Translations under genes and position numbers: made by a program
Shown: piece by piece, positions 1 through 64,000 of the stretch
Layout: each line of letters opens with the position of its first letter
How positions within the stretch are numbered: position 1 is the stretch's first letter
Notes under the pieces: generated by a model
The model's database searches: none
Seen by the model: the letters and a program-made list of their open reading frames with translations, nothing else
Told to the model about the DNA's origin: nothing
DNA from: an uncultured Pirellulales bacterium
GTDB lineage: Bacteria > Planctomycetota > Phycisphaerae > Sedimentisphaerales > Anaerobacaceae
Assembly (NCBI GenBank): GCA_964415045.1
Contig: CAYPZL010000001.1
Coordinates: 14,210 to 78,209, forward strand
Reading direction: 5' to 3'
DNA length: 64,000 bases

Positions 1-1
1 G

Positions 2-490
2 CCCGTCGATCAATGGCGCGCTGCGCTGGAGGTGAATCTGACGGGCTATTTCCTCATGGCCCGCGAAGCGGCGCGGATCATGATCGCCCAGGACATCGGC
101 GGCAGCATCATCAATCTCAGCTCCAAGTCCGGCCTGGACGCCAGCAAGAACAACACCGCCTACAACGCCACCAAGGCCGGCGAGATCCACATGGCCCGCG
201 GGTGGGCCCTCGAGCTCGGCGCACGCGGCATTCGCGTCAACAGCGTGGCGCCGGGAAATGTGTTCGAGGGTTCAAAAATCTGGAATCCCGAGTATATCAA
301 GGTCTGCGCCAGGAAGTACGGAATCAAGCCGGAAGAGGTCATTCCCTACTACGTGGGCAAGACGGCGCTGCAGCGCGAGATCAAGGGACAGGACGTCGCC
401 GACGCCGTGGTCTTCCTGTGTTCGGACAAGGCTCGCAGGATCACGGGCCAGACGCTCGTCCCCGACGCCGGCCAGGTCATGGTTCGGTAG
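2..490 (+). CDS. SDR-family oxidoreductase, C-terminal part (5' end outside window)
   Basis: Frame is open from the window edge. Has SDR catalytic S...YxxxK ('NLSSKSG', 'YNATKAG') and 'IRVNSVAPG'. Confidence 0.8.
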   Translation, partial: PVDQWRAALEVNLTGYFLMAREAARIMIAQDIGGSIINLSSKSGLDASKNNTAYNATKAGEIHMARGWALELGARGIRVNSVAPGNVFEGSKIWNPEYIKVCARKYGIKPEEVIPYYVGKTALQREIKGQDVADAVVFLCSDKARRITGQTLVPDAGQVMVR

Positions 491-572
491 ACCGAAGGCA
501 GCGAAAACGCGGCAAGAAACCAATTGGCGTACAGCAACATCACTCGGCAGTGAAGTCATTGGCGGCACGCCG

Positions 573-1607
573 TCAGGCGGGGGTCTGGGCGGCGGCCTGG
601 TTTACGAGGAAGAGGACGGCCATGCGTACGGCCAGGCCGTTGGTGACCTGCCGGAGGATGACGCTGTTGGCTCCGTCGGCGACTTCGCTTTCGATTTCCA
701 GGCCGCGGTTGATGGGGCCCGGGTGCATGACGAGGATGTCGGGCTTGGCCCGCTTCATGCGCTCGACGGTGAGGCCGAAGTATTTGGAATATTCGCGGAT
801 GGAGGGGAAGGGGTTGCCGCCGAGACGCTCGAACTGGATGCGGAGCATGTTGACGACGTCGACTTCCTCGATGACCTTGTCGAGCGAGTAGCTGACCTTG
901 ACGGGCAGGCCGTCCACCCGGGCCGGGATCAGCGTGGGCGGCCCGACGAAGGTGACCTCGGCGCCGAGCTTGGTCATGGCCCACATGTCGCTGCGGGCCA
1001 CGCGCGAATGGGCGATGTCGCCGACGATGGCGATTTTGAGCCCTTCCAGCGTCCCCTTGATCTGGCGGATGGTGTAGACGTCGAGCAGGCCCTGGGTGGG
1101 ATGCTCGCAATAGCCGTCGCCGGCATTGACGACGCAGGCGGCGATGTTCTTGCTGAGGAACTTCGGCGCTCCGGCGGCACTGTGACGAATGACGACGATA
1201 TCGATGCCCATGGCCTCGAGGTTACGGGCCGTATCGAGCAGCGTCTCGCCCTTGCTGACGGAACTGTTCTTTTTGGTGAATTCGATGATGTCGGCGCTGA
1301 GGCGGTTGGCGGCCAGAGCGAAGCTGTTGCGGGTCCGTGTGCTGTCCTCGAAGAAGAGATTGACGACGACCTTGCCGCGCAGGGGCGGGGCCTTTTTCAC
1401 CGAGCGCGTACTGATCTGCTCGAAGCCCTGGGCCGTGTCGAGAATGTGCGTGATTTCTTCGGCACTGAGCTCGCGCAAGCCGAGCAGATGCTTTCGCTCC
1501 CATTGAAACTGTTGTTTGCTTTTTCGTATAATTGCCATACCCGTACCGTGCCGCTTCCTTGCTTTGTGGGGCGTGTGCCGCTCCACGATGTTGAGAATCC
1601 GGTTCAT
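573..1607 (-). CDS. pyrB: aspartate carbamoyltransferase catalytic subunit
   Basis: Motifs 'EDSTRTRNSF', 'CEHPTQGLLD' and 'HPGPINRG'. The start may be the internal Met at 1538 (MAIIRKSK...). Confidence 0.9.
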   Translation of the reverse strand: MNRILNIVERHTPHKARKRHGTGMAIIRKSKQQFQWERKHLLGLRELSAEEITHILDTAQGFEQISTRSVKKAPPLRGKVVVNLFFEDSTRTRNSFALAANRLSADIIEFTKKNSSVSKGETLLDTARNLEAMGIDIVVIRHSAAGAPKFLSKNIAACVVNAGDGYCEHPTQGLLDVYTIRQIKGTLEGLKIAIVGDIAHSRVARSDMWAMTKLGAEVTFVGPPTLIPARVDGLPVKVSYSLDKVIEEVDVVNMLRIQFERLGGNPFPSIREYSKYFGLTVERMKRAKPDILVMHPGPINRGLEIESEVADGANSVILRQVTNGLAVRMAVLFLVNQAAAQTPA

Positions 1608-1613
1608 GGCTCT

Positions 1614-2141
1614 CTACTCAATGACGACCTCGTTTTTGCCGTCGGATTCGATAAGGCGGACCTGAATCGACTGCTCCGGCGTGACATCGGCCTTGTAGCC
1701 GGTGTAATCGGCCTGTATGGGCAGTTCGCGTCCGGCCCGTTCCACCAGGACGGCCAGGCGGATGGCCTTGGGCCGGCCCAGATCGATCAGGGCATCCATC
1801 GCCGCGCGGGCCGAGCGACCCGTGTATAATACGTCGTCCACCAGGATGATGGTCTTGTCGTCGATGTTGAAGCGGATCTCGGTGGTCCGGACCAGGGGCT
1901 GGCCGTTGCCCTGGGGGGAGTTCAGATCGTCCCGGTACAGCGTAATGTCGAGCGTGCCGCAGGGAATGGGCTTGCCTAAATGTTGCGCCAGGTGATCGGC
2001 CAGTCTCTGGGCGAGAAGCTCGCCCCGGCTGCGAATGCCGATGATCGCCAAATCATTCTCCGGCGGCGTCCGCGCGGCGATTTCTTCCGTCATATTGCGG
2101 AGGATCCGCTCAATCTGTCCGGCGTCCAGGATTACCTTCAT
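1614..2141 (-). CDS. pyrR: bifunctional pyrimidine operon regulator / uracil phosphoribosyltransferase
   Basis: PRPP-binding motif 'ILVDDVLYTGRSARAA' and a typical PyrR N-terminus 'MKVILDAGQIERIL'. The ORF extends upstream to 2222, so the start is uncertain. Confidence 0.85.
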   Translation of the reverse strand: MKVILDAGQIERILRNMTEEIAARTPPENDLAIIGIRSRGELLAQRLADHLAQHLGKPIPCGTLDITLYRDDLNSPQGNGQPLVRTTEIRFNIDDKTIILVDDVLYTGRSARAAMDALIDLGRPKAIRLAVLVERAGRELPIQADYTGYKADVTPEQSIQVRLIESDGKNEVVIE

Positions 2142-2302
2142 AGCCTGCGATTGCATCCACTTGAGTAGCAGCTTGTTCGCTATCGTTGGCGCGAGTATAC
2201 CGCGGGTCGTCCAGGAAGGCAAGATTTCAGCGGACGGTTTTGTAAATCTGCTTTATCAGTGCTGAGAAGTGTGGTATCTTGCACACCGGCTGCGAAATTT
2301 GC

Positions 2303-2331
2303 TTGAAAAACAGGCGAAATTCTGCTATCAT
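2303..2331 (+). promoter_or_regulatory. sigma70-like promoter TTGAAA-17nt-TATCAT upstream of the S8 protease gene
   Basis: Hexamers read directly: ttgaaa 2303-2308, tatcat 2326-2331, 17-nt spacer. Confidence 0.4.
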
Positions 2332-2431
2332 CAGAACAGTCATTTGGAGGACGGATCTTACATCAGGAATGGAGATTGACGTCTGGGGGAACGAATGACG
2401 TATCCGCGAGCGGAGTCCCCCTTCGGGTCCA

Positions 2432-4186
2432 GTGATGATAAAGACGATTGACGAAACAGCCGTTTGGGTCCTGAAGTTATGGGTCGTAGCCCTGGTGGCG
2501 GCCCCGGTCGGGAGCACGCGGGCGCAAGACGGCGCGAGCCTTCAGCCCCAGGGGCTCGAACGGGCGGGCATTTATGCCCTGAGGCAGCTCGATCCGGGTT
2601 TGACCGGTGCGGGCGTCCGTTTCGGCGTGGTCTGCCGCAGCTTCACCTACAACGAGGAGGAAGAGCCCCAGAACGATTATCGGCCGAACGTCGGGCACAA
2701 CTGCTTCCAGGCGGCAGACCTGCATTTCCTGGACGCGGGCGCTCTTGATGCCGGTGTCTCGCCGCACTCGACGGCGATCTGCTCGATTCTCTTTGGCAGC
2801 GATCCCCGGGGCATCGCCGAGAGCCTGAATCCCTTCGTCTACGAGGGAGCGGTTCCCGATGCGGAGGCGTACATCTACGAGTTTCAGCACTTTGTGACCG
2901 AGTATGTGACTGCGGAGAGCCGCCCGGACCTCGATGTGCTGGCCGCCAGCTTCGGCTACCCGTTTGAGACCTGGTGGACGCGGGGCATCGAGTCCTGGGC
3001 TGAGCACGAGGGCCTGATTGTCGTGGCCAGCATCGGCAACGGGGCCAACGTGTCCGATCCTCCATTTTACCCCGGCGCCGGCTCCAATGCGATCGGCGTG
3101 GGCGTGGTCAGCTCGGTAAATACCGAGGATGCCGCGACGAATCTGGCGCATTTCGCGCTGGCGTATCCGGAGCAATCGAGCCGCGGGCCGACCGACGACG
3201 ACCGCTGCAAACCCGATCTGATCGCACCGGGCAATTGCCTGGCTGCGGGGACGGCCAATGAGGCGGACTACATTACCTCGGGCAACTGGTCGAGCTTCTC
3301 GACGCCCGTTGCCGCCGGGGTGGTGGGGCTGCTGGTTCAGGCCGCCGGGCAGGACCAGCGGCTGGAAAATGCCCTCGTGCCCGACGGCGGCAATTGCGTC
3401 ATGAAAGCCATCTTGATGAATTCGGCTACCAAGCTGCCGTTCTGGCACAGGGGCAAGCTCAGCGACGAAGACGATTGCGAAGCGCCCCTGGACTACGTCC
3501 AGGGCGCCGGTATGGTCAACGCGGTGGGCGCCTATCAGCTTCTCAAGGCCGGGCAGGGCGTCGCGGGCGACGTGGCGCCGGCAGGGTGGGATCTGGCCCG
3601 GCTCGATGCGGACCGGTCGGTGCAAAAGGTGTATCGCTTCGTGCTGGACAACTCGGCGGACAAGGTCATCACGGCCACGCTCGCCTGGAACCGGCACTAC
3701 CGCCGGGCGTATCCGTTCGACCGGATATCGGCCAGGGACAACGATCTGCGCCTCGAAGTATGGGCTGTGGACCCGGAGAATTCAGGCAGAGAGCTTTTGT
3801 GGCCCTGGAGTGACAGCAAGACGGACAACGTCGAGCACGTTCACGTCGAGGCCAAGGCCGAGTACGCGATGTACGAAATTGTGGTCTCGTACAGCGATTT
3901 TGACGGGCCAGCCGGCGCCGGCGAGCGGTACGCACTGGCCTGGAGTGTGGGGGAGAAGCTTCCCGACGAGAGTTTCTTCTGGCACGACCTGAACGCCGAC
4001 GGGATCGTGGACGAGCACGACCTGGGCGTCCTGATGAACAACTGGATCGCGGGTCTGAAGTCGCCGGAGGCGTATTTGATCGGCGATGTCAACAAGGACG
4101 GTCGCATCGACGTGGACGATATGCAGGCTCTATACGCCGAGCGTAACCGCCGGGCCGACTGGCACATGGGCGGCGCGGCGAATTAG
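2432..4186 (+). CDS. secreted subtilisin-like (S8) serine peptidase with C-terminal dockerin repeats
   Basis: N-terminal signal sequence, 'HSTAICS' (His), 'SSFSTPVAAGVVGLL' (Ser). C-terminus carries two dockerin repeats: 'DLNADGIVDEHDLGVL...GDVNKDGRIDVDDMQAL'. Confidence 0.8.
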   Translation: MMIKTIDETAVWVLKLWVVALVAAPVGSTRAQDGASLQPQGLERAGIYALRQLDPGLTGAGVRFGVVCRSFTYNEEEEPQNDYRPNVGHNCFQAADLHFLDAGALDAGVSPHSTAICSILFGSDPRGIAESLNPFVYEGAVPDAEAYIYEFQHFVTEYVTAESRPDLDVLAASFGYPFETWWTRGIESWAEHEGLIVVASIGNGANVSDPPFYPGAGSNAIGVGVVSSVNTEDAATNLAHFALAYPEQSSRGPTDDDRCKPDLIAPGNCLAAGTANEADYITSGNWSSFSTPVAAGVVGLLVQAAGQDQRLENALVPDGGNCVMKAILMNSATKLPFWHRGKLSDEDDCEAPLDYVQGAGMVNAVGAYQLLKAGQGVAGDVAPAGWDLARLDADRSVQKVYRFVLDNSADKVITATLAWNRHYRRAYPFDRISARDNDLRLEVWAVDPENSGRELLWPWSDSKTDNVEHVHVEAKAEYAMYEIVVSYSDFDGPAGAGERYALAWSVGEKLPDESFFWHDLNADGIVDEHDLGVLMNNWIAGLKSPEAYLIGDVNKDGRIDVDDMQALYAERNRRADWHMGGAAN

Positions 4187-4249
4187 CGGCTCCAGCCGAC
4201 CTTGGTGCGGGTACGACGTACGGCCGTGCGGGGGAGGAAAGTCGAAAAC

Positions 4250-5671
4250 ATGTTTGACGGCGCCAAATTTCTAACTTTTGTCCTTTCACTCGTTATCGTC
4301 AGCGTCTCGGCTTTTGCCGGGGAAGATCGCTGGCGATTCATCATGACCTGCGACAGCCGCGGCGATTCCGTCACCGGCGTCAACGAGAGTGTCCTGGGCG
4401 AGCTCGTAGACGAGATTCTGCGCCACGATGTTCAGTTCGTGATGTTCGCGGGCGATCTGGTCTACGGGGCCCGGGTCGGCGCGGAGCGATTTGAAGGACA
4501 GTTGTGGCACTGGGTGGCGGTGATGGAGCCGGTCTATGAGGCCGGGATCGCCGTCTACGTGTGCCGGGGCAATCACGAGGTGGGCGACATGTGGGACGCC
4601 TGGGAAGGCGAACTACCCAATCCGCTGGACAACTATGCCCTGAGATGGCTGAACGTTTTCGGAAATGAGGCGCATCCCAATTTGCGGCTTCCGGGCAACG
4701 GGCCCGCCGGCGAAGAGTACATGACGTACTCCGTGACTCACAAGAACGCCCTTATCGTGGCTCTGGACCAATACGCAGGGACGCGTCATCAGCTTGCCCA
4801 CCGCCTCAATCAGACGTGGCTGGACGGCCAACTGAGGCAAAACACTGAGCCGCATGTTTTTGTCTTTGGCCATGAGCCGGCCTTTCGAACGCTGCACTTC
4901 GATTGCCTCGACTGGTATCCGGCCCGGCGCGACGCATTTTGGGGCAGCCTCCAAGCGGCCGGCGCGCGAACGTATTTCTGCGGCCACGATCATTTCTACG
5001 ACCATGCCCGCATCGACGACGGGGATGGGGACCTCGACAATGACGTTCACCAGTTCATCGTCGGCACTGCGGGGGCCTATCCTTATTGGTGGGTGCCGCC
5101 GTACGACGGGAACAACGGAGATTTCACGGTCGAGCAAGTGCATCACGCTGAGCGCTTCGGCTACGTATTGGTGGAAATCGAGGATGTGGACGTTACGGTT
5201 ACCTGGATGCAGCGGCAGGACAACGACCTTGAAGTGCCCGGTGTGTACGAGGCCGGCGAGGTGTGGAGCTACGCCGTCTCGCCCGCTCTTACGGTGACGC
5301 ACCCGAACGGGGGCGAGCGTTTCGTGGCCGGGTGTCCCCTCTCGATTGAGTGGAAGACGGTCGGGACGGACGATATCGAACGTGTGCTGATCGACTACTC
5401 GCTCGACGGCGGCGCGAGTTGGCTGCCGGCGGGCGAAGCGGCCAACACGGGCGTTCATGCCTGGCTTGCCCCCGCAGCGAGTTCGAGCGATTGCCTGGTG
5501 CGGATCCGTGCGATTGGATCGGCGATGCTGAGCGATGTCAGCGACGCGGCGTTCACCATCGATACGTGTCGGACCAGACTCGCCGCCGATCTCAACGGCG
5601 ATTGCGTCGTGGATTTTGCCGATCTGGCGGTGCTGGCGGCTGGATGGCTTGCCCGCGGCGCGGCGGAGTAA
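4250..5671 (+). CDS. secreted calcineurin-like metallophosphoesterase with beta-sandwich domain and one dockerin-like repeat
   Basis: RBS ggggagg lies upstream of ATG 4250. Motifs 'CDSRGD', 'GDLVYG', 'GNHE', 'GHDHFYDH', and C-terminal 'DLNGDCVVDFADLAVLAAGW'. Confidence 0.8.
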   Translation: MFDGAKFLTFVLSLVIVSVSAFAGEDRWRFIMTCDSRGDSVTGVNESVLGELVDEILRHDVQFVMFAGDLVYGARVGAERFEGQLWHWVAVMEPVYEAGIAVYVCRGNHEVGDMWDAWEGELPNPLDNYALRWLNVFGNEAHPNLRLPGNGPAGEEYMTYSVTHKNALIVALDQYAGTRHQLAHRLNQTWLDGQLRQNTEPHVFVFGHEPAFRTLHFDCLDWYPARRDAFWGSLQAAGARTYFCGHDHFYDHARIDDGDGDLDNDVHQFIVGTAGAYPYWWVPPYDGNNGDFTVEQVHHAERFGYVLVEIEDVDVTVTWMQRQDNDLEVPGVYEAGEVWSYAVSPALTVTHPNGGERFVAGCPLSIEWKTVGTDDIERVLIDYSLDGGASWLPAGEAANTGVHAWLAPAASSSDCLVRIRAIGSAMLSDVSDAAFTIDTCRTRLAADLNGDCVVDFADLAVLAAGWLARGAAE

Positions 5672-5842
5672 CGCTTCATCCGGGTGTCGCACCGCAGCAT
5701 TTCGCGTCAAAAACGTTCCACGACACCTCCCAGCCCATCGGGATGGGGCACAAAAACTCCTTTTCACCCCCGTCCGTTTCTGGTACAAGGGCAGGCGACT
5801 ACACGGATGTAATACGGATTATGATTACTCTGTGCGCCGTTT

Positions 5843-5873
5843 GTCATCCTGAACGAAGCGCAGCGTAGTGAAG
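5843..5873. repeat. half copy of a short palindromic repeat ('gtcatcctgaacgaagcgcagcgtagtgaag')
   Basis: The 24-nt core 5850-5873 matches 14249-14272 at 23/24 positions. The leader 'gtcatcc' is also shared. Confidence 0.6.
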
Positions 5874-5895
5874 TTCACGGAGGCACAGGTCTATT

Positions 5896-7185
5896 ATGGC
5901 GAATCAGCTTCTGATCAAAAACGGGCGGGTCGTCGATCCGGCCAATCGACTCGACAAGAAATGCGACGTCCTGATCGCCGACGGCAAGATCGCCGAGCTC
6001 GGCAGCTTCAACGGGGCGGCCGAGCAGTCGTCTGACCGCGTCATCGACGCGGCCGGCAAGCTCGTGACCCCGGGTCTCATCGACATCCACGTTCACTTTC
6101 GCGAGCCGGGGGACGAGGAGGAGGAGACGATCGCCAGCGGCTCGACGGCCGCCGTGGCCGCCGGATTTACCTCCGTTGTCTGCATGCCCAACACCAAGCC
6201 CGCGATTGAAAGCGAAACCGACGTGGAGTACGTGCATCGCAAAGGCCGCCAGACGCGCAAGACCCACGTCTACTGCATGGGAGCCATTACGAAGAAACGG
6301 GAGGGCGTGGAGCTGGCCGAGATGGGCATGATGGCCGAGGCCGGCGCACGCGGGTTTACCGACGACGGTCACGGCGTCCAGGACCCGGCCGTTATGCTGC
6401 GGGCCCTCAAGTATGCCAAGATGTTCGACGTGGTCGTCGCCCAGCATTGCCAGGACGACGGCTACGCCGGCGGCGGGGTCATGAACGCCGGCTACTACGC
6501 GACGATCCTGGGACTGCCCGGCATCGACCCGCTGGCCGAAGAGGCCATGCTGTGGCGCGACATCCAGTTGATTCGCAAGACCGAGGTCCGCTACCACGCC
6601 CAGCACATCTCGACGGCCGGCTCGGTGGAGCTGATCCGCCAGGCCAGGAAGGACTCGCTGCCGATCACCTGCGAAGTGACGCCGCACCACCTGCTGTTGA
6701 ACGAGGAATGCTGCGCCGATTACGACACCAATTATAAGGTCAATCCGCCCCTGCGCCGGCAGAAGGACGTCGAGGCCCTGAAGGCGGCCTTCGCCGAGGG
6801 GCTCATCGACGCGCTGGCCACGGATCACGCGCCGCACCTGCAGAGCGAGAAAGAGCTGGAATTCCTCAGCGCTCCGTTCGGGATTGCGAGTCTGGAGTGT
6901 GCGCTGGCGTTGTACGTGAAGGCTTTGATCGAGCCCAAGATCCTGGACTGGCCCGGGTTGATTCGCCTGATGACGGCCAATCCCGCCGGCATCATCGGGA
7001 TCGACAAGGGGACGCTGGGCCGGGGAAAGCAGGGCGACGTCACGATTATCGATCCCGAAGCCGAATGGGAAATCGACGTTAATCGTTTCCTCTCCAAGAG
7101 CCGCAACTGTCCCTACCACGGCTGGAAGGTCAAAGGCAAGGTGGAGAAAACCATCGTCGGTGGCGAAGTCCGCTTCGAAGCATGA
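5896..7185 (+). CDS. pyrC: dihydroorotase
   Basis: Motifs 'DIHVHFREPG', 'MPNTKP', 'ATDHAPH'. Length 429 aa. Confidence 0.9.
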   Translation: MANQLLIKNGRVVDPANRLDKKCDVLIADGKIAELGSFNGAAEQSSDRVIDAAGKLVTPGLIDIHVHFREPGDEEEETIASGSTAAVAAGFTSVVCMPNTKPAIESETDVEYVHRKGRQTRKTHVYCMGAITKKREGVELAEMGMMAEAGARGFTDDGHGVQDPAVMLRALKYAKMFDVVVAQHCQDDGYAGGGVMNAGYYATILGLPGIDPLAEEAMLWRDIQLIRKTEVRYHAQHISTAGSVELIRQARKDSLPITCEVTPHHLLLNEECCADYDTNYKVNPPLRRQKDVEALKAAFAEGLIDALATDHAPHLQSEKELEFLSAPFGIASLECALALYVKALIEPKILDWPGLIRLMTANPAGIIGIDKGTLGRGKQGDVTIIDPEAEWEIDVNRFLSKSRNCPYHGWKVKGKVEKTIVGGEVRFEA

Positions 7186-7320
7186 CGGCTGTCCCGATCA
7201 GCGCGAGCGGCAGGGCGGTCAGGTCATCTGTTCGATCGTACGCAACAGAGACCAATGGAGCAGTCCACCGTACAGGAGCACCCCTTTTCATCGGAACGTC
7301 GAACGTGAGGGCATTGTATT

Positions 7321-7552
7321 ATGACTGCGCCGAAGAACGAGCTGGTAGCCTATCGTTTGCAGCGCGCTCGGGAATCGGTGCAGGATGGCCAAAGACAAGG
7401 TGCGGATCTATTACGACTTGTTCGAGCGAAGTCGGGAGGGAGATTACGTGGACTTTGTGCGTTATGAGGAATCGCAGGTTCGTGCCTGGCTGCCCGAGGC
7501 TGAGGCGTTCGTCGAGTACGTTGCGGGTTTTCTTGCGGTCGAGGACGAGTGA
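7321..7552 (+). pseudogene. remnant of a HEPN (UPF0332-like) domain gene, internally deleted and frame-shifted
   Basis: N-terminal helix 'MTAPKNELVAYRLQRARESVQD' (frame of 7321) and C-terminal 'YYDLFERSREGDYVDFVRYEESQVRAWLPEAEAFVEYV' (frame of 7385) are in different frames. About 70 central residues are missing. Confidence 0.5.
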
Positions 7553-7711
7553 CCCGCTCAGCCGCTTTTTCGGGCGGATTGTCTGATTTTTCGTGTGCGG
7601 TGCGGCGTCTGTATTTGGGAGGTGGGTCGAAAACGCGGATCGTTGGTTGCCGCGACGTAAGATATTGCGCGGCGACAAGAAGACGGGAATGCGGAGTTTG
7701 GAGGTTTTGCC

Positions 7712-8743
7712 ATGAGACGGTTGAAAAGGGATGCAATTGTCGTGGGGCTGGTCTGGCTGGTTGGGGCCGGTGCGATTGGTATGCCTGCATTCGGGCGGGA
7801 GGTGCCGCTGGCGATTCATCCGGCCGCGATGGGGACAGAGAGCGATGCTCTTTCCCTGCTGCCCAAGCCGGACGCGTTGATCGACGGCGATGCAGTTCCT
7901 TTGTACGAGAAGGCCGCCAAAGCGATGCCCCAGCAGTCCCGGGACAAGCAGATCAGGCAGTGGCTGGACCTGCCGGTGGCGCAATTGCCGATGCAGCAGG
8001 CCGAGGCAGTTATCCAGGAGCACATGGACAGCCTCCGGGCCGTGGTGAAGGCCACGCGATGCAAGCAGTGCAATTGGCCGCAGTGGAAGCCCGGGGAAAC
8101 GCAGATAGATCTGACCGGGTATCGCAAGCTCGCCTTCGTCGTGCGGTTGTGGGCGCGGCTGGAGATCGCGCGCGGCGGCCACGAGGGCGCGATGCTCGCC
8201 CTGCAGACGGGGTTCGGGATGGCGCGGCATCTTACCCAGGCCCCCACCCTCGTACAGGTTTTGGTCGGGATCGCCATTGCGGAAGTGATCCGCTCGGAGG
8301 CCGACCAATTCGTTCAGGGGGCAGATGCGCCGAATTTGTACTGGGCCGTGGCTCATTTGCCCACGCCGTTTGGGGGCGTCGAGAATGCGATTGCAGCGGA
8401 GAAGAAAGCGGCTGCCGCGGAGGTGGGCGAGGCGCTTTTTAAGCAGTTTGAGAGCCAGAACGCCGGTGCGTACGACAGGGTCCGGCAGATTGCGAGACGG
8501 ATGGACAGTCACCTCGGTGTCCTGCAATGCGCCGAGGCGGTTCGCTCGTACGCGGCCGCGCATGGGGGGCAGTTGCCAGAGAACCTCAGCGACATCACCG
8601 GAGTTTCATTGCCTGCCGATGCGATGAGCGGCAAGCCGTACGTCTACCGCAAAACGGGGGCGACGGCCGCCGTGCTCGAATCGGCGGCGCCCGACGGTGA
8701 GGAAAAGGCCCAGATTCGCTATTTCATCAGCGTCAGGAAATAA
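7712..8743 (+). CDS. secreted hypothetical protein; domain paralogous to the C-terminal domain of the CPBP fusion at 41675-43768
   Basis: Signal anchor 'IVVGLVWLVGAGAIG'. Segment 'LTGYRKLAFVVRLWARLEIARGG...TLVQVLVGIAIAEVI' aligns with 'LDGVRTLAFALDARLKLHVLEGD...SLVHQLVGLSIRSLAI'. Confidence 0.6.
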   Translation: MRRLKRDAIVVGLVWLVGAGAIGMPAFGREVPLAIHPAAMGTESDALSLLPKPDALIDGDAVPLYEKAAKAMPQQSRDKQIRQWLDLPVAQLPMQQAEAVIQEHMDSLRAVVKATRCKQCNWPQWKPGETQIDLTGYRKLAFVVRLWARLEIARGGHEGAMLALQTGFGMARHLTQAPTLVQVLVGIAIAEVIRSEADQFVQGADAPNLYWAVAHLPTPFGGVENAIAAEKKAAAAEVGEALFKQFESQNAGAYDRVRQIARRMDSHLGVLQCAEAVRSYAAAHGGQLPENLSDITGVSLPADAMSGKPYVYRKTGATAAVLESAAPDGEEKAQIRYFISVRK

Positions 8744-8913
8744 TCCGTCGGGCCTGGACTGAATGAAGCATCCGGTTGCGGTGTTGCCACTTGCCTGCGA
8801 GAAGGCTAAGATGGTTGCAACCTGGTACCCGTTGAAACGGTTGCGGTGCGGCTCGTAGCTTGCGCCGATGTGGCGGGGCGGGTGGTTTCCTGGTTGATTT
8901 TCGGTGGATTGCG

Positions 8914-9396
8914 ATGCCGGTGATACTTGACGGTACGAATCTCTTGTGGGCATTGCGTGATGCCTTCGAAGAGCGTGAGATAACGACGGAGATCCAGTTG
9001 TGCCGGATCCTCGGGCGATACTTCGAGCAGGCGGGCGAAGACGGGGAGATCGTTTTTGACGGGGCCGGGCCGCCCGATCAGAGCGTTTTCGATCATGTGG
9101 GCCGTCTTCAGGTTGTTTTTTCCGGCTTTCAGAGCGACGCCGATACCGTAATCGAGGAGAAAATCAAGGCCAGCACGGCCCCGCGCCGCCTGACGGTGGT
9201 CAGCAGCGACCGCCGGCTGCGCAAAGCGGCCGCGGCCCGAAAGGCCACCGCCCTCAAGTCCGAACTGTTCTGGGAGCAGATGAACAGGGAATTGCAGCGA
9301 CCACCGCAACGGGAGAAGGAGCCCCAGGAGAAGAAGGAAGGGCTGACCGAAAGCGAAACCGAGCAGTGGATGGATCTGTTCGGCCTGGACGAGTAG
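8914..9396 (+). CDS. YacP-like NYN-domain (DUF901) putative ribonuclease
   Basis: 'MPVILDGTNLLWAL', 'IVFDGAG', 'TVVSSDRRLRKAA', matching the YacP/Rae1 NYN pattern. Confidence 0.6.
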   Translation: MPVILDGTNLLWALRDAFEEREITTEIQLCRILGRYFEQAGEDGEIVFDGAGPPDQSVFDHVGRLQVVFSGFQSDADTVIEEKIKASTAPRRLTVVSSDRRLRKAAAARKATALKSELFWEQMNRELQRPPQREKEPQEKKEGLTESETEQWMDLFGLDE

Positions 9397-9507
9397 GCCG
9401 CGCGCCATCTGGGGGGCTGCGAGGGCGGTTTTCCACGGCCGCCGGTTCCGGCCGAGATTGCATGGCGTTTGCCGGTCGAGTGGATCGTTGGGGGCGGGAA
9501 AATTGTA

Positions 9508-9536
9508 TTGCTGGACGCGGAGAAAACGTGTATAAA
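9508..9536 (+). promoter_or_regulatory. sigma70-like promoter TTGCTG-17nt-TATAAA upstream of nifJ
   Basis: Hexamers at 9508-9513 and 9531-9536. Implies a leader of about 150 nt. Confidence 0.35.
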
Positions 9537-9694
9537 CAGCGTTTCCTGGTGCGCGTACGTTCGTGCGGCGGCGAGGGTAATTCGCCGGGTCGTGCGAGCT
9601 TGTGTCCGGGACGGAGTTCAAAAGCTGCCTGCGAAGGAGAGGTTTTTTGAGCTAAATTGTTTTCTGGTCCTCTGTTACGGAAAGTGGAGTTTCT

Positions 9695-12600
9695 ATGAAG
9701 CGTAGAATGGTGACGATTGACGGGAACACGGCGGCCGCGCACGTGGCCCATGCGACGAACGAAGTCATAGCGATTTATCCGATTACGCCGAGCTCGCCCA
9801 TGGGTGAGATGGCGGACGCCAAGACAGCCAAGGGCGAGCCGAACATCTGGGGCAACCTTCCTTCGGTCACCGAGATGCAGTCGGAAGCCGGTGCGGCCGG
9901 GGCGGTCCACGGGGCGCTGGCGGCCGGAGCCTTGACTACGACTTTCACCGCCTCTCAGGGCCTGCTCCTGATGATTCCGAATATGTACAAGATCGCCGGT
10001 GAGCTGCTGCCTACCGTCTTTCATATCTCCGCTCGCTCGCTGGCCTGCCAGGCCTTGTCCATATTCGGCGATCATTCGGACGTGACGACCTGCCGGGAGA
10101 CGGGTTTTGCCATGCTCTGCTCGTGCAACATCCAGGAAGTGATGGATTTCGCCCTGATCGCACAGCAGTCCACGCTGGCCTCGCGCGTGCCGTTTCTGCA
10201 CTTCTTCGACGGGTTCCGGACGAGCCACGAAGTGCAGAAGGTTGAGGAGCTGACCTACGACGACATGCGGGCGATGATCGACGACGAACTGGTGGCCGCG
10301 CACAAGGCGCGGGCCCTGTCCCCGGATCATCCGCTCGTGGGCGGGACGGCCCAGAACCCGGACGTCTACTTCCAGGGTCGTGAGACGGTCAACAAGTTCT
10401 ATCTGGCCACGCCCGGGATCGTGGAAGAGGCGATGAACCGGTTCGCGAAGATCGTGGGCCGGCAGTACAAGCTCTTCGACTACGTAGGCGCCCCCGATGC
10501 GGAGAAGGTGATTGTCATCATGGGCACCGGCGCCGACACGGCAGACGAGACCGCCGAGCACCTCGTCTCGCAGGGCGAGAAGGTGGGCGTCGTGAAGGTT
10601 CGCCTGTATCGGCCGTTCAGCACGAAGCACCTGATGGCCGCATTGCCGAAGACGGTGAAAAAGATCGCCGTTCTGGACCGGACCAAGGAGCCCGGCGCTT
10701 TAGGCGAGCCGCTGTATCTGGACATTCGCACGGCGGTCGGGGAAGCCATGGCCGACGGGATCGCACCGTTCGATCAGTACCCCGTGATCGTGGGCGGCCG
10801 CTACGGCCTGGGCTCGAAGGAGTTTACGCCGGCCATGGTCAAGGCCGTGTATGACAACCTCGATGCCGCCAAGCCCAAGCGGAGCTTCACCGTCGGGATC
10901 ATCGACGACGTCACCAACACGAGTCTCGAGACGGATCCCTCGTTTGAAATCCCCAGCGAAGGGCTCTATGCCGCTATGTTCTACGGGCTTGGGTCCGACG
11001 GTACAGTCGGGGCCAACAAGAACTCGATCAAAATCATCGGCGAACAGACCGACAATTACGCCCAGGGGTACTTCGAGTACGATTCCAAGAAGGCCGGAGC
11101 GGTGACGATTTCGCACCTGCGTTTCGGCAATAAGCCGATCCGTCGGCCTTACTTGGTCAGTAAGGCCGATTTCGTTGCATGTCACAACCCCAGCTTCCTG
11201 GAGAAGTACGACATGCTGACGCCGCTGCGCGAAGGCGGCACGTTCCTGCTGACGACCAGTCACGGCGCCGACGAGGTGTGGGACACGCTGCCGCAGGAAA
11301 TGCAGCGGCAGATCATCGACAAGAAGGTGAAGTTCTACGTCATCGACGCGATCTCGCTGGCCCAGGAACTCGGGCTTGGCGCTCGTATCAACGTGATCAT
11401 GCAGACCGCGTTCTTCAAGATCAGCGGTGTCATCCCTCAGGATACGGCGATCAAGGCCATCAAGGAGGCGATCCAGAAGACCTACGGCAAGAAGGGCGAG
11501 AAGGTTGTCAACATGAACTTCGCAGCCGTGGACAAGGCGCTGGATGCCGTCTACGAGGTGACGGTGCCGGAGAAGGTGACCAGTCCGTGGAAGCGGCCGC
11601 CGTTCGTGCCCGAGACCGCTCCGGCGTTCGTCAAGGAAGTGACGGCGACGATGATGGCCCGCCGCGGCGACGATCTGCCGGTGAGCAAGATGCCGGTCGA
11701 CGGCAAATTCCCCACCGGGACGACGAAATACGAGAAACGCAATATCGCCGTCAACATTCCCGTGTGGGAGCCGGATCTGTGCGTCCAGTGCGGCACGTGC
11801 TCGGCCGTGTGTCCGCACGCCAGCATTCGCATCAAGGCGTACGATCCGAAGAATCTCAAAGGCGCCCCCGAGACTTTCAAATCCGCCGATGCCAAGGGCA
11901 AGGACTTCGCGGGCATGAAGTTCACGGTCCAGGTGGCTCCGGAAGATTGCACCGGTTGCGGCGCGTGCGTGCTGGCCTGCCCGGCGCAAGAGCGTGACGA
12001 GAACAGGCAACCCACGGGCAAGAAGGCCATCAACATGGCGTTGCAGGAGCCCATCCGCGACACGGAGCGGGCCAACTACGATCACTTCCTCGCGATCCCC
12101 AACACGGATCGGTCGCTGTTCAAAGCCAACACGGTCAAGGGCAGCCAGTTGATTGAGCCTCTGTTCGAGTATTCCGGCGCTTGTGCCGGTTGCGGCGAGA
12201 CGGCCTACGTCAAGCTGCTGACCCAGTTGTTCGGGGACCGGGCCCTGATCGGCAACGCCACCGGCTGCTCGTCGATCTACGGCGGCAACCTGCCGACCAC
12301 GCCTTATACCACGCGCGAGGACGGTCGCGGGCCGACCTGGAGCAACAGCCTCTTCGAGGACAACGCCGAATTCGCCATGGGCATGCGGCTCACCGTCGAT
12401 CAGTTCCGCCTGACGGCCCTGGGCCTGCTGGATAAGGTGGCGCAAAAGGGTTGCGTCGATAAGGAGCTGGCCGCCGAGATCCGAGCGACAACGCTGGCGG
12501 ACGATCCCGAACAGGGTACGATTGAAGAACAGCGCGGCCGGGTCGAGCAGCTCAAGGCCCAGTGCGGCAAGAGCGATTGTGCCGAGTGCAAGCAGTTGCT

Positions 12601-13327
12601 CACGGTTGCCGATTATCTGGTTCGCAAGAGTGTCTGGGCCCTCGGCGGCGACGGCTGGGCCTACGACATCGGCTACGGTGGGTTGGACCACGTGCTGGCC
12701 AGTGGCAAGAACATCAACATTCTCGTGCTGGATACGGAGGTCTATTCCAACACGGGCGGACAGATGTCCAAGGCGACGCCGCGTGCGGCCGTGGCCAAGT
12801 TCGCCGCCGGCGGCAAGCTCGCTCCGAAGAAAGACCTGGGCCTGTTGGCGATGACCTACGGGAACATCTACGTGGCCAAGGTGGCGATGGGGGCCAACCC
12901 GGGCCAGGTGGTCAAGGCGTTTGCCGAGGCCGAGGCGTATCCGGGCCCGTCGCTGATCCTGGCGTACGCTCATTGCATTGCCCACGGGATCAACATGACC
13001 AAGGGCTACGACGAGCAGAAGAAAGCCGTGGCGTGCGGGCACTGGCCGCTGTACCGGTTCGACCCGCGTCTGAAAGACGAAGGCAAGAATCCGCTGCAGC
13101 TCGACTCCAAGGCGCCGACGATGGCGTTCGAGGAGTACGCCTACGGCGAGAATCGCTACCGGTCGCTGAAGCAGTCGAAGCCCGATGCGGCGGCCGAGTT
13201 GATGAAGCTGGCCAATCGTGACGCAGCCCAGAGATACCGGCTGATGCAGCAATTGGCCAACCTCAAATGTGACGAGGGCGACGACGAGTCGAGTCCCGAA
13301 TTTCAGGAACAAGCGGTAGGAAAATGA
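9695..13327 (+). CDS. nifJ: pyruvate:ferredoxin (flavodoxin) oxidoreductase
   Basis: 1210 aa. 'IDGNTAAAHVAHATNEVIAIYPITPSS', ferredoxin motifs 'CVQCGTCSAVCP' and 'CTGCGACVLACP', TPP region 'GGDGWAYDIGYGG'. Confidence 0.95.
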   Translation: MKRRMVTIDGNTAAAHVAHATNEVIAIYPITPSSPMGEMADAKTAKGEPNIWGNLPSVTEMQSEAGAAGAVHGALAAGALTTTFTASQGLLLMIPNMYKIAGELLPTVFHISARSLACQALSIFGDHSDVTTCRETGFAMLCSCNIQEVMDFALIAQQSTLASRVPFLHFFDGFRTSHEVQKVEELTYDDMRAMIDDELVAAHKARALSPDHPLVGGTAQNPDVYFQGRETVNKFYLATPGIVEEAMNRFAKIVGRQYKLFDYVGAPDAEKVIVIMGTGADTADETAEHLVSQGEKVGVVKVRLYRPFSTKHLMAALPKTVKKIAVLDRTKEPGALGEPLYLDIRTAVGEAMADGIAPFDQYPVIVGGRYGLGSKEFTPAMVKAVYDNLDAAKPKRSFTVGIIDDVTNTSLETDPSFEIPSEGLYAAMFYGLGSDGTVGANKNSIKIIGEQTDNYAQGYFEYDSKKAGAVTISHLRFGNKPIRRPYLVSKADFVACHNPSFLEKYDMLTPLREGGTFLLTTSHGADEVWDTLPQEMQRQIIDKKVKFYVIDAISLAQELGLGARINVIMQTAFFKISGVIPQDTAIKAIKEAIQKTYGKKGEKVVNMNFAAVDKALDAVYEVTVPEKVTSPWKRPPFVPETAPAFVKEVTATMMARRGDDLPVSKMPVDGKFPTGTTKYEKRNIAVNIPVWEPDLCVQCGTCSAVCPHASIRIKAYDPKNLKGAPETFKSADAKGKDFAGMKFTVQVAPEDCTGCGACVLACPAQERDENRQPTGKKAINMALQEPIRDTERANYDHFLAIPNTDRSLFKANTVKGSQLIEPLFEYSGACAGCGETAYVKLLTQLFGDRALIGNATGCSSIYGGNLPTTPYTTREDGRGPTWSNSLFEDNAEFAMGMRLTVDQFRLTALGLLDKVAQKGCVDKELAAEIRATTLADDPEQGTIEEQRGRVEQLKAQCGKSDCAECKQLLTVADYLVRKSVWALGGDGWAYDIGYGGLDHVLASGKNINILVLDTEVYSNTGGQMSKATPRAAVAKFAAGGKLAPKKDLGLLAMTYGNIYVAKVAMGANPGQVVKAFAEAEAYPGPSLILAYAHCIAHGINMTKGYDEQKKAVACGHWPLYRFDPRLKDEGKNPLQLDSKAPTMAFEEYAYGENRYRSLKQSKPDAAAELMKLANRDAAQRYRLMQQLANLKCDEGDDESSPEFQEQAVGK

Positions 13328-13328
13328 C

Positions 13329-14168
13329 ATGTGCACGAGGGTGAGCAGACGAGCGCTTTGCATCGTATGGGCAGGTTTGGTGTTGACCGGGTGCCGCTGG
13401 TACGGGGCGCCGAAGGCCGAGCCGGAGGCGGATTTGCTGGCCGTCGGTCCCGACCAGGAGGCGTTGTCGATCCCGCCGGACTACGTATCGGCGGCGATCG
13501 ACGCCACCGGCGGTCTGTCCACCTGGATACAGACCAAAGAGCAGCGATTTTCTGCGGTTGTCGCCATCTATGCCGATGACGGCAGCTTCTATCTGACCGA
13601 GCACGACGTCGCCGTGTATCCGTGGTCGAACGCCATCACGATTTCGTCCCACGAGCCGCGCGCGAAGTTCACCTGGCAGCTTGTCGATGGACAGTACGAC
13701 GTGAAGCAGGGCGACAGACGTCTGGATGTGTCGCCTCGGGCGCAAGCGGGTCGCGACTATGCCGGGGCCTTGCTCCAGATCGTCACCACGCCGGCGCGCC
13801 TGCTCGCTCCGGGCATCGTCCTGTCCCCTCGACCGGCGCCCGTCAGAATCCAGGGCCAGTGGTATCAGCCGATTGAAGCGAAGTTCCCCACGCAGAAGGT
13901 CGTGGTGACGAAAAAGGGCGAAGAGCAAATCGTTGCCCTCGATCCCTATTGGACCCAGGGCGTGTACTATCAGAACCAGAAGAGCCGGTTGGTGGACCTG
14001 GTCTGGCTGGGGAACCCCGCGGCGCAGAGGTTCCTCCTGGTTCGCGGGTACGATTATGTCCCGGTGCAGGAGGACGGCGTCCTGGCGCCCACGAAGATCG
14101 AATTGTTCCGGACCGATTCGCAGGAGACCTTCGGCGTCCGCCTCTTCCAGGTGGACGTGAAGCCGTAG
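13329..14168 (+). CDS. hypothetical lipoprotein
   Basis: Lipobox 'LVLTGC'. Starts 1 nt after the nifJ stop. Codon usage is consistent with neighbouring genes. Confidence 0.55.
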   Translation: MCTRVSRRALCIVWAGLVLTGCRWYGAPKAEPEADLLAVGPDQEALSIPPDYVSAAIDATGGLSTWIQTKEQRFSAVVAIYADDGSFYLTEHDVAVYPWSNAITISSHEPRAKFTWQLVDGQYDVKQGDRRLDVSPRAQAGRDYAGALLQIVTTPARLLAPGIVLSPRPAPVRIQGQWYQPIEAKFPTQKVVVTKKGEEQIVALDPYWTQGVYYQNQKSRLVDLVWLGNPAAQRFLLVRGYDYVPVQEDGVLAPTKIELFRTDSQETFGVRLFQVDVKP

Positions 14169-14216
14169 AAACGGTCACCCGAAAAGGTCGCCCTGCCGGT
14201 AGGACGGGCGCGGTTT

Positions 14217-14341
14217 GTCATCCCTTTGCGCACACTCAGGGCAGGCTGTGAACGAAGCGCAGCGTCGTGAAGGATCCGGGCTGAGCGCGGGAGAAACTTC
14301 TCACTCCGAGGCGAGATCCTTCACCTGCGGTTCAGGATGAC
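14217..14341. repeat. full hairpin copy of the 'gtcatcc...tgaacgaagcgcagcgt.gtgaaggatc' palindromic repeat
   Basis: Left arm 14249-14276 and right arm 14315-14341 ('gatccttcacctgcggttcaggatgac') form an imperfect inverted repeat. The core matches 5850-5873. Confidence 0.6.
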
Positions 14342-14445
14342 AGAGTCTCGTTGCCCCGGAATTCCACCCCATCCGTAGTGCGCGGTCGCTCTGATCCTCC
14401 TACGCTGCCCTTCGCGTTTCATTTCGACTCCCTGCCAGAGACCGA

Positions 14446-14474
14446 TTGCATCCGGGGAATCGGTGGACTATCAT
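14446..14474 (+). promoter_or_regulatory. sigma70-like promoter TTGCAT-17nt-TATCAT upstream of the 14553 gene string
   Basis: Hexamers at 14446-14451 and 14469-14474. Confidence 0.4.
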
Positions 14475-14552
14475 GGGTGGGTGCCCGTATGGCTACACTG
14501 CTGTGTGGGCTGCGCTTCGACAAGAACGTTCTGTGTCACGTAGGTAACCGGG

Positions 14553-15785
14553 ATGTCCAGGCGAGCAACCATTTGGATTGTTTTCGTTGGTGTTCTGATT
14601 GTCGCTCTGGCGGTTTTCTTTGCCGTTCGGGGCGGATTCGGGCCCGGCGCCCCGCCTGTGCGGTACGAGCCTGCCGAGCCACCTCCGGCAACGGTCATCG
14701 CCGCCGGTGGGTCGGACTGGCCGATGTTCGGGGGAGGCCAGGGACTTCTCGGACGAGCGCCGGGCGCGCTGTCGGACTCCCTGACGCTGTTGTGGAGGTT
14801 CAAGACCGGCGCGGAGGTCAAATCCTGCCCCGTTGTCTGCAACGGACGCGTCTTCGTGGGTTCGTCCGACGCCAGCGTCTACGCTCTCGATCTGCGCAGC
14901 GGCGCAAAACTCTGGAGCTATGCGACCGGTGACGCCGTCGAAGCAGCGCCCTGCGTAACGGGCGGTTCCGTCTTTGTCGGTTCGGCCGACGGCGTGCTGT
15001 ACGCTCTTGAAGTTGAGACGGGCGCGCTGCGCTGGAAGTATGAGACCGAGGCGGAGATTCTCGGTGCGGCCAACTGGACTCTCACGGCGGACGGGCAAGA
15101 GATCCGCGTTCTGGTCGGCAGCTATGACAACCGGGTGCATTGCGTCGATGCCAACAGCGGCCAGGCCGTCTGGGTGTACGAGACGGACAATTACGTGAAC
15201 GGATCGCCGGCGGCCGATAACGGAAAGTGCGTGTTTGGCGGCTGCGATGCGTTCATCCACGTCCTGTCGCTGGCCGACGGGTCGGAAGCGGCCCGGATCG
15301 ACAGCGGTTCCTACATCGCGGCCTCGGCGGCGTTTGTCGACGGGCAGGTGTACGTGGGCAACTATGACGGCGTCTTCATCCGGGTCGACGTGGACCCGAA
15401 CGAGATCGTCTGGGAGTATGACCAGGGCGAGGCGCCGTTCTTTTCCTCTCCCGCCGTCGGGGAGGACGTGGTCGTCTTCGGCGGCCGCGATGAGCGCGTG
15501 CATTGCGTGCGGCGGGACGACGGCAGCCAGGTCTGGACGTTCAAGACTCTGGGCGAAGTGAACAGTTCGCCGGCGATTTGCGGTGACAAGGTCGTGGTCG
15601 GCTCCGACGACGGGCGGCTGTACATGCTGCGGCTCGGCGACGGGAAGCGCCTGTGGTCGTACGAGATGGGCCAGCCCATAACGTCCTCTCCGGCCGTCGC
15701 TCACGGGCTGGTGGTCGTCGGTTGCGATGACGGGTACGTTTATGCGTTTGGCCCCAGGACCGGTGACAGGAGTGACGCTCGATGA
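14553..15785 (+). CDS. membrane-anchored PQQ-like (BamB-like) beta-propeller repeat protein
   Basis: N-terminal TM 'IWIVFVGVLIVALAVFFAV', 'DWPMFGGG' motif, and repeated 'G.V.VGS.DG.LYAL....G...W' blades. Confidence 0.8.
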   Translation: MSRRATIWIVFVGVLIVALAVFFAVRGGFGPGAPPVRYEPAEPPPATVIAAGGSDWPMFGGGQGLLGRAPGALSDSLTLLWRFKTGAEVKSCPVVCNGRVFVGSSDASVYALDLRSGAKLWSYATGDAVEAAPCVTGGSVFVGSADGVLYALEVETGALRWKYETEAEILGAANWTLTADGQEIRVLVGSYDNRVHCVDANSGQAVWVYETDNYVNGSPAADNGKCVFGGCDAFIHVLSLADGSEAARIDSGSYIAASAAFVDGQVYVGNYDGVFIRVDVDPNEIVWEYDQGEAPFFSSPAVGEDVVVFGGRDERVHCVRRDDGSQVWTFKTLGEVNSSPAICGDKVVVGSDDGRLYMLRLGDGKRLWSYEMGQPITSSPAVAHGLVVVGCDDGYVYAFGPRTGDRSDAR

Positions 15786-17086
15786 GGATCGTGCAGATTA
15801 CGCCCGGCTCGGGTGACAGCTTCTACTGCGAGAACTGCCTGCGGGATGCGGCCCTGGTCAAGGCCATGCGCCGGCTGGAGCACGATATCCTCATGGTGCC
15901 TCTCTATCTACCCCTGCAGAGCGACAAGGCCGAGCCGCTGAGCAATGCCCCCATCTTCTTCGGCGGCGTCAACGTGTATCTCCAGCAGAAGTTTGCCCTG
16001 TTTCGCAGGACGCCGCGCTGGATCGACAAACTGTTCGATTCGCGGCGGCTGCTGGAATGGGCCGGACGAAAGGCCGGCATGACCAGCGCTCGCGATCTCG
16101 GCGAAACCACAGTCTCGATGCTGGAGGGCGAGGACGGCCGGCAGGTCAAGGAACTGGACCGGCTCGTGGACTGGCTCCAAGCCGAAGAGCAGAAGCCCGA
16201 CGTCGTGTGCCTCTCCAACATTCTCCTCGGGGGGCTCGCCCGTCGTATCAAGGATCGGCTCGGCGTTCCCGTTCTCTGCCTGCTGCAGGATGAGGACGGC
16301 TTTCTCGACGGCTTGACCTCTCCGTATGCCGAGCAAGCCTGGGAGATCGTTCGCCGGCGGGCCCGTGACGTCGATGGGTTCCTGGCGGTGACCGACTATT
16401 TCGGCCGGACCATGCAGGAGCGGCTCTCGGTCGAGCCAGCGCGAATGCACGTCGTTCACATGGGCATCGAGTTGAACGATTACACGCCCCCGGACACCAG
16501 GCCGGCCGAGCCGACCATCGGGTATCTCTCGCGCATGTGTCCCCAGCACGGTCTGGACACGCTGATCGAGGCCTTTATTTTGCTGAAGAAAGAGCCCGCC
16601 CTGGCGTCCGCCAGGCTGCGCATCTCCGGCGGCCGGTATGCCAGCGACGAGCCGTTCATCGAGCAGATGCGGCAGAGGCTCCGCGCCGCCGGTGTGCTCG
16701 ACGACGTCGAGTTCCTGGATACGTTCGACCGCGACGCGAAGCTGGCTTTTCTGCGAAGTCTGACGGTGTTGTCCGTGCCGGAGCCCAAGCCCGTGGCGTA
16801 TGGTCTCTACGTGCTGGAGGCCCTGGCGACGGGTGTTCCCGTCGTCGAGCCGGCGATCGGGTCGTTTCCGGAGACGATTGAGATGGCCGGCGGCGGCGTA
16901 CTGTACGAACCCAACACGGCCGAAAAGCTGGCCGAATCGTTAGCGGCGCTGCTGTCGGACCCCGAAGCTGTTGGCCGATTAGGCGCTGAGGGCCGGGCGG
17001 GTGTGTGCAAGGCGTTTGATATCGAGCGGACGGCTCGCGACATGGTGGACGTGTGCGAGCGGATGGCCCGAAAGGGGAATGAGTGA
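15782..17086 (+). CDS. glycosyltransferase family 4 (GT-B fold)
   Basis: 4-nt overlap with the upstream gene. 'MRIVQITPGSGDSFYCENC' N-terminus and a C-terminal GT1/GT4 'E..G....EA.A.G.PVV' signature ('YGLYVLEALATGVPVVEP'). Confidence 0.75.
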   Translation: MRIVQITPGSGDSFYCENCLRDAALVKAMRRLEHDILMVPLYLPLQSDKAEPLSNAPIFFGGVNVYLQQKFALFRRTPRWIDKLFDSRRLLEWAGRKAGMTSARDLGETTVSMLEGEDGRQVKELDRLVDWLQAEEQKPDVVCLSNILLGGLARRIKDRLGVPVLCLLQDEDGFLDGLTSPYAEQAWEIVRRRARDVDGFLAVTDYFGRTMQERLSVEPARMHVVHMGIELNDYTPPDTRPAEPTIGYLSRMCPQHGLDTLIEAFILLKKEPALASARLRISGGRYASDEPFIEQMRQRLRAAGVLDDVEFLDTFDRDAKLAFLRSLTVLSVPEPKPVAYGLYVLEALATGVPVVEPAIGSFPETIEMAGGGVLYEPNTAEKLAESLAALLSDPEAVGRLGAEGRAGVCKAFDIERTARDMVDVCERMARKGNE

Positions 17087-17780
17087 AACGATGATCGAGC
17101 TTGTGGACGTGACGAAGGTGTACGGCGCGCCGGGCGAGGCCGGCGGCGTCAGCGTGCTCAAAGGAATCTCCCTGCGCATCGAGAAGGGCCGTTCGATTGT
17201 GATCGTGGGCCCCTCGGGCTGCGGCAAGAGCACTTTGCTCAACATCATCGGCGGGCTGGACCATGCGACCGCCGGCCAGGTGTTGTTCGACGGGCGGAAC
17301 CTCGCCGAGTTGCCTGATGACGAACTGGCGCGGATACGCAACCGCGAGATCGGGTTCGTGTTTCAGTTGCATCATCTGCTGCCCCAGTGCACGGTGCTGG
17401 AGAACGTGCTGGTGCCCACGCTGGCCGGGTCGGACGGGGCGTCGGCGTCCGAGATGCGCGGACGCGCGGAGATGCTGCTGGAGCGGGTGGGGTTGAAAGA
17501 CCGCGTGTCGCACCGGCCGGGCGAGCTTTCCGGGGGGCAGCGCCAGCGGGTGGCGGTGGCGCGGGCGCTGATCAACGAGCCCAAGCTTCTTCTCGCCGAC
17601 GAGCCGACCGGGTCGCTGGATGAGGAAACCGCGCAGAGCATTGCGGATCTTTTGGTGGAGTTGAATCGGGACGTACGCGTGACGTTGATCGTCGTGACCC
17701 ACTCGCAGAAGCTGGCCGAACGCATCGGTGACGTGATGGAACTGCACGGCGGCCGATTGAGTGATAGAGGCGGCGCATGA
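17079..17780 (+). CDS. ABC transporter ATP-binding protein (LolD/MacB type)
   Basis: Walker A 'GPSGCGKST', signature 'LSGGQRQRVAVARAL', Walker B 'LLLADEPTGSLD'. The start is 17079 or 17091; the ORF's upstream extension overlaps the GT gene. Confidence 0.9.
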   Translation: MSETMIELVDVTKVYGAPGEAGGVSVLKGISLRIEKGRSIVIVGPSGCGKSTLLNIIGGLDHATAGQVLFDGRNLAELPDDELARIRNREIGFVFQLHHLLPQCTVLENVLVPTLAGSDGASASEMRGRAEMLLERVGLKDRVSHRPGELSGGQRQRVAVARALINEPKLLLADEPTGSLDEETAQSIADLLVELNRDVRVTLIVVTHSQKLAERIGDVMELHGGRLSDRGGA

Positions 17781-20700
17781 GCATCTGGCGGCTTATTGCC
17801 GAGAGCCTTTGGTTCTACCGGCGTACCAATGTGGCGGTGCTCCTGGCCGTGGTGGTAGCTACCGGTGTGCTGACCGGGGCGCTGGTGGTCGGAGACTCCG
17901 TGTCGTACACGCTCGCCAGGACGCTGGAAGCCCGCCTGGGTGAGGCGGAATTTGCCCTGGTGCCCCAGGGACGGTATTTCCGAGCGGGGCTGGCCGACGA
18001 TCTGGCCGAGCAGCTCGGCAGCAGGGTTGCCCCGGTCTTGCAGGTGCCCGGCATCATCACCAACGACGACGACACGCGACGCGTCAACCGGGTGACGGTG
18101 CTCGGCGTGGACGAGAGGTTCTATGCCGTCGGGCCGGGCGCGAATCCATTTGGCGAGCGGACGGCTGAGGGAGTGGTTTTGAGCGAGTCCGTCGCCGACC
18201 GGCTTGGCGTCACGGCGGGAGGGGAGATCGTTCTGCGAATCGAGAAGCCTGGACTGATGCCGCGCGATGTGCCGCTGGTGTCGGACAAGGATCGCACCGT
18301 TGCGTTCCGGTTGCGCGTGCAGGCGGTCGCGGGGACGTCCGACTTTGGGCGGTTCGATCTGCGCGCGAATCAGACGGCGCCGCTCAACGTCTTCGTGCCC
18401 TTGGCGTGGTTGGGACAGCAGATCGAGCAGGAAGGCCGGGCCAATCTGCTGCTGGCGGCGCATCTGAAGCCGGGTATTACGACCGACGAGGTCAACGCCG
18501 CCGTGCAGGAGTGCTGGCAGTTGGCCGATGCGGGACTCGAGCTTCGACGTCTGGCGGAGCCGAACGTCGTGGAGTTACGCAGCCGGAGGATATTCATTGA
18601 GGAGTCGTTTGGCAGGGAGGCCGCGAGGGCCACTGACGACGCCGAGAGCATTCTGACGTACTTCGTCAATGAAATCCGTCGAGGAGAGAAAGCGACGCCG
18701 TATTCGATGGTGGCCGCCGTCGGCGGTGACGCGGGACTCGGCAGCCTGATCCCGCGCGACATGGGCAGCGACGAGGTCATCATCAACCGGTGGTTGGCAG
18801 AGGACCTCGGTGCGGCGGTCGGCGATTTTGTCGAGATGACCTATTACCTTGTGGGGCCAAAACGCAAGCTCCACGAGGTGCGCAGCCGGTTCAAGGTGAT
18901 CGACGTCGTCGAGCTCGCAGGCCGGGCGAAAGACCCCAATCTCATGCCGGATTTCCCCGGTCTGGCCGATGCGGAGAACTGCCGCGACTGGGAGCCGGGC
19001 GTTCCCATCGATTTGGACAGAATCCGACCGAAGGATGAGCAGTACTGGGACACCTATCGCGGTACGCCAAAGGCCTTTATCACGCTGACAGCCGGGCAGA
19101 CCCGCTGGCGCAATCGCTACGGAAATCTGACGGCCGTGCGGTATCCGTATCGCGAGGGGCTCGCGGAGCAAATCGAGGCGCATCTGCGTGGCGCGGTCGA
19201 TCCGGCCCAGGCCGGTCTCTTCTTCCAGCCGGTCCGGCAGCGGGGCGCCAAGGCCGGTCGCGAGGGTACGGATTTCGGACAGCTTTTTCTCGGCCTGAGC
19301 ATGTTCCTGATCGCCGCGGCCGTCATTCTCACCGGGCTTCTCTTCGTGTTCGGTGTGGAGAGCCGCGCCGACCAGGTAGGCATGCTGCTGGCTGTAGGCT
19401 GGCCTGCGAAGCGTGTCAAGCGTCTGCTCCTGGCCGAGGGTGGTGTCGTGGCGTTGCTCGGGACGCTCGTCGGCATCTGGGCCGGAGTGGTCTATACACG
19501 ACTGATGATCTACGGCCTTTCCACGCTGTGGAGCGGCGCGGTCACCGGGACGGCGATTCGGTTTCATGCGGAATCCGCGACATTAGCGACCGGCGGTCTG
19601 GGCGGCTTGGCGGCGGCGCTGTTCGCCGTCTGGGTGACGCTGCGAAAGCAAGTCTCGCGACCCGCCTGCCAGTTGATGGCCGGCAATCTCGAACCGCGTC
19701 CCGACAGGCGGGGCTCCCGGTTGCGAGGCAAGCTGGGTCTGGTCGTGGCGGTTGTCGCCTTTGCAGGCGTCATCCTGTTTTTGGTCCTCATGGCCGGTGG
19801 TGACAGCCAGGCGGTCGCCGGCGCGTTCTTCGGAGCCGGGGCGCTGCTCTTGCTTGGGGTGTTGGGTCTGGGCCACGCGGTGCTTCGTACGCTGGCAGCG
19901 GGTTGGGACAGACCCATGCTCTCCCTGCGGGGTCTGGGCTTTCGCAGCTCGGCCCGCCGGACCGGACGAAGTCTGGCCATCGTCGGTTTGCTTGCCTGCG
20001 GCGTGTTCATGGTGGTTGCGGTGGGAGCCAACCGCAGAAATGCGCTCAAAGCGCCGCAGAGCAGAAGCTCCGGGACCGGCGGCTTTGCCCTGTACGGGGA
20101 ATCGGCGGTCGCTATTCTGCACGATCTAAACAGCGAGGAGGGACGCAAGGAACTGGGATTGGACCCGCGGGGCCTTGCGGGCGTCGAGGTGGTCCAGTTT
20201 CGTGTGCGCGAGGGGGACGACGCCAGTTGCTTCAATCTGAACCGGGCTCAGCAGCCTCGCCTGCTCGGCGTGGACCCGAAGGAGCTGGCTCGACGAGACG
20301 CGTTTACGTTTACCGAGGTGGTGACGGATGCGGACGGGACGGGTTGGGATCTGCTGGATATGGATCTCGAGACGGGGGTGGTGCCGGCCGTGGGTGATTA
20401 TCCCACCGTTTTCTGGGCGCTGGGCAAGAACATCGGCGATGAGCTGGAGTATAGTGACGAGAAGGGTCGGTCTCTGCGCGTGCGCATCGTGGGAATGGTC
20501 GAAAGCTCCATCCTGCAGGGGAGTTTGGTGATTGCCGAGAACGAATTTACCGCGCGGTTCCCTTCGGTGGACGGGTACGGCGTTTTCCTGATCGACGCGC
20601 CGGCCGAGGCGGTCGAGAGCGTCTCGGACGAACTCTCGTCGGCGCTGAGAGATTACGGACTGGTCCTGACGCCGGCGGCCGAGCGGCAAGCCGCCTTCGG

Positions 20701-21094
20701 CGCCGTCGAGAATACGTATTTGTCCATATTCATGGTTCTCGGCGGTCTGGGCCTGATTCTCGGCAGCATCGGCCTGGGACTGGTGGTGCTGCGCAATATG
20801 CTGGAACGGCGCGGCGAGCTGGCGATGCTGCGGGCGGTCGGATTTGACAAGGTCCGCTTGAAGCGTATGGTATTCTACGAGCACGGAGGGCTGATGCTGG
20901 CCGGGCTGGTGTGCGGGGTCTTCTCCGCCGTCATAGCGGTGATTCCCGCTTTGCAGTCCCCGGGCGGCGCGGTCCCGTATCTGTCGCTGGCCGCGACGGT
21001 GCTGCTGATCGCCGTCAGCGGCGCGCTTTGGGTGTGGATTGCCGCCGGCCTTGCGCTTCGCGGGCACCTGCTGGATGCGTTGCGTGTGGAATAG
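17777..21094 (+). CDS. large FtsX-family (MacB-like, duplicated) ABC transporter permease
   Basis: 1105 aa. 4-nt overlap with the ATPase gene. Two TM bundles, each following a large extracytoplasmic domain. Confidence 0.8.
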   Translation: MSIWRLIAESLWFYRRTNVAVLLAVVVATGVLTGALVVGDSVSYTLARTLEARLGEAEFALVPQGRYFRAGLADDLAEQLGSRVAPVLQVPGIITNDDDTRRVNRVTVLGVDERFYAVGPGANPFGERTAEGVVLSESVADRLGVTAGGEIVLRIEKPGLMPRDVPLVSDKDRTVAFRLRVQAVAGTSDFGRFDLRANQTAPLNVFVPLAWLGQQIEQEGRANLLLAAHLKPGITTDEVNAAVQECWQLADAGLELRRLAEPNVVELRSRRIFIEESFGREAARATDDAESILTYFVNEIRRGEKATPYSMVAAVGGDAGLGSLIPRDMGSDEVIINRWLAEDLGAAVGDFVEMTYYLVGPKRKLHEVRSRFKVIDVVELAGRAKDPNLMPDFPGLADAENCRDWEPGVPIDLDRIRPKDEQYWDTYRGTPKAFITLTAGQTRWRNRYGNLTAVRYPYREGLAEQIEAHLRGAVDPAQAGLFFQPVRQRGAKAGREGTDFGQLFLGLSMFLIAAAVILTGLLFVFGVESRADQVGMLLAVGWPAKRVKRLLLAEGGVVALLGTLVGIWAGVVYTRLMIYGLSTLWSGAVTGTAIRFHAESATLATGGLGGLAAALFAVWVTLRKQVSRPACQLMAGNLEPRPDRRGSRLRGKLGLVVAVVAFAGVILFLVLMAGGDSQAVAGAFFGAGALLLLGVLGLGHAVLRTLAAGWDRPMLSLRGLGFRSSARRTGRSLAIVGLLACGVFMVVAVGANRRNALKAPQSRSSGTGGFALYGESAVAILHDLNSEEGRKELGLDPRGLAGVEVVQFRVREGDDASCFNLNRAQQPRLLGVDPKELARRDAFTFTEVVTDADGTGWDLLDMDLETGVVPAVGDYPTVFWALGKNIGDELEYSDEKGRSLRVRIVGMVESSILQGSLVIAENEFTARFPSVDGYGVFLIDAPAEAVESVSDELSSALRDYGLVLTPAAERQAAFGAVENTYLSIFMVLGGLGLILGSIGLGLVVLRNMLERRGELAMLRAVGFDKVRLKRMVFYEHGGLMLAGLVCGVFSAVIAVIPALQSPGGAVPYLSLAATVLLIAVSGALWVWIAAGLALRGHLLDALRVE

Positions 21095-21119
21095 ATAAGG
21101 ATCGATACAAGGGGTTGCG

Positions 21120-22538
21120 ATGAAAAAACGGGTTGTTGCCGACATCGTACCGATGGCGTTTGCGGTCGCGGGTGTGATCTGCCTGATGTACGTCTGGCTC
21201 AGCGCCGACGCGGCGGTCGATCTCCAGGAGCGGCTGCCGGGCGGCGACAACCGGCCGGCGGGCATTGCCGGCAGTGACGCTCCGGTAAAGCTTACCGGCA
21301 CGCTGGTTGCGCTCGACGGTGTGCCGGCGGATCTGCCCGGCGCCTGGCCCCGCTTCCGGGGGGCCAACTACGACGGCGTCAGTCGGGAAGCTGTGCCGTT
21401 GCAGCGACAATGGCCCGAAGAGGGACCGCCGGAGCTCTGGTCCATCGAGGTGGGGGAAGGGTACGCCGGAGCGGCGGTCTTGAACGGCAAAGTGTATCTG
21501 CTGGACTACGACCGGGCCAACGAAGCGGACGTCGTGCGGTGCCTCTCGCTGGCGGATGGACGTGACATCTGGCAATATTCCTATCCGGTGAAGATCAAGC
21601 GATGGCATGGCATGAGCCGTACCGTACCGGCCGTGACCGACGAGTTCGTTGTCACCCTGGGGCCCAAGGGGCACGTGACCTGCCTGGATGCCAAGACGGG
21701 CGAGTTCAAGTGGATGCTGAATCTCGTGCGGGAGTACAACACGAAACTGCCGCAGTGGTATGCGGCGCAGTGCCCCGTGATCGACGACGGCAAAGCGATC
21801 ATCGCGCCGGCCGGCGACGTGTTGATGATGGCCGTGGATTGTGCCACCGGCGAGATCGTCTGGCAGACGCCCAACCCGGACAGATGGGTGATGACGCATT
21901 CGTCGATCGTACCGATGGAATTCAAGGGACGCCGTTTCTACATCTACTGCGGCGGTTCCACCAACGCCGGCGGCGTCGTCGGCGTTTCGGCCGCCGACGG
22001 CAGTGTGGTGTGGAAGACGGAGGAGTGGAAGGTGCGCACGAACGTCCCGATGCCGGTTCTTGTCGGCGAGGACCGCATCTTCTTCACCGCCGGTTACGGC
22101 CAGTACGACAACGGGTGTATGATGATGCGCCTGGTCGAGTCCGACGGCCGGATCGTGCCCGAAGTGGAGTTTTCTCATCCGACGGATGTTTTCGGCTCCA
22201 TGCAGCATACGCCGGTCTATTACGAAGGCTATATCTACGGCGTCGGCATGGACAAGCAGTTGAGCTGTCTCGACGTGCAGGGCAACGTAGTTTGGACCAG
22301 CACGAGCGAGAACCGGTTCGGCAGCGGCCCGTATATCATTGCCGACGGTCTCATCTACGTTCTCGACGACTCCGGCGTGCTCACGCTCGTCGAGGCCACC
22401 TCCAGCGGGTACGTGCAACTGGACCAGGCGCAGGTGCTGGAGGGAATCGAGTCCTGGGCGCCGATTGCCGTCGCTTCGGGCCGGTTGATCGTGCGGGACC
22501 TGACGCGCATGGCGTGTCTGGACGTGGCTCAGCGGTAG
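21120..22538 (+). CDS. membrane-anchored PQQ-like beta-propeller repeat protein
   Basis: TM 'IVPMAFAVAGVICLMYVWL', 'AWPRFRGANYDG' motif, propeller blade repeats. Confidence 0.8.
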   Translation: MKKRVVADIVPMAFAVAGVICLMYVWLSADAAVDLQERLPGGDNRPAGIAGSDAPVKLTGTLVALDGVPADLPGAWPRFRGANYDGVSREAVPLQRQWPEEGPPELWSIEVGEGYAGAAVLNGKVYLLDYDRANEADVVRCLSLADGRDIWQYSYPVKIKRWHGMSRTVPAVTDEFVVTLGPKGHVTCLDAKTGEFKWMLNLVREYNTKLPQWYAAQCPVIDDGKAIIAPAGDVLMMAVDCATGEIVWQTPNPDRWVMTHSSIVPMEFKGRRFYIYCGGSTNAGGVVGVSAADGSVVWKTEEWKVRTNVPMPVLVGEDRIFFTAGYGQYDNGCMMMRLVESDGRIVPEVEFSHPTDVFGSMQHTPVYYEGYIYGVGMDKQLSCLDVQGNVVWTSTSENRFGSGPYIIADGLIYVLDDSGVLTLVEATSSGYVQLDQAQVLEGIESWAPIAVASGRLIVRDLTRMACLDVAQR

Positions 22539-22545
22539 AGCGGCG

Positions 22546-22574
22546 TTGATGAAGGCGCCTGGGCCTGCTATACT
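22546..22574 (+). promoter_or_regulatory. possible internal promoter TTGATG-17nt-TATACT ahead of the NHL gene
   Basis: Hexamers at 22546-22551 and 22569-22574, inside the only sizeable gap (81 nt) of the gene string. Confidence 0.35.
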
Positions 22575-22619
22575 GCCGGTTCTGCAAGTTGTTTCCAGAT
22601 AAAGGAATAGAGCGTAATC

Positions 22620-23663
22620 GTGACCAGAGAAGCCGGGGAAATAGACGTCAAGCTGTTTCTGGTGGTCCTTGTCGTCGTGGTGGCGGCGGTGGGTGTTGTG
22701 GCCGTCCTTCAGCTCGATACGACAGGCCGGTCGGGTAGCGGCCTGAGCGACGCGTTCAGCTATGATCTGACCGAGCTGACGCGGGTGGACCCGAACCTCA
22801 TTCTGTACGAAGAGGTGGGGCAGCCGCTGAATACGGGCTTTGTCCTGTCCCGCGCCATTGCCCTGGATTCCAATGGACGGATTTTTGTCACGGGAGACAA
22901 AGCGATCCGCATATTCAGCCGGCCGGGCAGCCTGCAGCGGATCATCGATATCGCCGGCGAGCCGCGCTGCCTGACGGTGGCCGATGACGGCAAGGTGTAC
23001 GTGGGTGTCGAAGACCACGTCGAGGTCTGGGACAGCAGTGGCCGGCGCCTCGCCGCCTGGCAGCCTCTCGGCGAAGAGGCGGTCCTGACCAGTATTGCGA
23101 AGTACAAAGACAGCGTATTTGTCGCCGATGCGGGTCACCGCGTCGTGCTCCATTATGATTTGGCGGGCAACCTGATCGACTTCATCGGCGAGAAGGACCC
23201 GGACAGGAACATTCCCGGTTTCGTCGTTCCGGGGCCTCACATGGACGTGGCTGTCTCTCGTGACGGTCTGCTGCGCGTCGTCAACCCGGGGCGGCACCGC
23301 ATCGAGGCATACACGCTTGAGGGCGACCTGGAGTTCTGGTGGGGCGAGCCCTCGGCCAAGATCGAAGGCTTCTGCGGATGCTGCAATCCCGTGAACTTCG
23401 CGCTGTTGCCCAACCAGGGTTTTGTCACCAGCGAGAAGGGGCTGGTGAGAGTGAAGGTGTACAACAGCGACGGCGGGTTTGTCGGAGTGGTGGCCGGCCA
23501 CGAGCAGTTGACCGATGGCGTGCAGGCCAAGATCTGCGAGACGCCGGAAGAATGTCAGGGAGCCGGTCTGGACGTGGCCGCCGACGCCGACGGTCGCATC
23601 TACATCCTGGACCCGCCGGAGAATGTGATCAGAATCTTCGCAAGGAAAGAAGCACGCCCATGA
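22620..23663 (+). CDS. membrane-anchored NHL-repeat beta-propeller protein
   Basis: GTG start. TM 'LFLVVLVVVVAAVGVVAVL'. NHL-like repeats ('RIFVTGDKAIRIF', 'KVYVGVEDHVEVW', 'RIYILDPPENVIRIF'). Unusual 'GFCGCCNPVNF' cluster. Confidence 0.7.
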   Translation: MTREAGEIDVKLFLVVLVVVVAAVGVVAVLQLDTTGRSGSGLSDAFSYDLTELTRVDPNLILYEEVGQPLNTGFVLSRAIALDSNGRIFVTGDKAIRIFSRPGSLQRIIDIAGEPRCLTVADDGKVYVGVEDHVEVWDSSGRRLAAWQPLGEEAVLTSIAKYKDSVFVADAGHRVVLHYDLAGNLIDFIGEKDPDRNIPGFVVPGPHMDVAVSRDGLLRVVNPGRHRIEAYTLEGDLEFWWGEPSAKIEGFCGCCNPVNFALLPNQGFVTSEKGLVRVKVYNSDGGFVGVVAGHEQLTDGVQAKICETPEECQGAGLDVAADADGRIYILDPPENVIRIFARKEARP

Positions 23664-23905
23664 GCGAATCTGCAAGGAATCGACATACGCGCAGGCGTTT
23701 TTTTGCCGGGGCGCTGAGAAACGCATCGCTGGCACTGCTGGGGGCCGGCAGCGGGGCCGCGGTCGTCAAGCGACGCCGCCTCTTGCGGGAAGGCAAGTGC
23801 CTCAACCAGGGAATTTGCTCGCAGTGCGAGGTCTTCGCGGAATGTGGTTTACCGCGGGCCCTTTCGGTTCGGCGCGCGATGAAGAGGAGTCACGATGACG
23901 CGTAA
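23660..23905 (+). CDS. small Tat-signal protein with Cx5Cx2Cx5C motif
   Basis: ATG overlaps the upstream TGA. Twin-arginine 'TRRRFFAGAL', then 'CLNQGICSQCEVFAEC'. 81 aa. Confidence 0.5.
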   Translation: MSESARNRHTRRRFFAGALRNASLALLGAGSGAAVVKRRRLLREGKCLNQGICSQCEVFAECGLPRALSVRRAMKRSHDDA

Positions 23906-24458
23906 CAGAGACGTGATGAGCAGACGCAAATTCTTGCGTGAGGGCCTCTGGGGTGCCTGCCTGGCCGGGTTGGGTGGCGCCTCCGGCCTGAGCGTGGCGC
24001 GGAACAACCGTGACAACATGGTCTGGCAGATCGATCCGCATCTGTGTATTCAGTGCGGCAACTGCGCGACGTATTGCGTGCTGGAGGAATCGGCGGTCAA
24101 GTGCGTCCACTCGTATGCCAAGTGCGGATATTGCGATCTTTGTACGGCGTACTTAGTGCCGGAGCCGACGGCGCTGGATACCGGCGCGGAGAACGAGCTG
24201 TGCCCGACGGGCGCGATCAAGCGGACCTTCGTGGAGGATCCCTACTACGAGTACACCATCGATGAGTCGCTGTGCAACGGTTGCGGCAAATGCGTCAAGG
24301 GATGCAACGCGTTCGGCAATGGATCGCTCTATCTCCAGGTCCGTCACGATCGGTGCCTGAACTGCAATGAGTGTGCGATCGCGGTTGCCTGTCCATCGCA
24401 GGCGTTCAAGCGGGTTCCTGCGGATCAGCCCTACCTGCTGAAAGAAGTGGTTCATTGA
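23895..24458 (+). CDS. Tat-exported 4Fe-4S polyferredoxin (NapG/NosG-like)
   Basis: 'SRRKFLREGL' Tat motif. Cluster motifs 'CIQCGNCATYC', 'CGYCDLC', 'CNGCGKCVKGC' and 'CLNCNECAIAVACP'. Confidence 0.8.
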   Translation: MTRNRDVMSRRKFLREGLWGACLAGLGGASGLSVARNNRDNMVWQIDPHLCIQCGNCATYCVLEESAVKCVHSYAKCGYCDLCTAYLVPEPTALDTGAENELCPTGAIKRTFVEDPYYEYTIDESLCNGCGKCVKGCNAFGNGSLYLQVRHDRCLNCNECAIAVACPSQAFKRVPADQPYLLKEVVH

Positions 24459-25762
24459 TGATGGTGCGTTTGGCTCGTCTCACGATCTTCGTTGCCGTAT
24501 TGCTGGCGCCGTCTCTGGCGGTTTGTGAAGAGTATCGTTTTCCTCCGCCCGATTTCGAGAGCGGCTACGAGCTTCCCGAAACGGAGGTTCCGCCGGCCCG
24601 CGACAGCGTATATGAGTACGTCGATACGGCGGTGTTTTTGCTGGCCCTGGTCCTGGCCTCGTACCTGATCCACAAGAAACGCAGCCGTCGCGCTATTTAC
24701 GCGCTGGTGATCTTCTCCCTGTTGTACTTTGGTTTCTGGCGGCGCGGGTGCATCTGCGCGATCGGGGCGATTCAAAACGTCACGCTGACGATTTTCGACA
24801 GCAGCTACGCGATCCCGATCACGGCGGCGATCTTCTTCGTCCTCCCCCTGGCCTTTACGCTGTTTTTCGGCCGGACGTTTTGCGGAGCCGTTTGTCCGCT
24901 GGGGATGATCCAGGACGTAGTGCTCGTACGCCCGGTGAAGGTTCCGCTCTGGCTGGAGAGCGCTCTGCGTTTGCTAGCCTACGCGTATCTCGGTGCAGCG
25001 GTGCTCTTTGCCGCCACCGGCAGCGCGTTTCTCATCTGTCGCTACGATCCGTTCGTCGCGTTCTTTCGGCTCAGCGGCAACTGGAATCTCCTGGTCTTCG
25101 GGACCTCTCTGCTGCTGATTGGACTCTTTGTCGGGCGGCCGTACTGCCGGTTTCTATGTCCTTACGGCGTGCTGCTGCGGCAGTTCTCGCGTCTCTCGAA
25201 ATGGCGCGTCACGATCACGCCGACCGAGTGCGTCAAGTGCCGTTTGTGTGAGGACGCCTGCCCCTTCGGCGCCATTCACGAGCCGACGGAAGACTGGCCG
25301 GCAGGGGAGTACCGAATCGCCAAGAAGAGGCTCGCGTTGTTTCTGGTCTTGCTGCCGGTTCTGATCGCCGGCGGTGCGTGGGGCGGTCATAAACTCAAGG
25401 CGCCTTTGGCGCGGATGCATCCGACCGTGCGGACCGCCGAGCGGGTCTACCTGGAAGAGATGGGGCAGATCGAGGGCACCGACGACGTCAGCGACGCGTT
25501 TCGCGCGACCGGCCGGGCCAGCAGCGATCTCTATCGCGAGGCCTCGATGCTGCGCGACCGGTTCGCTCTGGGCGGCGCGCTGCTCGGCGGGTTCCTGGGT
25601 TTCGTGGTGGGAGGCAAGCTGATCGCGCTGTCGGTACGCCGCCGACGGAGCGACTACGAGGCGGACCCGGCCGGCTGCCTGGCCTGCGGACGCTGCTACC
25701 GCTACTGTCCGAAGGAGCACGAACGGTTGAAACTGAAAAAGGAGCGGATCCCCGCACACTGA
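24458..25762 (+). CDS. NapH/NosH/MauN-like integral-membrane polyferredoxin
   Basis: ATG overlaps the upstream TGA. Membrane 'FCGAVCPLG' and 'YCRFLCPYG' motifs, plus 'CVKCRLCEDACP' and 'CLACGRCYRYCP'. Confidence 0.8.
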   Translation: MMVRLARLTIFVAVLLAPSLAVCEEYRFPPPDFESGYELPETEVPPARDSVYEYVDTAVFLLALVLASYLIHKKRSRRAIYALVIFSLLYFGFWRRGCICAIGAIQNVTLTIFDSSYAIPITAAIFFVLPLAFTLFFGRTFCGAVCPLGMIQDVVLVRPVKVPLWLESALRLLAYAYLGAAVLFAATGSAFLICRYDPFVAFFRLSGNWNLLVFGTSLLLIGLFVGRPYCRFLCPYGVLLRQFSRLSKWRVTITPTECVKCRLCEDACPFGAIHEPTEDWPAGEYRIAKKRLALFLVLLPVLIAGGAWGGHKLKAPLARMHPTVRTAERVYLEEMGQIEGTDDVSDAFRATGRASSDLYREASMLRDRFALGGALLGGFLGFVVGGKLIALSVRRRRSDYEADPAGCLACGRCYRYCPKEHERLKLKKERIPAH

Positions 25763-27504
25763 TGACGGAAACCATGGAACAGATTCCTGAACGCGATAAA
25801 GGGCTCGGCTACCAGACGGCGCGAAGGACGGCTATCGTTGGAGCCGTTTTTGGGTGCATTTTCGCTGCTCTTCTGGTTGCCAACCTCATCGGCAGCGCCG
25901 TCCTCGGGCCGGCGCGTGAGCTCAGGCTGGATGCCATGAAGCTCCGCGTCCAGAAAGAGCCGGACAACAAAGAGCTGCTGGCTGAAATTCGCCGGTTGGA
26001 CCTGAAAATACGTCGCGACCGGCTCTGGCGCTGGGAGTTTGACCGCAAGGCTGCCTACATGCTGTTAGGCAGCGTCGTCGTTTTCCTGGTTGGTGCGCAG
26101 GTGGCGCGTCTGCTGACGAGGGAGCCACCGCGACCGGGGCCCGTTCGCGACGTGGGTGAGGTCCAGATCGAGTCCGCCATGCATGCGCGCTGGGCCGTGG
26201 CGGGGGCCCTGATTTTGTTAGCGGGCGGCGCCTGGCTGTTCTACAGCAGGGGGGCGGTGGATTTCGCTCGCGCGCAGGATCAAGGGCCCGCCTACGCGTC
26301 GATGGCGGAAATGCGCGAGCAATGGCCCCGTTTCCGCGGCCCGGGCGGTGCGGGAATCAGCATGTATACCAACATACCCACGCGCTGGGACGGCAAGACG
26401 GGCGAGGGAATTCTCTGGAAAGCGGAGGTCCCGCTGCCGGGACGAAACTCCCCGGTCGTCTGGAAGGATCGAATTTTCCTCACGGGGGCGGACCCGAACG
26501 CCCGCGAAGTGTACTGCTTCGACGCCGCCGACGGCCGGCTGCTCTGGCGCGGCGACGTTCCTACGGTGCCTTTGCCGGAGGATGCGGAGCTGGACCTGAT
26601 GGAGGACACGGGCTACGCCGCTTCGACGGCGGCCACCGACGGCCGGCGCGTGTACGCGATCTTTGCCACCGGCGACGTGGCCGCGTTCGATTTCAACGGC
26701 CGGCGGCTCTGGCATAAGAACCTGGGCCTGCCGGACAACGTCTACGGTTTCGCCGCGTCTCTGGAGACCTACGAGAACCTCGTTCTCATTCAATACGATC
26801 AGAGTGACGGCACGGACGGCAAATCGCGCCTCTATGCGCTGGACGGCTTGTCGGGGCGCACCGTGTGGGATGTCGGGCGGGCACTGCCGAATTCCTGGAC
26901 GTCGCCGGTCGTGGTGGAAGTGGAGGGCCGGTACCAGCTTGTGACGCTCTCCGATCCGTGCGCCGTCGCTTACGATCCCTCCGACGGGCGCGAGCTGTGG
27001 CGGGCCGAATGCGCCACGGGCGACGTCGCCGCCTCGCCCATCTATGCGGGCGGCCTGATCCTCGTGATCGAACCTTACGCGCATTTAGCTGCGATCAAGC
27101 CGGACGGCCAGGGCGATGTCACCGAAACCCACATCGCCTGGCGGATGGAGGAGGGCGGGCCCGACATCTGCTCCCCGGTGGCCAACGACCAGTACGTGTA
27201 TCTGATGGAGAGCGAAGGGTTGTTGATCTGCTGCAACGTGCAGACCGGGGAGAAACTCTACGAGCACGACCTGAGAGAGAGTTTCACGGCGTCTCCCAGC
27301 ATGGTGGCGGACAAGCTCTACCTGCTGGATATGAAGGGCGTGATGCACATTGCCGAGGTCGGGCCGGAATACAAGGAAATCACCACGTGCGCTCTGGGCG
27401 AGGAGTGTTTTGCCTCGCCGGCGTTCGCGAATGGGCGGATCTACATCCGGGGCGACAAGAACCTGTACTGCATTGGCGAAGCCCCGCAGAGCAGCCCGCG
27501 TTGA
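25762..27504 (+). CDS. polytopic-anchored PQQ-like beta-propeller repeat protein
   Basis: 1-nt overlap with the upstream stop. About three N-terminal TM segments, then 'QWPRFRGPGGAG' and blade repeats. Confidence 0.8.
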   Translation: MTETMEQIPERDKGLGYQTARRTAIVGAVFGCIFAALLVANLIGSAVLGPARELRLDAMKLRVQKEPDNKELLAEIRRLDLKIRRDRLWRWEFDRKAAYMLLGSVVVFLVGAQVARLLTREPPRPGPVRDVGEVQIESAMHARWAVAGALILLAGGAWLFYSRGAVDFARAQDQGPAYASMAEMREQWPRFRGPGGAGISMYTNIPTRWDGKTGEGILWKAEVPLPGRNSPVVWKDRIFLTGADPNAREVYCFDAADGRLLWRGDVPTVPLPEDAELDLMEDTGYAASTAATDGRRVYAIFATGDVAAFDFNGRRLWHKNLGLPDNVYGFAASLETYENLVLIQYDQSDGTDGKSRLYALDGLSGRTVWDVGRALPNSWTSPVVVEVEGRYQLVTLSDPCAVAYDPSDGRELWRAECATGDVAASPIYAGGLILVIEPYAHLAAIKPDGQGDVTETHIAWRMEEGGPDICSPVANDQYVYLMESEGLLICCNVQTGEKLYEHDLRESFTASPSMVADKLYLLDMKGVMHIAEVGPEYKEITTCALGEECFASPAFANGRIYIRGDKNLYCIGEAPQSSPR

Positions 27505-27523
27505 CAGGGTGAACTGAGCTTCT

Positions 27524-29875
27524 ATGGAAGAGTTGGATTTGACATTCGTTGATGAGCTGGTCGAGAGAGTCGGCACCGGCAAGGACGAAGTGCTGGAGAT
27601 TCTCCAGGCCGTCCAGGGGCACTACGGCTACTTGCCGAAGGAGGCGCTGCAGCGCGTTTGCGACCGGACGGACATCACGCCGGCTACGATTACGGGGGTT
27701 TCGACGTTCTACGACCAGTTTCGGCATCGTCCTGCCGGCCGGCACACGATTCGCGTTTGCATCGGCACCGCCTGTCACGTCAAGGGCGGCCAGCAGGTCT
27801 ATGACGCGTTCAAACGCTTCCTCAAGATTCCTGACGACGACGACACCGACGCCGATAAGCTGTTCACCGTGGAGAAGGTGGCCTGTATCGGCTGCTGCAT
27901 GCTCGCGCCGGCCATCCAGATCGACGACATCGTCTACGGACATTTGAACGACCATCGCGTCCCGGTGGTTTTGAAGGATTTTCTCGAGCAGGAGAAGGCG
28001 ACGGCGCGCAAGGGACGCAAGGAGCGGCATCGGCCGCGCCGCGACGACTTCGGCGAGATTCGCATCTGTCTGGATTCGAGCTGTCAGGCCAGCGGCAGCG
28101 GGCATGTGTACGAGAGCCTCAAGAAGGCGGTGGCCCGGACGCGAGCGCGGGCGGTTGTCAAAAGCGTGGCGTGTTCGGGCATGTCCTATCTGACGCCGCT
28201 GGTCGAGGTCATTTTGCCCGGGGGCCACTCGTTTCGGTACGGCAACGTCGAGCCGCAGGACGCCGGGGCGATTGTGTTGCGTCATTTCAAGCCGCGCTGG
28301 CCGGGACGGCGCGCCGCCTCGGCCGTCTCGAACGTGCTCGACCGGATACTGACCGACGAGGCGTGGGGCGCCGTGACACGCTACTCCCTGAACGTTCGCG
28401 ATACGCACGTGGCCGGCTTCGTGGACCCGCAACAACATATCGCCACCGAGCACGCCGGCCACACCGATCCGGTGGACTTAGACGAATATCTGCGTCACGA
28501 CGGATTCAAGGCGCTGGAGAAATGCCTCAAGCAATGGAGTCCCGACGAGATCGCCTCGGAGATCGAGCGCAGCGGCCTTCGCGGCCGGGGCGGCGCGGGC
28601 TTCCCCACGCACCTCAAATGGAAGGCCGTACAGAGCCAGACTTCCGAGAAGAAGTTCGTTGTTTGCAACGGCGACGAGGGCGACCCCGGCGCGTTCATGG
28701 ACCGGATGCTGATGGAGTCCTACCCGTACCGCATCATCGAGGGCGTAGCCATTGCCGCCCGTTGCGTCGGCGCTGCCGAAGGATACCTCTATATTCGGGC
28801 CGAATACCCGCTGGCCATCAAGCGCATGACCGAGGCGATTCGCAAATGCGAGGAGCGCGGGCTTTTAGGCGAGAGTATTCTGGACAGCGATTTCTCTTTG
28901 CGGTTGAAGATTGTGGCCGGGGCGGGCGCGTTTGTCTGCGGCGAGGAAACCGCGCTGATGGCGAGCATCGAGGGCCGCCGGGGCATGCCGAAGCTGCGGC
29001 CGCCGTATCCGGCCCACAAGGGACTGTGGGGCATGCCCACGCTGATCAACAACGTGGAGACGTACTCGGTCGTGCCCTGGATCGTACGCAACGGCGCCGA
29101 GGCGTTTGCGAGCATTGGGACTGAGAAGAGCAAGGGGACCAAGGTCTTCGCCCTGGCCGGCAAGGTGGCCCGGGGCGGACTGATCGAAGTGCCCATGGGG
29201 ATCACGATCAGACAGATCATCGAGGAGATCGGGGGCGGCATCGCCGGGGGGCTGCGGCTCAAGGCCGTGCAGATCGGGGGACCCTCCGGGGGCTGCATCC
29301 CCACCGCGCTGGACAGCCACTCGGTGGACTACGAAGCGCTGGCCGAAGTCGGCGCCATGATGGGCTCGGGCGGCATGGTGGCGCTGGATGAAACGGACTG
29401 CATGGTGGACATCGCGCGCTACTTCCTCGAGTTTACGCAGAACCAATCGTGTGGCAAGTGCACGTTCTGCCGCATCGGAACGCGGCGCATGCTGGATATC
29501 CTGGAGCGGTTGTGCGCCGGGGAGGGCAAGCCGGCGGACCTGGACGAGCTGGAACACCTGGCGCGGATCGTCAAGCAGGGCAGTCTCTGCGGCTTGGGCA
29601 AGACGGCCCCGAACCCGGTCCTGTCGACAATGAAGTACTTCCGCGACGAGTACGAAGCCCACGTTCAAGGGCGTTGTCCGGCCGGCAAGTGCAAGGCCCT
29701 TATCACGTATAAGATCACCGACGATTGTATCGGCTGCACCGTGTGCGCCCAGCATTGCCCGGTCGATGCGATTGAGATGAAGCCGTACGAGCAGCACGAA
29801 ATAGACGTTGACAAGTGCATTCGATGCGGGACCTGCCAGAGCGTCTGTCCCGCCGATGCCGTTCGAGTTGAGTAG
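27524..29875 (+). CDS. NuoE-like/NuoF-like fusion flavo-FeS protein (HndA+HndC / HydC+HydB / StnA+StnB type)
   Basis: NuoE-type 2Fe-2S region 'CIGTACHVKG...CIGCC', FMN/NADH region 'GLRGRGGAGFPT', 'SCGKCTFCR', and C-terminal 2x 'CxxCxxCxxxCP'. Confidence 0.85.
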   Translation: MEELDLTFVDELVERVGTGKDEVLEILQAVQGHYGYLPKEALQRVCDRTDITPATITGVSTFYDQFRHRPAGRHTIRVCIGTACHVKGGQQVYDAFKRFLKIPDDDDTDADKLFTVEKVACIGCCMLAPAIQIDDIVYGHLNDHRVPVVLKDFLEQEKATARKGRKERHRPRRDDFGEIRICLDSSCQASGSGHVYESLKKAVARTRARAVVKSVACSGMSYLTPLVEVILPGGHSFRYGNVEPQDAGAIVLRHFKPRWPGRRAASAVSNVLDRILTDEAWGAVTRYSLNVRDTHVAGFVDPQQHIATEHAGHTDPVDLDEYLRHDGFKALEKCLKQWSPDEIASEIERSGLRGRGGAGFPTHLKWKAVQSQTSEKKFVVCNGDEGDPGAFMDRMLMESYPYRIIEGVAIAARCVGAAEGYLYIRAEYPLAIKRMTEAIRKCEERGLLGESILDSDFSLRLKIVAGAGAFVCGEETALMASIEGRRGMPKLRPPYPAHKGLWGMPTLINNVETYSVVPWIVRNGAEAFASIGTEKSKGTKVFALAGKVARGGLIEVPMGITIRQIIEEIGGGIAGGLRLKAVQIGGPSGGCIPTALDSHSVDYEALAEVGAMMGSGGMVALDETDCMVDIARYFLEFTQNQSCGKCTFCRIGTRRMLDILERLCAGEGKPADLDELEHLARIVKQGSLCGLGKTAPNPVLSTMKYFRDEYEAHVQGRCPAGKCKALITYKITDDCIGCTVCAQHCPVDAIEMKPYEQHEIDVDKCIRCGTCQSVCPADAVRVE

Positions 29876-29877
29876 GT

Positions 29878-31461
29878 ATGCCGAAACTAAGCATAGACGG
29901 TCGCCCGGTGGAGGTCGAGGCCGGCGCGACGATTCTCGACGCCGCCGAAAAGCTGGGGATCGAGATTCCGACGATGTGCTATCTGCGCGGGCACGAAGCG
30001 ACCACCAGTTGCATGGTGTGCGTGGTCAAGGTCCTCGGCGCCAAAGGGTTGCTGCCAGCCTGCGGCACGCCGGCGCGCGACGGGATGCAGGTCGAGAACG
30101 ATTGTGAAGAGGTCCGCGACGCGCGGCGGTCGGCGCTGGAGTTGCTGCTCGGCGACCACGTGGGCGACTGCGTGGGACCGTGCCGGATGGCCTGTCCGGC
30201 CCACATGGACATCCCCCTGATGATCCGGCAGATCGAAGCGGGGCAGTTGAAAGATGCGATCGCGACGGTGAAGCGCGACATCGCCTTGCCGGCGGTGCTG
30301 GGACGGATTTGCCCGGCGCCGTGCGAGAAAGTGTGCCGGCGGGCACAGCACGACGAGGCGGTCTCGATCTGCCTGTTGAAGCGATTCGTCGCCGGTGTGG
30401 ACCTGCAATCGGACGAGACCTATCGACCCGCCTGCGCCGCGGAACGAGGCAAGCGCGTGGCCATTATCGGCGCGGGCCCGGCCGGTCTGGCGGCGGCCTA
30501 TTATCTGCGCCGCGACGGAATTGCCTGTACGGTCATTGATGACCACGAGCAACCCGGCGGAATGCTGCGGTACGGTGTTTCGCAGGAGGAGCTGCCCCGC
30601 AACGTCCTGGACGCCGAAATCGCGTGCATCGAGAACCTCGGCGTCGAGTTTCGGTTCCGCACGCGGGTCGGCACGGGCGTGTCCATGGACGAGATTCGCA
30701 AACAGTATGACGCCGTGTTCATCGGCACCGGTGCGCTGGAACCGGGAGATGCGGATCACCTGGGCGTCCCGGCGGCGGCCGACAGGATCAAGGTGGACAG
30801 CCGGACGTATGCGACCGATGTCCCCGGCGTCTTTGCCGGCGGCGACGTGGTGCGCAAGCGCCGTCTGACCGTGCGCGCCGTGGCCGACGGGAAAGAAGCC
30901 GCTGTAGCGATCGGCCAGTATCTCACTGGCGCGGAGATGACTGGAGCAGCCAGGCCGTTCAACAGCAGGATGGGCAGGCTCGCGGACGGCGAGATGGAGA
31001 CGTTTCTGCAATCCGCCGTCTCCACGCCGCGACAGAAGCCTTCCGGGCCGACCGGGGGATTCATCGAGTCCGAGGCGCGGGCCGAGTCCTCTCGGTGCCT
31101 GCACTGCGATTGCCGCAAGGGCGAGACGTGCCGGCTGCGACGCTACGCACAGGCCTACGGGGCGCGGCAGACGAGATACAAGGCGCAGCGACGTTCCTTT
31201 GCTCAGCAGACGCAGCACCCCGAGATCATCTACGAGCCGGGCAAGTGCATCAACTGCGGCATCTGTATCGAGATCGCCTCGGCGTTCGGGGAAGAGCTTG
31301 GGCTCACGTTCATCGGCCGGGGCTTCGACGTACGCGTGGCGGTGCCGTTCGATGCCTCCCTGGCCGAGGGCCTGCGGATCGCCGCGGCCCAATGCGTGCA
31401 GGCCTGTCCCACCGGTGCTCTCGCGTTTCGGGATGAGTCACGGACACAGGAAGGTTCGTGA
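29878..31461 (+). CDS. 2Fe-2S ferredoxin domain fused to a GltD/NfnB-like FAD/NAD(P)-binding oxidoreductase with extra C-terminal Fe-S motifs
   Basis: 'MPKLSIDGRPVEVEAGATILDAA...CY' (NuoG/HydA-type N-terminus), 'CPAPCEKVC', dinucleotide fold 'VAIIGAGPAGLAAAYYL', and C-terminal 'CINCGICIE...CPTGA'. Confidence 0.8.
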   Translation: MPKLSIDGRPVEVEAGATILDAAEKLGIEIPTMCYLRGHEATTSCMVCVVKVLGAKGLLPACGTPARDGMQVENDCEEVRDARRSALELLLGDHVGDCVGPCRMACPAHMDIPLMIRQIEAGQLKDAIATVKRDIALPAVLGRICPAPCEKVCRRAQHDEAVSICLLKRFVAGVDLQSDETYRPACAAERGKRVAIIGAGPAGLAAAYYLRRDGIACTVIDDHEQPGGMLRYGVSQEELPRNVLDAEIACIENLGVEFRFRTRVGTGVSMDEIRKQYDAVFIGTGALEPGDADHLGVPAAADRIKVDSRTYATDVPGVFAGGDVVRKRRLTVRAVADGKEAAVAIGQYLTGAEMTGAARPFNSRMGRLADGEMETFLQSAVSTPRQKPSGPTGGFIESEARAESSRCLHCDCRKGETCRLRRYAQAYGARQTRYKAQRRSFAQQTQHPEIIYEPGKCINCGICIEIASAFGEELGLTFIGRGFDVRVAVPFDASLAEGLRIAAAQCVQACPTGALAFRDESRTQEGS

Positions 31462-31470
31462 CGCCCGCGC

Positions 31471-32184
31471 TCAGCCGGCTGAGCCGCCCAATTGCAGCGC
31501 CAGCTCCGCAACGCGGCGGCCGAGAGACCTGGCGGCGCTCATGCCGTACTCGTCTTTGCTGACACCGCCTTCGATGCCGCTCCAGATCCGCGCTCCGTTG
31601 CGCGGTCCCGGCTCGCCGTTGCCCACGACGATCATCTTCTGGCAGTACAGGGACGACTGCACGGACTGGATCGTGACTTCCTGCCCGCCGTTGCGCGAGC
31701 CGCCGACCGCCAGGACGCCCGCGACCTTGTTGCTCAAGGCGAAGTTGTCCTTGTACAAGGTGATGCAACGGTCCAGGAAGGCTTTGCACAGTGCGCTCAT
31801 ATTGCTGAAATACACGGGCGTTCCGATGATGATGCCGCGCACGTTGGGGTCCTTGAGCCTGGGGACGAGGGCGGGGAAGTCGTCCTTTTCGCCTGGTTCG
31901 AGCGGGATGCCGGCCGCCAGGTTGCCGTTGATTCGCAGACCGGCCAGCTCGATCAGTTCCGTCTCGATCCTCGGGCTGATCTCGGCGGCGGCCTGCAGGC
32001 ACGTTCGCAGCGACGTGGCCGTCGTCTTTCCCGCACGCGGGCTGCACGAGACGCCGACGATTTTTGTCTTGGCTGTGGCCGCGGGCCGGTCTTGTGCTGC
32101 GACAACCGGTCCGGTGACGGCGGTTGCAGCGGCGCCGGCAACGATTGAGTTGGTGACGAAATCACGACGCGTGATGCGCTTCAT
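31471..32184 (-). CDS. Tat-signal flavodoxin-like NAD(P)H-dependent FMN reductase family protein
   Basis: 'MKRITRRDFVTNSIVAGAAA' Tat signal. 'IVGVSCSPRAGKTT' and 'IIIGTPVYFSNMSALCKAFLDR' (NADPH-dependent FMN reductase / iron-sulfur flavoprotein pattern). Confidence 0.7.
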   Translation of the reverse strand: MKRITRRDFVTNSIVAGAAATAVTGPVVAAQDRPAATAKTKIVGVSCSPRAGKTTATSLRTCLQAAAEISPRIETELIELAGLRINGNLAAGIPLEPGEKDDFPALVPRLKDPNVRGIIIGTPVYFSNMSALCKAFLDRCITLYKDNFALSNKVAGVLAVGGSRNGGQEVTIQSVQSSLYCQKMIVVGNGEPGPRNGARIWSGIEGGVSKDEYGMSAARSLGRRVAELALQLGGSAG

Positions 32185-32227
32185 GGGCTCTCTCCTTTTC
32201 CAGTTGCGATTGAGGTCGATTTCTCGT

Positions 32228-32255
32228 TTGTCGGCGACCCGGCCTATGGTATACT
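32228..32255 (+). promoter_or_regulatory. possible promoter TTGTCG-16nt-TATACT for the 32385 gene
   Basis: Hexamers at 32228-32233 and 32250-32255. A bulged 7-bp hairpin follows at 32262-32283. Confidence 0.3.
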
Positions 32256-32384
32256 GTACGAACTCCGGCTGAGCACCGGGAGTATACAGGAAACCGGCGC
32301 GTTTGAACAGGGCTGACGGGATGATGGTCTGCAGGCCGGCGCGCGGGACAATCGTTTTATTCGTTTCGGGAAGGGTATTCGGTT

Positions 32385-33668
32385 ATGCTGCATTTCGTGA
32401 AGTCTGCTGTCTTTGTCTGTTTTCTGTTGCTGATCTTCGCTTGTGGTTCGCGAGCCAACGACTGGCCGCAGTGGCGCGGACCGAACCGCGATGCTGTTTG
32501 TTCGGAGGCCGGTCTGCTGAAGGAATGGCCCGCAGAGGGCCCCGAGCTGTTGTGGGAGATCTCGGGTCTGGGGCCGGGGTTTTCGACCGTCTCCATCGCC
32601 GACGGCACGCTCTACACGATGGGCGACCGCGAGGCCGACGGCGAGAAAGGCCAATACGTGTACGCCTACGATCTGGATACACGCCGGGAGCTGTGGGCGG
32701 CCCGGGTGGGCCCGCCGCATCGGGACGGACCGCGGTGCACCCCGACGGTGGCCGGCGATTCTGTTTACGCCATTGGCACCAGCGGGGACGTCGTCCGTAT
32801 CGCCGCCGACAGCGGCAAGGTGATCTGGACGCGAAACCTGCTGGATGATCTGGGGGGAGCGTCCAACCCCAACTGGAAGTTCAGCGAATCGCCCCTGATC
32901 GACGGGGACAGGCTGCTGTGCACGCCGGGCGGACACAGAGCCGCCATGGTCGCCCTCAACAAGGAGACGGGGCAGCTCATCTGGAAGTGTTCGATGCCCG
33001 ACATCGGCCCGAACGGCAAGGAGCAGGCGGGCTACGCGTCCATCCGCATCAGCCACGGAGCCGGTGTCAAGCAATACGTGCAACTGACCAACGAGGGCCT
33101 CATCGGTGTCTCCGATAAGGGGGAGTTTCTCTGGGGGTACAACCGTGTGGCCAACCGGGTGGCCAACATTTCGACGCCGGTCATCGATGGGGATTATGTG
33201 TTCACTTCCACGGCGTATCAGACCGGCTCGGCGCTGCTCAAGCTCGTGCGCGACGGCGCCGACGTCAAGGCCGAGGAAGTGTACTGGCTCGACAAGAACC
33301 AGTTCCAGAACCATCACGGCGGCTTCCTCAAGGTCGGCGACTACATCTACGGAGGCCACAACCACAACAAAGGCGAACCCACCTGCGTCGAGATGAAGAC
33401 GGGCAAGGTCATGTGGCACGCCGACCAGCCCGGAAAGGGTTCCGGCTGCGTGCTCTATGCCGACGGGAACCTGTACTTTCGCTACGAGAACGGAGTGATG
33501 GCGCTGGTGGAGGCCACGCCGGCGCGATACAACCTCAAGTGCACGTTCACTCCTCCGAAGCGGCCCGGCATGAAAGGGCCGGCCTGGGCCCATCCGGTCA
33601 TCTGCGACGGGAAGCTCTATCTGCGGCACGCCGACGTGCTGTTCTGTTACGACATCAACGCCGGGTGA
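32385..33668 (+). CDS. secreted/lipoprotein PQQ-like beta-propeller repeat protein
   Basis: Signal 'VFVCFLLLIFACGS', 'DWPQWRGPNRD' motif, blade repeats. Confidence 0.8.
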   Translation: MLHFVKSAVFVCFLLLIFACGSRANDWPQWRGPNRDAVCSEAGLLKEWPAEGPELLWEISGLGPGFSTVSIADGTLYTMGDREADGEKGQYVYAYDLDTRRELWAARVGPPHRDGPRCTPTVAGDSVYAIGTSGDVVRIAADSGKVIWTRNLLDDLGGASNPNWKFSESPLIDGDRLLCTPGGHRAAMVALNKETGQLIWKCSMPDIGPNGKEQAGYASIRISHGAGVKQYVQLTNEGLIGVSDKGEFLWGYNRVANRVANISTPVIDGDYVFTSTAYQTGSALLKLVRDGADVKAEEVYWLDKNQFQNHHGGFLKVGDYIYGGHNHNKGEPTCVEMKTGKVMWHADQPGKGSGCVLYADGNLYFRYENGVMALVEATPARYNLKCTFTPPKRPGMKGPAWAHPVICDGKLYLRHADVLFCYDINAG

Positions 33669-33835
33669 GGCCCGCGAGGCGATGGCACGAATGGAGGCGG
33701 GCAAGCAGTTCGGAAAAATCGCCCTGCAGGTGTCGCCATCGGGCTGAGCGTGGAAATTCGCAGAACATTCCGGCTCCGCGTGCATATAGGGTACAAAGGT
33801 TGGAATCGGCGCTGCCTTCTGAAAGGGGATTTGCT

Positions 33836-34411
33836 ATGGCTGTGACACCTTCGACGATGTTGCGGCTGGGTACCCAAATGCCGCATTTTGCGCTGCCTGA
33901 CACCAGAGGCAAAACGGTGTCTCCCGCGGATTTCGGCGAGGCCGAAGCGCTGCTGGTCGTCTTTATGTGCAATCACTGTCCGTTTGTGAAGCATATCGTG
34001 GACGACTTTGTCGAACTGGCGAAGGAATACCAAGCCCGGGGAGTCGCGGTGGTAGGGATCAACTCCAACGATGTGGACGCCTACCCCGACGACCGGCCCG
34101 ATAAAATGGAGCAGTTCGCAAAGGAGAAGGGTTTTACGTTCGTGTATCTGTACGATGCGACGCAGGAGGTCGCCAGGAGCTATCGCGCCGCCTGCACGCC
34201 CGACTTCTTTTTATTCGACAAGGAGCGCCGGCTCGTGTATCGAGGACAGATGGACGACAGCCGGCCGGGAAACGACGAGCCCATTACGGGCGCGGATTTG
34301 CGGGCCGCTCTGGACGCCGTGCTTGCGCGCGAGCCGGTCGGCGCCGAACAGAAGCCGAGCATGGGTTGCAACATCAAGTGGAAGCCGGGCAACGAGCCCG
34401 ACTATTCTTGA
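33836..34411 (+). CDS. thioredoxin-fold protein (TlpA/AhpC-TSA-like)
   Basis: 'LLVVFMCNHCPFVKH' CxxC active site and 'GINSND' conserved context. The ORF's upstream extension was rejected. Confidence 0.75.
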   Translation: MAVTPSTMLRLGTQMPHFALPDTRGKTVSPADFGEAEALLVVFMCNHCPFVKHIVDDFVELAKEYQARGVAVVGINSNDVDAYPDDRPDKMEQFAKEKGFTFVYLYDATQEVARSYRAACTPDFFLFDKERRLVYRGQMDDSRPGNDEPITGADLRAALDAVLAREPVGAEQKPSMGCNIKWKPGNEPDYS

Positions 34412-34511
34412 GGCCGGTCGGTCGGTGTGACTGCCACGCCCGGTGGCCTGCACGGGGACCTGATTGGCAGCGGGTCGGGCGGGCAGACGAGATTGGAAGG
34501 AACGAATCCGG

Positions 34512-35813
34512 ATGGTGAAAAAAAAGATCTACACGGCGTTGATCCTTCTGATGGGCAGCGTGATGTCTCTGGCCGGCGGCGTTGGGGCCAAGCCTGTGGA
34601 TGCAAACGGCCTTCAGACGCTGCCCGAATATCTCACGTATGCGGCCCTTCATAACGCGGGTCTGAAAGCCGCTTTCGAGCGGTGGAGGGCGGCTCTCGAA
34701 GAGATTCCGCAGGCCCGCGCCTTGCCCGATCCGCGTTTTACCTATGGCTATTTTATAGAAGAGGTGGAGACGCGGGTCGGGCCGCAGCGGCAGCGGGTCG
34801 GTATCTCGCAGGTGTTTCCCTGGTTTGGCAAGATCGAGGCGCGCACGGACGCCGCCGCCGCCGCCGCCCGGGCGGCGCAGCGACGATACGAGGCAAAGAA
34901 GCTCCAGTTATTCTACGAGGTCAAGGACGCGTTCTACGAGTACGTTTACCTGCGGCGGGCGATCGACAATGCCCGGGAAAACCTCGAGCTCGTCAATCGC
35001 TTCGAGGAGCTGGCGCGCACCCGGTACGTGACGGCCGAGGCGCAGCATCCGGACGTCGTCTGGGCCCAGATCGAGCTGGCCACGCTGGAAGATAAGCTGG
35101 CGACGCTGCAAGAGCTGAGGCGGCCCGTTGTCGCGCGATTGAACGCCGCATTGAATCGGCCCGGCGGTGCGCTGCCCTGGCCCAGGCCCGAAGAAGCGGC
35201 GATCGTCGAAGTGGATCGGACGCGCTTGTTCCGGATGTTGAGGGATCGGAATCCCCAGTTGCAGGCCAAACAGTTCGAGCTGGAGAGCGCTCGCAGCCGC
35301 GTCGAGCTGGCCAGGAAGAGGTTCTACCCGGATTTGGGCGTCGGCATCGACTGGATTCAGACGGATGAGGCGTCCGCCCCCGGGGGGTCGGACAGCGGCA
35401 AGGACCCGGTGATCCTGATGTTCAGCATGAATCTGCCGCTGTGGCGCAAGAGCTACGGGGCCCGGGAGCTGCAGGCTCGCGCGCAGGCCCGCCAGGTCGC
35501 AAACGAGAAGGATGATATTGAGAACAATCTGGTGGCGCAGGTCGAACGCGTTCTGTACGATGTTGAGGACAGCGAGCGCAAGCTCAAGCTCTATGGCGGC
35601 GTGCTCGTGCCGAAGGCTGAGGAGCTGCTGGGGGCTTCGGAGACGGCCTACATGGCCGGCACCATCGATTTTCTCGGCCTGATTGACGCCGAACGCACCT
35701 GGCTGCGGTTTCAGCTCCAGCGCGAGCGGGCCTGGGCCGACCGATACCAGAGAATCGCTGAATTGGAGATGCTCGTAGGAGCGGAGCTGACCCGCGTGCG
35801 GCCAGCCGAGTAG
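34512..35813 (+). CDS. TolC-family outer-membrane efflux protein (CusC/CzcC-like)
   Basis: Signal peptide, duplicated OEP repeat pattern, first gene of the RND efflux operon. Confidence 0.8.
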   Translation: MVKKKIYTALILLMGSVMSLAGGVGAKPVDANGLQTLPEYLTYAALHNAGLKAAFERWRAALEEIPQARALPDPRFTYGYFIEEVETRVGPQRQRVGISQVFPWFGKIEARTDAAAAAARAAQRRYEAKKLQLFYEVKDAFYEYVYLRRAIDNARENLELVNRFEELARTRYVTAEAQHPDVVWAQIELATLEDKLATLQELRRPVVARLNAALNRPGGALPWPRPEEAAIVEVDRTRLFRMLRDRNPQLQAKQFELESARSRVELARKRFYPDLGVGIDWIQTDEASAPGGSDSGKDPVILMFSMNLPLWRKSYGARELQARAQARQVANEKDDIENNLVAQVERVLYDVEDSERKLKLYGGVLVPKAEELLGASETAYMAGTIDFLGLIDAERTWLRFQLQRERAWADRYQRIAELEMLVGAELTRVRPAE

Positions 35814-35948
35814 CCGGTTCCGGCCTCTTGGGGGCGCATTGAGCGCGAGCACCACTTCCATCAGGGACAAAAGTGCCGAGTTTTGCGAACCTAAATCCTA
35901 TAGAAATAGTATAGCTTTTCACGTGAACGAAAAGTCGTGGAGGCTGTT

Positions 35949-37455
35949 ATGCGAATAAAGCCGGTCGTACGAGGAGTTTTGGCCGTTGTTTTGTTGGTGG
36001 GGGGCGGTCTTGTTGCGGGATATCTGCTCGCCCCTGCGGCCAGCGGCGAGGCGCAACAGGCTCACGGTCAACCTGAGGCCAACAAACCACAGAAGTGGTA
36101 TTTATTGTTCGATGCATCCGCAGATTATCCGGGATCAGTTCGGCAGATGCCCCCTTTGTGATATGGACTTGATTCCCATGCCGGAGAGCCTGGCTGTGGG
36201 AGGCGCGGCCCGCGAACTGGCGGTCTCGGAGGCCGCGGCGAAACTCATGGAGATTCAGACCTCTCCGGTCCAGCGAAAATTCGTCAGCGCCGAGGTCAGG
36301 ATGGTCGGCAAAGTGCACTATGACGAGACGCGCGTCAAGCACATCACGGCCTGGGTGGGCGGCCGGCTGGACCGATTGTACGTGGATTTCACCGGCATCA
36401 GCGTCAGCGAAGGCGATCACTTAGTGTATCTGTACAGTCCGGAGCTCATCAGCGCGCAAGCGGAACTGCTGCAGGCCGCCCGCGCCGCGCGGAATGTAAC
36501 GGACAGCTCTTCGGAGTATCTGAACCGGTCAACCACGAACACTCTGGAGGCCGCCAGGGAGAAGCTGAGGTTGTTGGGTTTGAAGGCCGACCAGATCGAC
36601 GGCATCGAACGCTCGGGCCGGCCCCTGACGCACCTGACGATCTATTCCCCCATGGGCGGGGTGGTCATCGAGAAGATGGCCAGCGAAGGCATGTACGTAA
36701 GCACGGGCACCCACATCTATACTGTGGCGGACCTGTCGCAGGTCTGGGTCAAGCTCGATGTGTACGAATCCGATCTTCCGTGGATTCGGTACGGCCAGCC
36801 GGTGGAGTTTACCGCCGAGGCCTACCCCGGCGAGGTCTTCGAGGGATGGCTGAGCTTCATCGATCCGACGCTCGATGCGAAGACGCGGACGGTCAAGGTG
36901 CGGGTCAATGTCCCCAACCCCGACGGGCGGCTCAAGCCCGAGATGTTCGTGCGGGCCGTGGTGCGCTCGCAGGTCGCGCGGGGGGGCAAAGCAATGGACC
37001 CCAATATGGCGGGCAAGTGGATGTGTCCCATGCACCCGTCGGTGGTGAAAGCGGCGGCGGGTTCCTGCGATCTCTGCGGGATGGATCTGGTCGCGACCGA
37101 ATCGCTCGGCTACGTGGCCTCGGCGCCGGCCGGCGAACCGCCTCTGGTCATCCCCGCCTCGGCGCCCCTGATTACGGGCAAACGCGCGGTCGTGTACGTG
37201 CGAAAGCCGGAGGCGGAAATTCCCACGTTCGAGGGTCGGGAAGTGATCCTTGGTCCCAGGGCCGGCGCGTACTATCTGGTGGAATCCGGTTTGAAGGAGG
37301 GCGAAGAGGTGGTGACACACGGCGGCTTCAAGATTGACTCGGCCCTTCAGATCCAGGCCAAACCGAGTATGATGAGCCCGGGGGGCGGGGCCGCACCGGC
37401 TGGACATCAGCATGGAACGACCGACGCCGGCGGCGCGCAGCAGAACAATCACTGA
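35949..37455 (+). CDS. RND efflux periplasmic adaptor (CusB/CzcB-like) with two zinc-ribbon metal-binding inserts; apparent 1-nt frameshift near 36101-36103
   Basis: The TM anchor 'MRIKPVVRGVLAVVLLVGGGLVAGYLL' (frame of 35949) is out of frame with the body 'YCSMHPQIIRDQFGRCPLCDMDL...' (frame of 35986). Second insert: 'CPMHPSVVKAAAGSCDLCGMDL'. Confidence 0.75.
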
Positions 37456-37503
37456 CGTTTCTTGGGAATAGACGAACGTTTTCGATCTGGAAAGGAAAAC
37501 ACG

Positions 37504-37857
37504 ATGAACGGAAAAGGCAGGAATCTCAGCAAGGTGCTGGCAGCGGTGGCGCTGGTGCTGGCTACAGCGGTCGCACTCAGCGGTTGCGGCAAGGAAGAGC
37601 CGACCGCCGGACAAGCCACGCAGGCGCCGACGGGACAGCTCACGGCAGCCGCTCAGGAGGCGGCCGCGACGGTGCAGGAGAAGGCCGAAGAGGCTATCCT
37701 GCAGACCACCTGTCCCATCATGGGCGGTGCGATCAACAAGGCCATCTTTGTTGAATACAAAGGAAAGAAGGTCTATTTCTGCTGCAATGGCTGCGAGGTC
37801 GAGTTCAACAAGGACCCGGAGAAGTACGTGGCCAAGCTGCCGCAATTCCAGCCGTAA
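37504..37857 (+). CDS. YHS/TRASH-type metal-binding lipoprotein
   Basis: Lipobox 'ALSGC' and 'CPIMGGAINKAIFVEYKGKKVYFCCNGCEVEFNKDPEKY'. Confidence 0.7.
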   Translation: MNGKGRNLSKVLAAVALVLATAVALSGCGKEEPTAGQATQAPTGQLTAAAQEAAATVQEKAEEAILQTTCPIMGGAINKAIFVEYKGKKVYFCCNGCEVEFNKDPEKYVAKLPQFQP

Positions 37858-37868
37858 CGCGACACGCT

Positions 37869-40800
37869 GTGAGACGGGCATCGATGGACGAGCTGGGGCA
37901 AAATACTGACAAACGCGCCGGCGTTCTGGACCGGATCATCCGGTTCTGTCTCGAGAATAAGCTGGTGGTGGGCCTGGCGATTCTTCTGGTCGTGGGATCG
38001 GGCGTGATGGTCGCTCCCTTTGATTGGGACCTGGGCGGGCTGCCGCGCTTGCCGGTGCCCGTCGATGCGATCCCGGACCTCGGGGAGAACCAGCAGATCG
38101 TCTTTAGCGAGTGGATGGGGCGGTCCCCGCAGGATGTGGAGGACCAGATCACCTATCCGCTGACGGTCTCTCTGCTGGGTCTTCCCGGCGTCAGGACCAT
38201 TCGCAGCTATTCGTTCTTCGGCTTCTCCACCATCTACGTCATCTTCGACGAGGCTACCGAATTCTACTGGTCGCGCAGCCGCGTCCTGGAGAAGCTCAAC
38301 AGCCTGCCGGCCGGGACGTTGCCGGAAGGCGTACAGCCGGCCCTCGGTCCCGACGCGACCGCGTTGGGGCAGATCTTCTGGTACACACTGGAGGGACGCG
38401 ACCCCAATGGCAACCCTGCCGGCGGATGGGACCTCGACGAGCTGCGCAGCATACAGGATTGGTACGTGCGCTACGCCCTGATGGGCGCTAAGGGGATCAG
38501 CGAGGTTGCCTCGGTGGGCGGCTTTGTCCGGGAGTATCAAATCGACGTCGATCCGGACGCGATGCGCGCGTACGGAGTGGCTTTGGGTGACATATTCAAC
38601 GCGGTCAGATCGTCGAACATCGACGTGGGTGCCCGGACGATTGAAATCAACCAGGTTGAGTACATCATCCGGGGCCTCGGTTTCATCGAGAAGATCGAGG
38701 ACATCGAAAAGACGGTCATCAGGGTCAACGACAACGTCCCGATCACCGTGAAGGACGTGGCGAAGGTTTCGCACGGCCCGGCTCTGCGGCGCGGCGCACT
38801 GGACAAGAGCGGGGCCGAGGCGGTGGGGGGCGTTGTGGTCGTCCGTTACGGCTTCAATCCGTTGGAGGCAATCAACAACGTCAAGGCCAAGATCGTGGAG
38901 ATTTCGGCCGGCCTGCCGCAGAAGACCCTGGACGACGGGACCGTCTCAAAAGTCACTGTCGTGCCGTTCTACGATCGTACGGGGCTGATCTACGAGACGC
39001 TGGGCACGCTCAACGAGGCGCTGACCGAGGAAATTCTCGTTACGATTATCGTTGTGATCGTGATGGTGCTGCACCTGCGCAGTTCCGTGCTCATCAGCGG
39101 TTTGCTGCCGCTGGCGATTCTCATGTGTTTCATTGCGATGAGAGTCTTCGGCATCGACGCCAACATCGTGGCGCTCTCGGGCATCGCCATTGCCATCGGT
39201 ACGATGGTGGATATGGGGATCGTCGTCTGCGAGAACATCCTGCGGCACCTGGGCGAAGCCCGCGAGGACGAGAATACGCTGGATGTCGTCCATCGTGCCG
39301 CTTCCGAGGTCGGAGGGGCGATTTTGACGGCGGTCGCCACGACCGTGGTCAGCTTCCTTCCGGTCTTCACGATGAGCGGCGCCGAGGGTAAGCTCTTCAA
39401 GCCGCTGGCCTACACCAAGACGTTCGCGCTGCTGGCCTCTATCGTCGTCGCGTTGACGATCATTCCGCCGGCGGCTCACGTCCTGTTCACGCGGCGGTTT
39501 TCCGCAGGCGCAATCAGGCGTTACGTGTTGGGCACGTTGCTGCTCGCCCTGGCCGTTGTCAGTGGGATTCTGTTAGCGTGGTGGGTCGGGCTCATCGTGG
39601 GCGCCATCGGCCTGTACCACCTGTTGCGCGAGAGATTGCCGCGAAGGCTTCACGGCTGGCTGCCGATTGCCGCCAACATTCTCGCGGTGGTGTGCGTCGG
39701 TGTCATCCTCACCGGACACTGGCTGCCCCTGGGCCCCGGCAAAGGGCTCGTCCGCAATCTCGTCTTCGTCGGTCTGCTCATCGGTCTGCTGCTGTTGTTC
39801 TTCCGGGTGTTTCAACTCTTCTACGCGCGCATCCTCGGCTGGTGCCTCGACCACAAGGTGGCCTTTCTTTCGCTGCCGACGGCTCTGTTGATCCTGGCGG
39901 GGATGATCTGGCTGGGCGCGGCGCGGGTGTTCTTCTTCGTGCCGGAGGCTCTGCGGACCAGCCGCGCCTGGACGGCGGCCGAACGGGCGTTTCCGGGCCT
40001 GGGCAAGGAGTTCATGCCGCCGCTGGATGAAGGGTCGTTTCTGTACATGCCGACGACCATGCCCCACGCCTCGATCGGCGAGGCGCTCGATGTGCTGCGG
40101 AAACAGGACATGGCCTTCCAGGCGATTCCGGAGATCGAGTCGGTGGTGGGCAAGATCGGCCGCGTCGATTCGCCGCTCGATCCGGCGCCGGTGTCGATGG
40201 TCGAGACGGTGATCAACTATAAGTCGGAGTACGTCACTGACAAGGACGGGCATCGGCTGCGTTTCAAGTACGATCGAACGCAAGGGCAGTTTGTCCGCGA
40301 CGAGGACGGAAACCTGATCCCGGATGAGGGCGGACGGCCTTACCGGCAGTGGCGCGACCACATCCACAGCCCCGACGATATCTGGGACGAGATCGTCCGG
40401 GCCGGCGAGATTCCCGGGACGACCAGCGCCCCGAAACTCCAACCTATCGCCGCGCGGCTCGTGATGCTGCAAAGCGGCATGCGCGCCCCGATGGGCGTCA
40501 AAGTGCGCGGACCCGACCTGGAAACCATCGAGGCGGTCGCGCTGGATATCGAGCGCTTCCTGAAGGAGGTGCCGGGGGTCGCGCCCGGCGCGGTAATCGC
40601 CGACCGGATCGTGGGCAAGCCGTATCTCGAGATCGACATCGACCGCGAAGCGATCGCGCGGTACGGTATCAGTATCCGCCAGGTCCAGGACGTCATCGAA
40701 GTGGCGATCGGGGGACGCCGCGTCACGACGACCGTCGAGGGACGCCAACGCTACCACGTGCGGGTCCGTTACCTGCGCGAGTTGCGCGACGACATCGAGA

Positions 40801-41669
40801 GCCTGGAGAAGATCCTGGTCCCGGCCGTCGGCGGCGCCCAGATTCCCCTGATCCAGCTCGCCGAGATTCGCTACGTGCGCGGGCCCCAGGCCATCAAGAG
40901 CGAGGACACGTTCCTCACCGGCTACGTGGTTTTCGACAAGCAGGAAGGCTATGCCGAGGTCGATGTGGTCCAGCGGTGCCGGGCGTATCTGCAGGAGAAG
41001 ATCGACGCCGGCGAGTTCGTCCTGCCCAAAGGGGTCAATTACACGTTTGCCGGAACCTACGAGAATCAGATCCGCGCGCAGAAAACGCTGACGGTGGTCG
41101 TGCCGCTGGCGCTGTTTATCATCTTCATCATTTTGTACCTGCAGTTTCGCTCGGTCTCGACGACGACGCTCGTTTTCTCGGGCATCGCGGTGGCGTGGGC
41201 GGGGGGCTTCCTTCTGATCTGGTTTTACGGCCGGCCCTGGTTCCTGGATTTCCATCTCTTCGGCGTCAATATGAGGCAGTTGTTCCAGGTCCAGCCGATC
41301 AACCTGAGCGTGGCGATCTGGGTCGGGTTCCTCGCGCTGTTCGGCATCGCCTCGGATGACGGCGTGGTGATGAGCACGTACCTGGAGCAGTCGTTTCGCC
41401 GGCGGTCCACGCGCACCCGACAGGAGATCCGGCGGGCCGTGATCGAGGCGGGCTCGCGCCGTGTCCGCCCCTGCCTGATGACCACCGCCACGACGATCCT
41501 GGCGTTGATTCCCATCCTGACCTCCACCGGGCGGGGCTCCGACATCATGGTCCCCATGGCCATCCCGTCGGTCGGCGGCATGACCATCGAGATCCTCACC
41601 ATGCTCGTCGTCCCCGTCCTCTACTGCTGGGTCCGGGAAACCAGACTACACGCCGCTCGGAAGGGCTGA
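37869..41669 (+). CDS. CusA/CzcA-family heavy-metal efflux RND permease
   Basis: 1266 aa with a 12-TM RND pattern ('VLDRIIRFCLENKLVV' N-terminus). ATG at 37884 is an alternative start. Confidence 0.9.
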   Translation: MRRASMDELGQNTDKRAGVLDRIIRFCLENKLVVGLAILLVVGSGVMVAPFDWDLGGLPRLPVPVDAIPDLGENQQIVFSEWMGRSPQDVEDQITYPLTVSLLGLPGVRTIRSYSFFGFSTIYVIFDEATEFYWSRSRVLEKLNSLPAGTLPEGVQPALGPDATALGQIFWYTLEGRDPNGNPAGGWDLDELRSIQDWYVRYALMGAKGISEVASVGGFVREYQIDVDPDAMRAYGVALGDIFNAVRSSNIDVGARTIEINQVEYIIRGLGFIEKIEDIEKTVIRVNDNVPITVKDVAKVSHGPALRRGALDKSGAEAVGGVVVVRYGFNPLEAINNVKAKIVEISAGLPQKTLDDGTVSKVTVVPFYDRTGLIYETLGTLNEALTEEILVTIIVVIVMVLHLRSSVLISGLLPLAILMCFIAMRVFGIDANIVALSGIAIAIGTMVDMGIVVCENILRHLGEAREDENTLDVVHRAASEVGGAILTAVATTVVSFLPVFTMSGAEGKLFKPLAYTKTFALLASIVVALTIIPPAAHVLFTRRFSAGAIRRYVLGTLLLALAVVSGILLAWWVGLIVGAIGLYHLLRERLPRRLHGWLPIAANILAVVCVGVILTGHWLPLGPGKGLVRNLVFVGLLIGLLLLFFRVFQLFYARILGWCLDHKVAFLSLPTALLILAGMIWLGAARVFFFVPEALRTSRAWTAAERAFPGLGKEFMPPLDEGSFLYMPTTMPHASIGEALDVLRKQDMAFQAIPEIESVVGKIGRVDSPLDPAPVSMVETVINYKSEYVTDKDGHRLRFKYDRTQGQFVRDEDGNLIPDEGGRPYRQWRDHIHSPDDIWDEIVRAGEIPGTTSAPKLQPIAARLVMLQSGMRAPMGVKVRGPDLETIEAVALDIERFLKEVPGVAPGAVIADRIVGKPYLEIDIDREAIARYGISIRQVQDVIEVAIGGRRVTTTVEGRQRYHVRVRYLRELRDDIESLEKILVPAVGGAQIPLIQLAEIRYVRGPQAIKSEDTFLTGYVVFDKQEGYAEVDVVQRCRAYLQEKIDAGEFVLPKGVNYTFAGTYENQIRAQKTLTVVVPLALFIIFIILYLQFRSVSTTTLVFSGIAVAWAGGFLLIWFYGRPWFLDFHLFGVNMRQLFQVQPINLSVAIWVGFLALFGIASDDGVVMSTYLEQSFRRRSTRTRQEIRRAVIEAGSRRVRPCLMTTATTILALIPILTSTGRGSDIMVPMAIPSVGGMTIEILTMLVVPVLYCWVRETRLHAARKG

Positions 41670-41674
41670 TCATC

Positions 41675-43768
41675 TCATGGCGTCTCCTGCACCGGCCAGA
41701 AGACCTGGTCTCCGCCTTCTTCGCCTCGTCCCCACTTGCTCGGCGTTCCTCCGTCGTCGTCGAAATCGGCGCCGAGACTGTAGAGAAGGAAATCGCCGTT
41801 CGTTCGTCGGTAGAGGAGTGAGCTGTCTGAATAGGGATCGCGGGGCACTCGCGCCAGGTAGCCGGCTTCCACGAGTGCGTCAAGCGATTCGGGATATTCG
41901 CCATGTTCCCTGGCATACCGTTGGGTGGCAAGCGTCGCCACCAGTGCTTCCGTGTCCGCCTTGGCGCGCCAGGGCAGTTCCATCGCTCGGATGCAGGGCC
42001 GGCCCAGGAAATCCACGAACGCGTTTTCCTGCATGAGGTTTGCCAGGATGAGGCGGACACCATTGGGTTCGTTCTGAAACTCCCAGGGTGTTTTGCCCGC
42101 CGCGTTTTGAATGTGCTCAAGGAACGCTTCCACGCATCGGGTAGTCTCTCGCCGGCTCAGCTTGCGGAAGGCTTCTTTCTCTTTATCGCTCGATCCGGGC
42201 ACCGATCGGCTGGGATCAGCAAGCCAATCCCATCGTTGGACCAGTAGCTTGGGGATGTGGCCTTCCCCGTCTCCTTCGTCGGTGAACATCCGCTGAATGA
42301 AATCCAGCCACACAAGACGCTCAAGGGCGAAGTCCATCCCGCAGTCATCATCGCCGACGTGCTCCTCGAATTGCCTCTGAAGGCGGCGCAGGACCTCCGG
42401 TGACAAAGACTGATGAATCAGCATCCCGCGTGTGACATCGATGGCCAGGGAACGAATTGACAACCCGACAAGTTGATGCACAAGTGACTTTCTTTGTTCG
42501 AAGTGCCTGGCGAATCGACACATTGCCTCAATATCAGAAAGCACCTGTGCCAGATCGCCTTCAAGTACATGCAGCTTGAGGCGCGCATCCAGTGCGAAGG
42601 CCAGAGTTCTTACACCATCGAGTTCCGGAATGGCCTCGTTTGCTGTGTCGGTGCCTTGGTAGAGAAGGCAGTAGTATGGTTTTTTCGTGCCCGATGTGAG
42701 ATGCTCCAGGGCTTTCTTGTTGGCTGTGACCCACTCGCGGATATCTTCGCGTGTTTCGTCGGACCACTCGGTGGGATAGCGCTTGCGGGCGTTGCCCAGT
42801 CCGGGCGGCATCTCGACGGCCAGGCGCATGGCCTTTTCATACTCGTACCGCGCATCGTGGGCGGGGTTATAACCGTGCGGCCGGGCCAACTCCGCCATCT
42901 GGGCAACGTAGTCGGTGGTCACCTTCACTCGCGTGCAGTCAAGCCAATCGGGCCAGCGGACGGCGCAGTATATGGAGTTGAGACACATGTGGGCCAGGAT
43001 GACAGGGATCAGTGTCCTGCGTCGCCACCGCCAGAGACCGTTGACCAAACCAAGTGCAAATACCGGGGCGAATCCGCTCAGCGGGCGGAAGTGAAGTGCA
43101 GCAAAGACAAAGGCCTGTATCACGCAGGCCGCAAAGCCCCCTGTCACACGCTCAATGGTTCTCTGGACGTAACCCCGCCAGAAGAGTTCCTCAATGATCG
43201 GCGCGTGAAGGACTGCAATCACGCAGAAAGTTGCGAAGAATGCGAGGGGCAGTCCGTCGGCCCAGAACCGTAGCGGCACTGGTGTACCGATCTGCTTCAT
43301 CAGCCAATTTGTTGTTCCCGCCGCTGCCAGTACAGTGACAATCAGGATGCAGGTCCACTTTGCCTCCGAACGTCGGTGCTGCCACCACACCATGTCCAGG
43401 TCGCCGGTAACGCCTGCGCGAGCGGCCAGGAGCACGGTTGTCAACATAACTGCCAACGACAGCGCCGGCCACACCAACTGGGTCAGGAGGGGGCTCTTGC
43501 TGATCCCCTCTGCGGTATACAGATTCGCTCGCAGCGCCAAACCAAGGATTGTGAGGGTGAGGATGGACGCTGCCAGCACGACCATGGCGCGCAGGCGACT
43601 GGGGCGGCTGGATACACTCGTTTGTGTTTCGTTGATCCCGTTGGACACAGTGGCGCCTCCGCTCTCGGCGTCAACACGTTGTCTGATCCACACGGTGCCA
43701 TTATAGGGTGGCGCGCTGCCTGCGGCAAGCAATTTGCGCACGGCGCGTGGTGCCTTACGGCTCTGCAT
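41675..43768 (-). CDS. CPBP-family intramembrane glutamic endopeptidase fused to a ~430-aa extracytoplasmic domain
   Basis: CPBP motifs 'EELFWRGY', 'FAALH', 'ILAHMCLN'. The C-terminal tail 'YPESLDALVEAGYL...PRDPYS' is GspG-like. Confidence 0.75.
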   Translation of the reverse strand: MQSRKAPRAVRKLLAAGSAPPYNGTVWIRQRVDAESGGATVSNGINETQTSVSSRPSRLRAMVVLAASILTLTILGLALRANLYTAEGISKSPLLTQLVWPALSLAVMLTTVLLAARAGVTGDLDMVWWQHRRSEAKWTCILIVTVLAAAGTTNWLMKQIGTPVPLRFWADGLPLAFFATFCVIAVLHAPIIEELFWRGYVQRTIERVTGGFAACVIQAFVFAALHFRPLSGFAPVFALGLVNGLWRWRRRTLIPVILAHMCLNSIYCAVRWPDWLDCTRVKVTTDYVAQMAELARPHGYNPAHDARYEYEKAMRLAVEMPPGLGNARKRYPTEWSDETREDIREWVTANKKALEHLTSGTKKPYYCLLYQGTDTANEAIPELDGVRTLAFALDARLKLHVLEGDLAQVLSDIEAMCRFARHFEQRKSLVHQLVGLSIRSLAIDVTRGMLIHQSLSPEVLRRLQRQFEEHVGDDDCGMDFALERLVWLDFIQRMFTDEGDGEGHIPKLLVQRWDWLADPSRSVPGSSDKEKEAFRKLSRRETTRCVEAFLEHIQNAAGKTPWEFQNEPNGVRLILANLMQENAFVDFLGRPCIRAMELPWRAKADTEALVATLATQRYAREHGEYPESLDALVEAGYLARVPRDPYSDSSLLYRRTNGDFLLYSLGADFDDDGGTPSKWGRGEEGGDQVFWPVQETP

Positions 43769-43800
43769 CCTTCCAGGGTGCTATGGAATCTACTGCTGCT

Positions 43801-44802
43801 CTAGTCGAGTCGTTGGGCGACTTCGTTGTAGATGAGTTGTTTGGCGTTTTCGATGGGGCCGGGGAGGAAGGTTCCGGCGGCCATTTTGTGTCCACCGCCG
43901 CCGAATTTGGTGGCGATCTCGCTGACGTCGATCGCGCCGCGGCTGCGCAGCGAGCAGCGGATGCGCCCGTCCTTGAGCTCCACGAACAGCGACGAGACCT
44001 TCACCGAGGCGATGCGGTGACATTCATTGATCAGGTTCTCGGTGTCCGGGTAATCCGCGCCGGTGCGCTCGAAGTCTTCCTGGAGGATGTACTGCGAGGC
44101 GTACCGCTCGTCGAGCTGGAGCTCGAGCCGCTCGAGCATGCGCAGCATCAGCTTGAAGCGTGACGCGGAGAAATTCTGGTATAGCTCGTCATAGACCTTC
44201 GTGGGATTGACGCCCCGGTCGATCAGATCGGCACAACTGCGGTAGGCGCGACTGCTGGTGTTGTTGAACTGGAACCACCCGGTGTCGGTGGCGATGGCTA
44301 CGAACAGGGCCTCGGCGATCTGGGGTGTGATGGTCCAGCCGGTGTGCTTGAGGAAATCGAGCAGGACCAGGCCGGCGGCAGCGGCCGTCGAGTCCGTGAT
44401 TTCCACCTGCCCCAATCCGTCGGAGGTGACGTGATGGTCGAACACCAGCACGGGCGTCTCGGCCTGCTTGAGGTATTCCTCAAAGCGGGGCAACTGGCTG
44501 ACGCTGTTGGTATCGACGATGATGATGAGATCGACCTGACCGAACGCGCCGCTCGTGAGGTCCTCGACCTGTACGTTGTGGCCGAGGACCGGGACGGGCT
44601 CGTCGAACAGGAAGCCGTACCACTGCGGCATGGGAGAAAGCAGCAGCGGCCGGGCGGTTTTGCCCAGGTTTCTCAAGATCGCGGAGATCACGGCGATGCA
44701 CCCGCAGGCGTCGCCGTCCGGTTTCATGTGGGTGGTGATTAAAACGTTGTTGGCATTCTCAATCAGCGCAATCGCTTGCGTATATGCTTGCTCTTGTGTC
44801 AT
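43801..44802 (-). CDS. nrnA: DHH-family bifunctional oligoribonuclease / pAp phosphatase
   Basis: 'THMKPDGDACG', 'FDHH', and DHHA1 motif 'GGGGHKMAAG'. Confidence 0.85.
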   Translation of the reverse strand: MTQEQAYTQAIALIENANNVLITTHMKPDGDACGCIAVISAILRNLGKTARPLLLSPMPQWYGFLFDEPVPVLGHNVQVEDLTSGAFGQVDLIIIVDTNSVSQLPRFEEYLKQAETPVLVFDHHVTSDGLGQVEITDSTAAAAGLVLLDFLKHTGWTITPQIAEALFVAIATDTGWFQFNNTSSRAYRSCADLIDRGVNPTKVYDELYQNFSASRFKLMLRMLERLELQLDERYASQYILQEDFERTGADYPDTENLINECHRIASVKVSSLFVELKDGRIRCSLRSRGAIDVSEIATKFGGGGHKMAAGTFLPGPIENAKQLIYNEVAQRLD

Positions 44803-44976
44803 GCGTATCCTTCACGTGTCAAAGCAATGAAATCCTGCCGGCCGGAGGAGCCGGGAGGATATACGGAAGGGGTAGATTATAGAGGTTCCTCCGCCCAGTG
44901 CAAGCGCCGGTGTGGGCCGAATTGCATGTGCGGAAAGGATGTCTGCGCCGACGATTCCCGGGGCGCGGTCCCCCGA

Positions 44977-45243
44977 TCAGTCGTGCTCGAAGATCATTTT
45001 CTGCACGTCCACGCCCTCCACGGCTTCGAGCTTCTCGATCAGTTCGAAAATCGGCTTCTCATCGCCGGCCAGCTCGAGCAGGACCAGTCCGTTGGGCGAG
45101 CAGAAACTCTCCGAGACGGCGTGCAGCCCGATCCGGGTCTTGATGCTGCAGCCGTACTCGGTGAGCAAGTCCTGCACCTCACGGGCATGATGCACGCGGT
45201 CGGTGATATGAACGCCTATCACGATATGTCTTGGCTCAGCCAT
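44977..45243 (-). CDS. small ACT-like protein (TM1266-like pattern)
   Basis: 88 aa. Start is 1 nt after the ribF stop. 'IVIGVHITDR...VQDLLTEYGCSIKTRIGLH...LVLLELAGD...VEGVDVQKM'. Confidence 0.5.
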   Translation of the reverse strand: MAEPRHIVIGVHITDRVHHAREVQDLLTEYGCSIKTRIGLHAVSESFCSPNGLVLLELAGDEKPIFELIEKLEAVEGVDVQKMIFEHD

Positions 45244-45244
45244 C

Positions 45245-46231
45245 TCAATCTCTCTTCGTCGTCTGTTCGAGAACCGCTCTGGCCTGGCGGCAGTCCTCGG
45301 CAATCTGCGCCACGAGTTTCTCGGGTGTGCTGAATTTGTGCTGGCTGCGCAGGCGCCCAATGAAATCCATCGCCATCCACTTGCCGGTCATGTCGCCGAC
45401 GTTGTCCACGAGCAGGTGGGCCTCGATGAGCAGCGGATACTCCTCGCCGAACGTTCTGGCCTGCCCGATACTGAAGACGGCGGGGACGTGCTCGTTCTTC
45501 TGCAGCAGATCGTCCGCCGTGTCGGAGGTCTCGACCAAGCCGGCATAGACGCCGTCGGCCGGAATGATCTGTTTGGGTTTGCCCATGTTCAACGTGGGAA
45601 ACCCCAGCTTTCGCCCCCGGCCCCAGCCCGAGACGATAGGCCCGCTGAGCCGGTAGGGGCGCGACAGGGCCGCCGCGGCTTCGGCGACGTGGCCGCTTTG
45701 CAGCATGTAGCGGATCAGCGTGCTGGAGACCCGCATGTGCTTGCCCGAGGGCAGTTGCATTTGCCTGGCTGCAACGACGATCGTGTCGAACCCTTTCGTG
45801 CGTCCGAACTGCCGCAACGTCTCCACGTCGCCGGCGCGACCGGCGCCGAAGTTGAAGTCGTCCCCTTCGACGATGGCGGCCGGCTGGATCGCCGCCATCA
45901 GGAACTTGTCCACAAAGCCTTCCGGCGACAGCTCCAGCAGGGCCTTGTTGTCCTCCAGGACGATAATGCAGTCGTCGGCGTAGTCTTTGAGCAGGTGCAG
46001 CTTCATCGGCAGGGGCGTCAGGACGCCGGGCGCCTTCTCCGGCTGGAGAATGGCGACCGGATGCGGCTCGAAGGTCATCACGACGATCTCGGCGTTTTTC
46101 TCGACGGCGGTCCGGCGGGCGGTCCGCAGAATTTCCTGATGGCCCACGTGGACGCCGTCGAAGTTGCCGATCGTCAGCACGCACCCCTTCCGCACCCGGC
46201 GGCATTCTTCCATGGACGTTAGTACTTTCAT
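45245..46231 (-). CDS. ribF: bifunctional riboflavin kinase / FMN adenylyltransferase
   Basis: 'LTIGNFDGVHVGHQ', 'MTFEPHP', and kinase part 'GRKLGFPTLN'. The ORF extends to 46267. Confidence 0.9.
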   Translation of the reverse strand: MKVLTSMEECRRVRKGCVLTIGNFDGVHVGHQEILRTARRTAVEKNAEIVVMTFEPHPVAILQPEKAPGVLTPLPMKLHLLKDYADDCIIVLEDNKALLELSPEGFVDKFLMAAIQPAAIVEGDDFNFGAGRAGDVETLRQFGRTKGFDTIVVAARQMQLPSGKHMRVSSTLIRYMLQSGHVAEAAAALSRPYRLSGPIVSGWGRGRKLGFPTLNMGKPKQIIPADGVYAGLVETSDTADDLLQKNEHVPAVFSIGQARTFGEEYPLLIEAHLLVDNVGDMTGKWMAMDFIGRLRSQHKFSTPEKLVAQIAEDCRQARAVLEQTTKRD

Positions 46232-46455
46232 CGTAGCAAGCTCTTCATCGGCTTCCTGGATCTGCACGGTCAGTCATCGCCCGCTGCAGGGCACAACAGG
46301 ACCCGGCGTTTCGTCAGAATAGGTAAGAGTGTATCGTGTGACTGCCGCGACGCAACGGCTTTTTGAACCTGAGCTGCGCCGGGTGTACGCGGGGATGTCC
46401 GGAATGGTGGCGGGAGGCGGGGACGCAGAGGCAGAGGGATCGAGTCGCGGGTGCC

Positions 46456-47097
46456 TTAGCTTCCGTTTCGTTCTTTCAGTTGGGCCAGGCGTGCCTCGGC
46501 ACCGGTGTAGGCGGGATAGAACACCCTGATTTCCTCGAGGGTAAATTCGGCCTTTGTCGCATGTCCGACCTTCTCATAACACAGCGCCAGCATGTCCAAA
46601 GCCGCTTTGTGGCAGACAAACTCGTCTTTGCGATCCTGCTTTGTCTTGTCGGGTCCGAGCGTTCGCACGCGCTCGAAGTAGGGAATGGCCTGCTGATGCT
46701 GCTCGTCCTGGACGTACATCAGGCCCAGCTCGAAGTGAGCCGGCCCGTTAGCGGCGTCGGCCTCCGTGGCTCGATGGTAGGCCTCGTACGCCATCTCCCG
46801 ATTGCCCTGGGCCTTGTAGATGCGGGCCAGTTGATGCCACGCTCGGCTGTTGTCGCCGTCCAGCAGGAGGGCCTTGTTGCACTGTCGTCGGCAGTCTTCG
46901 TTCAAGCCGAAGTCGGCGTAAGCCTCGGCGCGGCTGAGGATATGGCTGACCATGAGCGGGCGCATGGCGATCAGCGCCAGGATGACAAAAATCACGCTCC
47001 AGGAGCCTTTGATGGCGATTTCTCTATAATCGCGCTTGCGACCGCGACGTTTTGGAAGGATGATCTGGCCGTTCAGCATATCGCACCCGTTAACCAA
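46456..47097 (-). CDS. membrane-anchored tetratricopeptide-repeat protein
   Basis: TM 'WSVIFVILALIAM' followed by TPR-like repeats ('AWHQLARIYKAQGNREMAYEAYHRA'). Confidence 0.65.
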   Translation of the reverse strand: MVNGCDMLNGQIILPKRRGRKRDYREIAIKGSWSVIFVILALIAMRPLMVSHILSRAEAYADFGLNEDCRRQCNKALLLDGDNSRAWHQLARIYKAQGNREMAYEAYHRATEADAANGPAHFELGLMYVQDEQHQQAIPYFERVRTLGPDKTKQDRKDEFVCHKAALDMLALCYEKVGHATKAEFTLEEIRVFYPAYTGAEARLAQLKERNGS

Positions 47098-47803
47098 CGA
47101 CGATGTAGTACAGGCCGAAAACCACGAGCATATTGCCGGCGAGCAACTGGATTCGCTGTTCCACCGAGCACATGCGGGTCCGCAGCCGTTTGATCAAGCC
47201 TGGTTTGAGCAGGGCAGCCACCACTCCGACGCCCAGAACCGGCAGCGCCTGTCCCAGGGCGAAGCTGACAAACAGCATCCAGCCGTATGGAGACAGATTT
47301 CCGGTTGCCACCATGCCGCCCAAAACGATCACCCCGGCGCCACAGGCCGGACAGGACGGAATCGTGAGCAAACCCGAGCCGAACCCAAGCAACAAAGCGC
47401 CGCACAGGCCAGCCTGGCCCGGGTGATCGGCGATGCGCTGCCACCTCTGAGGCAGGACCTGGGGACTTACCAGGCCGGATAGGAACAGCCCGGTAACCAG
47501 GAGCAGAACGCCGAAACCCCAGAAGAAGAGCTGGTTGATCTGGAGCAGCCCCAGGGGCGATTCGCCCGCCGAAGCCGCCAGCACGCCCAGAAGAACGGAA
47601 CTGATAACCAGGCCCAGTGCGAAGCAGCCCGTCAGGACCAGCGATTTCTTCCTGCTGTTGCTCGGTCCGGCTATGTACGCGAGCAGAATCGGCAGCCGGA
47701 AAACGGCACAGGAGCTCAGAGAGGCCGCAGCACCAATCCAGAGGACAAGCCAAAAGGCCTGGGAAGACGTGTCGCTCAGAGCTCTTTCCAACGTCGGGAT
47801 CAC
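47090..47803 (-). CDS. ccdA: cytochrome c biogenesis CcdA / DsbD-family thiol-disulfide transporter
   Basis: Six TM segments, with Cys in TM1 ('SLSSCAVFRLP') and TM4 ('PSCPACGAG'). 8-nt overlap with the TPR gene. Confidence 0.7.
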   Translation of the reverse strand: MIPTLERALSDTSSQAFWLVLWIGAAASLSSCAVFRLPILLAYIAGPSNSRKKSLVLTGCFALGLVISSVLLGVLAASAGESPLGLLQINQLFFWGFGVLLLVTGLFLSGLVSPQVLPQRWQRIADHPGQAGLCGALLLGFGSGLLTIPSCPACGAGVIVLGGMVATGNLSPYGWMLFVSFALGQALPVLGVGVVAALLKPGLIKRLRTRMCSVEQRIQLLAGNMLVVFGLYYIVVG

Positions 47804-47921
47804 GGCAATTCTCTTTCAAACAGGGCCTCGAAAGGCCGATTCCTGACACATCACGCACCGCCCGGAGGCGGCGACAGAGTTACACCTAAACTCTACGAAA
47901 TAAGAATCGCACGAGGAAATA

Positions 47922-47936
47922 TGCAACTAAGTTGCA
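47922..47936. promoter_or_regulatory. perfect 7-1-7 palindrome TGCAACT-A-AGTTGCA, candidate Fur/Zur operator
   Basis: Read directly. Overlaps the -35 hexamer of the promoter below. Confidence 0.5.
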
Positions 47937-47960
47937 AATCCTTCGTATATCTCATATAGT
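47932..47960 (+). promoter_or_regulatory. sigma70-like promoter TTGCAA-17nt-TATAGT for the His-rich membrane protein/Fur-family operon
   Basis: Hexamers at 47932-47937 and 47955-47960. Confidence 0.45.
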
Positions 47961-48008
47961 GTTTTCTCGGGGGGGCCAGATTTGGTGTTTGTAGGAGTGT
48001 GACCGGGT

Positions 48009-48854
48009 ATGCACGGGCGACTTACTGGCATTCTTTCCGAGCTGCGATCTCACGCACCCTTTACATTCTTCGGGGCGGCGACCGGAGTGGTGTGTATGCT
48101 CATCTTCAAAAACGTCGGTTCGGAAGTGAGCCATCGGCTTTTTCAGGTCTTTCATCCGGCCCACGTGGTGCTCTCGGCGATGGTTACGGCCTCGCTATAC
48201 GCCCTATACCAGCAAAAGAGGAATCTCCTGACGATTCTGCTGGTCGGTTACGTCGGCGCCGTGGGGGTCGCTACGCTGAGCGATTGCGTCCTGCCGTTTT
48301 TCGGTGAGACGATCCTGGGCGTGGCTGTTCCCGTACACGGGCATTTGCACGAATCTCCGGCCGAACACGAGCATGAAACCGAGGGGCCCGCGAACGAGCA
48401 CGACGCCGACGAACCTTCCCACGCGGATGAGGCCGCGCACGAACACGAGGCCGAGGCCGCGGGCGCCGCGCACGAGGAAGAGGATCACGATAGGACCGCC
48501 GGGTCGGAGTCGCATGAAGGGCCCCGAATTCACCTGGGTTTCATCGAGGACTGGTACCTGGTAAATCCCGCGGCGGTGCTGGGCGTGTTGATCGCCTTCT
48601 TCCTGCCGCACACGAAATTCCCCCACGCCGGTCACGTTTTGATCAGTACGTGGGCCTCCTCGTTTCACGTTCTCATGAATACGCACACGACGCTCTCGCC
48701 GGTGATGCTGGCGGGGATGTTGATCGTGCTCTTCGTGGCGGTCTGGCTGCCTTGCTGCATCAGTGACATTGTGTTTCCCATGCTCTTCGTGGCCCCGAAT
48801 GGTGTGAACATCGGCCATCACCATCACCACCACGGCCCGGAGGCATCCTCGTGA
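48009..48854 (+). CDS. uncharacterised 6-TM membrane protein with His/Glu/Asp-rich central loop and C-terminal His6 tail
   Basis: 3+3 TM layout with repeated 'HPAHVVLS' and 'HAGHVLIS'. Loop 'HGHLHESPAEHEHETEGPANEHDADEPSHADEAAHEHEAE...'. C-terminus 'GHHHHHHGP'. Confidence 0.6.
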   Translation: MHGRLTGILSELRSHAPFTFFGAATGVVCMLIFKNVGSEVSHRLFQVFHPAHVVLSAMVTASLYALYQQKRNLLTILLVGYVGAVGVATLSDCVLPFFGETILGVAVPVHGHLHESPAEHEHETEGPANEHDADEPSHADEAAHEHEAEAAGAAHEEEDHDRTAGSESHEGPRIHLGFIEDWYLVNPAAVLGVLIAFFLPHTKFPHAGHVLISTWASSFHVLMNTHTTLSPVMLAGMLIVLFVAVWLPCCISDIVFPMLFVAPNGVNIGHHHHHHGPEASS

Positions 48855-49291
48855 GCGCGCACGCCGCCAGGAAGGCCCGGGGCATGTTGAAAGCGGCGGG
48901 GCTGTACTGCACGCAGGCGCGCATGGGCGTGCTGGAAGCGCTCATGGAGGCGTCGAGCCCTCTGCCGCAGGATCGGATCGCCGAGCAAGTCGCCGCCGGT
49001 GCGTTCGACAAGGTCACGATCTATCGAACGCTCGAATCTCTCACGCAGGCGGGCCTGGTGCACCGTGCCTTCATGCACAGCCGCGCCTGGCATTTTGAGC
49101 TGGCGGATCATTGTACGGAGAAGCAGTGCCACCCGCACTTCACCTGTCTAAACTGCGGCCAAACCCGTTGCCTCACGGACACGTCGCTGCCGATGGTCAA
49201 GATCCCCCACGACGGTTTCGTGGTAAGCCGCCAACAGGTGCGGCTCGAAGGGCTTTGCCCCGACTGCGCGGCAAAGTCGCGACAGCCATGA
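48851..49291 (+). CDS. Fur-family metalloregulator (Zur-like)
   Basis: GTG start overlaps the upstream TGA. Winged-helix 'TIYRTLESLTQAGLV' plus 'CHPHFTCLNCG' and 'CPDC' metal sites. Confidence 0.8.
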   Translation: MSAHAARKARGMLKAAGLYCTQARMGVLEALMEASSPLPQDRIAEQVAAGAFDKVTIYRTLESLTQAGLVHRAFMHSRAWHFELADHCTEKQCHPHFTCLNCGQTRCLTDTSLPMVKIPHDGFVVSRQQVRLEGLCPDCAAKSRQP

Positions 49292-49389
49292 GAATCCGGC
49301 TCCCGCAACGAGATCTCCACAAGAGGACTTTTGAGAATAATCGCAGGAAATCTAAACATCTGACGGCCTGGTTTCCGATAAAAACGGAA

Positions 49390-50301
49390 ATGACTTTACG
49401 AACAAAGCTATTCGTTGGACTGTTGCTGCTGGGATGGATGACGACGGGGTGTCGAGGCCCGGGAGGGCCCGCGCCCAGCGTGGTTCTCGAAGAAGACACG
49501 ATTTCCGTCGAGGATCTGGCCTCGCGGCTGGGTCTGCGCGTCGACGAACGGACCGATACGTTCATTATCCTCAAGAACGCGACCAATACCGTGCTGATTT
49601 TCACCCACAGTGACGGCCGCTTCTTCGTCAACGGCAAGCCCATCGGTCCCGTCGGCAAGATCCGCAAAGCCGGCGGTACCGTTTTCGTCTCGGCGACGCT
49701 TGCTGCGCGGATTCGCCCCCACTTGGGCGCGGGGACGGCGCCGCCTCCCGTGGTCACGCGCCCGCCGACGGGCGTGGTGGTCATCGACCCGGGGCACGGC
49801 GGCAAGGACCCCGGCACCACCAGCGTCCACGGCGTGCAGGAAAAACGCATCAACCTGCAGGTCGCCACGAAAGTGGCCTCGATCCTGAGTCGCCGGGGCG
49901 TCAGTGTCACCCTGACTCGCCGGGACGATCGCTTCATCGAGCTGGAGGATCGCGCCGATGTAGCCAACCGCCGCCGCGCGGACCTCTTCGTCAGTCTGCA
50001 CGGCGACTCGGCCCCCGATCGCTCGGTGCAGGGCTTCACGCTGTACATCGCGCGGGCCGCGTCCCCCGAATCCTACAGTGCCGCCCGCGCCATCGGACGC
50101 GCCATGACCGGCACCGGCCTGGAAGATCGCGGCATTCGCCGGGCCGACTACCGCGTCCTCGTGCACACCCGGGGCCCGGCCGTCCTCGTCGAGATGGGCT
50201 ATCTCTCCAACGCCTGGGAGGCCTCGCGCCTCCAGGACAACGCCTTTCAGAACCGCCTCGCCGCCGCCATCGCCAACGGAATCCTGGCCTACTTGCGCTG
50301 A
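49390..50301 (+). CDS. N-acetylmuramoyl-L-alanine amidase (Amidase_3)
   Basis: Lipoprotein signal 'LLLLGWMTTGC'. 'VVIDPGHGGKDPG', 'ADLFVSLHGDS', 'VLVEMGYLSN'. Confidence 0.85.
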   Translation: MTLRTKLFVGLLLLGWMTTGCRGPGGPAPSVVLEEDTISVEDLASRLGLRVDERTDTFIILKNATNTVLIFTHSDGRFFVNGKPIGPVGKIRKAGGTVFVSATLAARIRPHLGAGTAPPPVVTRPPTGVVVIDPGHGGKDPGTTSVHGVQEKRINLQVATKVASILSRRGVSVTLTRRDDRFIELEDRADVANRRRADLFVSLHGDSAPDRSVQGFTLYIARAASPESYSAARAIGRAMTGTGLEDRGIRRADYRVLVHTRGPAVLVEMGYLSNAWEASRLQDNAFQNRLAAAIANGILAYLR

Positions 50302-50317
50302 TCCTACGCCTGCGCCC

Positions 50318-50346
50318 TTGATTTCACGCGCCCGCCCGGGTATTAT
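50318..50346 (+). promoter_or_regulatory. sigma70-like promoter TTGATT-17nt-TATTAT
   Basis: Hexamers at 50318-50323 and 50341-50346. Confidence 0.4.
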
Positions 50347-50445
50347 AAGACGTATACGAAGCAAGGCCACCGTACGGGCGGTCAAACCGACCTCTCGCAA
50401 CGGGGTTTCTCTGAGGCGCCGACACGATGTCGAGAAAGGGGCCAT

Positions 50446-51261
50446 ATGATGAAGCGTCAAGCCTTCACACTGATCGAGCTGCTCGTCGTCATCGCCGTCA
50501 TCGCCGTTCTCATGGCCATTCTCATGCCCGCGCTGAACCTGGCGAGGGACCAGGGCCGAAAGATGGCCTGCGCCAACAATCTCCACAGCCTGGCGCTGGC
50601 GAATCACCTCTACGCGGTCAACAACGATAACTGGGCCGTACCGTGCCGCTTCATCACAGACCAGGGAACCACCCTCTGGACCGCCAATGCCCAGTACCGC
50701 AAGTACATCGGCTACGAAGGCGAGGAAGATATGCCGGGGCAATCCGTCGTACAGACCCCCAAGAAGTACAAGTGCCCCAGTGACACGCAGAAGGCCTGGC
50801 TCCACGCCTACGACGTCGAGTCAGGCAACACGCGCGGAACCCTCGTCAGTTACGGCTACAACATCGAAGACTGGTTCCCCTCGGTCGGCTCGCCCTCCTG
50901 GAGCGGAACAATGGATATGAGCGTGCTGGGCTACAAGGTCTCGAGCATCTCGCAGCCGGCGCGGAAGCTCCAGTTCAACGAGGCCCACGACTGGTGGAGC
51001 AAGTGGCGCGGCGCCAACTACATCGACGGCTGGGACGTGCTCGGCCAGGATGGCACCGTGCAGGATTACAAGAACGCCGGGTGCGGCGGGCCCACCATGT
51101 ACCGCCACAACGAGGCCGCCAATCTCGCCTTCTACGACGGACACGTCGAGAGCTGGCGCAAGGAAAAGCTCTGGGTCCCCGAACACGCCGAGCCCCCATA
51201 CCAACCCGACATCTGGGTCGTCAAAAGAGACATCTGGCAAAAAAACGGCGGCGGCTCATAG
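50446..51261 (+). CDS. prepilin-type N-terminal methylation domain protein, DUF1559-like (H-X9-DG)
   Basis: '[26 protein letters not shown]' and C-terminal '[14 protein letters not shown]'. Confidence 0.85.
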
Positions 51262-51274
51262 GACTGGATGCCCA

Positions 51275-51303
51275 TTGAAGCGACGTGCTCGTTCGGGTAT
51301 AAT
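51275..51303 (+). promoter_or_regulatory. near-consensus promoter TTGAAG-17nt-TATAAT; the start codon lies only 7 nt after the -10 (leaderless mRNA likely)
   Basis: Hexamers at 51275-51280 and 51298-51303; ATG at 51310. Confidence 0.45.
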
Positions 51304-51309
51304 GGCGCC

Positions 51310-51492
51310 ATGACGGCGAAAGAAAAAGCTGTTCAGGCGGTGCAAGCGCTGCCCGATGACGCCTCCATCGAGGACGCCATGGAGCGACTGTTTCTGCTGG
51401 CCAAGGTTGAGAAGGGTCTCCGGCAGGCGGACGCAGGCGAACTGATCTCTCACGAAGAGGTCAAGGAGCGCATGGCCAAATGGCTCAGGTGA
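51310..51492 (+). CDS. type II antitoxin-like small protein (partner of a ParE/RelE-type toxin)
   Basis: 60 aa, 'VQALPDDASIEDAMERLFLLAKVEKGLRQADAGELISHEEVKERMAKWL'. Its stop overlaps the start of the toxin remnant. Confidence 0.55.
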   Translation: MTAKEKAVQAVQALPDDASIEDAMERLFLLAKVEKGLRQADAGELISHEEVKERMAKWLR

Positions 51493-51536
51493 GGTGGACC
51501 CCTCAGGCTGCGGGCGACCTCGATGCTATCCCGTAG
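51489..51536 (+). pseudogene. 15-codon remnant of a ParE/RelE-family toxin
   Basis: 'VRWTPQAAGDLDAIP*' matches typical ParE N-termini (xRWTPxAxxDLxxI). It is truncated exactly where GC content drops. Confidence 0.45.
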
Positions 51537-52290
51537 ACAGTCTCGTCAAGAGACTTGAGAGTGATGTGATATTCATACCACAGTTTCAGCGTAGCTTCGT
51601 TTGGTCAATAAACCAAGCCTCGCGGTTTATTGAGTCTCTTCTTCTGGGTTTGCCCGTTCCGGGCATCTTTCTATCGAAAGAACCAGAAACCGGTAAATTG
51701 TTGATTATAGATGGACAGCAACGTCTGAAAACACTTCAGTATTTCTACCAGGGCGTTTTTCACAATGGCAGAGAGTTTTCGCTCCAAAATGTGCAAGACC
51801 GCCTCCTCGGAAAGACTCATCGCACCCTTGATCAAACAGATGAGAACATCCTGGATGATTCAATCATCCAGGCGACGGTTGTGAAGCAGGATGAGCCGTC
51901 GGATGATGAGAGCAGCATTTATCATATTTTCGAGCGGTTGAATACTGGCGGCACGCAACTGCAGCCGCAAGAGATAAGAGCCTGCATTTTCCATGGGCCT
52001 TTCAACGATTTGCTGAATGAGCTGAACGATGAGCCAGCTTGGCGGCGGGTATTCGGACGCCACAGTAAGAGGCTCAAGGCCAGGAGTTGATCTTGCGATT
52101 CCTCGCGCTTTTCTTCAATATTGATGATTATGAGCGACCCATAAAGGAATTCCTGAACGACTACATGGGGAAGAATAGAAGACCGGCGAGAGAGAGCGCC
52201 GAACAACTTCGCACGGCCTTTCTGCCAACGATACGTTTCGTCAGCAGCGTTCTGGTGGGCAGGCCCCGCAGAGGCGACGCGATTGCGGGT
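51537..52290 (+). pseudogene. degraded DUF262 (GmrSD/ParB-nuclease-like) gene: 5'-clipped, frame-shifted near 52075-52090, 3'-truncated
   Basis: 'IPQFQRSFVW', 'DGQQRLKTL', 'ERLNTGGTQL' in the frame of 51494. It continues as 'ELILRFLALFFNIDDYERPIKEFLNDYM' in the frame of 52087. The segment is visibly AT-richer. Confidence 0.65.
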
Positions 52291-52416
52291 TTGCATGTAA
52301 AGGCTTTTCGGGAAAAGCGGTTATGGTTTTTGTGTTCTTTGGCTCTTTGGCGAGCGGTTGGGGCGGAGGGGCCTGGGGCGGCTTTGGTGTGGACTTGGCG
52401 GGGGCCAGTCGGTAGG

Positions 52417-53373
52417 ATGGCGGCCATGAAAACGTATCCATTGATATCGGTTCCGGTGTTCAAAGAGCGGATCTGGGGTGGGCAGACGTTGCGGGAGGCC
52501 TTCGGCAAGGACCTGCCTGCCGGCGCGCGGATCGGAGAGAGCTGGGAGGTGGCGGACCTGCCGCAGGGCCAATCGACCATCGCCAACGGCGAATTTCAGG
52601 GTCGCACGCTGGGCTCGGTGGTCGCTCAATATCCGGAAGAGATCGCGGGCCGGCGGGATTTCCCGACGCCGTTTCCGCTGCTGATCAAGCTGCTCGACGC
52701 TCGCGACATCCTCAGCGTGCAGGTGCATCCGGACCCGGCGACGTGCCGGCGGATGGGCCGGGGCCAGCCCAAGACCGAGTGCTGGTACATCATCCGGGCC
52801 GAGCCCGGCGCGTACATCTACAAGGGCCTCAAGCAGGGCGTTACGAGAGAAGCCTTCGCCCGCGCGATTGAAGAGGGTACCACGGCCGAACTGCTCGCGA
52901 AGGTCCCCGTCGAGGCGGGGCAATGTCACTTTCTGCCCGCCGGCACGCCGCACAGCATCGGCGCCGGCCTGCTCATTGCCGAGATTCAAACGCCGTCGGA
53001 CACGACCTACCGCGTCTTCGATTGGAACCGGGTCGACGATGCGGGCCGGCCCCGGGAACTGCATATCGCCGAAGCGCTGGAGAGCATTCATTTCGACGCC
53101 TCCGGCGACGAACTCGGCGTCACGACGGTGGGCCGGCTGGTCGATTGCGAATACTTCAAGGTCGACAAGGGCCACCGGGCCGCCGGCTGCGAGCTTCTGC
53201 TGTCACCGGGTCGGATGAAGACGCTGGTCTTCCTCAGCGGCGGCGGGGTGATTGTCTCGGCCGAGGCCGAGCCGGTAGCGTTCAAGGCCGGCGACTGTCT
53301 CATCGTCCCGGCCGCGTTCAGCGGCGCCGCGACGTTCGAGAAAGAGACGCAGTACCTCAGTGTGACCATCTGA
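52417..53373 (+). CDS. manA: class I mannose-6-phosphate isomerase
   Basis: 'KERIWGGQ', 'GESWEV', 'LSVQVHPD', 'ECWYII', 'PAGTPHSIG'. Alternative ATG at 52426. Confidence 0.85.
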   Translation: MAAMKTYPLISVPVFKERIWGGQTLREAFGKDLPAGARIGESWEVADLPQGQSTIANGEFQGRTLGSVVAQYPEEIAGRRDFPTPFPLLIKLLDARDILSVQVHPDPATCRRMGRGQPKTECWYIIRAEPGAYIYKGLKQGVTREAFARAIEEGTTAELLAKVPVEAGQCHFLPAGTPHSIGAGLLIAEIQTPSDTTYRVFDWNRVDDAGRPRELHIAEALESIHFDASGDELGVTTVGRLVDCEYFKVDKGHRAAGCELLLSPGRMKTLVFLSGGGVIVSAEAEPVAFKAGDCLIVPAAFSGAATFEKETQYLSVTI

Positions 53374-53384
53374 CCGCTCTTTGG

Positions 53385-54527
53385 TCAATGCGATAGTACG
53401 CCGCGCAGGCCTTTCATCCTGAGGTAGCCCTTGCGCCAGACGATGAGGCCGGAGGCGGCGAATACCAGGACGTAGACAACCGCCGCGTAGCGGGTGCGGA
53501 TCTGGCTCATCGCCAGGCCGATGACCGCGTAGAGGCCGGCCAGACCATAGCAGACCGCCACGGTCTTCTTCAGCGACAGGCCCCGGTCGATCATCTGGTC
53601 GTAGATGTGTCCCCGGTCGGAGACGAAGAGGGGGCGGCGGTTGAGCAGCCGGCGCAGGACGGCCACGGCCGTGTCGAGGATGGGCAGGCCGAAGACGACC
53701 ACCGACGCCAGCCACCAGCGGGGCACGCCTTCGGCGAACATGATCATCAGAGCCGCCACGACGAAGCCCAGGAGCATGCTGCCGGCGTCGCCCATGAATA
53801 TCTTGGCCGGATGCCGGTTGAAGGGCAGAAAGCCGCCGACGCCGCCGACGAGACTCAGGCAGATCACAATCCGCACCGGGTCGCCGAAGTTGCTGAAGCC
53901 CCAGGTGGCCAGGTGGATCGCCAGCAGCAGCATGGCGGTGGAGATGATCGCGGTGACGCCGGCACAGAGCCCGTCGAGCCCGTCGAGCAGGTTCAGCGAG
54001 TTCGTCGCGCCGAGCACGAAGAACGTCACGATCAGCACGTCGAGGACGACTTCGACGTCTCGGGGCATGGGCAGGCCAAGCGGCTCGGCGATGCGGCGCA
54101 GGTTGGGGCTGATGCCGACCAGCAGCAGGAGCACGCCGGCGAGGACCTGGCCGAGAAACTTATGGCGAGGGCGAAGGTCGAGAACGTCGTCGGCCAGGCC
54201 GACGAAGCAGGCGATGGCGGCGCCGGCCAGAATGCCCAGCAGCCAGCACAGCGCCTGCCCAAAGGCGGGCTCGGCGCGCAGCAGGTAGATGCCGGCGAAG
54301 ACGCCGACGGTCAGCCCGACCAGCATTCCGACGCCGCCCAAGTAGGCGATGGGCTCTCTGTGAGTCTTGACGAGGTCGTCGGGCCGGTCCACGATGCCGA
54401 AGCGCAGGGCGACCTTCTTGCACAGGGCGGTGGCGGCCAGGGCGCTGACGAAAGCGGCCGCCGGCACGGGCCAGAACTGGAGCACCCAGCGAAGCGGTCG
54501 GTCCGTGCCTATGAGCGAATCGAGCAT
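53385..54527 (-). CDS. MraY/WecA-family polyprenyl-phosphate N-acetylhexosamine-1-phosphate transferase
   Basis: About 10 TM segments. 'NSLNLLDGLDGLCAG' and 'FMGDAGSMLLGF' motifs. Confidence 0.8.
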   Translation of the reverse strand: MLDSLIGTDRPLRWVLQFWPVPAAAFVSALAATALCKKVALRFGIVDRPDDLVKTHREPIAYLGGVGMLVGLTVGVFAGIYLLRAEPAFGQALCWLLGILAGAAIACFVGLADDVLDLRPRHKFLGQVLAGVLLLLVGISPNLRRIAEPLGLPMPRDVEVVLDVLIVTFFVLGATNSLNLLDGLDGLCAGVTAIISTAMLLLAIHLATWGFSNFGDPVRIVICLSLVGGVGGFLPFNRHPAKIFMGDAGSMLLGFVVAALMIMFAEGVPRWWLASVVVFGLPILDTAVAVLRRLLNRRPLFVSDRGHIYDQMIDRGLSLKKTVAVCYGLAGLYAVIGLAMSQIRTRYAAVVYVLVFAASGLIVWRKGYLRMKGLRGVLSH

Positions 54528-55675
54528 CAGAGCCTCGTGCCTTTGGCGTCGGGCGGCTCGAGCCAGACTTCGGCGTCGTAGCGCAGCATGACGAGGCCGT
54601 CCTGGAATTTGTCGAAGCCGATGCGGGGCCGTTTGCCGGTCAGCTCCTGGAGGATCCAGCGGGGAAAATCGGCTCCGGCCCGGATCGACAGCGGCACGCC
54701 GCCTCCGAAGCGGGGATTGATCTCGATGAACTTGATCTGGTTACGCTTCGTGAGGAAAAGCTGCAACGTCACGACCCCGGGACCGGCCCCGAGGGTCTCG
54801 GCGAGCCTCCGGCTCTCGTCCATGATCCGGGGGTGTTTGGCGGTCTGTCCCTTGCTGACCTCTCCGGAGCGGACCTCGATGCGCCGGCGCGGAACGACGC
54901 AGCGAACGCGCATGTCGAAATCGATGTACACGTCGCAGGTGTACTCGGTCCCCTCCATCAGCTCCTGGCAGATGGCGTTGGGGATTCTCCGGGCCTGCCA
55001 GCGCAGCTCGGCGGGCGTGTGGACGATGGCGTTGTCACGGCCGGCGTACCCGTCCCAGCGTTTGAGGAAGCGCGGCCAGGCGAGCTGCCGCTTGCGGTCG
55101 GCCGCGAGGGTGGTGCGCACGCTCATGGTCTCCGGCGTGCCGAACCCGTGCCGCGTCAGGAAGCCGAACGTGCGCCGCTTGTCCCGGCAGATGTCGATGG
55201 CTTCGGGATCGGAGACGAGCACGCGACAGCCCAGACGCTCGAACCGCGATTTGTTCCGGGCCAGCAGCGGCAGATCGAGGTCCACCGTGGGGACCAGCAA
55301 CCGGATGTCACGCTCGCGCACGATGGACAAGAGCTGACTGATGTAGCGGGCGTGGGTGGTCGGTTTGACCAGGAACGCCTCGTCGCACAGTTGCAGCGCC
55401 GGGCTCAGCGACGTGGTGTCGGTGCCGCAGAAGCAGGCGGGCAGGCGCAGCTTCCGGGCGGCCCGGGCAAAAGAGCGCAGCAGCGACACGCGCCGGCCGA
55501 TGCAGGTGAAGAGCACGGCGATCCGGCCCCCGCCTTGCCCCGGGCGCGTCGGTCGCATGGTGTCGGCCGTTGTCATGTCGACCGGTGATCTGCCCATGTT
55601 GTCTCCTGCCCACGTTCGTGACGGCGGCGACGTGCCAGCTTCATCATAAGAAGGATGAGATCGTGGATCAACCAT
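54527..55675 (-). CDS. ATP-grasp domain protein
   Basis: CPSase-like ATP-grasp pattern ('ICRDKRRTFGFLTRHG', 'EYTCDVY', 'IEINPRFGGG'). The start is uncertain (Met candidates at 55597, 55576, 55558). Confidence 0.7.
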   Translation of the reverse strand: MVDPRSHPSYDEAGTSPPSRTWAGDNMGRSPVDMTTADTMRPTRPGQGGGRIAVLFTCIGRRVSLLRSFARAARKLRLPACFCGTDTTSLSPALQLCDEAFLVKPTTHARYISQLLSIVRERDIRLLVPTVDLDLPLLARNKSRFERLGCRVLVSDPEAIDICRDKRRTFGFLTRHGFGTPETMSVRTTLAADRKRQLAWPRFLKRWDGYAGRDNAIVHTPAELRWQARRIPNAICQELMEGTEYTCDVYIDFDMRVRCVVPRRRIEVRSGEVSKGQTAKHPRIMDESRRLAETLGAGPGVVTLQLFLTKRNQIKFIEINPRFGGGVPLSIRAGADFPRWILQELTGKRPRIGFDKFQDGLVMLRYDAEVWLEPPDAKGTRL

Positions 55676-55705
55676 GCATCCTCGGTGCCGACGGTCGTCA
55701 TTTGT

Positions 55706-55734
55706 TTGACATTGTTCATAAAGGCATATAAACT
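55706..55734 (+). promoter_or_regulatory. promoter TTGACA-17nt-TAAACT (or 15 nt to TATAAA) in an AT-rich divergent intergenic region
   Basis: ttgaca 55706-55711; tataaa 55727-55732 or taaact 55729-55734. Confidence 0.4.
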
Positions 55735-55862
55735 AAAATATTTAACAGGTAAATCGGTGAAAAAGGGTTTGGAGTTTAGGGACTGTCGGTGGCCCGTTGA
55801 AACAGGCCTCGCAAACGTTCGGGAGAAGCACATTGTTGAAGGTTCACGAAAATCCGCCCATC

Positions 55863-56399
55863 ATGTGGCCTCCGGTGGAGTCCGTCCGGCTCTTCGAGGG
55901 GCAGTGGTGGGTCGCGCATACCAAGAGCAGAAATGAAAAGGCCCTGGCCCACGATCTGATGGCGAAGGATGTCAGCTACTTTCTGCCGATGACCTGGAAA
56001 GTGCGGCGCAGCAGCCACCGAACGATCAAATCGCTGCTGCCGCTCTTTACGGGCTATCTGTTCTTCTGCGGCAACGAGAACGACCGGGTCGAGCTGCTCA
56101 AAACCAATCGCGTGGCGAATCTTCTGGTGGTGACGGATCAGGACGTTCTGGTCAAAGAGCTCGTTCGATTCGAGCAGGCGCTGCGTGCCGGGGCGCCGCT
56201 GGTGCCGCACAAATACATCGAAAAAGGCCAGTGGTGCCGGGTGATCGCCGGCCCTCTGCTCGGCCTGGAGGGCATTGTCATCCAGACCCGGGGCAATACG
56301 CGTCTGGTGCTTCAGATCGATATGCTGGGCCAGGCTGCCAGCGTTGAGATCGACGTCGATATGATTGAGCCCGTGCCGAAGCCGCCGGAACGCTCCTGA
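55863..56399 (+). CDS. NusG-paralog transcription antiterminator (UpxY/LoaP/RfaH-like)
   Basis: NGN 'WWVAHTKSRNEKALAHDL...FLPM' and 'PLFTGYLFF'. KOW 'GQWCRVIAGPLLGLEGIV'. Confidence 0.75.
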   Translation: MWPPVESVRLFEGQWWVAHTKSRNEKALAHDLMAKDVSYFLPMTWKVRRSSHRTIKSLLPLFTGYLFFCGNENDRVELLKTNRVANLLVVTDQDVLVKELVRFEQALRAGAPLVPHKYIEKGQWCRVIAGPLLGLEGIVIQTRGNTRLVLQIDMLGQAASVEIDVDMIEPVPKPPERS

Positions 56400-56518
56400 C
56401 GGGCGGGGAACAGAGTTAAACGGGCACCGCCGGTTGGCCGAAGAGAAGGTGTGTGGCCCCGGCGTTGGGGGCCGCGCGACGAGCGCATGCCGCTGACTGC
56501 GTTGGCGAGGTATACAGA

Positions 56519-57538
56519 GTGATTATTCGGACCAAAGCCTATCCTAGAGTGGGGCTCATAGGAAACCCCTCGGACGGCTATTTCGGCAAGACCATCTCGT
56601 TCGTGTTCAGCAACTTCCAGGCCGAGGTGGTCCTATATGAGACGCCGGAGCTGGAAATTCTGCCCAGCGAGAAAGACCGCTCGTGCTTCGCGAGCATCGA
56701 CGGGCTGGTGCGGGACGTGCGCCTGCACGGCTACTACGGCGGGATTCGCCTGCTCAAGGCGACGGTCAAGAAGTTCTACGACTACTGCCGGGCCAATCAG
56801 ATCGACCTGCACGCCAAGAACTTCACGATCCGCTACGAATCCAACATTCCCCACGGGGTCGGCCTGGCCGGCTCCAGCGCGATCATTACGGCGTGCCTGC
56901 GGGCTTTGATGGCCTTTTACGGGGTCAGCATCCCCAAGTACGTACAGGCCAATCTGGTCCTGGAGGCCGAGGTCGAGGAGTTGCATATTCCGGCCGGCCT
57001 GCAGGACCGGGTCATTCAGGTCTATGAGGGCCTGGTATACATGGATTTTGCAAAGGACATCATGTCCCGGCAGGGATACGGCAGCTACGCGCCGCTCGAT
57101 CCCAAGCTTCTGCCCCGGCTCTACGTGGCCTACCGCGACGACCTTGGCGAGCCGACGGAGAAGTTCCACAACAACATTCGGCACCGCTTCGAGCAGGGCG
57201 AGCGCAAGGTGGTCAACGCCATGCGCTTCTGGGCCAACCTGGCCGACAAGGTCAGGAAGTGTCTCGTCAGCGGAGACCCCGCGCAGATCGGGGCGCTGCT
57301 CGACGCCAATTTCGACAGAAGACGACAGATCTACCAGCTCAGCGAAGAGAATCTGCGCATGGTGGAGGCCGCCCGCTCGGTCGGGGCCAGCGCCAAGTTT
57401 ACCGGTTCGGGCGGCGCCATCGTCGGCACGTACGCCGACGATGGCATGTTCAGTGATTTACGCAAGAAGCTGCGGAAGCTCCACGTCAAGCTCATCAAGC
57501 CGAAAATTGTCCCCGGAAAAGGAAACGCCAGATTATGA
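56519..57538 (+). CDS. GHMP-family sugar-1-kinase, glucuronokinase-like
   Basis: GTG start with RBS ggcgagg. 'VGLIGNPSDGYFGKTIS', 'GYYGGIRLL', GHMP motif 'GVGLAGSSAI', 'AGLQDRVIQVYEGLVYMDF', 'KFTGSGGAIVG'. Confidence 0.65.
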   Translation: MIIRTKAYPRVGLIGNPSDGYFGKTISFVFSNFQAEVVLYETPELEILPSEKDRSCFASIDGLVRDVRLHGYYGGIRLLKATVKKFYDYCRANQIDLHAKNFTIRYESNIPHGVGLAGSSAIITACLRALMAFYGVSIPKYVQANLVLEAEVEELHIPAGLQDRVIQVYEGLVYMDFAKDIMSRQGYGSYAPLDPKLLPRLYVAYRDDLGEPTEKFHNNIRHRFEQGERKVVNAMRFWANLADKVRKCLVSGDPAQIGALLDANFDRRRQIYQLSEENLRMVEAARSVGASAKFTGSGGAIVGTYADDGMFSDLRKKLRKLHVKLIKPKIVPGKGNARL

Positions 57539-58401
57539 TTCGCAAGGCCGTCATTCCCGCCGCCGGTTTCGGGACCCGCTTCCTTCCGGCCACGAAATCA
57601 CAGCCGAAGGAGATGCTGCCGATTGTGGATACTCCCGTGATTCAGTACGTGGTAGAAGAGGCCGTGCAGGCCGGGATCACCGACCTGCTCATGGTCATCG
57701 GCAAGGGCAAGCGGGCCATCGAGGAACACTTCGACCGCAGTTTTGCTCTCGAGGCGCAGCTCGAAGCGCGAGGCAAGACGGCCGAACTCGAGGCGATGCG
57801 GCGTATCTCCGACCTCGCGGACATCTATTTCGTCTGGCAGAAGCAGATGCGCGGGCTTGGGGACGCGGTGTACTGCGCCCGATACCACGTGGATGACGAA
57901 CCGTTTCTCGTGCTCCTGGGGGACACGCTGATCGATGCGGAGGTGCCGGCGGCCCGCCAGCTCGTGACGCTTTTCGAGGAACTCCAGCAGCCGATCGTAC
58001 TGCTGGAAGAAGTTGAGCCCAAGCGGGTCAGCCTGTACGGAATCATCGACGGGCAGGAGGTCAGGCCCGGCGTCTATCGCATCAACGACTTCGTCGAAAA
58101 GCCCCGTCCGCAAGACGCACCTTCGCATCTGGCGATTTCCGGGCGGTATCTGCTCACGCCGGACGTCCTGGAGTGCATCCGTCAGACGGGGCTGGACGCC
58201 AACGGCGAGGTCCAGCTCACCGAGGCGCTGCGCACGCTGGCGCGGAAGCGGCCGATGTATGGACTGAAGCTGAAAGGCCGGCGCTGTGACATCGGCAACA
58301 AGGAAGGATTCATCCGGACGAACATCGAGTTCGCCCTGAAGCGCGAGGATATGGCCGGCGATTTGCGGCGATACCTCGTCGAGCTTGCCGGGCGGCTGTG
58401 A
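57535..58401 (+). CDS. galU: UTP--glucose-1-phosphate uridylyltransferase
   Basis: 'KAVIPAAGFGTRFLPATKSQPKEMLPIVD' and 'GKGKRAIEEHFD'. 4-nt overlap with the kinase gene. Confidence 0.9.
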   Translation: MIRKAVIPAAGFGTRFLPATKSQPKEMLPIVDTPVIQYVVEEAVQAGITDLLMVIGKGKRAIEEHFDRSFALEAQLEARGKTAELEAMRRISDLADIYFVWQKQMRGLGDAVYCARYHVDDEPFLVLLGDTLIDAEVPAARQLVTLFEELQQPIVLLEEVEPKRVSLYGIIDGQEVRPGVYRINDFVEKPRPQDAPSHLAISGRYLLTPDVLECIRQTGLDANGEVQLTEALRTLARKRPMYGLKLKGRRCDIGNKEGFIRTNIEFALKREDMAGDLRRYLVELAGRL

Positions 58402-58458
58402 CGCCCCGGGCGAAACCTCCGCAACGACGATTCTCTTTGAAAAGGACGGATACTCAGC

Positions 58459-59403
58459 ATGAAAGCCGTAGTTACCGGAGCAGCAGGTTTCATTGGTTCC
58501 CATCTGACCGAGCGACTCTTGAAGGACGGCTGGGCGGTGGTCGGCGTGGACAACTTCGACGATTTCTACGACCCCGCCATCAAGCGGCGCAATCTGGCCG
58601 CCTGCATCGCCAACGAGGATTTCACGCTGGTCGAGGCCGACATTCGGGACAGGGCGTCCATGGAACGCGCCATTTCGGACGATACCGACGTCGTGATCCA
58701 TCTGGCCGCCAGGGCGGGGGTGCGGCCGTCCATCGAGCAGCCTGAGCTTTATACCGACGTCAACATCAACGGGACCGTCGTCCTGCTCGAAATCGCACGC
58801 GAGCGGGGTTTGAAGCGCTTCATCTTTGCCTCGAGCTCCAGCGTCTACGGCAACAACGAGAAGGTCCCGTTTTCAGAAGACGACAACGTGGATTTCCCCA
58901 TCTCGCCGTACGCGGCCACGAAGAAGGCCGGTGAGCTGATTTGTCACACGTATCATCATCTCTACGACATCTCGATGATCTGTCTGCGCTTCTTCACCGT
59001 GTACGGCCCGCGGCAGCGGCCGGACCTGGCCATCCACAAATTCGCCCGGCTCATCGAGGCGGGTGAGCCGGTCCCCGTCTACGGCGACGGTACGATGATG
59101 CGCGACTTCACCTACATCGACGATATCATTCACGGTGTCATTGCCTCGATCGGCAGATGCACGGGCTACGATATCTACAACCTCGGCGAGTCGCAGCCGA
59201 TTTGCGTCAACGATCTTATCTCGGAATTGGAAGACGCGCTCGGCAAGAAAGCGATTCGCAACCATCTGCCGCTGCAGCCGGGCGACGTGGACCGGACCTA
59301 CGCCGACGTCGCCAGGGCCGAAAAGGAGCTTGGCTATCGGCGCACCACTGACATCCGCACCGGCCTGGCTCAGTTCGTGGCCTGGCTGCGCCAGGACGCG
59401 TAA
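58459..59403 (+). CDS. NAD-dependent nucleotide-sugar epimerase (UDP-glucuronate 4-epimerase-like)
   Basis: 'VTGAAGFIGSHL', 'SSSSVYG', 'YAATKKAGE' (YxxxK). Confidence 0.8.
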   Translation: MKAVVTGAAGFIGSHLTERLLKDGWAVVGVDNFDDFYDPAIKRRNLAACIANEDFTLVEADIRDRASMERAISDDTDVVIHLAARAGVRPSIEQPELYTDVNINGTVVLLEIARERGLKRFIFASSSSVYGNNEKVPFSEDDNVDFPISPYAATKKAGELICHTYHHLYDISMICLRFFTVYGPRQRPDLAIHKFARLIEAGEPVPVYGDGTMMRDFTYIDDIIHGVIASIGRCTGYDIYNLGESQPICVNDLISELEDALGKKAIRNHLPLQPGDVDRTYADVARAEKELGYRRTTDIRTGLAQFVAWLRQDA

Positions 59404-59440
59404 CGCAGGCCATTGTCCAGAGCAGATGCGGGAGCACCCA

Positions 59441-59800
59441 ATGGCTGAAACACGCAGAGACACCCTGAGGCTCAATCCCGGCCGTGGCCCGAAGCGGCCT
59501 TCAATGGCAGCAGTTTCGATTCTTCTCTTGTCTGCCCTGGTATGTACTCAGAAGACTCACGGAGCAAACCGCCCATCCGGCATGGATGCGGAACTGAGGG
59601 CGAAATACAAAGCTGCGGCACCGTTGAATCACACCGTCAAGATCACCAGGGCCGGCAGCGTCCTGAAGCTTGACTACGAACTTGTCGGCACCGATGGAAA
59701 AGCATATTCCCTCTGGAAGATTCGCGATCGAAGCAAGCCAGCGTTCTCAGTCTATCGAGACAACGTCAAAGTAGGCGGCGGCACATTCGAGTTCGGCTGA
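59441..59800 (+). CDS. small secreted beta-rich protein ending at a TGA that is in frame with the next ORF
   Basis: Signal 'AAVSILLLSALVCTQKTHG'. Ends '...VGGGTFEFG*'. Confidence 0.5.
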   Translation: MAETRRDTLRLNPGRGPKRPSMAAVSILLLSALVCTQKTHGANRPSGMDAELRAKYKAAAPLNHTVKITRAGSVLKLDYELVGTDGKAYSLWKIRDRSKPAFSVYRDNVKVGGGTFEFG

Positions 59801-59810
59801 GGCGGATCTT

Positions 59811-59840
59811 GGTGTTCGTACTCGTGGCGAGTACCCTACC
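59811..59840 (+). other. RNA hairpin starting 11 nt downstream of the in-frame TGA (SECIS-like position)
   Basis: Upper stem GUACUC(59818-59823)/GAGUAC(59829-59834) with loop GUGGC. Lower stem GGUG(59811-14)/UACC(59837-40) across an internal loop. Confidence 0.35.
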
Positions 59841-59842
59841 AT

Positions 59843-60622
59843 GTGTCCGGCGACCTGCAAATCGTCGTCTCGGCCGATATAGGCGAGTTCGGCCCCACAG
59901 ACGGCGAGCCCGTCACGTATCATTTCAACCCCCTCTATCACGCCCAGGGCATGATCCCATGGTTGCTGTTGCCGTTGGCCTTTGTCGCTCTCCGAGAGAA
60001 TCGGACACCACGAGCCGCATGGATTCTCGCCCCGATCGCATTGTTGGCCACGGTATATCTGGTCGTGATCAGGATGATGCGGGTGACCTCCGGGAGTGCG
60101 GCCCAGTTGCATGTGATGTTTACGATCATCGTTCTCGGATTGTCCATGGTCTGGCTGCTTGCCGAACGCATTGGACGTCGAAATCGCTTTGTCACGTTCC
60201 TGCTGGCGAGCCTGATCTACTTCGGTTTCCTGGGCGTCAGCCTGCTGGCCAACGGACGGAGCCGGGATGTCACTGCGATTGCGTCTCTCGCAGCCGTTTC
60301 GATTCCGGCGATTCTATTGGCCCTTTTTCTTGCCACGCCGCACTGTACAAAGCCTTTCCACGGCGCTCGATTCGTCGCATGGGTCGGGGTCGCGCTGTTT
60401 GTCGCGTTACTGGTCACATTTTCGGTAATCATGTTCGTGTTCTACCGGCCCTCGAACCGTTCGATTGAGAGTCTGCTGAGGGAATTGCTGATCGCCTCCT
60501 TCTTCGGTAGCCTGATATACTACGCGGGCCTGCTGCCGTTCCTGGTTTTGCTGTTGGCGAATCCCTTCTGGCGAAAACGCCTTGAGGCCGTTCTGGGGCT
60601 CCAGACGGAGGTTCCTTCGTAG
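59843..60622 (+). CDS. polytopic membrane protein of unknown function (same frame as 59441-59800)
   Basis: About 7 hydrophobic segments after a beta-rich N-terminus 'GDLQIVVSADIGEFGPTDGEPVTYHF'. GTG start assumed by the ORF track. Confidence 0.5.
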   Translation: MSGDLQIVVSADIGEFGPTDGEPVTYHFNPLYHAQGMIPWLLLPLAFVALRENRTPRAAWILAPIALLATVYLVVIRMMRVTSGSAAQLHVMFTIIVLGLSMVWLLAERIGRRNRFVTFLLASLIYFGFLGVSLLANGRSRDVTAIASLAAVSIPAILLALFLATPHCTKPFHGARFVAWVGVALFVALLVTFSVIMFVFYRPSNRSIESLLRELLIASFFGSLIYYAGLLPFLVLLLANPFWRKRLEAVLGLQTEVPS

Positions 60623-60658
60623 TCTTGATCTTGCGTGCCGGCGAATCTCCATTAAGGC

Positions 60659-60687
60659 TTGCAGGGGGCTTGTATCTCCGTTATTCT
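60659..60687 (+). promoter_or_regulatory. possible promoter TTGCAG-17nt-TATTCT giving asnA a ~170-nt leader
   Basis: Hexamers at 60659-60664 and 60682-60687. Confidence 0.3.
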
Positions 60688-60865
60688 CGCGGCCCTATGG
60701 ATACTCTGGGACAGAGTTTGTGTGGATGTGACAGCCCGGCATGGGACGGTCGAGCGTCTCCCTGTGCGGAATGGCGCCCTCGGCATTTTTTTTGAGCCGT
60801 CCCAAAACGTACGTCGATGCAGTGCCCACGGACATGTGGTGACATCTTGATAGGAGGACAACCCA

Positions 60866-61996
60866 ATGGCAGACAAGAAAGCAGACCTGGCCGGCCCCGG
60901 AATTGGTGACTACGCAGAACTCGAGAAGATTCTGCCCGACGACTACAGCACGCCGCTTTCGCCGAAAGAGACGCAGATTGCGATCTACGCGGCGAAGGAC
61001 TACATCGAGGAGCATTTGTGTAAAGAGCTGAATCTGATTCGCGTCCAGGTGCCGCTGATCGTGGACGTCGAGAGCGGCGTCAACGACATGCTGGATCGCG
61101 ACGGGTCGCGTACGCCGATTCAGTTTCACATCTCCAACGACTACGACAAGAACCCCGTGGACGCCCAGGTCGTGCAGGCCGCGACGAAATGGAAACGTAT
61201 GGCGCTCAAGCAGTTCGGCATGGATATCGGCGAAGGTCTGGTCACGGACATGCGGGCCGTGCGGAAGGACTACTTCCTCGACCACGATCACAGCGCCTAC
61301 GTGGATCAGTGGGATTGGGAACTGGCCATCACCGCCGAGCAGCGCACGCTGGCGTTTCTCAAGCAGGTGGTGCAGAAGCTCTGGAAGGTCCTGAAAGGCG
61401 CCGAGCTTCACGTCCAGGAGATGTTCCCTCAGTTGAAGCAGGATCGCTATCCCGACCTGCCGGACGAGTTGACGTTTCTCCACGCCGAGGAGATCCTGGA
61501 GATGTACCCGGACCTGCCGCGCAAGGCCCGCGAGACGGCGGTCGTGCAGAAATATCCGGCCATCTTCATTTACGGCATCGGCTGGCCGCTCAAGGACGGC
61601 TACCCGCACGAGATGAGGGCCGCCGACTACGATGACTGGGCCACCGACACCAGTGCCGAGACGGGCAAGCCCACGCACGGCCTCAACGGCGATATTCTCG
61701 TGTGGAACCCCGTCACGAAACGCCGCCACGAGCTGACCTCGATGGGCATCCGCGTCAACGCCGAGACGCTCAGGCAACAGCTTGAGATGTCGGGCCAGCT
61801 CGACATGCTCGAGTTCCCGTACCACCAGGCCATTATCAACGACCAGATTCCGTTGAGCATCGGCGGCGGTATCGGCCAGTCGCGCACGTATATGCTTCTG
61901 CTGAAAAAGGCCCACCTCGGCGAGGTCAGCGCCACGGTCTGGCCCAAGATCCTCAAGGACATGTGCCACCGGAAGAACATTCACGTCATCGACTGA
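60866..61996 (+). CDS. asnA: aspartate--ammonia ligase (asparagine synthetase A)
   Basis: RBS aggagg. 'QVPLIVDVESGVNDMLDRDG', 'DQWDWELAI', 'GGGIGQSRTYMLLL'. Confidence 0.85.
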   Translation: MADKKADLAGPGIGDYAELEKILPDDYSTPLSPKETQIAIYAAKDYIEEHLCKELNLIRVQVPLIVDVESGVNDMLDRDGSRTPIQFHISNDYDKNPVDAQVVQAATKWKRMALKQFGMDIGEGLVTDMRAVRKDYFLDHDHSAYVDQWDWELAITAEQRTLAFLKQVVQKLWKVLKGAELHVQEMFPQLKQDRYPDLPDELTFLHAEEILEMYPDLPRKARETAVVQKYPAIFIYGIGWPLKDGYPHEMRAADYDDWATDTSAETGKPTHGLNGDILVWNPVTKRRHELTSMGIRVNAETLRQQLEMSGQLDMLEFPYHQAIINDQIPLSIGGGIGQSRTYMLLLKKAHLGEVSATVWPKILKDMCHRKNIHVID

Positions 61997-62141
61997 GTGA
62001 GGTTCGACGATTCGGGCGCTGAGTGGCGGATGCGCTACCGATGCGAGAGGATCTTTGTGTTATGGGACGCTGGCCGGCGTCCACCTCGGCCGGGTTGCAT
62101 TGGCCGTTTGGCCCGCACCGAGAGTCTGAAACAGGCGGCGC

Positions 62142-62170
62142 TTGACCTGGGGGCGGAAGACCGGTAGAAT
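62142..62170 (+). promoter_or_regulatory. sigma70-like promoter TTGACC-17nt-TAGAAT
   Basis: Hexamers at 62142-62147 and 62165-62170. Confidence 0.4.
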
Positions 62171-62199
62171 TGCCGCCACATTGAACTTGTGTCCTATGG

Positions 62200-62574
62200 T
62201 TGGCCCGGAATAGACGAGCAGCAAGGGTGTACGCGTTCACGCGAAAACAGGCAGGCGGTTACAGGACTCTCGCGGTCGGCATCGCGTTGATGTACATCGC
62301 GATCACGTCGACGGTCTCCATGATGCACAGCGACGACTGTCCGTTTTCCGGGCGTCCCGATGCACGCGAGACGTCTTTTCCTTCGGAGGACGGCTGTCCG
62401 GCCTGCAAATTCTTGGCCGGCTCGGACTCCGTGGAAGCGCCCTGTGACGCTGCCCCCGTCTTAAGCGAGGTGTCATTCTCAGTCGAATCGGCTCCCGATT
62501 CGGTTGTCGTCATCGCCAATTGCTGCGCGGGATCGATTATCCTGCGCGCTCCTCCCGTTTCATCCCTGTCATAG
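62200..62574 (+). CDS. small membrane-anchored Cys-rich hypothetical protein
   Basis: TTG or GTG (62227) start. TM 'LAVGIALMYIAITSTV', then 'HSDDCPF...DGCPACKFL...NCCAG'. Confidence 0.4.
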   Translation: MARNRRAARVYAFTRKQAGGYRTLAVGIALMYIAITSTVSMMHSDDCPFSGRPDARETSFPSEDGCPACKFLAGSDSVEAPCDAAPVLSEVSFSVESAPDSVVVIANCCAGSIILRAPPVSSLS

Positions 62575-62712
62575 CACGTCGGCCGTTGGCAAGGTGGGCG
62601 CGGTCGGGAGAGAACCGTTGTGTCCTCTCCGGCGCCTGCGCGCTATCCTCTGTCTGGACGGCCCCCTTGACGAATCTCATTTTGCACGAAGACAGAAACG
62701 GGAGAAGCAGGT

Positions 62713-64000
62713 ATGCGACCAGGAATATGTCTCCTTGTGGCTTGTTGGCTCGCGACGATCACGGCGGGGAATCCGTTGGCAGCCGCCGGGCAACAAGGTC
62801 AGGGATCCGAGCTGGAACAGCTCCAGCAGCAGGTCAGCGAGCTCACGCAGCTGATCAAACAGATGCAGGAGCAGCATGACAAGGAAATGGCGAGCCTCAG
62901 GGCCGAGATTGAGAAGCTCCGGCAGGCCCCGGGAGAGGCCGAGGAGGCCGAGCCGGCCGACGAGATGGCTTTGCTGCGGGAACTGGCCCAGCAGCAGGCC
63001 GGCGGGGAAGCCGAGCCGGAGAAGGCTCCGGAAGAGACGGTCTTCAAAGCGGCCGGCCTGAGCCTGCAAAAGCTCAATCCGGAGATCAGCGCCGCCGGCG
63101 ATTTTCTTACCTATTACCGCGATCAGAAGGGGGTTCGCAAACGCACCGACGCCGAGATACGCGGCTTGGAACTCAACGTACAGTCCTATCTCGATCCCTT
63201 CTCCTACATGAAGGCGACCGCCCACATGAGCGACGAAGGCGTACACATTGAGGAAGTCTACTTCACGCGATTCTCGGCCTTCGCCGGCGCCAATCTCGAC
63301 GTGGGTCGCTTTCGCCAGCAATTCGGCGTTGTCAACCGCTGGCACGAGGACGCCCTGGATCAGGTTCAGTACCCGATGGCTCTGCGACGCATTTTCGGGG
63401 ACGAGGGCCTCGGTCAGACCGGCGCCTCGTTGGACTGGACGCTGCCGATGTGGGGACAGGCCCAGCAGGAGTTCACGTTCCAGGTTACCAACGCCGAGAA
63501 TGAGGCACTGTTCGACGGCAACGCCCTCGGTACGCCTTCACTGCTGTTTCACTACAAGAACTACCGCGACCTTTCCAGAGACGCCTATCTGGAATGGGGC
63601 CTCAGCGGCTTGTTCGGCTGGAACGACGAGTGGAACGTGCAGCCGTCCGGAGGCGACGTGAGGACCGAGTATGACGCTTTGGGGACGCGGGTCTTCGGTG
63701 CGGACTTGTCGTACCTCTGGGAGCCCATCGACCGGGCGTTGTACAAGAACGTGGAATGGCGTAGCGAGCTCTACGTTCTCAACCGCGATATTCTCGCCCC
63801 GGACGACAGCGGGCGCGACACCATCAACGCCTGGGGCGGCTACAGCTACCTCCAGAGCAAAGTCGCCCGGAACCTGATTTTCGGGGTGCGCCTCGATTAT
63901 TTCGAGCCCGACAGCAAGGACTATGCGGAGACGGCGAATTTGTCTCTGGCCCCCATCGCCTACCTCGACAAGGATCCCCATCGCTGGCAGGTCGGTCCCT
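62713..64000 (+). CDS. putative outer-membrane beta-barrel (porin-like) protein with N-terminal coiled coil, 3' end outside window
   Basis: My own translation; the frame is open from ATG 62713 to the window end and is absent from the ORF track. Signal 'ICLLVACWLATITAG', heptad region 'ELEQLQQQVSELTQLIKQMQEQH', then an alternating aromatic/polar beta-strand pattern. Confidence 0.5.
   Translation, partial: MRPGICLLVACWLATITAGNPLAAAGQQGQGSELEQLQQQVSELTQLIKQMQEQHDKEMASLRAEIEKLRQAPGEAEEAEPADEMALLRELAQQQAGGEAEPEKAPEETVFKAAGLSLQKLNPEISAAGDFLTYYRDQKGVRKRTDAEIRGLELNVQSYLDPFSYMKATAHMSDEGVHIEEVYFTRFSAFAGANLDVGRFRQQFGVVNRWHEDALDQVQYPMALRRIFGDEGLGQTGASLDWTLPMWGQAQQEFTFQVTNAENEALFDGNALGTPSLLFHYKNYRDLSRDAYLEWGLSGLFGWNDEWNVQPSGGDVRTEYDALGTRVFGADLSYLWEPIDRALYKNVEWRSELYVLNRDILAPDDSGRDTINAWGGYSYLQSKVARNLIFGVRLDYFEPDSKDYAETANLSLAPIAYLDKDPHRWQVGP

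Follow-up and report, generated by a model that had tools for sequence, protein, structure and literature searches.

What could a NapG/NapH-like pair of iron-sulfur proteins serve when its genes lie among membrane-anchored beta-propellers, and where would its electrons come from? The question is raised by a 64,000-nucleotide stretch of DNA from an uncultured Pirellulales bacterium (the window), in which the original prediction had delimited a block of six genes (21120-27504) and read it as a quinone-linked module. All six open reading frames are present on the + strand at these coordinates, the junctions are found in the DNA as described (ATGA at 23660, an 11-nt overlap at 23895-23905 and TGATG at both 24458 and 25762), and the gene content agrees, gene by gene, with the domain and motif calls. 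As a unit, the block is incomplete: it is the middle of a run of 12 tightly spaced, co-directional + strand genes covering at least 14553-31461, whose junctions, read from the DNA, are overlaps or gaps of no more than 81 nt. The twelve genes form one operon, in the following order.

PQQ0, 14553..15785, + strand: beta-propeller of the PQQ_2/BamB-like kind, anchored N-terminally by a hydrophobic stretch (TM-like segment, residues 7-25); accessory member; Pfam PQQ_2 210 bits, Beta-prop_ACSF4 226 bits.
GT4, 15782..17086, + strand: cytoplasmic GT4-family glycosyltransferase, accessory; Pfam Glycos_transf_1 and Glyco_trans_4_4, NCBIfam matches sub-threshold only.
ABC ATPase, 17079..17780, + strand: LolD/MacB-like; ABC_tran 134 bits, LolD model TIGR02211 267.7 bits against a cut-off of 307.75.
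Permease, 17777..21094, + strand: duplicated FtsX/MacB-type permease of 1105 aa with about 10 TM-like segments and large periplasmic domains; Pfam FtsX 59.7 bits, MacB_PCD 38.6 bits.
PQQ1, 21120..22538, + strand: membrane-anchored PQQ-like beta-propeller of 472 aa, core member; PQQ_2 91 bits.
NHL, 22620..23663, + strand: six-bladed, membrane-anchored propeller of 347 aa; NHL 24.7 bits against a cut-off of 20.
Tat81, 23660..23905, + strand: 81-aa twin-arginine signal-anchor peptide with a C-x5-C-x2-C-x5-C motif.
Fdx, 23895..24458, + strand: NapG-like, Tat-exported polyferredoxin of 187 aa matching several Fer4 families.
NapH-like, 24458..25762, + strand: polytopic Fe-S protein of 434 aa; Fer4_5/PF12801 52.4 bits against a cut-off of 22.
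PQQ2, 25762..27504, + strand: PQQ-like propeller of 580 aa; PQQ_2 97 bits.
BfuCB, 27524..29875, + strand: BfuC-BfuB (NuoE + NuoF-like) fusion with FMN/NADH-site, [2Fe-2S], [4Fe-4S] and C-terminal 2x[4Fe-4S] domains.
BfuA, 29878..31461, + strand: Nfn-type, 2Fe2S+GltD-like protein with a [2Fe-2S]/HydA-like N-terminus, a GltD/NfnB-like FAD-NAD(P)H domain and a ferredoxin-like C-terminus.

The packing extends to the 5' genes, with an ATGA overlap between PQQ0 and GT4 and an ABC ATPase start (17079) inside the GT4 stop region. To describe conservation, we counted the genes that accompany NHL, using as denominators the loci long enough to judge. An eight-gene core consisting of PQQ1, NHL, Tat81, Fdx, NapH-like, PQQ2, BfuCB and BfuA is found in about 90-95% of such related loci: PQQ1, always directly 5' of NHL, is found in 60/65, Fdx in 69/72, the NapH-like protein in 63/67 and PQQ2 in 58/63, while Tat81 occurs as a separate gene in 63/74. 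The accessory genes are also frequent (PQQ0 33/45, GT4 40/52, ABC ATPase 49/57, permease 48/57), and the permease is missing from Thermoguttaceae, Armatimonadota, L074 and L087. Dozens of loci share this gene order although their proteins have just 33-80% identity to the window proteins, so the arrangement is far beyond chance. The block stays together in Phycisphaerae, Planctomycetia (Thermoguttaceae) and Armatimonadota, and the larger operon is strongly conserved in anaerobic Planctomycetota and also in Armatimonadota. The set is retained even at 33-39% NHL identity (L081, L085, L088, the Thermoguttaceae loci L082 and L084, L087 and the Armatimonadota locus L089). Two of these are rearranged: in L087 the PQQ0-like gene and GT4 have moved to after GltD, membership being retained and order altered, which places the Bfu genes within the cluster, flanked by PQQ2 on one side and these two genes on the other; in L089 two divergent operons, Tat81-Fdx-NapH-PQQ2-BfuCB-BfuA and PQQ1-NHL, occupy opposite strands. 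Exceptions occur, such as L077, which ends after NHL, and L076, a lone NHL gene. In the literature searched we found neither a description of the operon nor an experimental assignment of the cluster.

The two genes directly 3' of PQQ2 had been overlooked, and their sequences strongly identify BfuCB and BfuA as a Nfn-Bfu/Stn-type NAD(P)H/ferredoxin flavoenzyme. BfuCB contains Pfam domains 2Fe-2S_thioredx (156 bits), Complex1_51K (162 bits) and NADH_4Fe-4S (119 bits) and a C-terminal Fer4 dicluster, and sequence searches of the PDB matched it to 9bov_B (8.7e-211), NfnB 9n5u_B (4.2e-206), 8oh5_B (4.6e-201) and HydB 7q4v_B (9.5e-196). BfuA contains Fer2_4 (60 bits), Fer4_20 (63 bits), Pyr_redox_2 (55 bits) and Fer4_Nqo3, and the same kind of search returned 9bov_A (1.8e-105), 8oh5_C (6.6e-101) and NfnA 9n5u_A (1.8e-91). 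The pair is homologous to the BfuB/BfuC core and NADP(H)-binding, GltD-like BfuA of Nfn-Bfu/StnABC (8oh5, 9n5u, 9bov; 1e-91 to 1e-211) and carries all cofactor domains. It differs in that BfuC is fused to BfuB, in that BfuA is short (527 aa versus 963-1178 aa) and devoid of the Mo-pterin-like C-terminal extension, and in its location within a membrane/periplasmic gene cluster. Enzymes of the Bfu family have been shown to use NAD(H), NADP(H) and ferredoxin (PMC9304861, PMC10482914), and the survey paper on Bfu, as far as we found, names neither NapH-like nor PQQ-like partners. Since the Nfn-Bfu/Stn enzymes characterised in the literature are complete, soluble and use soluble ferredoxin, the adjacency could reflect co-regulation only. 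BfuCB accompanies the block in 55/58 informative loci and BfuA in 44/48, and on this basis a cytoplasmic connection to NAD(P)H/ferredoxin has better support than a pure quinol dehydrogenase.

On the membrane and its outer side, the NapG/NapH-like pair of the original prediction holds in architecture and in its match to PF12801, but not at the thresholds of the curated NapG, NapH and NosR models. Both Fdx (SRRKFL) and Tat81 contain a twin-arginine RRxF motif, and 17 cysteines of Fdx are at least 95% conserved (n=78 sequences), predicting about four [4Fe-4S] sites. Tat81, first taken for a free Cys peptide, is probably instead a fifth/extra Fe-S site of this periplasmic ferredoxin, as judged from its sequence: R11, R12 and C47/C53/C56/C62 are at least 95% conserved (n=70 sequences), in L022 and L044 the peptide forms the N-terminal part of a fusion with Fdx, and L074 encodes a longer Fdx (212 aa) with no separate Tat81. 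The NapH-like protein has two CxxxCP motifs (C142/C146 and C230/C234), two CxxCxxCxxxCP motifs (C258-268 and C407-417), an N-terminal RFPPPDF, a GCICxIGAIQN motif and C194. Fifteen cysteines are invariant across nine sequences (one from a contig with an Armatimonadota-named NHL, two from contigs with a Thermoguttaceae-type NHL), and the membrane part holds seven invariant cysteines, both CxxxCP motifs among them; we found no solved homologue of this part.

NapGH and MauM/MauN likewise combine a Tat-exported four-cluster ferredoxin with a polytopic, PF12801-matching protein bearing two CxxxCP and two ferredoxin motifs, encoded by adjacent, translationally coupled genes. The window pair, however, misses the curated models widely (Fdx against NapG, 20.4 bits, cut-off 269; the NapH-like protein against NapH, 38.6-41.1 bits, cut-offs 213-234, and far below threshold against MauN), and NapA/B/C and MADH are absent from the cluster. 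In contrast to these systems, the NapH-like protein has a further conserved, N-terminal periplasmic motif, the GCIC motif and, ahead of its second ferredoxin motif, two more TM-like segments, and the cluster adds the Tat81 Fe-S peptide and the Bfu flavoenzyme. NosR/NosGH-NosDFY-NosZ clusters resemble the present one in that they join a membrane Fe-S protein of the NapH-like type to an ABC machine acting in the periplasm and a periplasmic beta-propeller enzyme, and in NCBIfam the NapH-like protein matches the C-terminal half of NosR best. This match reaches 51.3 bits against a cut-off of 1000, the protein has no FMN_bind domain, the NosZ propeller/cupredoxin, NosD and NosL were not found in the window cluster, and its ABC system is of the FtsX/MacB type and dispensable in many lineages. 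By sequence, membership of NapG/NapH holds only at the superfamily level (PF12801 'NapH-like'). NapH-like proteins have been described as modular transmembrane electron-transfer units for extracytosolic reductases (PMC8238504), and the flavinylated systems of Meheust et al. 2021 (PMC8238504) similarly use a modular NapH-like conduit to serve varied extracytosolic redox enzymes, mostly of unknown function. They differ from the present cluster, where the periplasmic relay is an Fe-S ferredoxin (no FMN_bind in the cluster proteins scanned, no ApbE in the window ORFs submitted to Pfam) and an NAD(P)H module is attached, which that paper inferred for some MsrQ-like but not NapH-like systems.

Which protein could receive the electrons? 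A recognisable haem/molybdenum/copper terminal reductase is absent from the cluster. The absence of CxxCH, molybdopterin and NosZ-type cupredoxin domains from the block, noted originally, agrees with our scans: none of 16 proteins encoded at 9695-33785 contains CxxCH, the cluster proteins gave no match to molybdopterin, cupredoxin or NosZ-type domains at E<=0.01, and no haem, molybdenum or copper enzyme occurs among the genes annotated at 5.9-37.5 kb of the window.

One or more of the beta-propellers had originally been proposed as redox partners. The AF2 model of PQQ1 (pLDDT 78) gave as best Foldseek matches BamB, a scaffold (TM-score ~0.75, normalised to target), and tetrathionate hydrolase (12-16% sequence identity), both cofactor-less, eight-bladed PQQ-like propellers that also share the PQQ_2 family. 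The window propellers nevertheless miss the BamB equivalog (48-58 bits, cut-off 285) as well as the PQQ-dehydrogenase model TIGR03075 (24-33 bits, cut-off 480), and they carry TM anchors instead of lipoprotein signals, none of which were found on them. PQQ1 has a single N-terminal TM-like segment, and its family-specific invariant polar motifs (K160-R161-x-H163-G-M-S-R167, Q217-C218-P219 and M258-x-H260-x-S262) differ from those of BamB; PQQ2, translationally coupled to the NapH-like gene through the TGATG overlap, is anchored by three such segments (25-43, 100-118 and 144-162). NHL also has one N-terminal TM-like segment, and its fold is backed by an AF2 model (pLDDT 80.6) whose Foldseek matches are generic NHL domains only; the matches of NHL and PQQ1 include no enzymatic precedent.

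Even so, the sequences single out NHL as a candidate catalytic subunit, better than 'PQQ-like' chemistry, because of an invariant Cys-Cys pair. The vicinal cysteines C254/C255 lie in an F-x-G-C-C-N-P motif, and C254, C255, N256 and P257 are 100% conserved in 151 sequences (150 of them cluster representatives) down to 38% identity, in a family that at E<=1e-30 counts 930 clusters built at 50% identity, with at least 569 matches among species-representative genomes. In the AF2 model GCCNP lies just before the first strand of its own repeat (residues 257-262), and the Cys-Cys loop is modelled poorly (pLDDT <50 at residues 247-252). A positive-inside analysis places both the NHL and PQQ1 propellers outside the cytoplasm (for PQQ1, flank charges of +1.9 on the N side and -1.75 on the C side, N-in/C-out). 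The natural PQQ1-NHL fusion P0247 retains a hydrophobic segment between its propellers, which is hard to square with both being on the same side of the membrane.

We tentatively favour a path in which electrons from the cytoplasmic Bfu enzyme pass through the NapH-like protein to the five-cluster periplasmic ferredoxin and on to the propellers, all genes contributing to one membrane-spanning redox machine. The flavoenzyme (BfuC-BfuB with the short NADP(H)-binding BfuA) would exchange electrons with NADH and NADPH and, if physically coupled to the NapH-like protein, would hand low-potential electrons to its cytoplasmic [4Fe-4S] clusters, replacing or working alongside soluble ferredoxin. The NapH-like protein would carry them outward across the membrane to the Tat-exported ferredoxin with its roughly five clusters (Fdx and the Tat81 signal-anchor), a reductive direction that we infer, and from there they would reach the membrane-anchored, periplasm-facing propellers. 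The twin-arginine motifs of Fdx and Tat81, the Tat81-Fdx fusion and the positive-inside result support this path through periplasmic sidedness. NHL would be the most likely redox-active acceptor, its Cys254-Cys255 pair, at the mouth of the central channel as read from the model, possibly acting catalytically, either as a dithiol/disulfide couple or by ligating a metal or cluster. Partner, substrate-handling or scaffold roles may fall to PQQ1, PQQ2 and the additional PQQ-like propellers, and the MacB/FtsX ABC pair, GT4 and PQQ0 may be lineage-specific accessories, possibly for assembly or substrate delivery. Against the outward path, such flow coupled to proton uptake in the periplasm would draw down membrane potential instead of conserving it.

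Quinol oxidation is the activity ascribed to canonical NapH. One alternative, along the lines of the original prediction, is that Fdx together with the NapH-like protein makes up a NapGH/NosGH-type menaquinol dehydrogenase feeding periplasmic propeller enzymes from the quinone pool, with Bfu an independent housekeeping transhydrogenase that is merely co-transcribed. The matching architecture (a Tat polyferredoxin with about 16 Cys, alongside a polytopic protein bearing CxxxCP and ferredoxin motifs, two of each), the PF12801 score and the lack of any need for a membrane partner among characterised Nfn-Bfu enzymes are all in keeping with this view, and a NADHdh (NuoH-type) gene near the Thermoguttaceae loci L082 and L084 fits a quinone-using respiratory chain in that host. 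We nonetheless regard it as unlikely: the curated NapG, NapH and NosR bit-score thresholds are missed 5- to 20-fold, and in two phyla the Bfu genes remain tied to the module, lying inside the cluster in L087 and on the Fdx/NapH/PQQ2 strand in the split L089, which is hard to explain for an unrelated enzyme. Moreover, Sedimentisphaerales have been described as strictly fermentative (PMC11266412).

Electrons might also run the other way, with periplasmic propeller(s) oxidising an external low-potential donor and passing electrons inward via Fdx and the NapH-like protein to Bfu, which would reduce NAD+/NADP+. Bfu enzymes are reversible, NapH-like proteins are known beside periplasmic oxidases such as ExaA (PMC8238504), and the invariant polar motifs of PQQ1 are of a kind seen in active sites; inward electrons with proton release outside would form a redox loop that builds membrane potential and would conserve energy, suiting energy-limited fermenters. 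All experimentally characterised NapH-type systems (Nap, Nos, Pce), however, deliver electrons outward to reductases (PMC8238504 and established knowledge), the periplasmic proteins have no recognisable NiFe, molybdenum, haem or flavin domain that could oxidise such a donor, and the PQQ-dehydrogenase score falls far short, making reversal distinctly improbable. Finally, although BamB is the best fold match of PQQ1, MacB-type permeases work on periplasmic or envelope substrates, GT4 and PQQ0 stay with the cluster in L087 despite the changed order and vicinal cysteines could plausibly form a thiol/disulfide centre, we also consider it quite unlikely that the cluster encodes an envelope-biogenesis/maintenance machine of BamB-like scaffolds, in which MacB/FtsX and GT4 would make or export an envelope glycoconjugate and the Fe-S/Bfu chain, an iron-sulfur analogue of DsbD/CcdA, would keep periplasmic thiols reduced (those of the NHL pair or of other proteins), given that many loci have the eight-gene core without ABC/FtsX and GT4, that the propellers miss the BamB equivalog and are TM-anchored, and that about five periplasmic [4Fe-4S] clusters and a bifurcating flavoenzyme would be elaborate for a housekeeping thiol reductase.

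Two further genes follow the run.

FMN_red/WrbA-like, 31471..32184, - strand: Tat-signal FMN_red/WrbA-like flavoprotein; FMN_red 92 bits plus a TAT_signal match.
PQQ3, 32385..33668, + strand: PQQ_2 propeller; 90 bits.

Both are possible accessories. The flavoprotein, conserved in close relatives only, has orthologues at the same position in 11 loci and in L090; orthologues of PQQ3 (60-77% identity) follow GltD in L008, L010, L053, L041, L011, L051, L039, L022, L009, L037 and L030, and L090 carries one as well.

The original prediction had placed six closely packed genes at 21120-27504, and its coordinates proved exact: all six open reading frames were recovered at their predicted positions and the overlaps between them could be read directly from the DNA (ATGA at 23660, 11 nucleotides at 23895-23905, and TGATG at 24458 and 25762). 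The protein content was borne out by Pfam, which identified PQQ_2 in the 472- and 580-residue PQQ-like propellers (PQQ1 and PQQ2), NHL in the 347-residue protein, several 4Fe-4S families in the 187-residue polyferredoxin (Fdx), and the NapH-type membrane Fe-S domain Fer4_5 (PF12801) together with ferredoxin motifs in the 434-residue polytopic (NapH-like) protein. A hydropathy script likewise recovered the membrane anchors (an N-terminal TM-like segment in PQQ1 and in the NHL protein, and three such segments in PQQ2), and a motif script the twin-arginine motifs of the 81-residue peptide (Tat81) and of the ferredoxin, as well as two CxxxCP and two CxxCxxCxxxCP motifs in the NapH-like protein. 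The predicted absences held as well, with the heme motif CxxCH in 0 of 16 neighbouring proteins and no molybdopterin, cupredoxin or NosZ-type domain among the proteins scanned. What had been proposed as an uncharacterised periplasmic redox system is real, conserved and directed towards the periplasm, but the block is larger than first thought: the tight gene packing extends beyond it both upstream and downstream, as follows.

14553-15785, PQQ0, a PQQ-like propeller, upstream of the six-gene block
15782-17086, GT4 glycosyltransferase, upstream
17079-17780, ABC ATPase, LolD/MacB-like, upstream
17777-21094, duplicated FtsX/MacB permease, 1105 residues, upstream
21120-27504, six-gene block: PQQ1, NHL, Tat81, Fdx, NapH-like, PQQ2
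27524-29875, BfuCB, a NuoE-NuoF fusion of 783 residues, 19-nt gap after PQQ2
29878-31461, BfuA, 527 residues, 2-nt gap after BfuCB

Scans for promoters and terminators revealed no clear operon boundary within this cluster, and the whole window has zero Rfam matches, with no riboswitch to hint at a ligand. A published description of the cluster was not found in open-access papers or bioRxiv, which is not proof of its absence.

The best signature of the cluster is the NHL protein. Sedimentisphaerales and Phycisphaerae MAGs contain many homologues with 60-99% identity; when cluster representatives were searched exhaustively, 930 clusters (50% identity) were obtained at E<=1e-30, and a scan of one genome per species located at least 569 loci. 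Among the best 80 of these (at least 569) loci, the order PQQ0-GT4-ABC-FtsX-PQQ1-NHL-Tat81-Fdx-NapH-PQQ2-BfuCB-BfuA is recurrent, with protein identities of ~45-85%. The co-occurrence of the individual genes with NHL is listed below.

Table. Genes found with NHL; denominators comprise only loci of sufficient length to be informative.
PQQ1: 60/65
Fdx: 69/72
NapH-like: 63/67
PQQ2: 58/63
BfuCB: 55/58
BfuA: 44/48
FtsX: 48/57
ABC ATPase: 49/57
GT4: 40/52
PQQ0: 33/45

Exceptions were few: one locus ends after NHL (L077), one is a solitary NHL gene (L076) and one is broken by masked sequence (L032). In one Planctomycetota MAG the NHL gene is tandemly duplicated (L052, 9959-12061).

A profile search extended the comparison to distant members, whose NHL proteins are 33-39% identical. 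The core is retained in three such loci (L081, L085 and L088), and two contigs with NHL proteins resembling one labelled Thermoguttaceae by NCBI keep PQQ1-NHL-Fdx-NapH-PQQ2-BfuCB-BfuA without the ABC system (a 1001-residue protein encoded there upstream of PQQ1, considered as a counterpart of the FtsX permease, is unrelated). A further locus (L087) retains the core with a PQQ0-like gene and GT4 positioned after BfuA, which makes the Bfu pair internal to the cluster. The system is divided between two divergent operons on a contig with an NHL protein that NCBI names Armatimonadota: Tat81-Fdx-NapH-PQQ2-BfuCB-BfuA on one strand and PQQ1-NHL plus two further PQQ-like genes on the other. The persistence of the eight genes from PQQ1 to BfuA, through rearrangement and in more than one phylum, gives the best evidence that they cooperate and that the Bfu pair is part of the system.

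The Bfu family comprises NAD(H)/NADP(H)/ferredoxin flavoenzymes (PMC9304861, PMC10482914). BfuCB carries Complex1_51K (162 bits), NADH_4Fe-4S (119), 2Fe-2S_thioredx (156) and C-terminal Fer4_21/Fer4_7; its residues 179-782 align to residues 7-594 of NfnB (9n5u_B, E=4e-206), and matches of the BfuB-type protein to 9bov_B, 9n5u_B and 8oh5_B span E=1e-201 to 1e-211. BfuA contains Fer2_4, Fer4_20, Pyr_redox_2, NAD_binding_8 and Fer4_Nqo3, which make up a [2Fe-2S]/HydA-like Fe-S part at the N-terminus, a FAD-NAD(P)H domain like that of GltD/NfnB and, at the C-terminus, a ferredoxin-like domain, and it matches 9bov_A (1.8e-105), 8oh5_C (6.6e-101) and 9n5u_A (1.8e-91). These similarities to the solved B and A subunits of Stn/Nfn-Bfu enzymes argue that the pair belongs to the Bfu family, whose sequence-level definition it fits. 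In contrast to characterised Bfu enzymes, however, BfuB here carries BfuC as an N-terminal fusion, and BfuA is shorter, without the pterin-like C-terminal domain of StnC. The Bfu survey paper makes no mention of NapH-like or PQQ-like partners. At the other end of the cluster, the permease is of the MacB/FtsX mechanotransmitter type (FtsX 59.7 bits against 25.5, MacB_PCD 38.6 against 27), with no sequence match in the PDB, and its ATPase best matches LolD at 267.7 bits, under the cut-off of 307.75.

The likeness to NapG and NapH that had been predicted for the membrane protein and the ferredoxin stands at the level of the PF12801 superfamily but fails the curated thresholds. The NapH-like protein scores 52.4 bits for PF12801 (cut-off 22), yet only 41.1 against 213.05 for TIGR02163, 38.6 against 234 for PRK09477, and 51.3 against 1000 for the NosR model. 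Its architecture is that of NapH/MauN: it is polytopic, with C142/C146-P, C230/C234-P, C258-C268-P and C407-C417-P all invariant, except that the second ferredoxin motif comes only after two extra TM-like segments. A comparison of nine sequences from diverse loci showed conservation of an N-terminal RFPPPDF, of GCICxIGAIQN, of C194 and of the two CxxxCP and two ferredoxin motifs, and seven invariant cysteines fall in or near the membrane part, for which sequence searches against the PDB returned no solved homologue. The usual genomic partners, NapAB/NapC for NapH and MADH for MauN, were looked for, and no molybdopterin, CxxCH cytochrome c or MADH gene occurs among those annotated at 5.9-37.5 kb of the window or among those called in the related loci that were examined. 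Neither the NapH-like protein nor its neighbours gave a match to FMN_bind, and ApbE was found in none of the ORFs scanned, which sets the system apart from the flavinylated NapH-like systems of Meheust et al. By curated thresholds, membership of NapG, NapH, MauM/N and NosR is absent, and at the sequence level the assignment is to the PF12801 'NapH-like' superfamily only.

The ferredoxin shares with NapG/MauM a twin-arginine signal (SRRKFL) and 17 conserved cysteines in four CxxCxxC-type groups; it scores 20.4 bits against 269 for PRK09476 and 16.6 against 178.85 for TIGR00397. The 17 cysteines are conserved at >=95% and suffice for four [4Fe-4S] clusters. In Tat81 the conserved features are the twin arginines, a hydrophobic segment, a basic KRRRL stretch and C-x5-C-x2-C-x5-C, and in two loci (L022 and L044) it is joined to the N-terminus of an Fdx that has no signal of its own. 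Because of the conserved cysteine motif and this fusion, Tat81 is best read as a signal-anchor that would provide the periplasmic ferredoxin with a fifth cluster site. The alternative of a small subunit that bears a cofactor, like MauA or QhpC, was considered and rejected, given the Fe-S-type spacing of its four cysteines and the same fusion.

The NHL protein scores 24.7 bits for PF01436 (cut-off 20) and is modelled by AF2 as a six-bladed NHL propeller (pLDDT 80.6). Foldseek matched the model to the NHL domains of TRIM2, Thin and Brat (E=1e-17, TM-score normalised to target 0.75-0.78); the fold search returned generic NHL domains only (TRIM2, Brat, PAL) and supplied no mechanism. Conservation was more informative: among 151 sequences (the window protein and 150 cluster representatives), a set reaching down to 38% identity, C254, C255, N256 and P257 are 100% conserved within F-x-G-C-C-N-P. 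In the AF2 model this motif stands directly ahead of strand one (residues 257-262) of the four that make up its repeat, and the Cys-Cys pair would lie at the mouth of the central channel, where the active sites of propellers are usually found. The first cysteine of the window protein's CGCC is not universal, and C117 is not conserved family-wide; an Fe-S site formed by C117, C252, C254 and C255 is unlikely to be a general feature, position 252 being S, F or A in many distant members.

PQQ1 is modelled as a PQQ-like propeller (pLDDT 78) with BamB and tetrathionate hydrolase as its closest folds, neither of which provides a mechanism, and has the invariant polar motifs KRxHGMSR, QCP and MxHxS. 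A natural PQQ1-NHL fusion of 816 residues in JGI and ENA metagenomes (P0247/P0276), 52% identical to PQQ1 and 45% to NHL, supports a functional pair. The fusion also presents a topological puzzle: a hydrophobic segment is retained between the propellers and, together with the N-terminal anchor, would make them face opposite sides of the membrane. Flank-charge analysis placed the separate NHL and PQQ1 propellers outside the cytoplasm.

Several identities were considered for the propellers. Neither NosZ (seven-bladed, with His-rich CuZ and CuA) nor cupredoxins gave a Pfam or NCBIfam match in any of them, and invariant histidines are few (H163 and H260 in PQQ1, zero universal in NHL). As PQQ dehydrogenases they fall short of the TIGR03075 cut-off of 480 bits (PQQ1 33.1, PQQ2 24.0, PQQ0 85.8), with PF01011 borderline in PQQ1 (27.1 bits against 26.7). 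As BamB they miss the TIGR03300 cut-off of 285.2 bits (48.4, 58.4 and 193.4), and no lipobox was seen in the N-terminal sequences of the PQQ-like propellers, which have TM anchors instead; the fold of PQQ1 is nevertheless nearest to BamB. We class the system with extracytoplasmic electron transfer of the NapGH/NosR type, to which it would add a new family of candidate terminal enzymes, the Cys-Cys NHL propellers, in which the role of the cysteines is putative.

The layout of the parts observed here (gene content, motifs, family assignments, conservation and co-occurrence) suggests a single electron path between the cytoplasmic pyridine-nucleotide and ferredoxin pools and the periplasm. An NAD(P)H/ferredoxin flavoenzyme would work on the cytoplasmic side, a polytopic Fe-S protein with cytoplasmic ferredoxin motifs would span the membrane, and a Tat-exported chain of about five clusters and the membrane-anchored propellers would lie outside. 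The cytoplasmic clusters of the NapH-like protein would replace ferredoxin as the Bfu substrate, and NADPH oxidation coupled to NAD+ reduction could drive low-potential electrons outward. The NHL Cys-Cys pair would be the most plausible terminal redox centre, either as a dithiol/disulfide or by binding a metal or cluster, with the PQQ-like propellers as partners or scaffolds and ABC/FtsX, GT4 and PQQ0 as accessories in some lineages. This route as a whole, from Bfu through the NapH-like protein and the periplasmic ferredoxin to the propellers, for which we infer the Bfu-NapH coupling, the direction and the cysteine role, is in our judgement a tentative account that falls a little short of an even chance. 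Its boldest version, a first Bfu electron-bifurcating enzyme that exports its low-potential branch via the NapH-like protein and a five-cluster Tat ferredoxin to a catalytic Cys-Cys NHL enzyme family, is an unlikely though attractive extension. If true, it would reveal a hidden periplasmic reductase or respiration-like electron sink in supposedly strictly fermentative Planctomycetota and some Armatimonadota; candidate substrates include disulfides or organosulfur compounds, polysulfide and metalloids.

Three other readings were weighed against this route. The quinol dehydrogenase of the original prediction, combined here with Bfu as an unrelated neighbour, matches the NapGH resemblance but leaves the persistence of Bfu through rearrangements unexplained; we regard it as rather improbable, and the Nfn-Bfu NAD(P)H module is more probably the feeder of the system than quinol alone. 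Electron flow inward to NAD(P)+ from an oxidation in the periplasm is energetically attractive but lacks an evident oxidising cofactor, and appears still less probable. Outward (reductive) flow is favoured because no visible periplasmic cofactor could oxidise a low-potential donor and because all characterised NapH-type systems (Nap, Nos, Pce) feed periplasmic reductases (PMC8238504), as is also well established. As improbable as inward flow is a machine for envelope biogenesis or thiol maintenance with the propellers as scaffolds, which would suit the BamB-like folds and the GT4 and ABC genes, except that ABC and GT4 are dispensable and the Fe-S chain is elaborate for such a task.

Anaerobic Phycisphaerae, including the Sedimentisphaerales and their relatives, are common polysaccharide degraders of anoxic sediments and digesters. 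A genomic survey of the Phycisphaerae calls the Sedimentisphaerales strictly fermentative, and its text contains zero occurrences of ferredoxin, Nfn, PQQ, NHL or menaquinone (PMC11266412). A large and strongly conserved operon linking the cytoplasmic NAD(P)H and ferredoxin pools to the periplasm would point either to an unrecognised extracytoplasmic disposal or uptake of electrons, or to an envelope demand for low-potential reducing power. It would also supply a concrete partner for the cytoplasmic Fe-S clusters of NapH-type proteins, a long-standing puzzle, bring the Bfu family into a membrane and periplasmic context, and define a very large new NHL-propeller family (the 930 clusters) whose invariant vicinal cysteine pair is directly testable. 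Cultured Sedimentisphaerales are available, making experiments feasible provided that the cluster is confirmed in one such genome.

Several neighbouring genes were also recorded. Directly upstream of the cluster lies a pyruvate:ferredoxin oxidoreductase (PFOR; 1210 residues, 9695-13327, + strand), an arrangement also seen in L090 and nine further loci (L017, L010, L008, L031, L027, L060, L054, L004 and L003), and a ferredoxin-reducing enzyme therefore adjoins the system in the closest lineages. Between PFOR and PQQ0, a 279-residue protein (13329-14168, + strand) with a lipoprotein-like N-terminus (LTGC) and no family match is conserved at ~45-48% identity in eight loci. Right after BfuA follows an FMN_red/WrbA-like flavoprotein with a twin-arginine signal (31471-32184, - strand), kept at the same place in 11 loci and L090; a putatively periplasmic flavoprotein, it could be a further electron partner. 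Next comes PQQ3, another PQQ_2 propeller (32385-33668, + strand), whose orthologues follow BfuA in many loci; a 513-residue ORF lying nearly all opposite it (32244-33785, - strand) has no family match and is probably a shadow ORF. PQQ3 is followed by a 191-residue thioredoxin-fold (AhpC/TSA/Redoxin) protein (33836-34411, + strand) with a CNHC motif and no visible signal peptide. The genes after the cluster (34464-41669, + strand), an outer-membrane factor, a CusB/HlyD-like adaptor with heavy-metal-binding domains and an RND pump, together form a Cus-like metal efflux system.

Among the distant loci, L085 has before PQQ1-NHL (2105-8553) a Fer4 protein, a radical SAM enzyme, a 40-residue ORF, a DUF116/polyprenyl synthase fusion and two squalene-hopene-cyclase/prenyltransferase-like genes, which could hint at a terpenoid link or be a coincidence. 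In L081, a divergent HydABC-type (Bfu) [FeFe] hydrogenase (1-4077, - strand) sits immediately upstream of ABC-FtsX-PQQ1-NHL. Elsewhere in the window, a subtilase with a C-terminal type I dockerin domain is encoded at 2432-4186 (+ strand).

Follow-up and report, generated by a model that had tools for sequence, protein, structure and literature searches.

The closest described counterpart of the locus analysed here is the SelB/SECIS system of the E. coli fdhF type, in which an in-frame UGA is followed, just downstream and inside the open reading frame (ORF), by a small stem-loop. The minimal E. coli element is an upper stem-loop of about 17 nt at a fixed short distance from the UGA, like the one found in the window (the whole stretch of 64,000 nucleotides that was analysed, to whose forward (+) strand the coordinates and features below refer unless a contig is named). 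Both systems also have selA, selB, selC and selD in the genome and carry a G-containing apical loop within the 16-37 nt from the UGA that are given for bacterial SECIS elements, the loop of which is small (PMC10778597). The hairpin of the window differs from the fdhF element in its sequence (GUACUC-GUGGC-GAGUAC), and it has no evident bulged U; moreover, the window protein shows no relationship to formate dehydrogenase, lacks a molybdopterin domain and is not a cytoplasmic protein.

The DUF1573 domain is a β-sandwich common in Planctomycetota and Bacteroidota. The 2026 catalogue, which covers 119 families of prokaryotic selenoproteins (PMC13188914), includes a predicted DUF1573 selenoprotein (PF07610, motif UGC). 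This protein resembles the family described here, which we refer to as SecIg, in having a non-thioredoxin fold and a selenocysteine (Sec) near Gly and Cys. However, the SecIg motif is U-G-G-x-(x)-C and not U-G-C, SecIg domains occur fused to a seven-transmembrane (7-TM) domain and in linkage with selA, selB and selD, and PF07610 gave no match even at E<=10. The "hypothetical protein DG" (NF049953, motif GUxG), obtained with deep-Sep in 2025 from Desulfobacterota and for which many Cys homologues were reported (PMC12013277), is, like SecIg, uncharacterised, and its G-U-x-G fits the local G-U-G-G, but the window protein and its paralogue are without any NCBIfam match. Sec in a polytopic membrane protein is further known from YeeE/YedE (GUxSG), a MerT-like protein, the SO_0444 family transporter and SaoP, and some of the membrane selenoproteins of the catalogue are tied to chalcogen or metal transport (PMC13188914). 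In these proteins the Sec lies in the transporter itself, whereas here its place would be a periplasmic Ig-like domain that is attached to the membrane part; the 7-TM part of the window protein matches none of them. When the fused protein, the isolated domain and a paralogue were compared with Pfam and NCBIfam (release 20.0, June 2026), no relevant match resulted: a weak match to MG2 was seen on the paralogue (E 0.005), the isolated domain retrieved from NCBIfam at E<=10 only the irrelevant TIGR03374 (E 0.13, 11 bits against a cut-off of 909 bits), and none of the selenoprotein families curated in NCBIfam, including NF049953, NF041374 and NF045500, was matched by a model. No entry of the 2026 catalogue fits either, and searches of the literature on selenoproteins in Phycisphaerae and Planctomycetes turned up no account of the family. 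The SecIg family is new to Pfam, NCBIfam and the 2026 catalogue; its recoding mechanism is the canonical bacterial one.

In the window, a TGA at 59798-59800 closes the ORF 59441-59800 right after "...GGGTFEFG". The 14 codons that follow (59801-59842) are free of stops and lead, in the same frame, into an ORF with a GTG start (59843-60622). Read-through yields the continuous product "...TFEFG-U-GGSWCSYSWRVPYHVSGDLQIVV...", with a Cys five residues past the U, a string that is also written "TFEFG-U-GGSWCSYSWRVPYHV" in the 393-residue product. An earlier note, made from the sequence alone, had pointed to the position of this TGA, the open stretch behind it, the shared frame and the nearby Cys, all of which are borne out by the sequence and its translation. 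We regard it as very probable that 59441-60622, at present split into ORFs of 119 and 259 aa, is one gene and that its TGA is a selenocysteine codon; the single coding sequence (59441..60622) would comprise 393 codons and a TAG stop with the UGA as codon 120, a structure supported by translation, tblastn, the read-through of 15 loci and an AF2 model. The two annotated ORFs almost certainly represent one membrane protein of a large uncatalogued selenoprotein family. Used as a protein query, the fused sequence found 71 relatives, which are 216-290 aa long and correspond to the downstream part only, with the exception of one low-coverage match of 578 aa (P0072). Conservation in the downstream-only relatives extends to whichever alternative start the gene caller chose, one of them (39% identical) beginning with "MCSYSWRVP", four residues past the TGA; a conserved re-initiation codon after the UGA was therefore rejected, as the called starts differ among homologues. 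With tblastn, in turn, the fused query aligned with genomic relatives in a single frame over up to residues 1-392, and homologues that lack the TGA are single continuous ORFs of the same architecture.

The product would begin with an N-terminal leader (59441..59563) in which a hydrophobic segment at residues ~22-41 ("MAAVSILLLSALVCTQKTHG") reads as a putative signal peptide. Homologues carry equivalent leaders, residues 1-45 are of low confidence in the model, and an alternative start at Met22 (59504) is possible. The leader is followed by an Ig-like β-sandwich, the SecIg domain proper (residues ~60-163; 59618..59929), with seven strands between residues 63 and 162 at a pLDDT of about 90 and the loop FE[FY]G-U-GG(x)xC. 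In the full AlphaFold (AF2) model (pLDDT 82.7, pTM 0.74), one β-sandwich runs across the TGA position, and the loop that holds the putative Sec codon (residue 120; 59798..59800) connects strands 109-115 and 124-130. In the window this loop is FEFG-U-GGSWC, with Sec120 and, as its presumed partner, Cys125 (codon TGT, 59813..59815), which is near-invariant both in the domain alignment and in the 47 sites of the hairpin comparison described below; most paralogues have U-x3-C instead of the window's U-x4-C. The Sec and the Cys 4-5 residues later are the sole conserved residues of the Sec domain with obvious chemistry, and they probably form a selenenylsulfide redox couple or serve as the two ligands of a chalcogen or metal site at the periplasmic face. 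A thioredoxin-fold redox selenoprotein (UxxC or CxxU) does not describe the protein, since the model is an Ig-like β-sandwich and the motif is U-x3/4-C. The C-terminal part (residues ~170-385; 59948..60595) forms a seven-helix membrane domain with a C-terminal amphipathic helix, as supported by models m6fd70136c4e1 and mf28d50f2a1eb and by invariant residues. It contains conserved Arg-rich loops ("ENR", "WLLAERIGxRNRF" and "FWRKRL"), which are probably cytoplasmic, and no Cys or His that is conserved in the alignments of relatives. The positive-inside rule suggests an N-out/C-in topology, and the Ig-like domain is predicted to face the periplasm. Foldseek searches returned only generic Ig-like matches for the full model (E>=0.025) and no structural relative in the PDB for the separate 7-TM model (best E 0.39), and a sequence search of the PDB found nothing.

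The candidate SECIS-like element is a minihelix at 59818..59834 made up of a 5' arm (59818-59823), the loop GUGGC (59824-59828) and a 3' arm (59829-59834). This hairpin of 17 nt (G-UACUC-GUGGC-GAGUA-C) has a 6-bp stem and starts 17 nt after the UGA. In the window, 23 nt separate the UGA from the apical loop, a distance that is 20 nt in most paralogues, and both this position and the small G-containing loop agree with the description of bacterial SECIS elements (PMC10778597). The two-tier hairpin proposed initially survives in part: its upper tier (59818-59834) is kept in relatives, and its lower tier (59811-59815 with 59836-59840), which RNAfold draws for the window, is specific to it, is not kept by homologues and was dropped. 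A search of 59700-59950 against Rfam matched no family, SECIS families included. The 76-nt stretch folds no better than shuffled sequences (z = -0.82, with 40 of 200 shuffles folding at least as well), and the hairpin was therefore judged by comparison with relatives and not by its stability.

For this comparison, 47 sites were collected, which come from the window and its paralogues and from relatives throughout the class; the 43 distinct sequences among them were used for pair counts. The 17-mer is near-invariant at the nucleotide level among the 47 sites, and its flanks vary. The six outer pairs are paired in all 43 distinct sequences, with a compensatory change from U:A to C:G on six occasions (Tyr to His on one arm, synonymous GTA to GTG on the other) and from A:U to G:C once (Tyr to Cys and Val to Ala); three more stem changes are wobble-compatible, and the covariation score was reached by none of 500 shuffles. 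Because a seventh, loop-closing pair is broken in eight of the 43 sequences, the element is taken to be a 6-bp stem with a 5-nt loop, (G/A)UGGC. Codon choice within the element is similarly restricted. The Arg codon is CGA in 46 of the 47 sites, against a genome usage of 13%, the Val codon is GTA in 40 sites and GTG in six, all six paired with CAC, and for Ser only TCG or TCA is used, although AGC and TCC are commoner. The preceding codon ends in G in every site, even though nine different codons for eight amino acids occur there, and the third base of the Pro codon immediately outside the stem is free to vary. The 5.9-Mb genome contains exactly four copies of the 17-mer, all of them 14-17 nt past an in-frame TGA within the same peptide motif. 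In a fifth, diverged paralogue (C12:20080), the GUGG loop is retained but is closed by an entirely different stem, GGCUCUC/GAGAGCC. Covariation and synonymous constraint together argue that the hairpin is under selection as RNA. It may represent a very compact, sequence-invariant SECIS that could define SelB recognition in the phylum.

The TGA itself is conserved far beyond the window. In genomic loci fetched from 15 relatives (Sedimentisphaerales and Phycisphaerae metagenome-assembled genomes (MAGs), together with a few MAGs filed under other names; 36-72% identity), it stands at the same aligned position in 15 of 15, with conserved sequence on both sides and the motif FE[FY]G-TGA-GG(x)xC[ST]YSWRVP. 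The tblastn comparison with the fused sequence that the earlier note had suggested thus finds homologues conserved across the junction with the TGA kept. Searches over 700 Planctomycetota genomes met a TGA in nearly every match: in 57 of 57 match rows at class level (301 genomes) and in 28 of 30 matches at phylum level. The TGA-plus-hairpin pattern was also present in at least 120 metagenome contigs, which were sought with TGA-GGNGG-N9-12-hairpin, a pattern that itself includes the TGA; all 80 of the loci that were fetched from this set are open in frame on both sides of it. Genome-wide reassignment of TGA was rejected, as TGA is otherwise the commonest stop of the genome, ending 49% of 1,972 long ORFs, and selA, selB and selD have no internal stops.

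A profile of the SecIg domain matched 719 proteins at E<=1e-3 in a library clustered at 50%. Among the best 150 of these 719 representatives, about 110 (counted by eye) end exactly before the Sec position; such entries are truncated gene calls. Of the 80 fetched metagenome loci, 32 are 7-TM fusions that run on for 270-320 codons past the TGA; in the others, which are soluble or anchored forms, the downstream part amounts to about 41 codons. The family includes small membrane-anchored proteins, larger secreted proteins and 7-TM fusions, and its long forms add N-terminal domains with motifs of the "DLNGNxDLTDDP" type and a further β-domain. The gene in the window is the minimal 7-TM form.

The machinery needed to decode a UGA as Sec, for which the earlier note had proposed to search, is complete in the genome of the window. 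The genome encodes SelB (364 bits), SelA (539 bits, its gene adjoining selB), SelD (357 bits) and a tRNA-Sec (selC; 73 bits) with the anticodon TCA. Its SelD is not a selenoprotein, and the genome has no Sec-containing formate dehydrogenase. SecIg is not regarded as the only selenoprotein of this organism, as a crude scan gave at least one other candidate (C5:10015). Within the class, the family is present in 35 of 301 genomes, and selB scores above the curated cut-off in 32 of the 35 family-positive and 76 of the 266 family-negative genomes (Fisher p = 5e-13, a statistic that ignores phylogenetic non-independence). In G154, one of the three exceptions, selB is split over two contigs, which makes the count 32-33 of 35. 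Eleven of 11 additional genomes from other classes with TGA forms are selB-positive. Moreover, SecIg genes are physical neighbours of selA, selB and selD in many Planctomycetota. A family member lies 0.2-20 kb from selB on the same contig in 24 genomes, in 18 of them at less than 7 kb, and SecIg genes were found in 15 of 16 selB islands examined. In 11 of these 16 islands the SecIg gene adjoins selA divergently, on the opposite strand, and in at least four selD is immediately preceded, on its own strand, by a gene for a form of ~220 aa. In the genome of the window, two small paralogues adjoin selA/selB on contig C271. G110, a complete genome in one contig from the same order, carries a SecIg-7TM gene at C1:1576299-1577276, at a distance of 19 kb from selB. 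In one relative (L087), the order of genes is SecIg, an outer-membrane channel-like protein, an ABC importer of the NMT1 type, selD, a Fer4_5 membrane iron-sulfur protein and a pair of SecIg-7TM genes. An ABC ATPase, a redoxin and Fer4_5 are met again in other islands.

In about 30 representatives, all of them of the 7-TM type and with a degenerate loop, the reading frame crosses the Sec position uninterrupted by a stop. In 31 such representatives, the Sec column is occupied by L, G, T, P, W, R or S, among other residues, about half of which are one mutation from TGA, and by Cys in none. Since the column is never Cys in these 31, the residue is dispensable for at least some relatives. Cys homologues are the usual hallmark of a selenoprotein family. 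One clear case was found, in a selB-less genome: two genomes of the phylum-level set with a TGA-less copy (G369 and G514) are without selB, and in the one of the two whose site was read (G369, L077), the sequence is "FEYS-C-GGVCSYAGKMP", in which Cys takes the place of Sec, the partner Cys is retained, and the hairpin is missing together with the residues that it encodes. Judged from these alignments, Cys substitutes appear to be rare, unlike in most selenoprotein families. A published search for Sec/Cys pairs required at least two Cys homologues (PMC1088965), and because those of SecIg are so rare, a search of this type would probably miss the family.

The varied and never-Cys column of the 31 TGA-less homologues, about half of it a single step from TGA, is also what could be expected if the UGA and the hairpin acted mainly as a selenium-dependent translational gate, which would restrict synthesis of the complete protein to conditions in which Sec-tRNA is at hand, and for which the inserted residue would matter little. 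The selA/selB/selD islands in which the family is embedded would suit such a gate as well, as selenium-coupled expression would make sense there. However, the loop G-U-G-G-x-C is almost invariant in Sec-bearing members across paralogues and classes, as befits a functional site, and the selB-less genome has replaced the Sec by Cys while keeping the partner Cys. Termination at the UGA would moreover leave half a β-sandwich, with no useful alternative product, and the start codon after the UGA is not conserved, called starts differing between homologues. We therefore consider a gate of this kind improbable.

A hairpin downstream of a stop codon can promote read-through in some systems, and hairpin-stimulated reading of the UGA by a near-cognate tRNA (e.g., that for Trp) would join the two ORFs without selenocysteine. 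Such a mechanism does not account for the almost perfect association of TGA forms with selB, for the physical linkage of the family to selA, selB and selD, or for the presence of the phylum-level TGA-less forms exactly in selB-less genomes, and the position and small G-containing loop of the hairpin match the bacterial SECIS description (PMC10778597), all of which makes near-cognate read-through less probable still than a translational gate. The remaining proposals of the earlier note, namely a gene that a nonsense mutation or an error in sequencing has broken, or two separate genes that are in frame only by coincidence, find some favour in the separate public gene calls, the downstream-only nature of 70 of the 71 protein matches (P0072 being the exception) and the roughly 110 of the best 150 representatives that end exactly before the TGA, but have next to no probability left given that split calls are expected from gene finders at any Sec codon, that protein conservation crosses the junction and one folded domain spans the TGA, and that the TGA is kept in dozens of independent assemblies of 30-98% identity, by which these proposals are excluded.

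The reading preferred here, which was also the main one of the earlier note, is that Sec insertion joins the two ORFs; it is supported by the machinery, the conserved TGA, the covarying hairpin and the Cys found in the selB-less genome. Actual insertion of Sec at the UGA is what we infer from the conserved UGA, the covarying hairpin, the machinery, its co-occurrence with the family and the genomic linkage. In the proposed mechanism, the conserved 17-nt hairpin most likely serves as the binding site of SelB loaded with Sec-tRNA(Sec), and the ribosome would insert selenocysteine at codon 120 rather than terminate. The predicted product is a 393-residue inner-membrane protein with a signal peptide, a periplasm-facing Ig-like sandwich whose exposed, Gly-rich loop would carry Sec120 and Cys125, and a 7-TM domain.

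As for its function, the island context of the SecIg genes is suggestive. One idea, which we put forward tentatively and consider rather unlikely as it stands, is that SecIg takes part in selenium capture or uptake feeding SelD, as a dedicated component of selenium acquisition or handling that co-evolves with the Sec machinery. If so, the periplasmic Sec-Cys loop would capture or reduce selenium species at the outer membrane face and hand them over to the 7-TM domain (in the fusions) or to the ABC importer and Fer4_5 protein encoded beside selD, and from there to SelD. Because the capture protein itself would need Sec, such a system would be self-reinforcing, which, if true, would explain the near-absence of Cys substitutes.

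For annotation, the finding means that the Sec codon splits hundreds of database entries into two parts, and the hairpin could serve as a search key for further selenoproteins. SecIg would represent a large, nearly obligate-Sec family of exported proteins with an Ig-like fold, tightly linked to selA, selB and selD across the phylum. It could help to explain the retention of the Sec trait in anaerobic Planctomycetota, and it is a candidate for connecting the uptake of selenium to the synthesis of selenophosphate, a link that is poorly understood.

In the window's own genome (G000), a diverged member of SecIg, the family built on an Ig-like selenocysteine-bearing domain, is found at C12:20080 (+) within the ORF C12:19156-20214, where the context of the Sec site is '...ESMKYG-U-GGRCGLSWESRDV...' (U, in-frame TGA predicted to be read as Sec). 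Its hairpin has the GUGG loop of the SecIg family on a stem that is wholly unlike those of the other members (GGCUCUC/GAGAGCC). Because this loop is kept despite an entirely different stem, comparison of the sequences suggests that the loop is the SelB determinant. The same genome contains two small SecIg genes arranged in tandem and divergent from selA/selB (locus L064, C271:3799-4847). The second of these (4689-4847) looks truncated or frameshifted, since a signal-peptide-like 'MKRRYGIILLILLA' is present just upstream in another frame.

In the relative at locus L026 (JAAYVJ010000452.1; protein P0068) the 7-TM domain is unlike that of the family past ~215 residues ('...GRIGEVHAWAKEPTLRNLG...'); the assembly seems to be frameshifted or truncated here. 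In the relatives L023-L027, an N-terminal region of ~600 residues, ending in pseudopilin-like 'LYSWGxNLVDDGG...WPV' motifs, lies upstream of and in frame with the Sec domain with no stop between them; either the architecture is much longer or the true start is internal.

Elsewhere in G000, outside the window, a secreted FG-GAP/VCBS-repeat protein (ORF C5:9700-11043) contains an in-frame TGA at C5:10015 (+), in the context '...EDGRVPSG-U-CIGFGPHVVDLDDDGHQDIL...', followed ~14 nt on by the hairpin GGUCCACA-UGU-UGUGGACC. This ORF is a candidate selenoprotein distinct from SecIg.

SelD is of a long form both in G000 (C160:2519-3442), with an open frame of 557 aa versus ~311 model positions, and in the relative G028 (L087:13307-14737), in which Pfam matches AIRS and AIRS_C and, weakly (E 9e-4), a C-terminal CMD/AhpD-like stretch. 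In L087 (contig C54 of G028, 9658-16042), and likewise in L085 and L089, upstream of selD lie an outer-membrane channel-like gene (Phenol_MetA_deg) and the genes for the binding protein, permease and ATPase of an NMT1-type ABC importer, while a Fer4_5 membrane iron-sulfur protein is encoded downstream of it; Fer4_5 and ABC ATPase genes recur near selD in other islands (selA/selB/selD neighbourhoods). The channel-like gene, the importer, selD and Fer4_5 may together constitute a selenium-uptake module.
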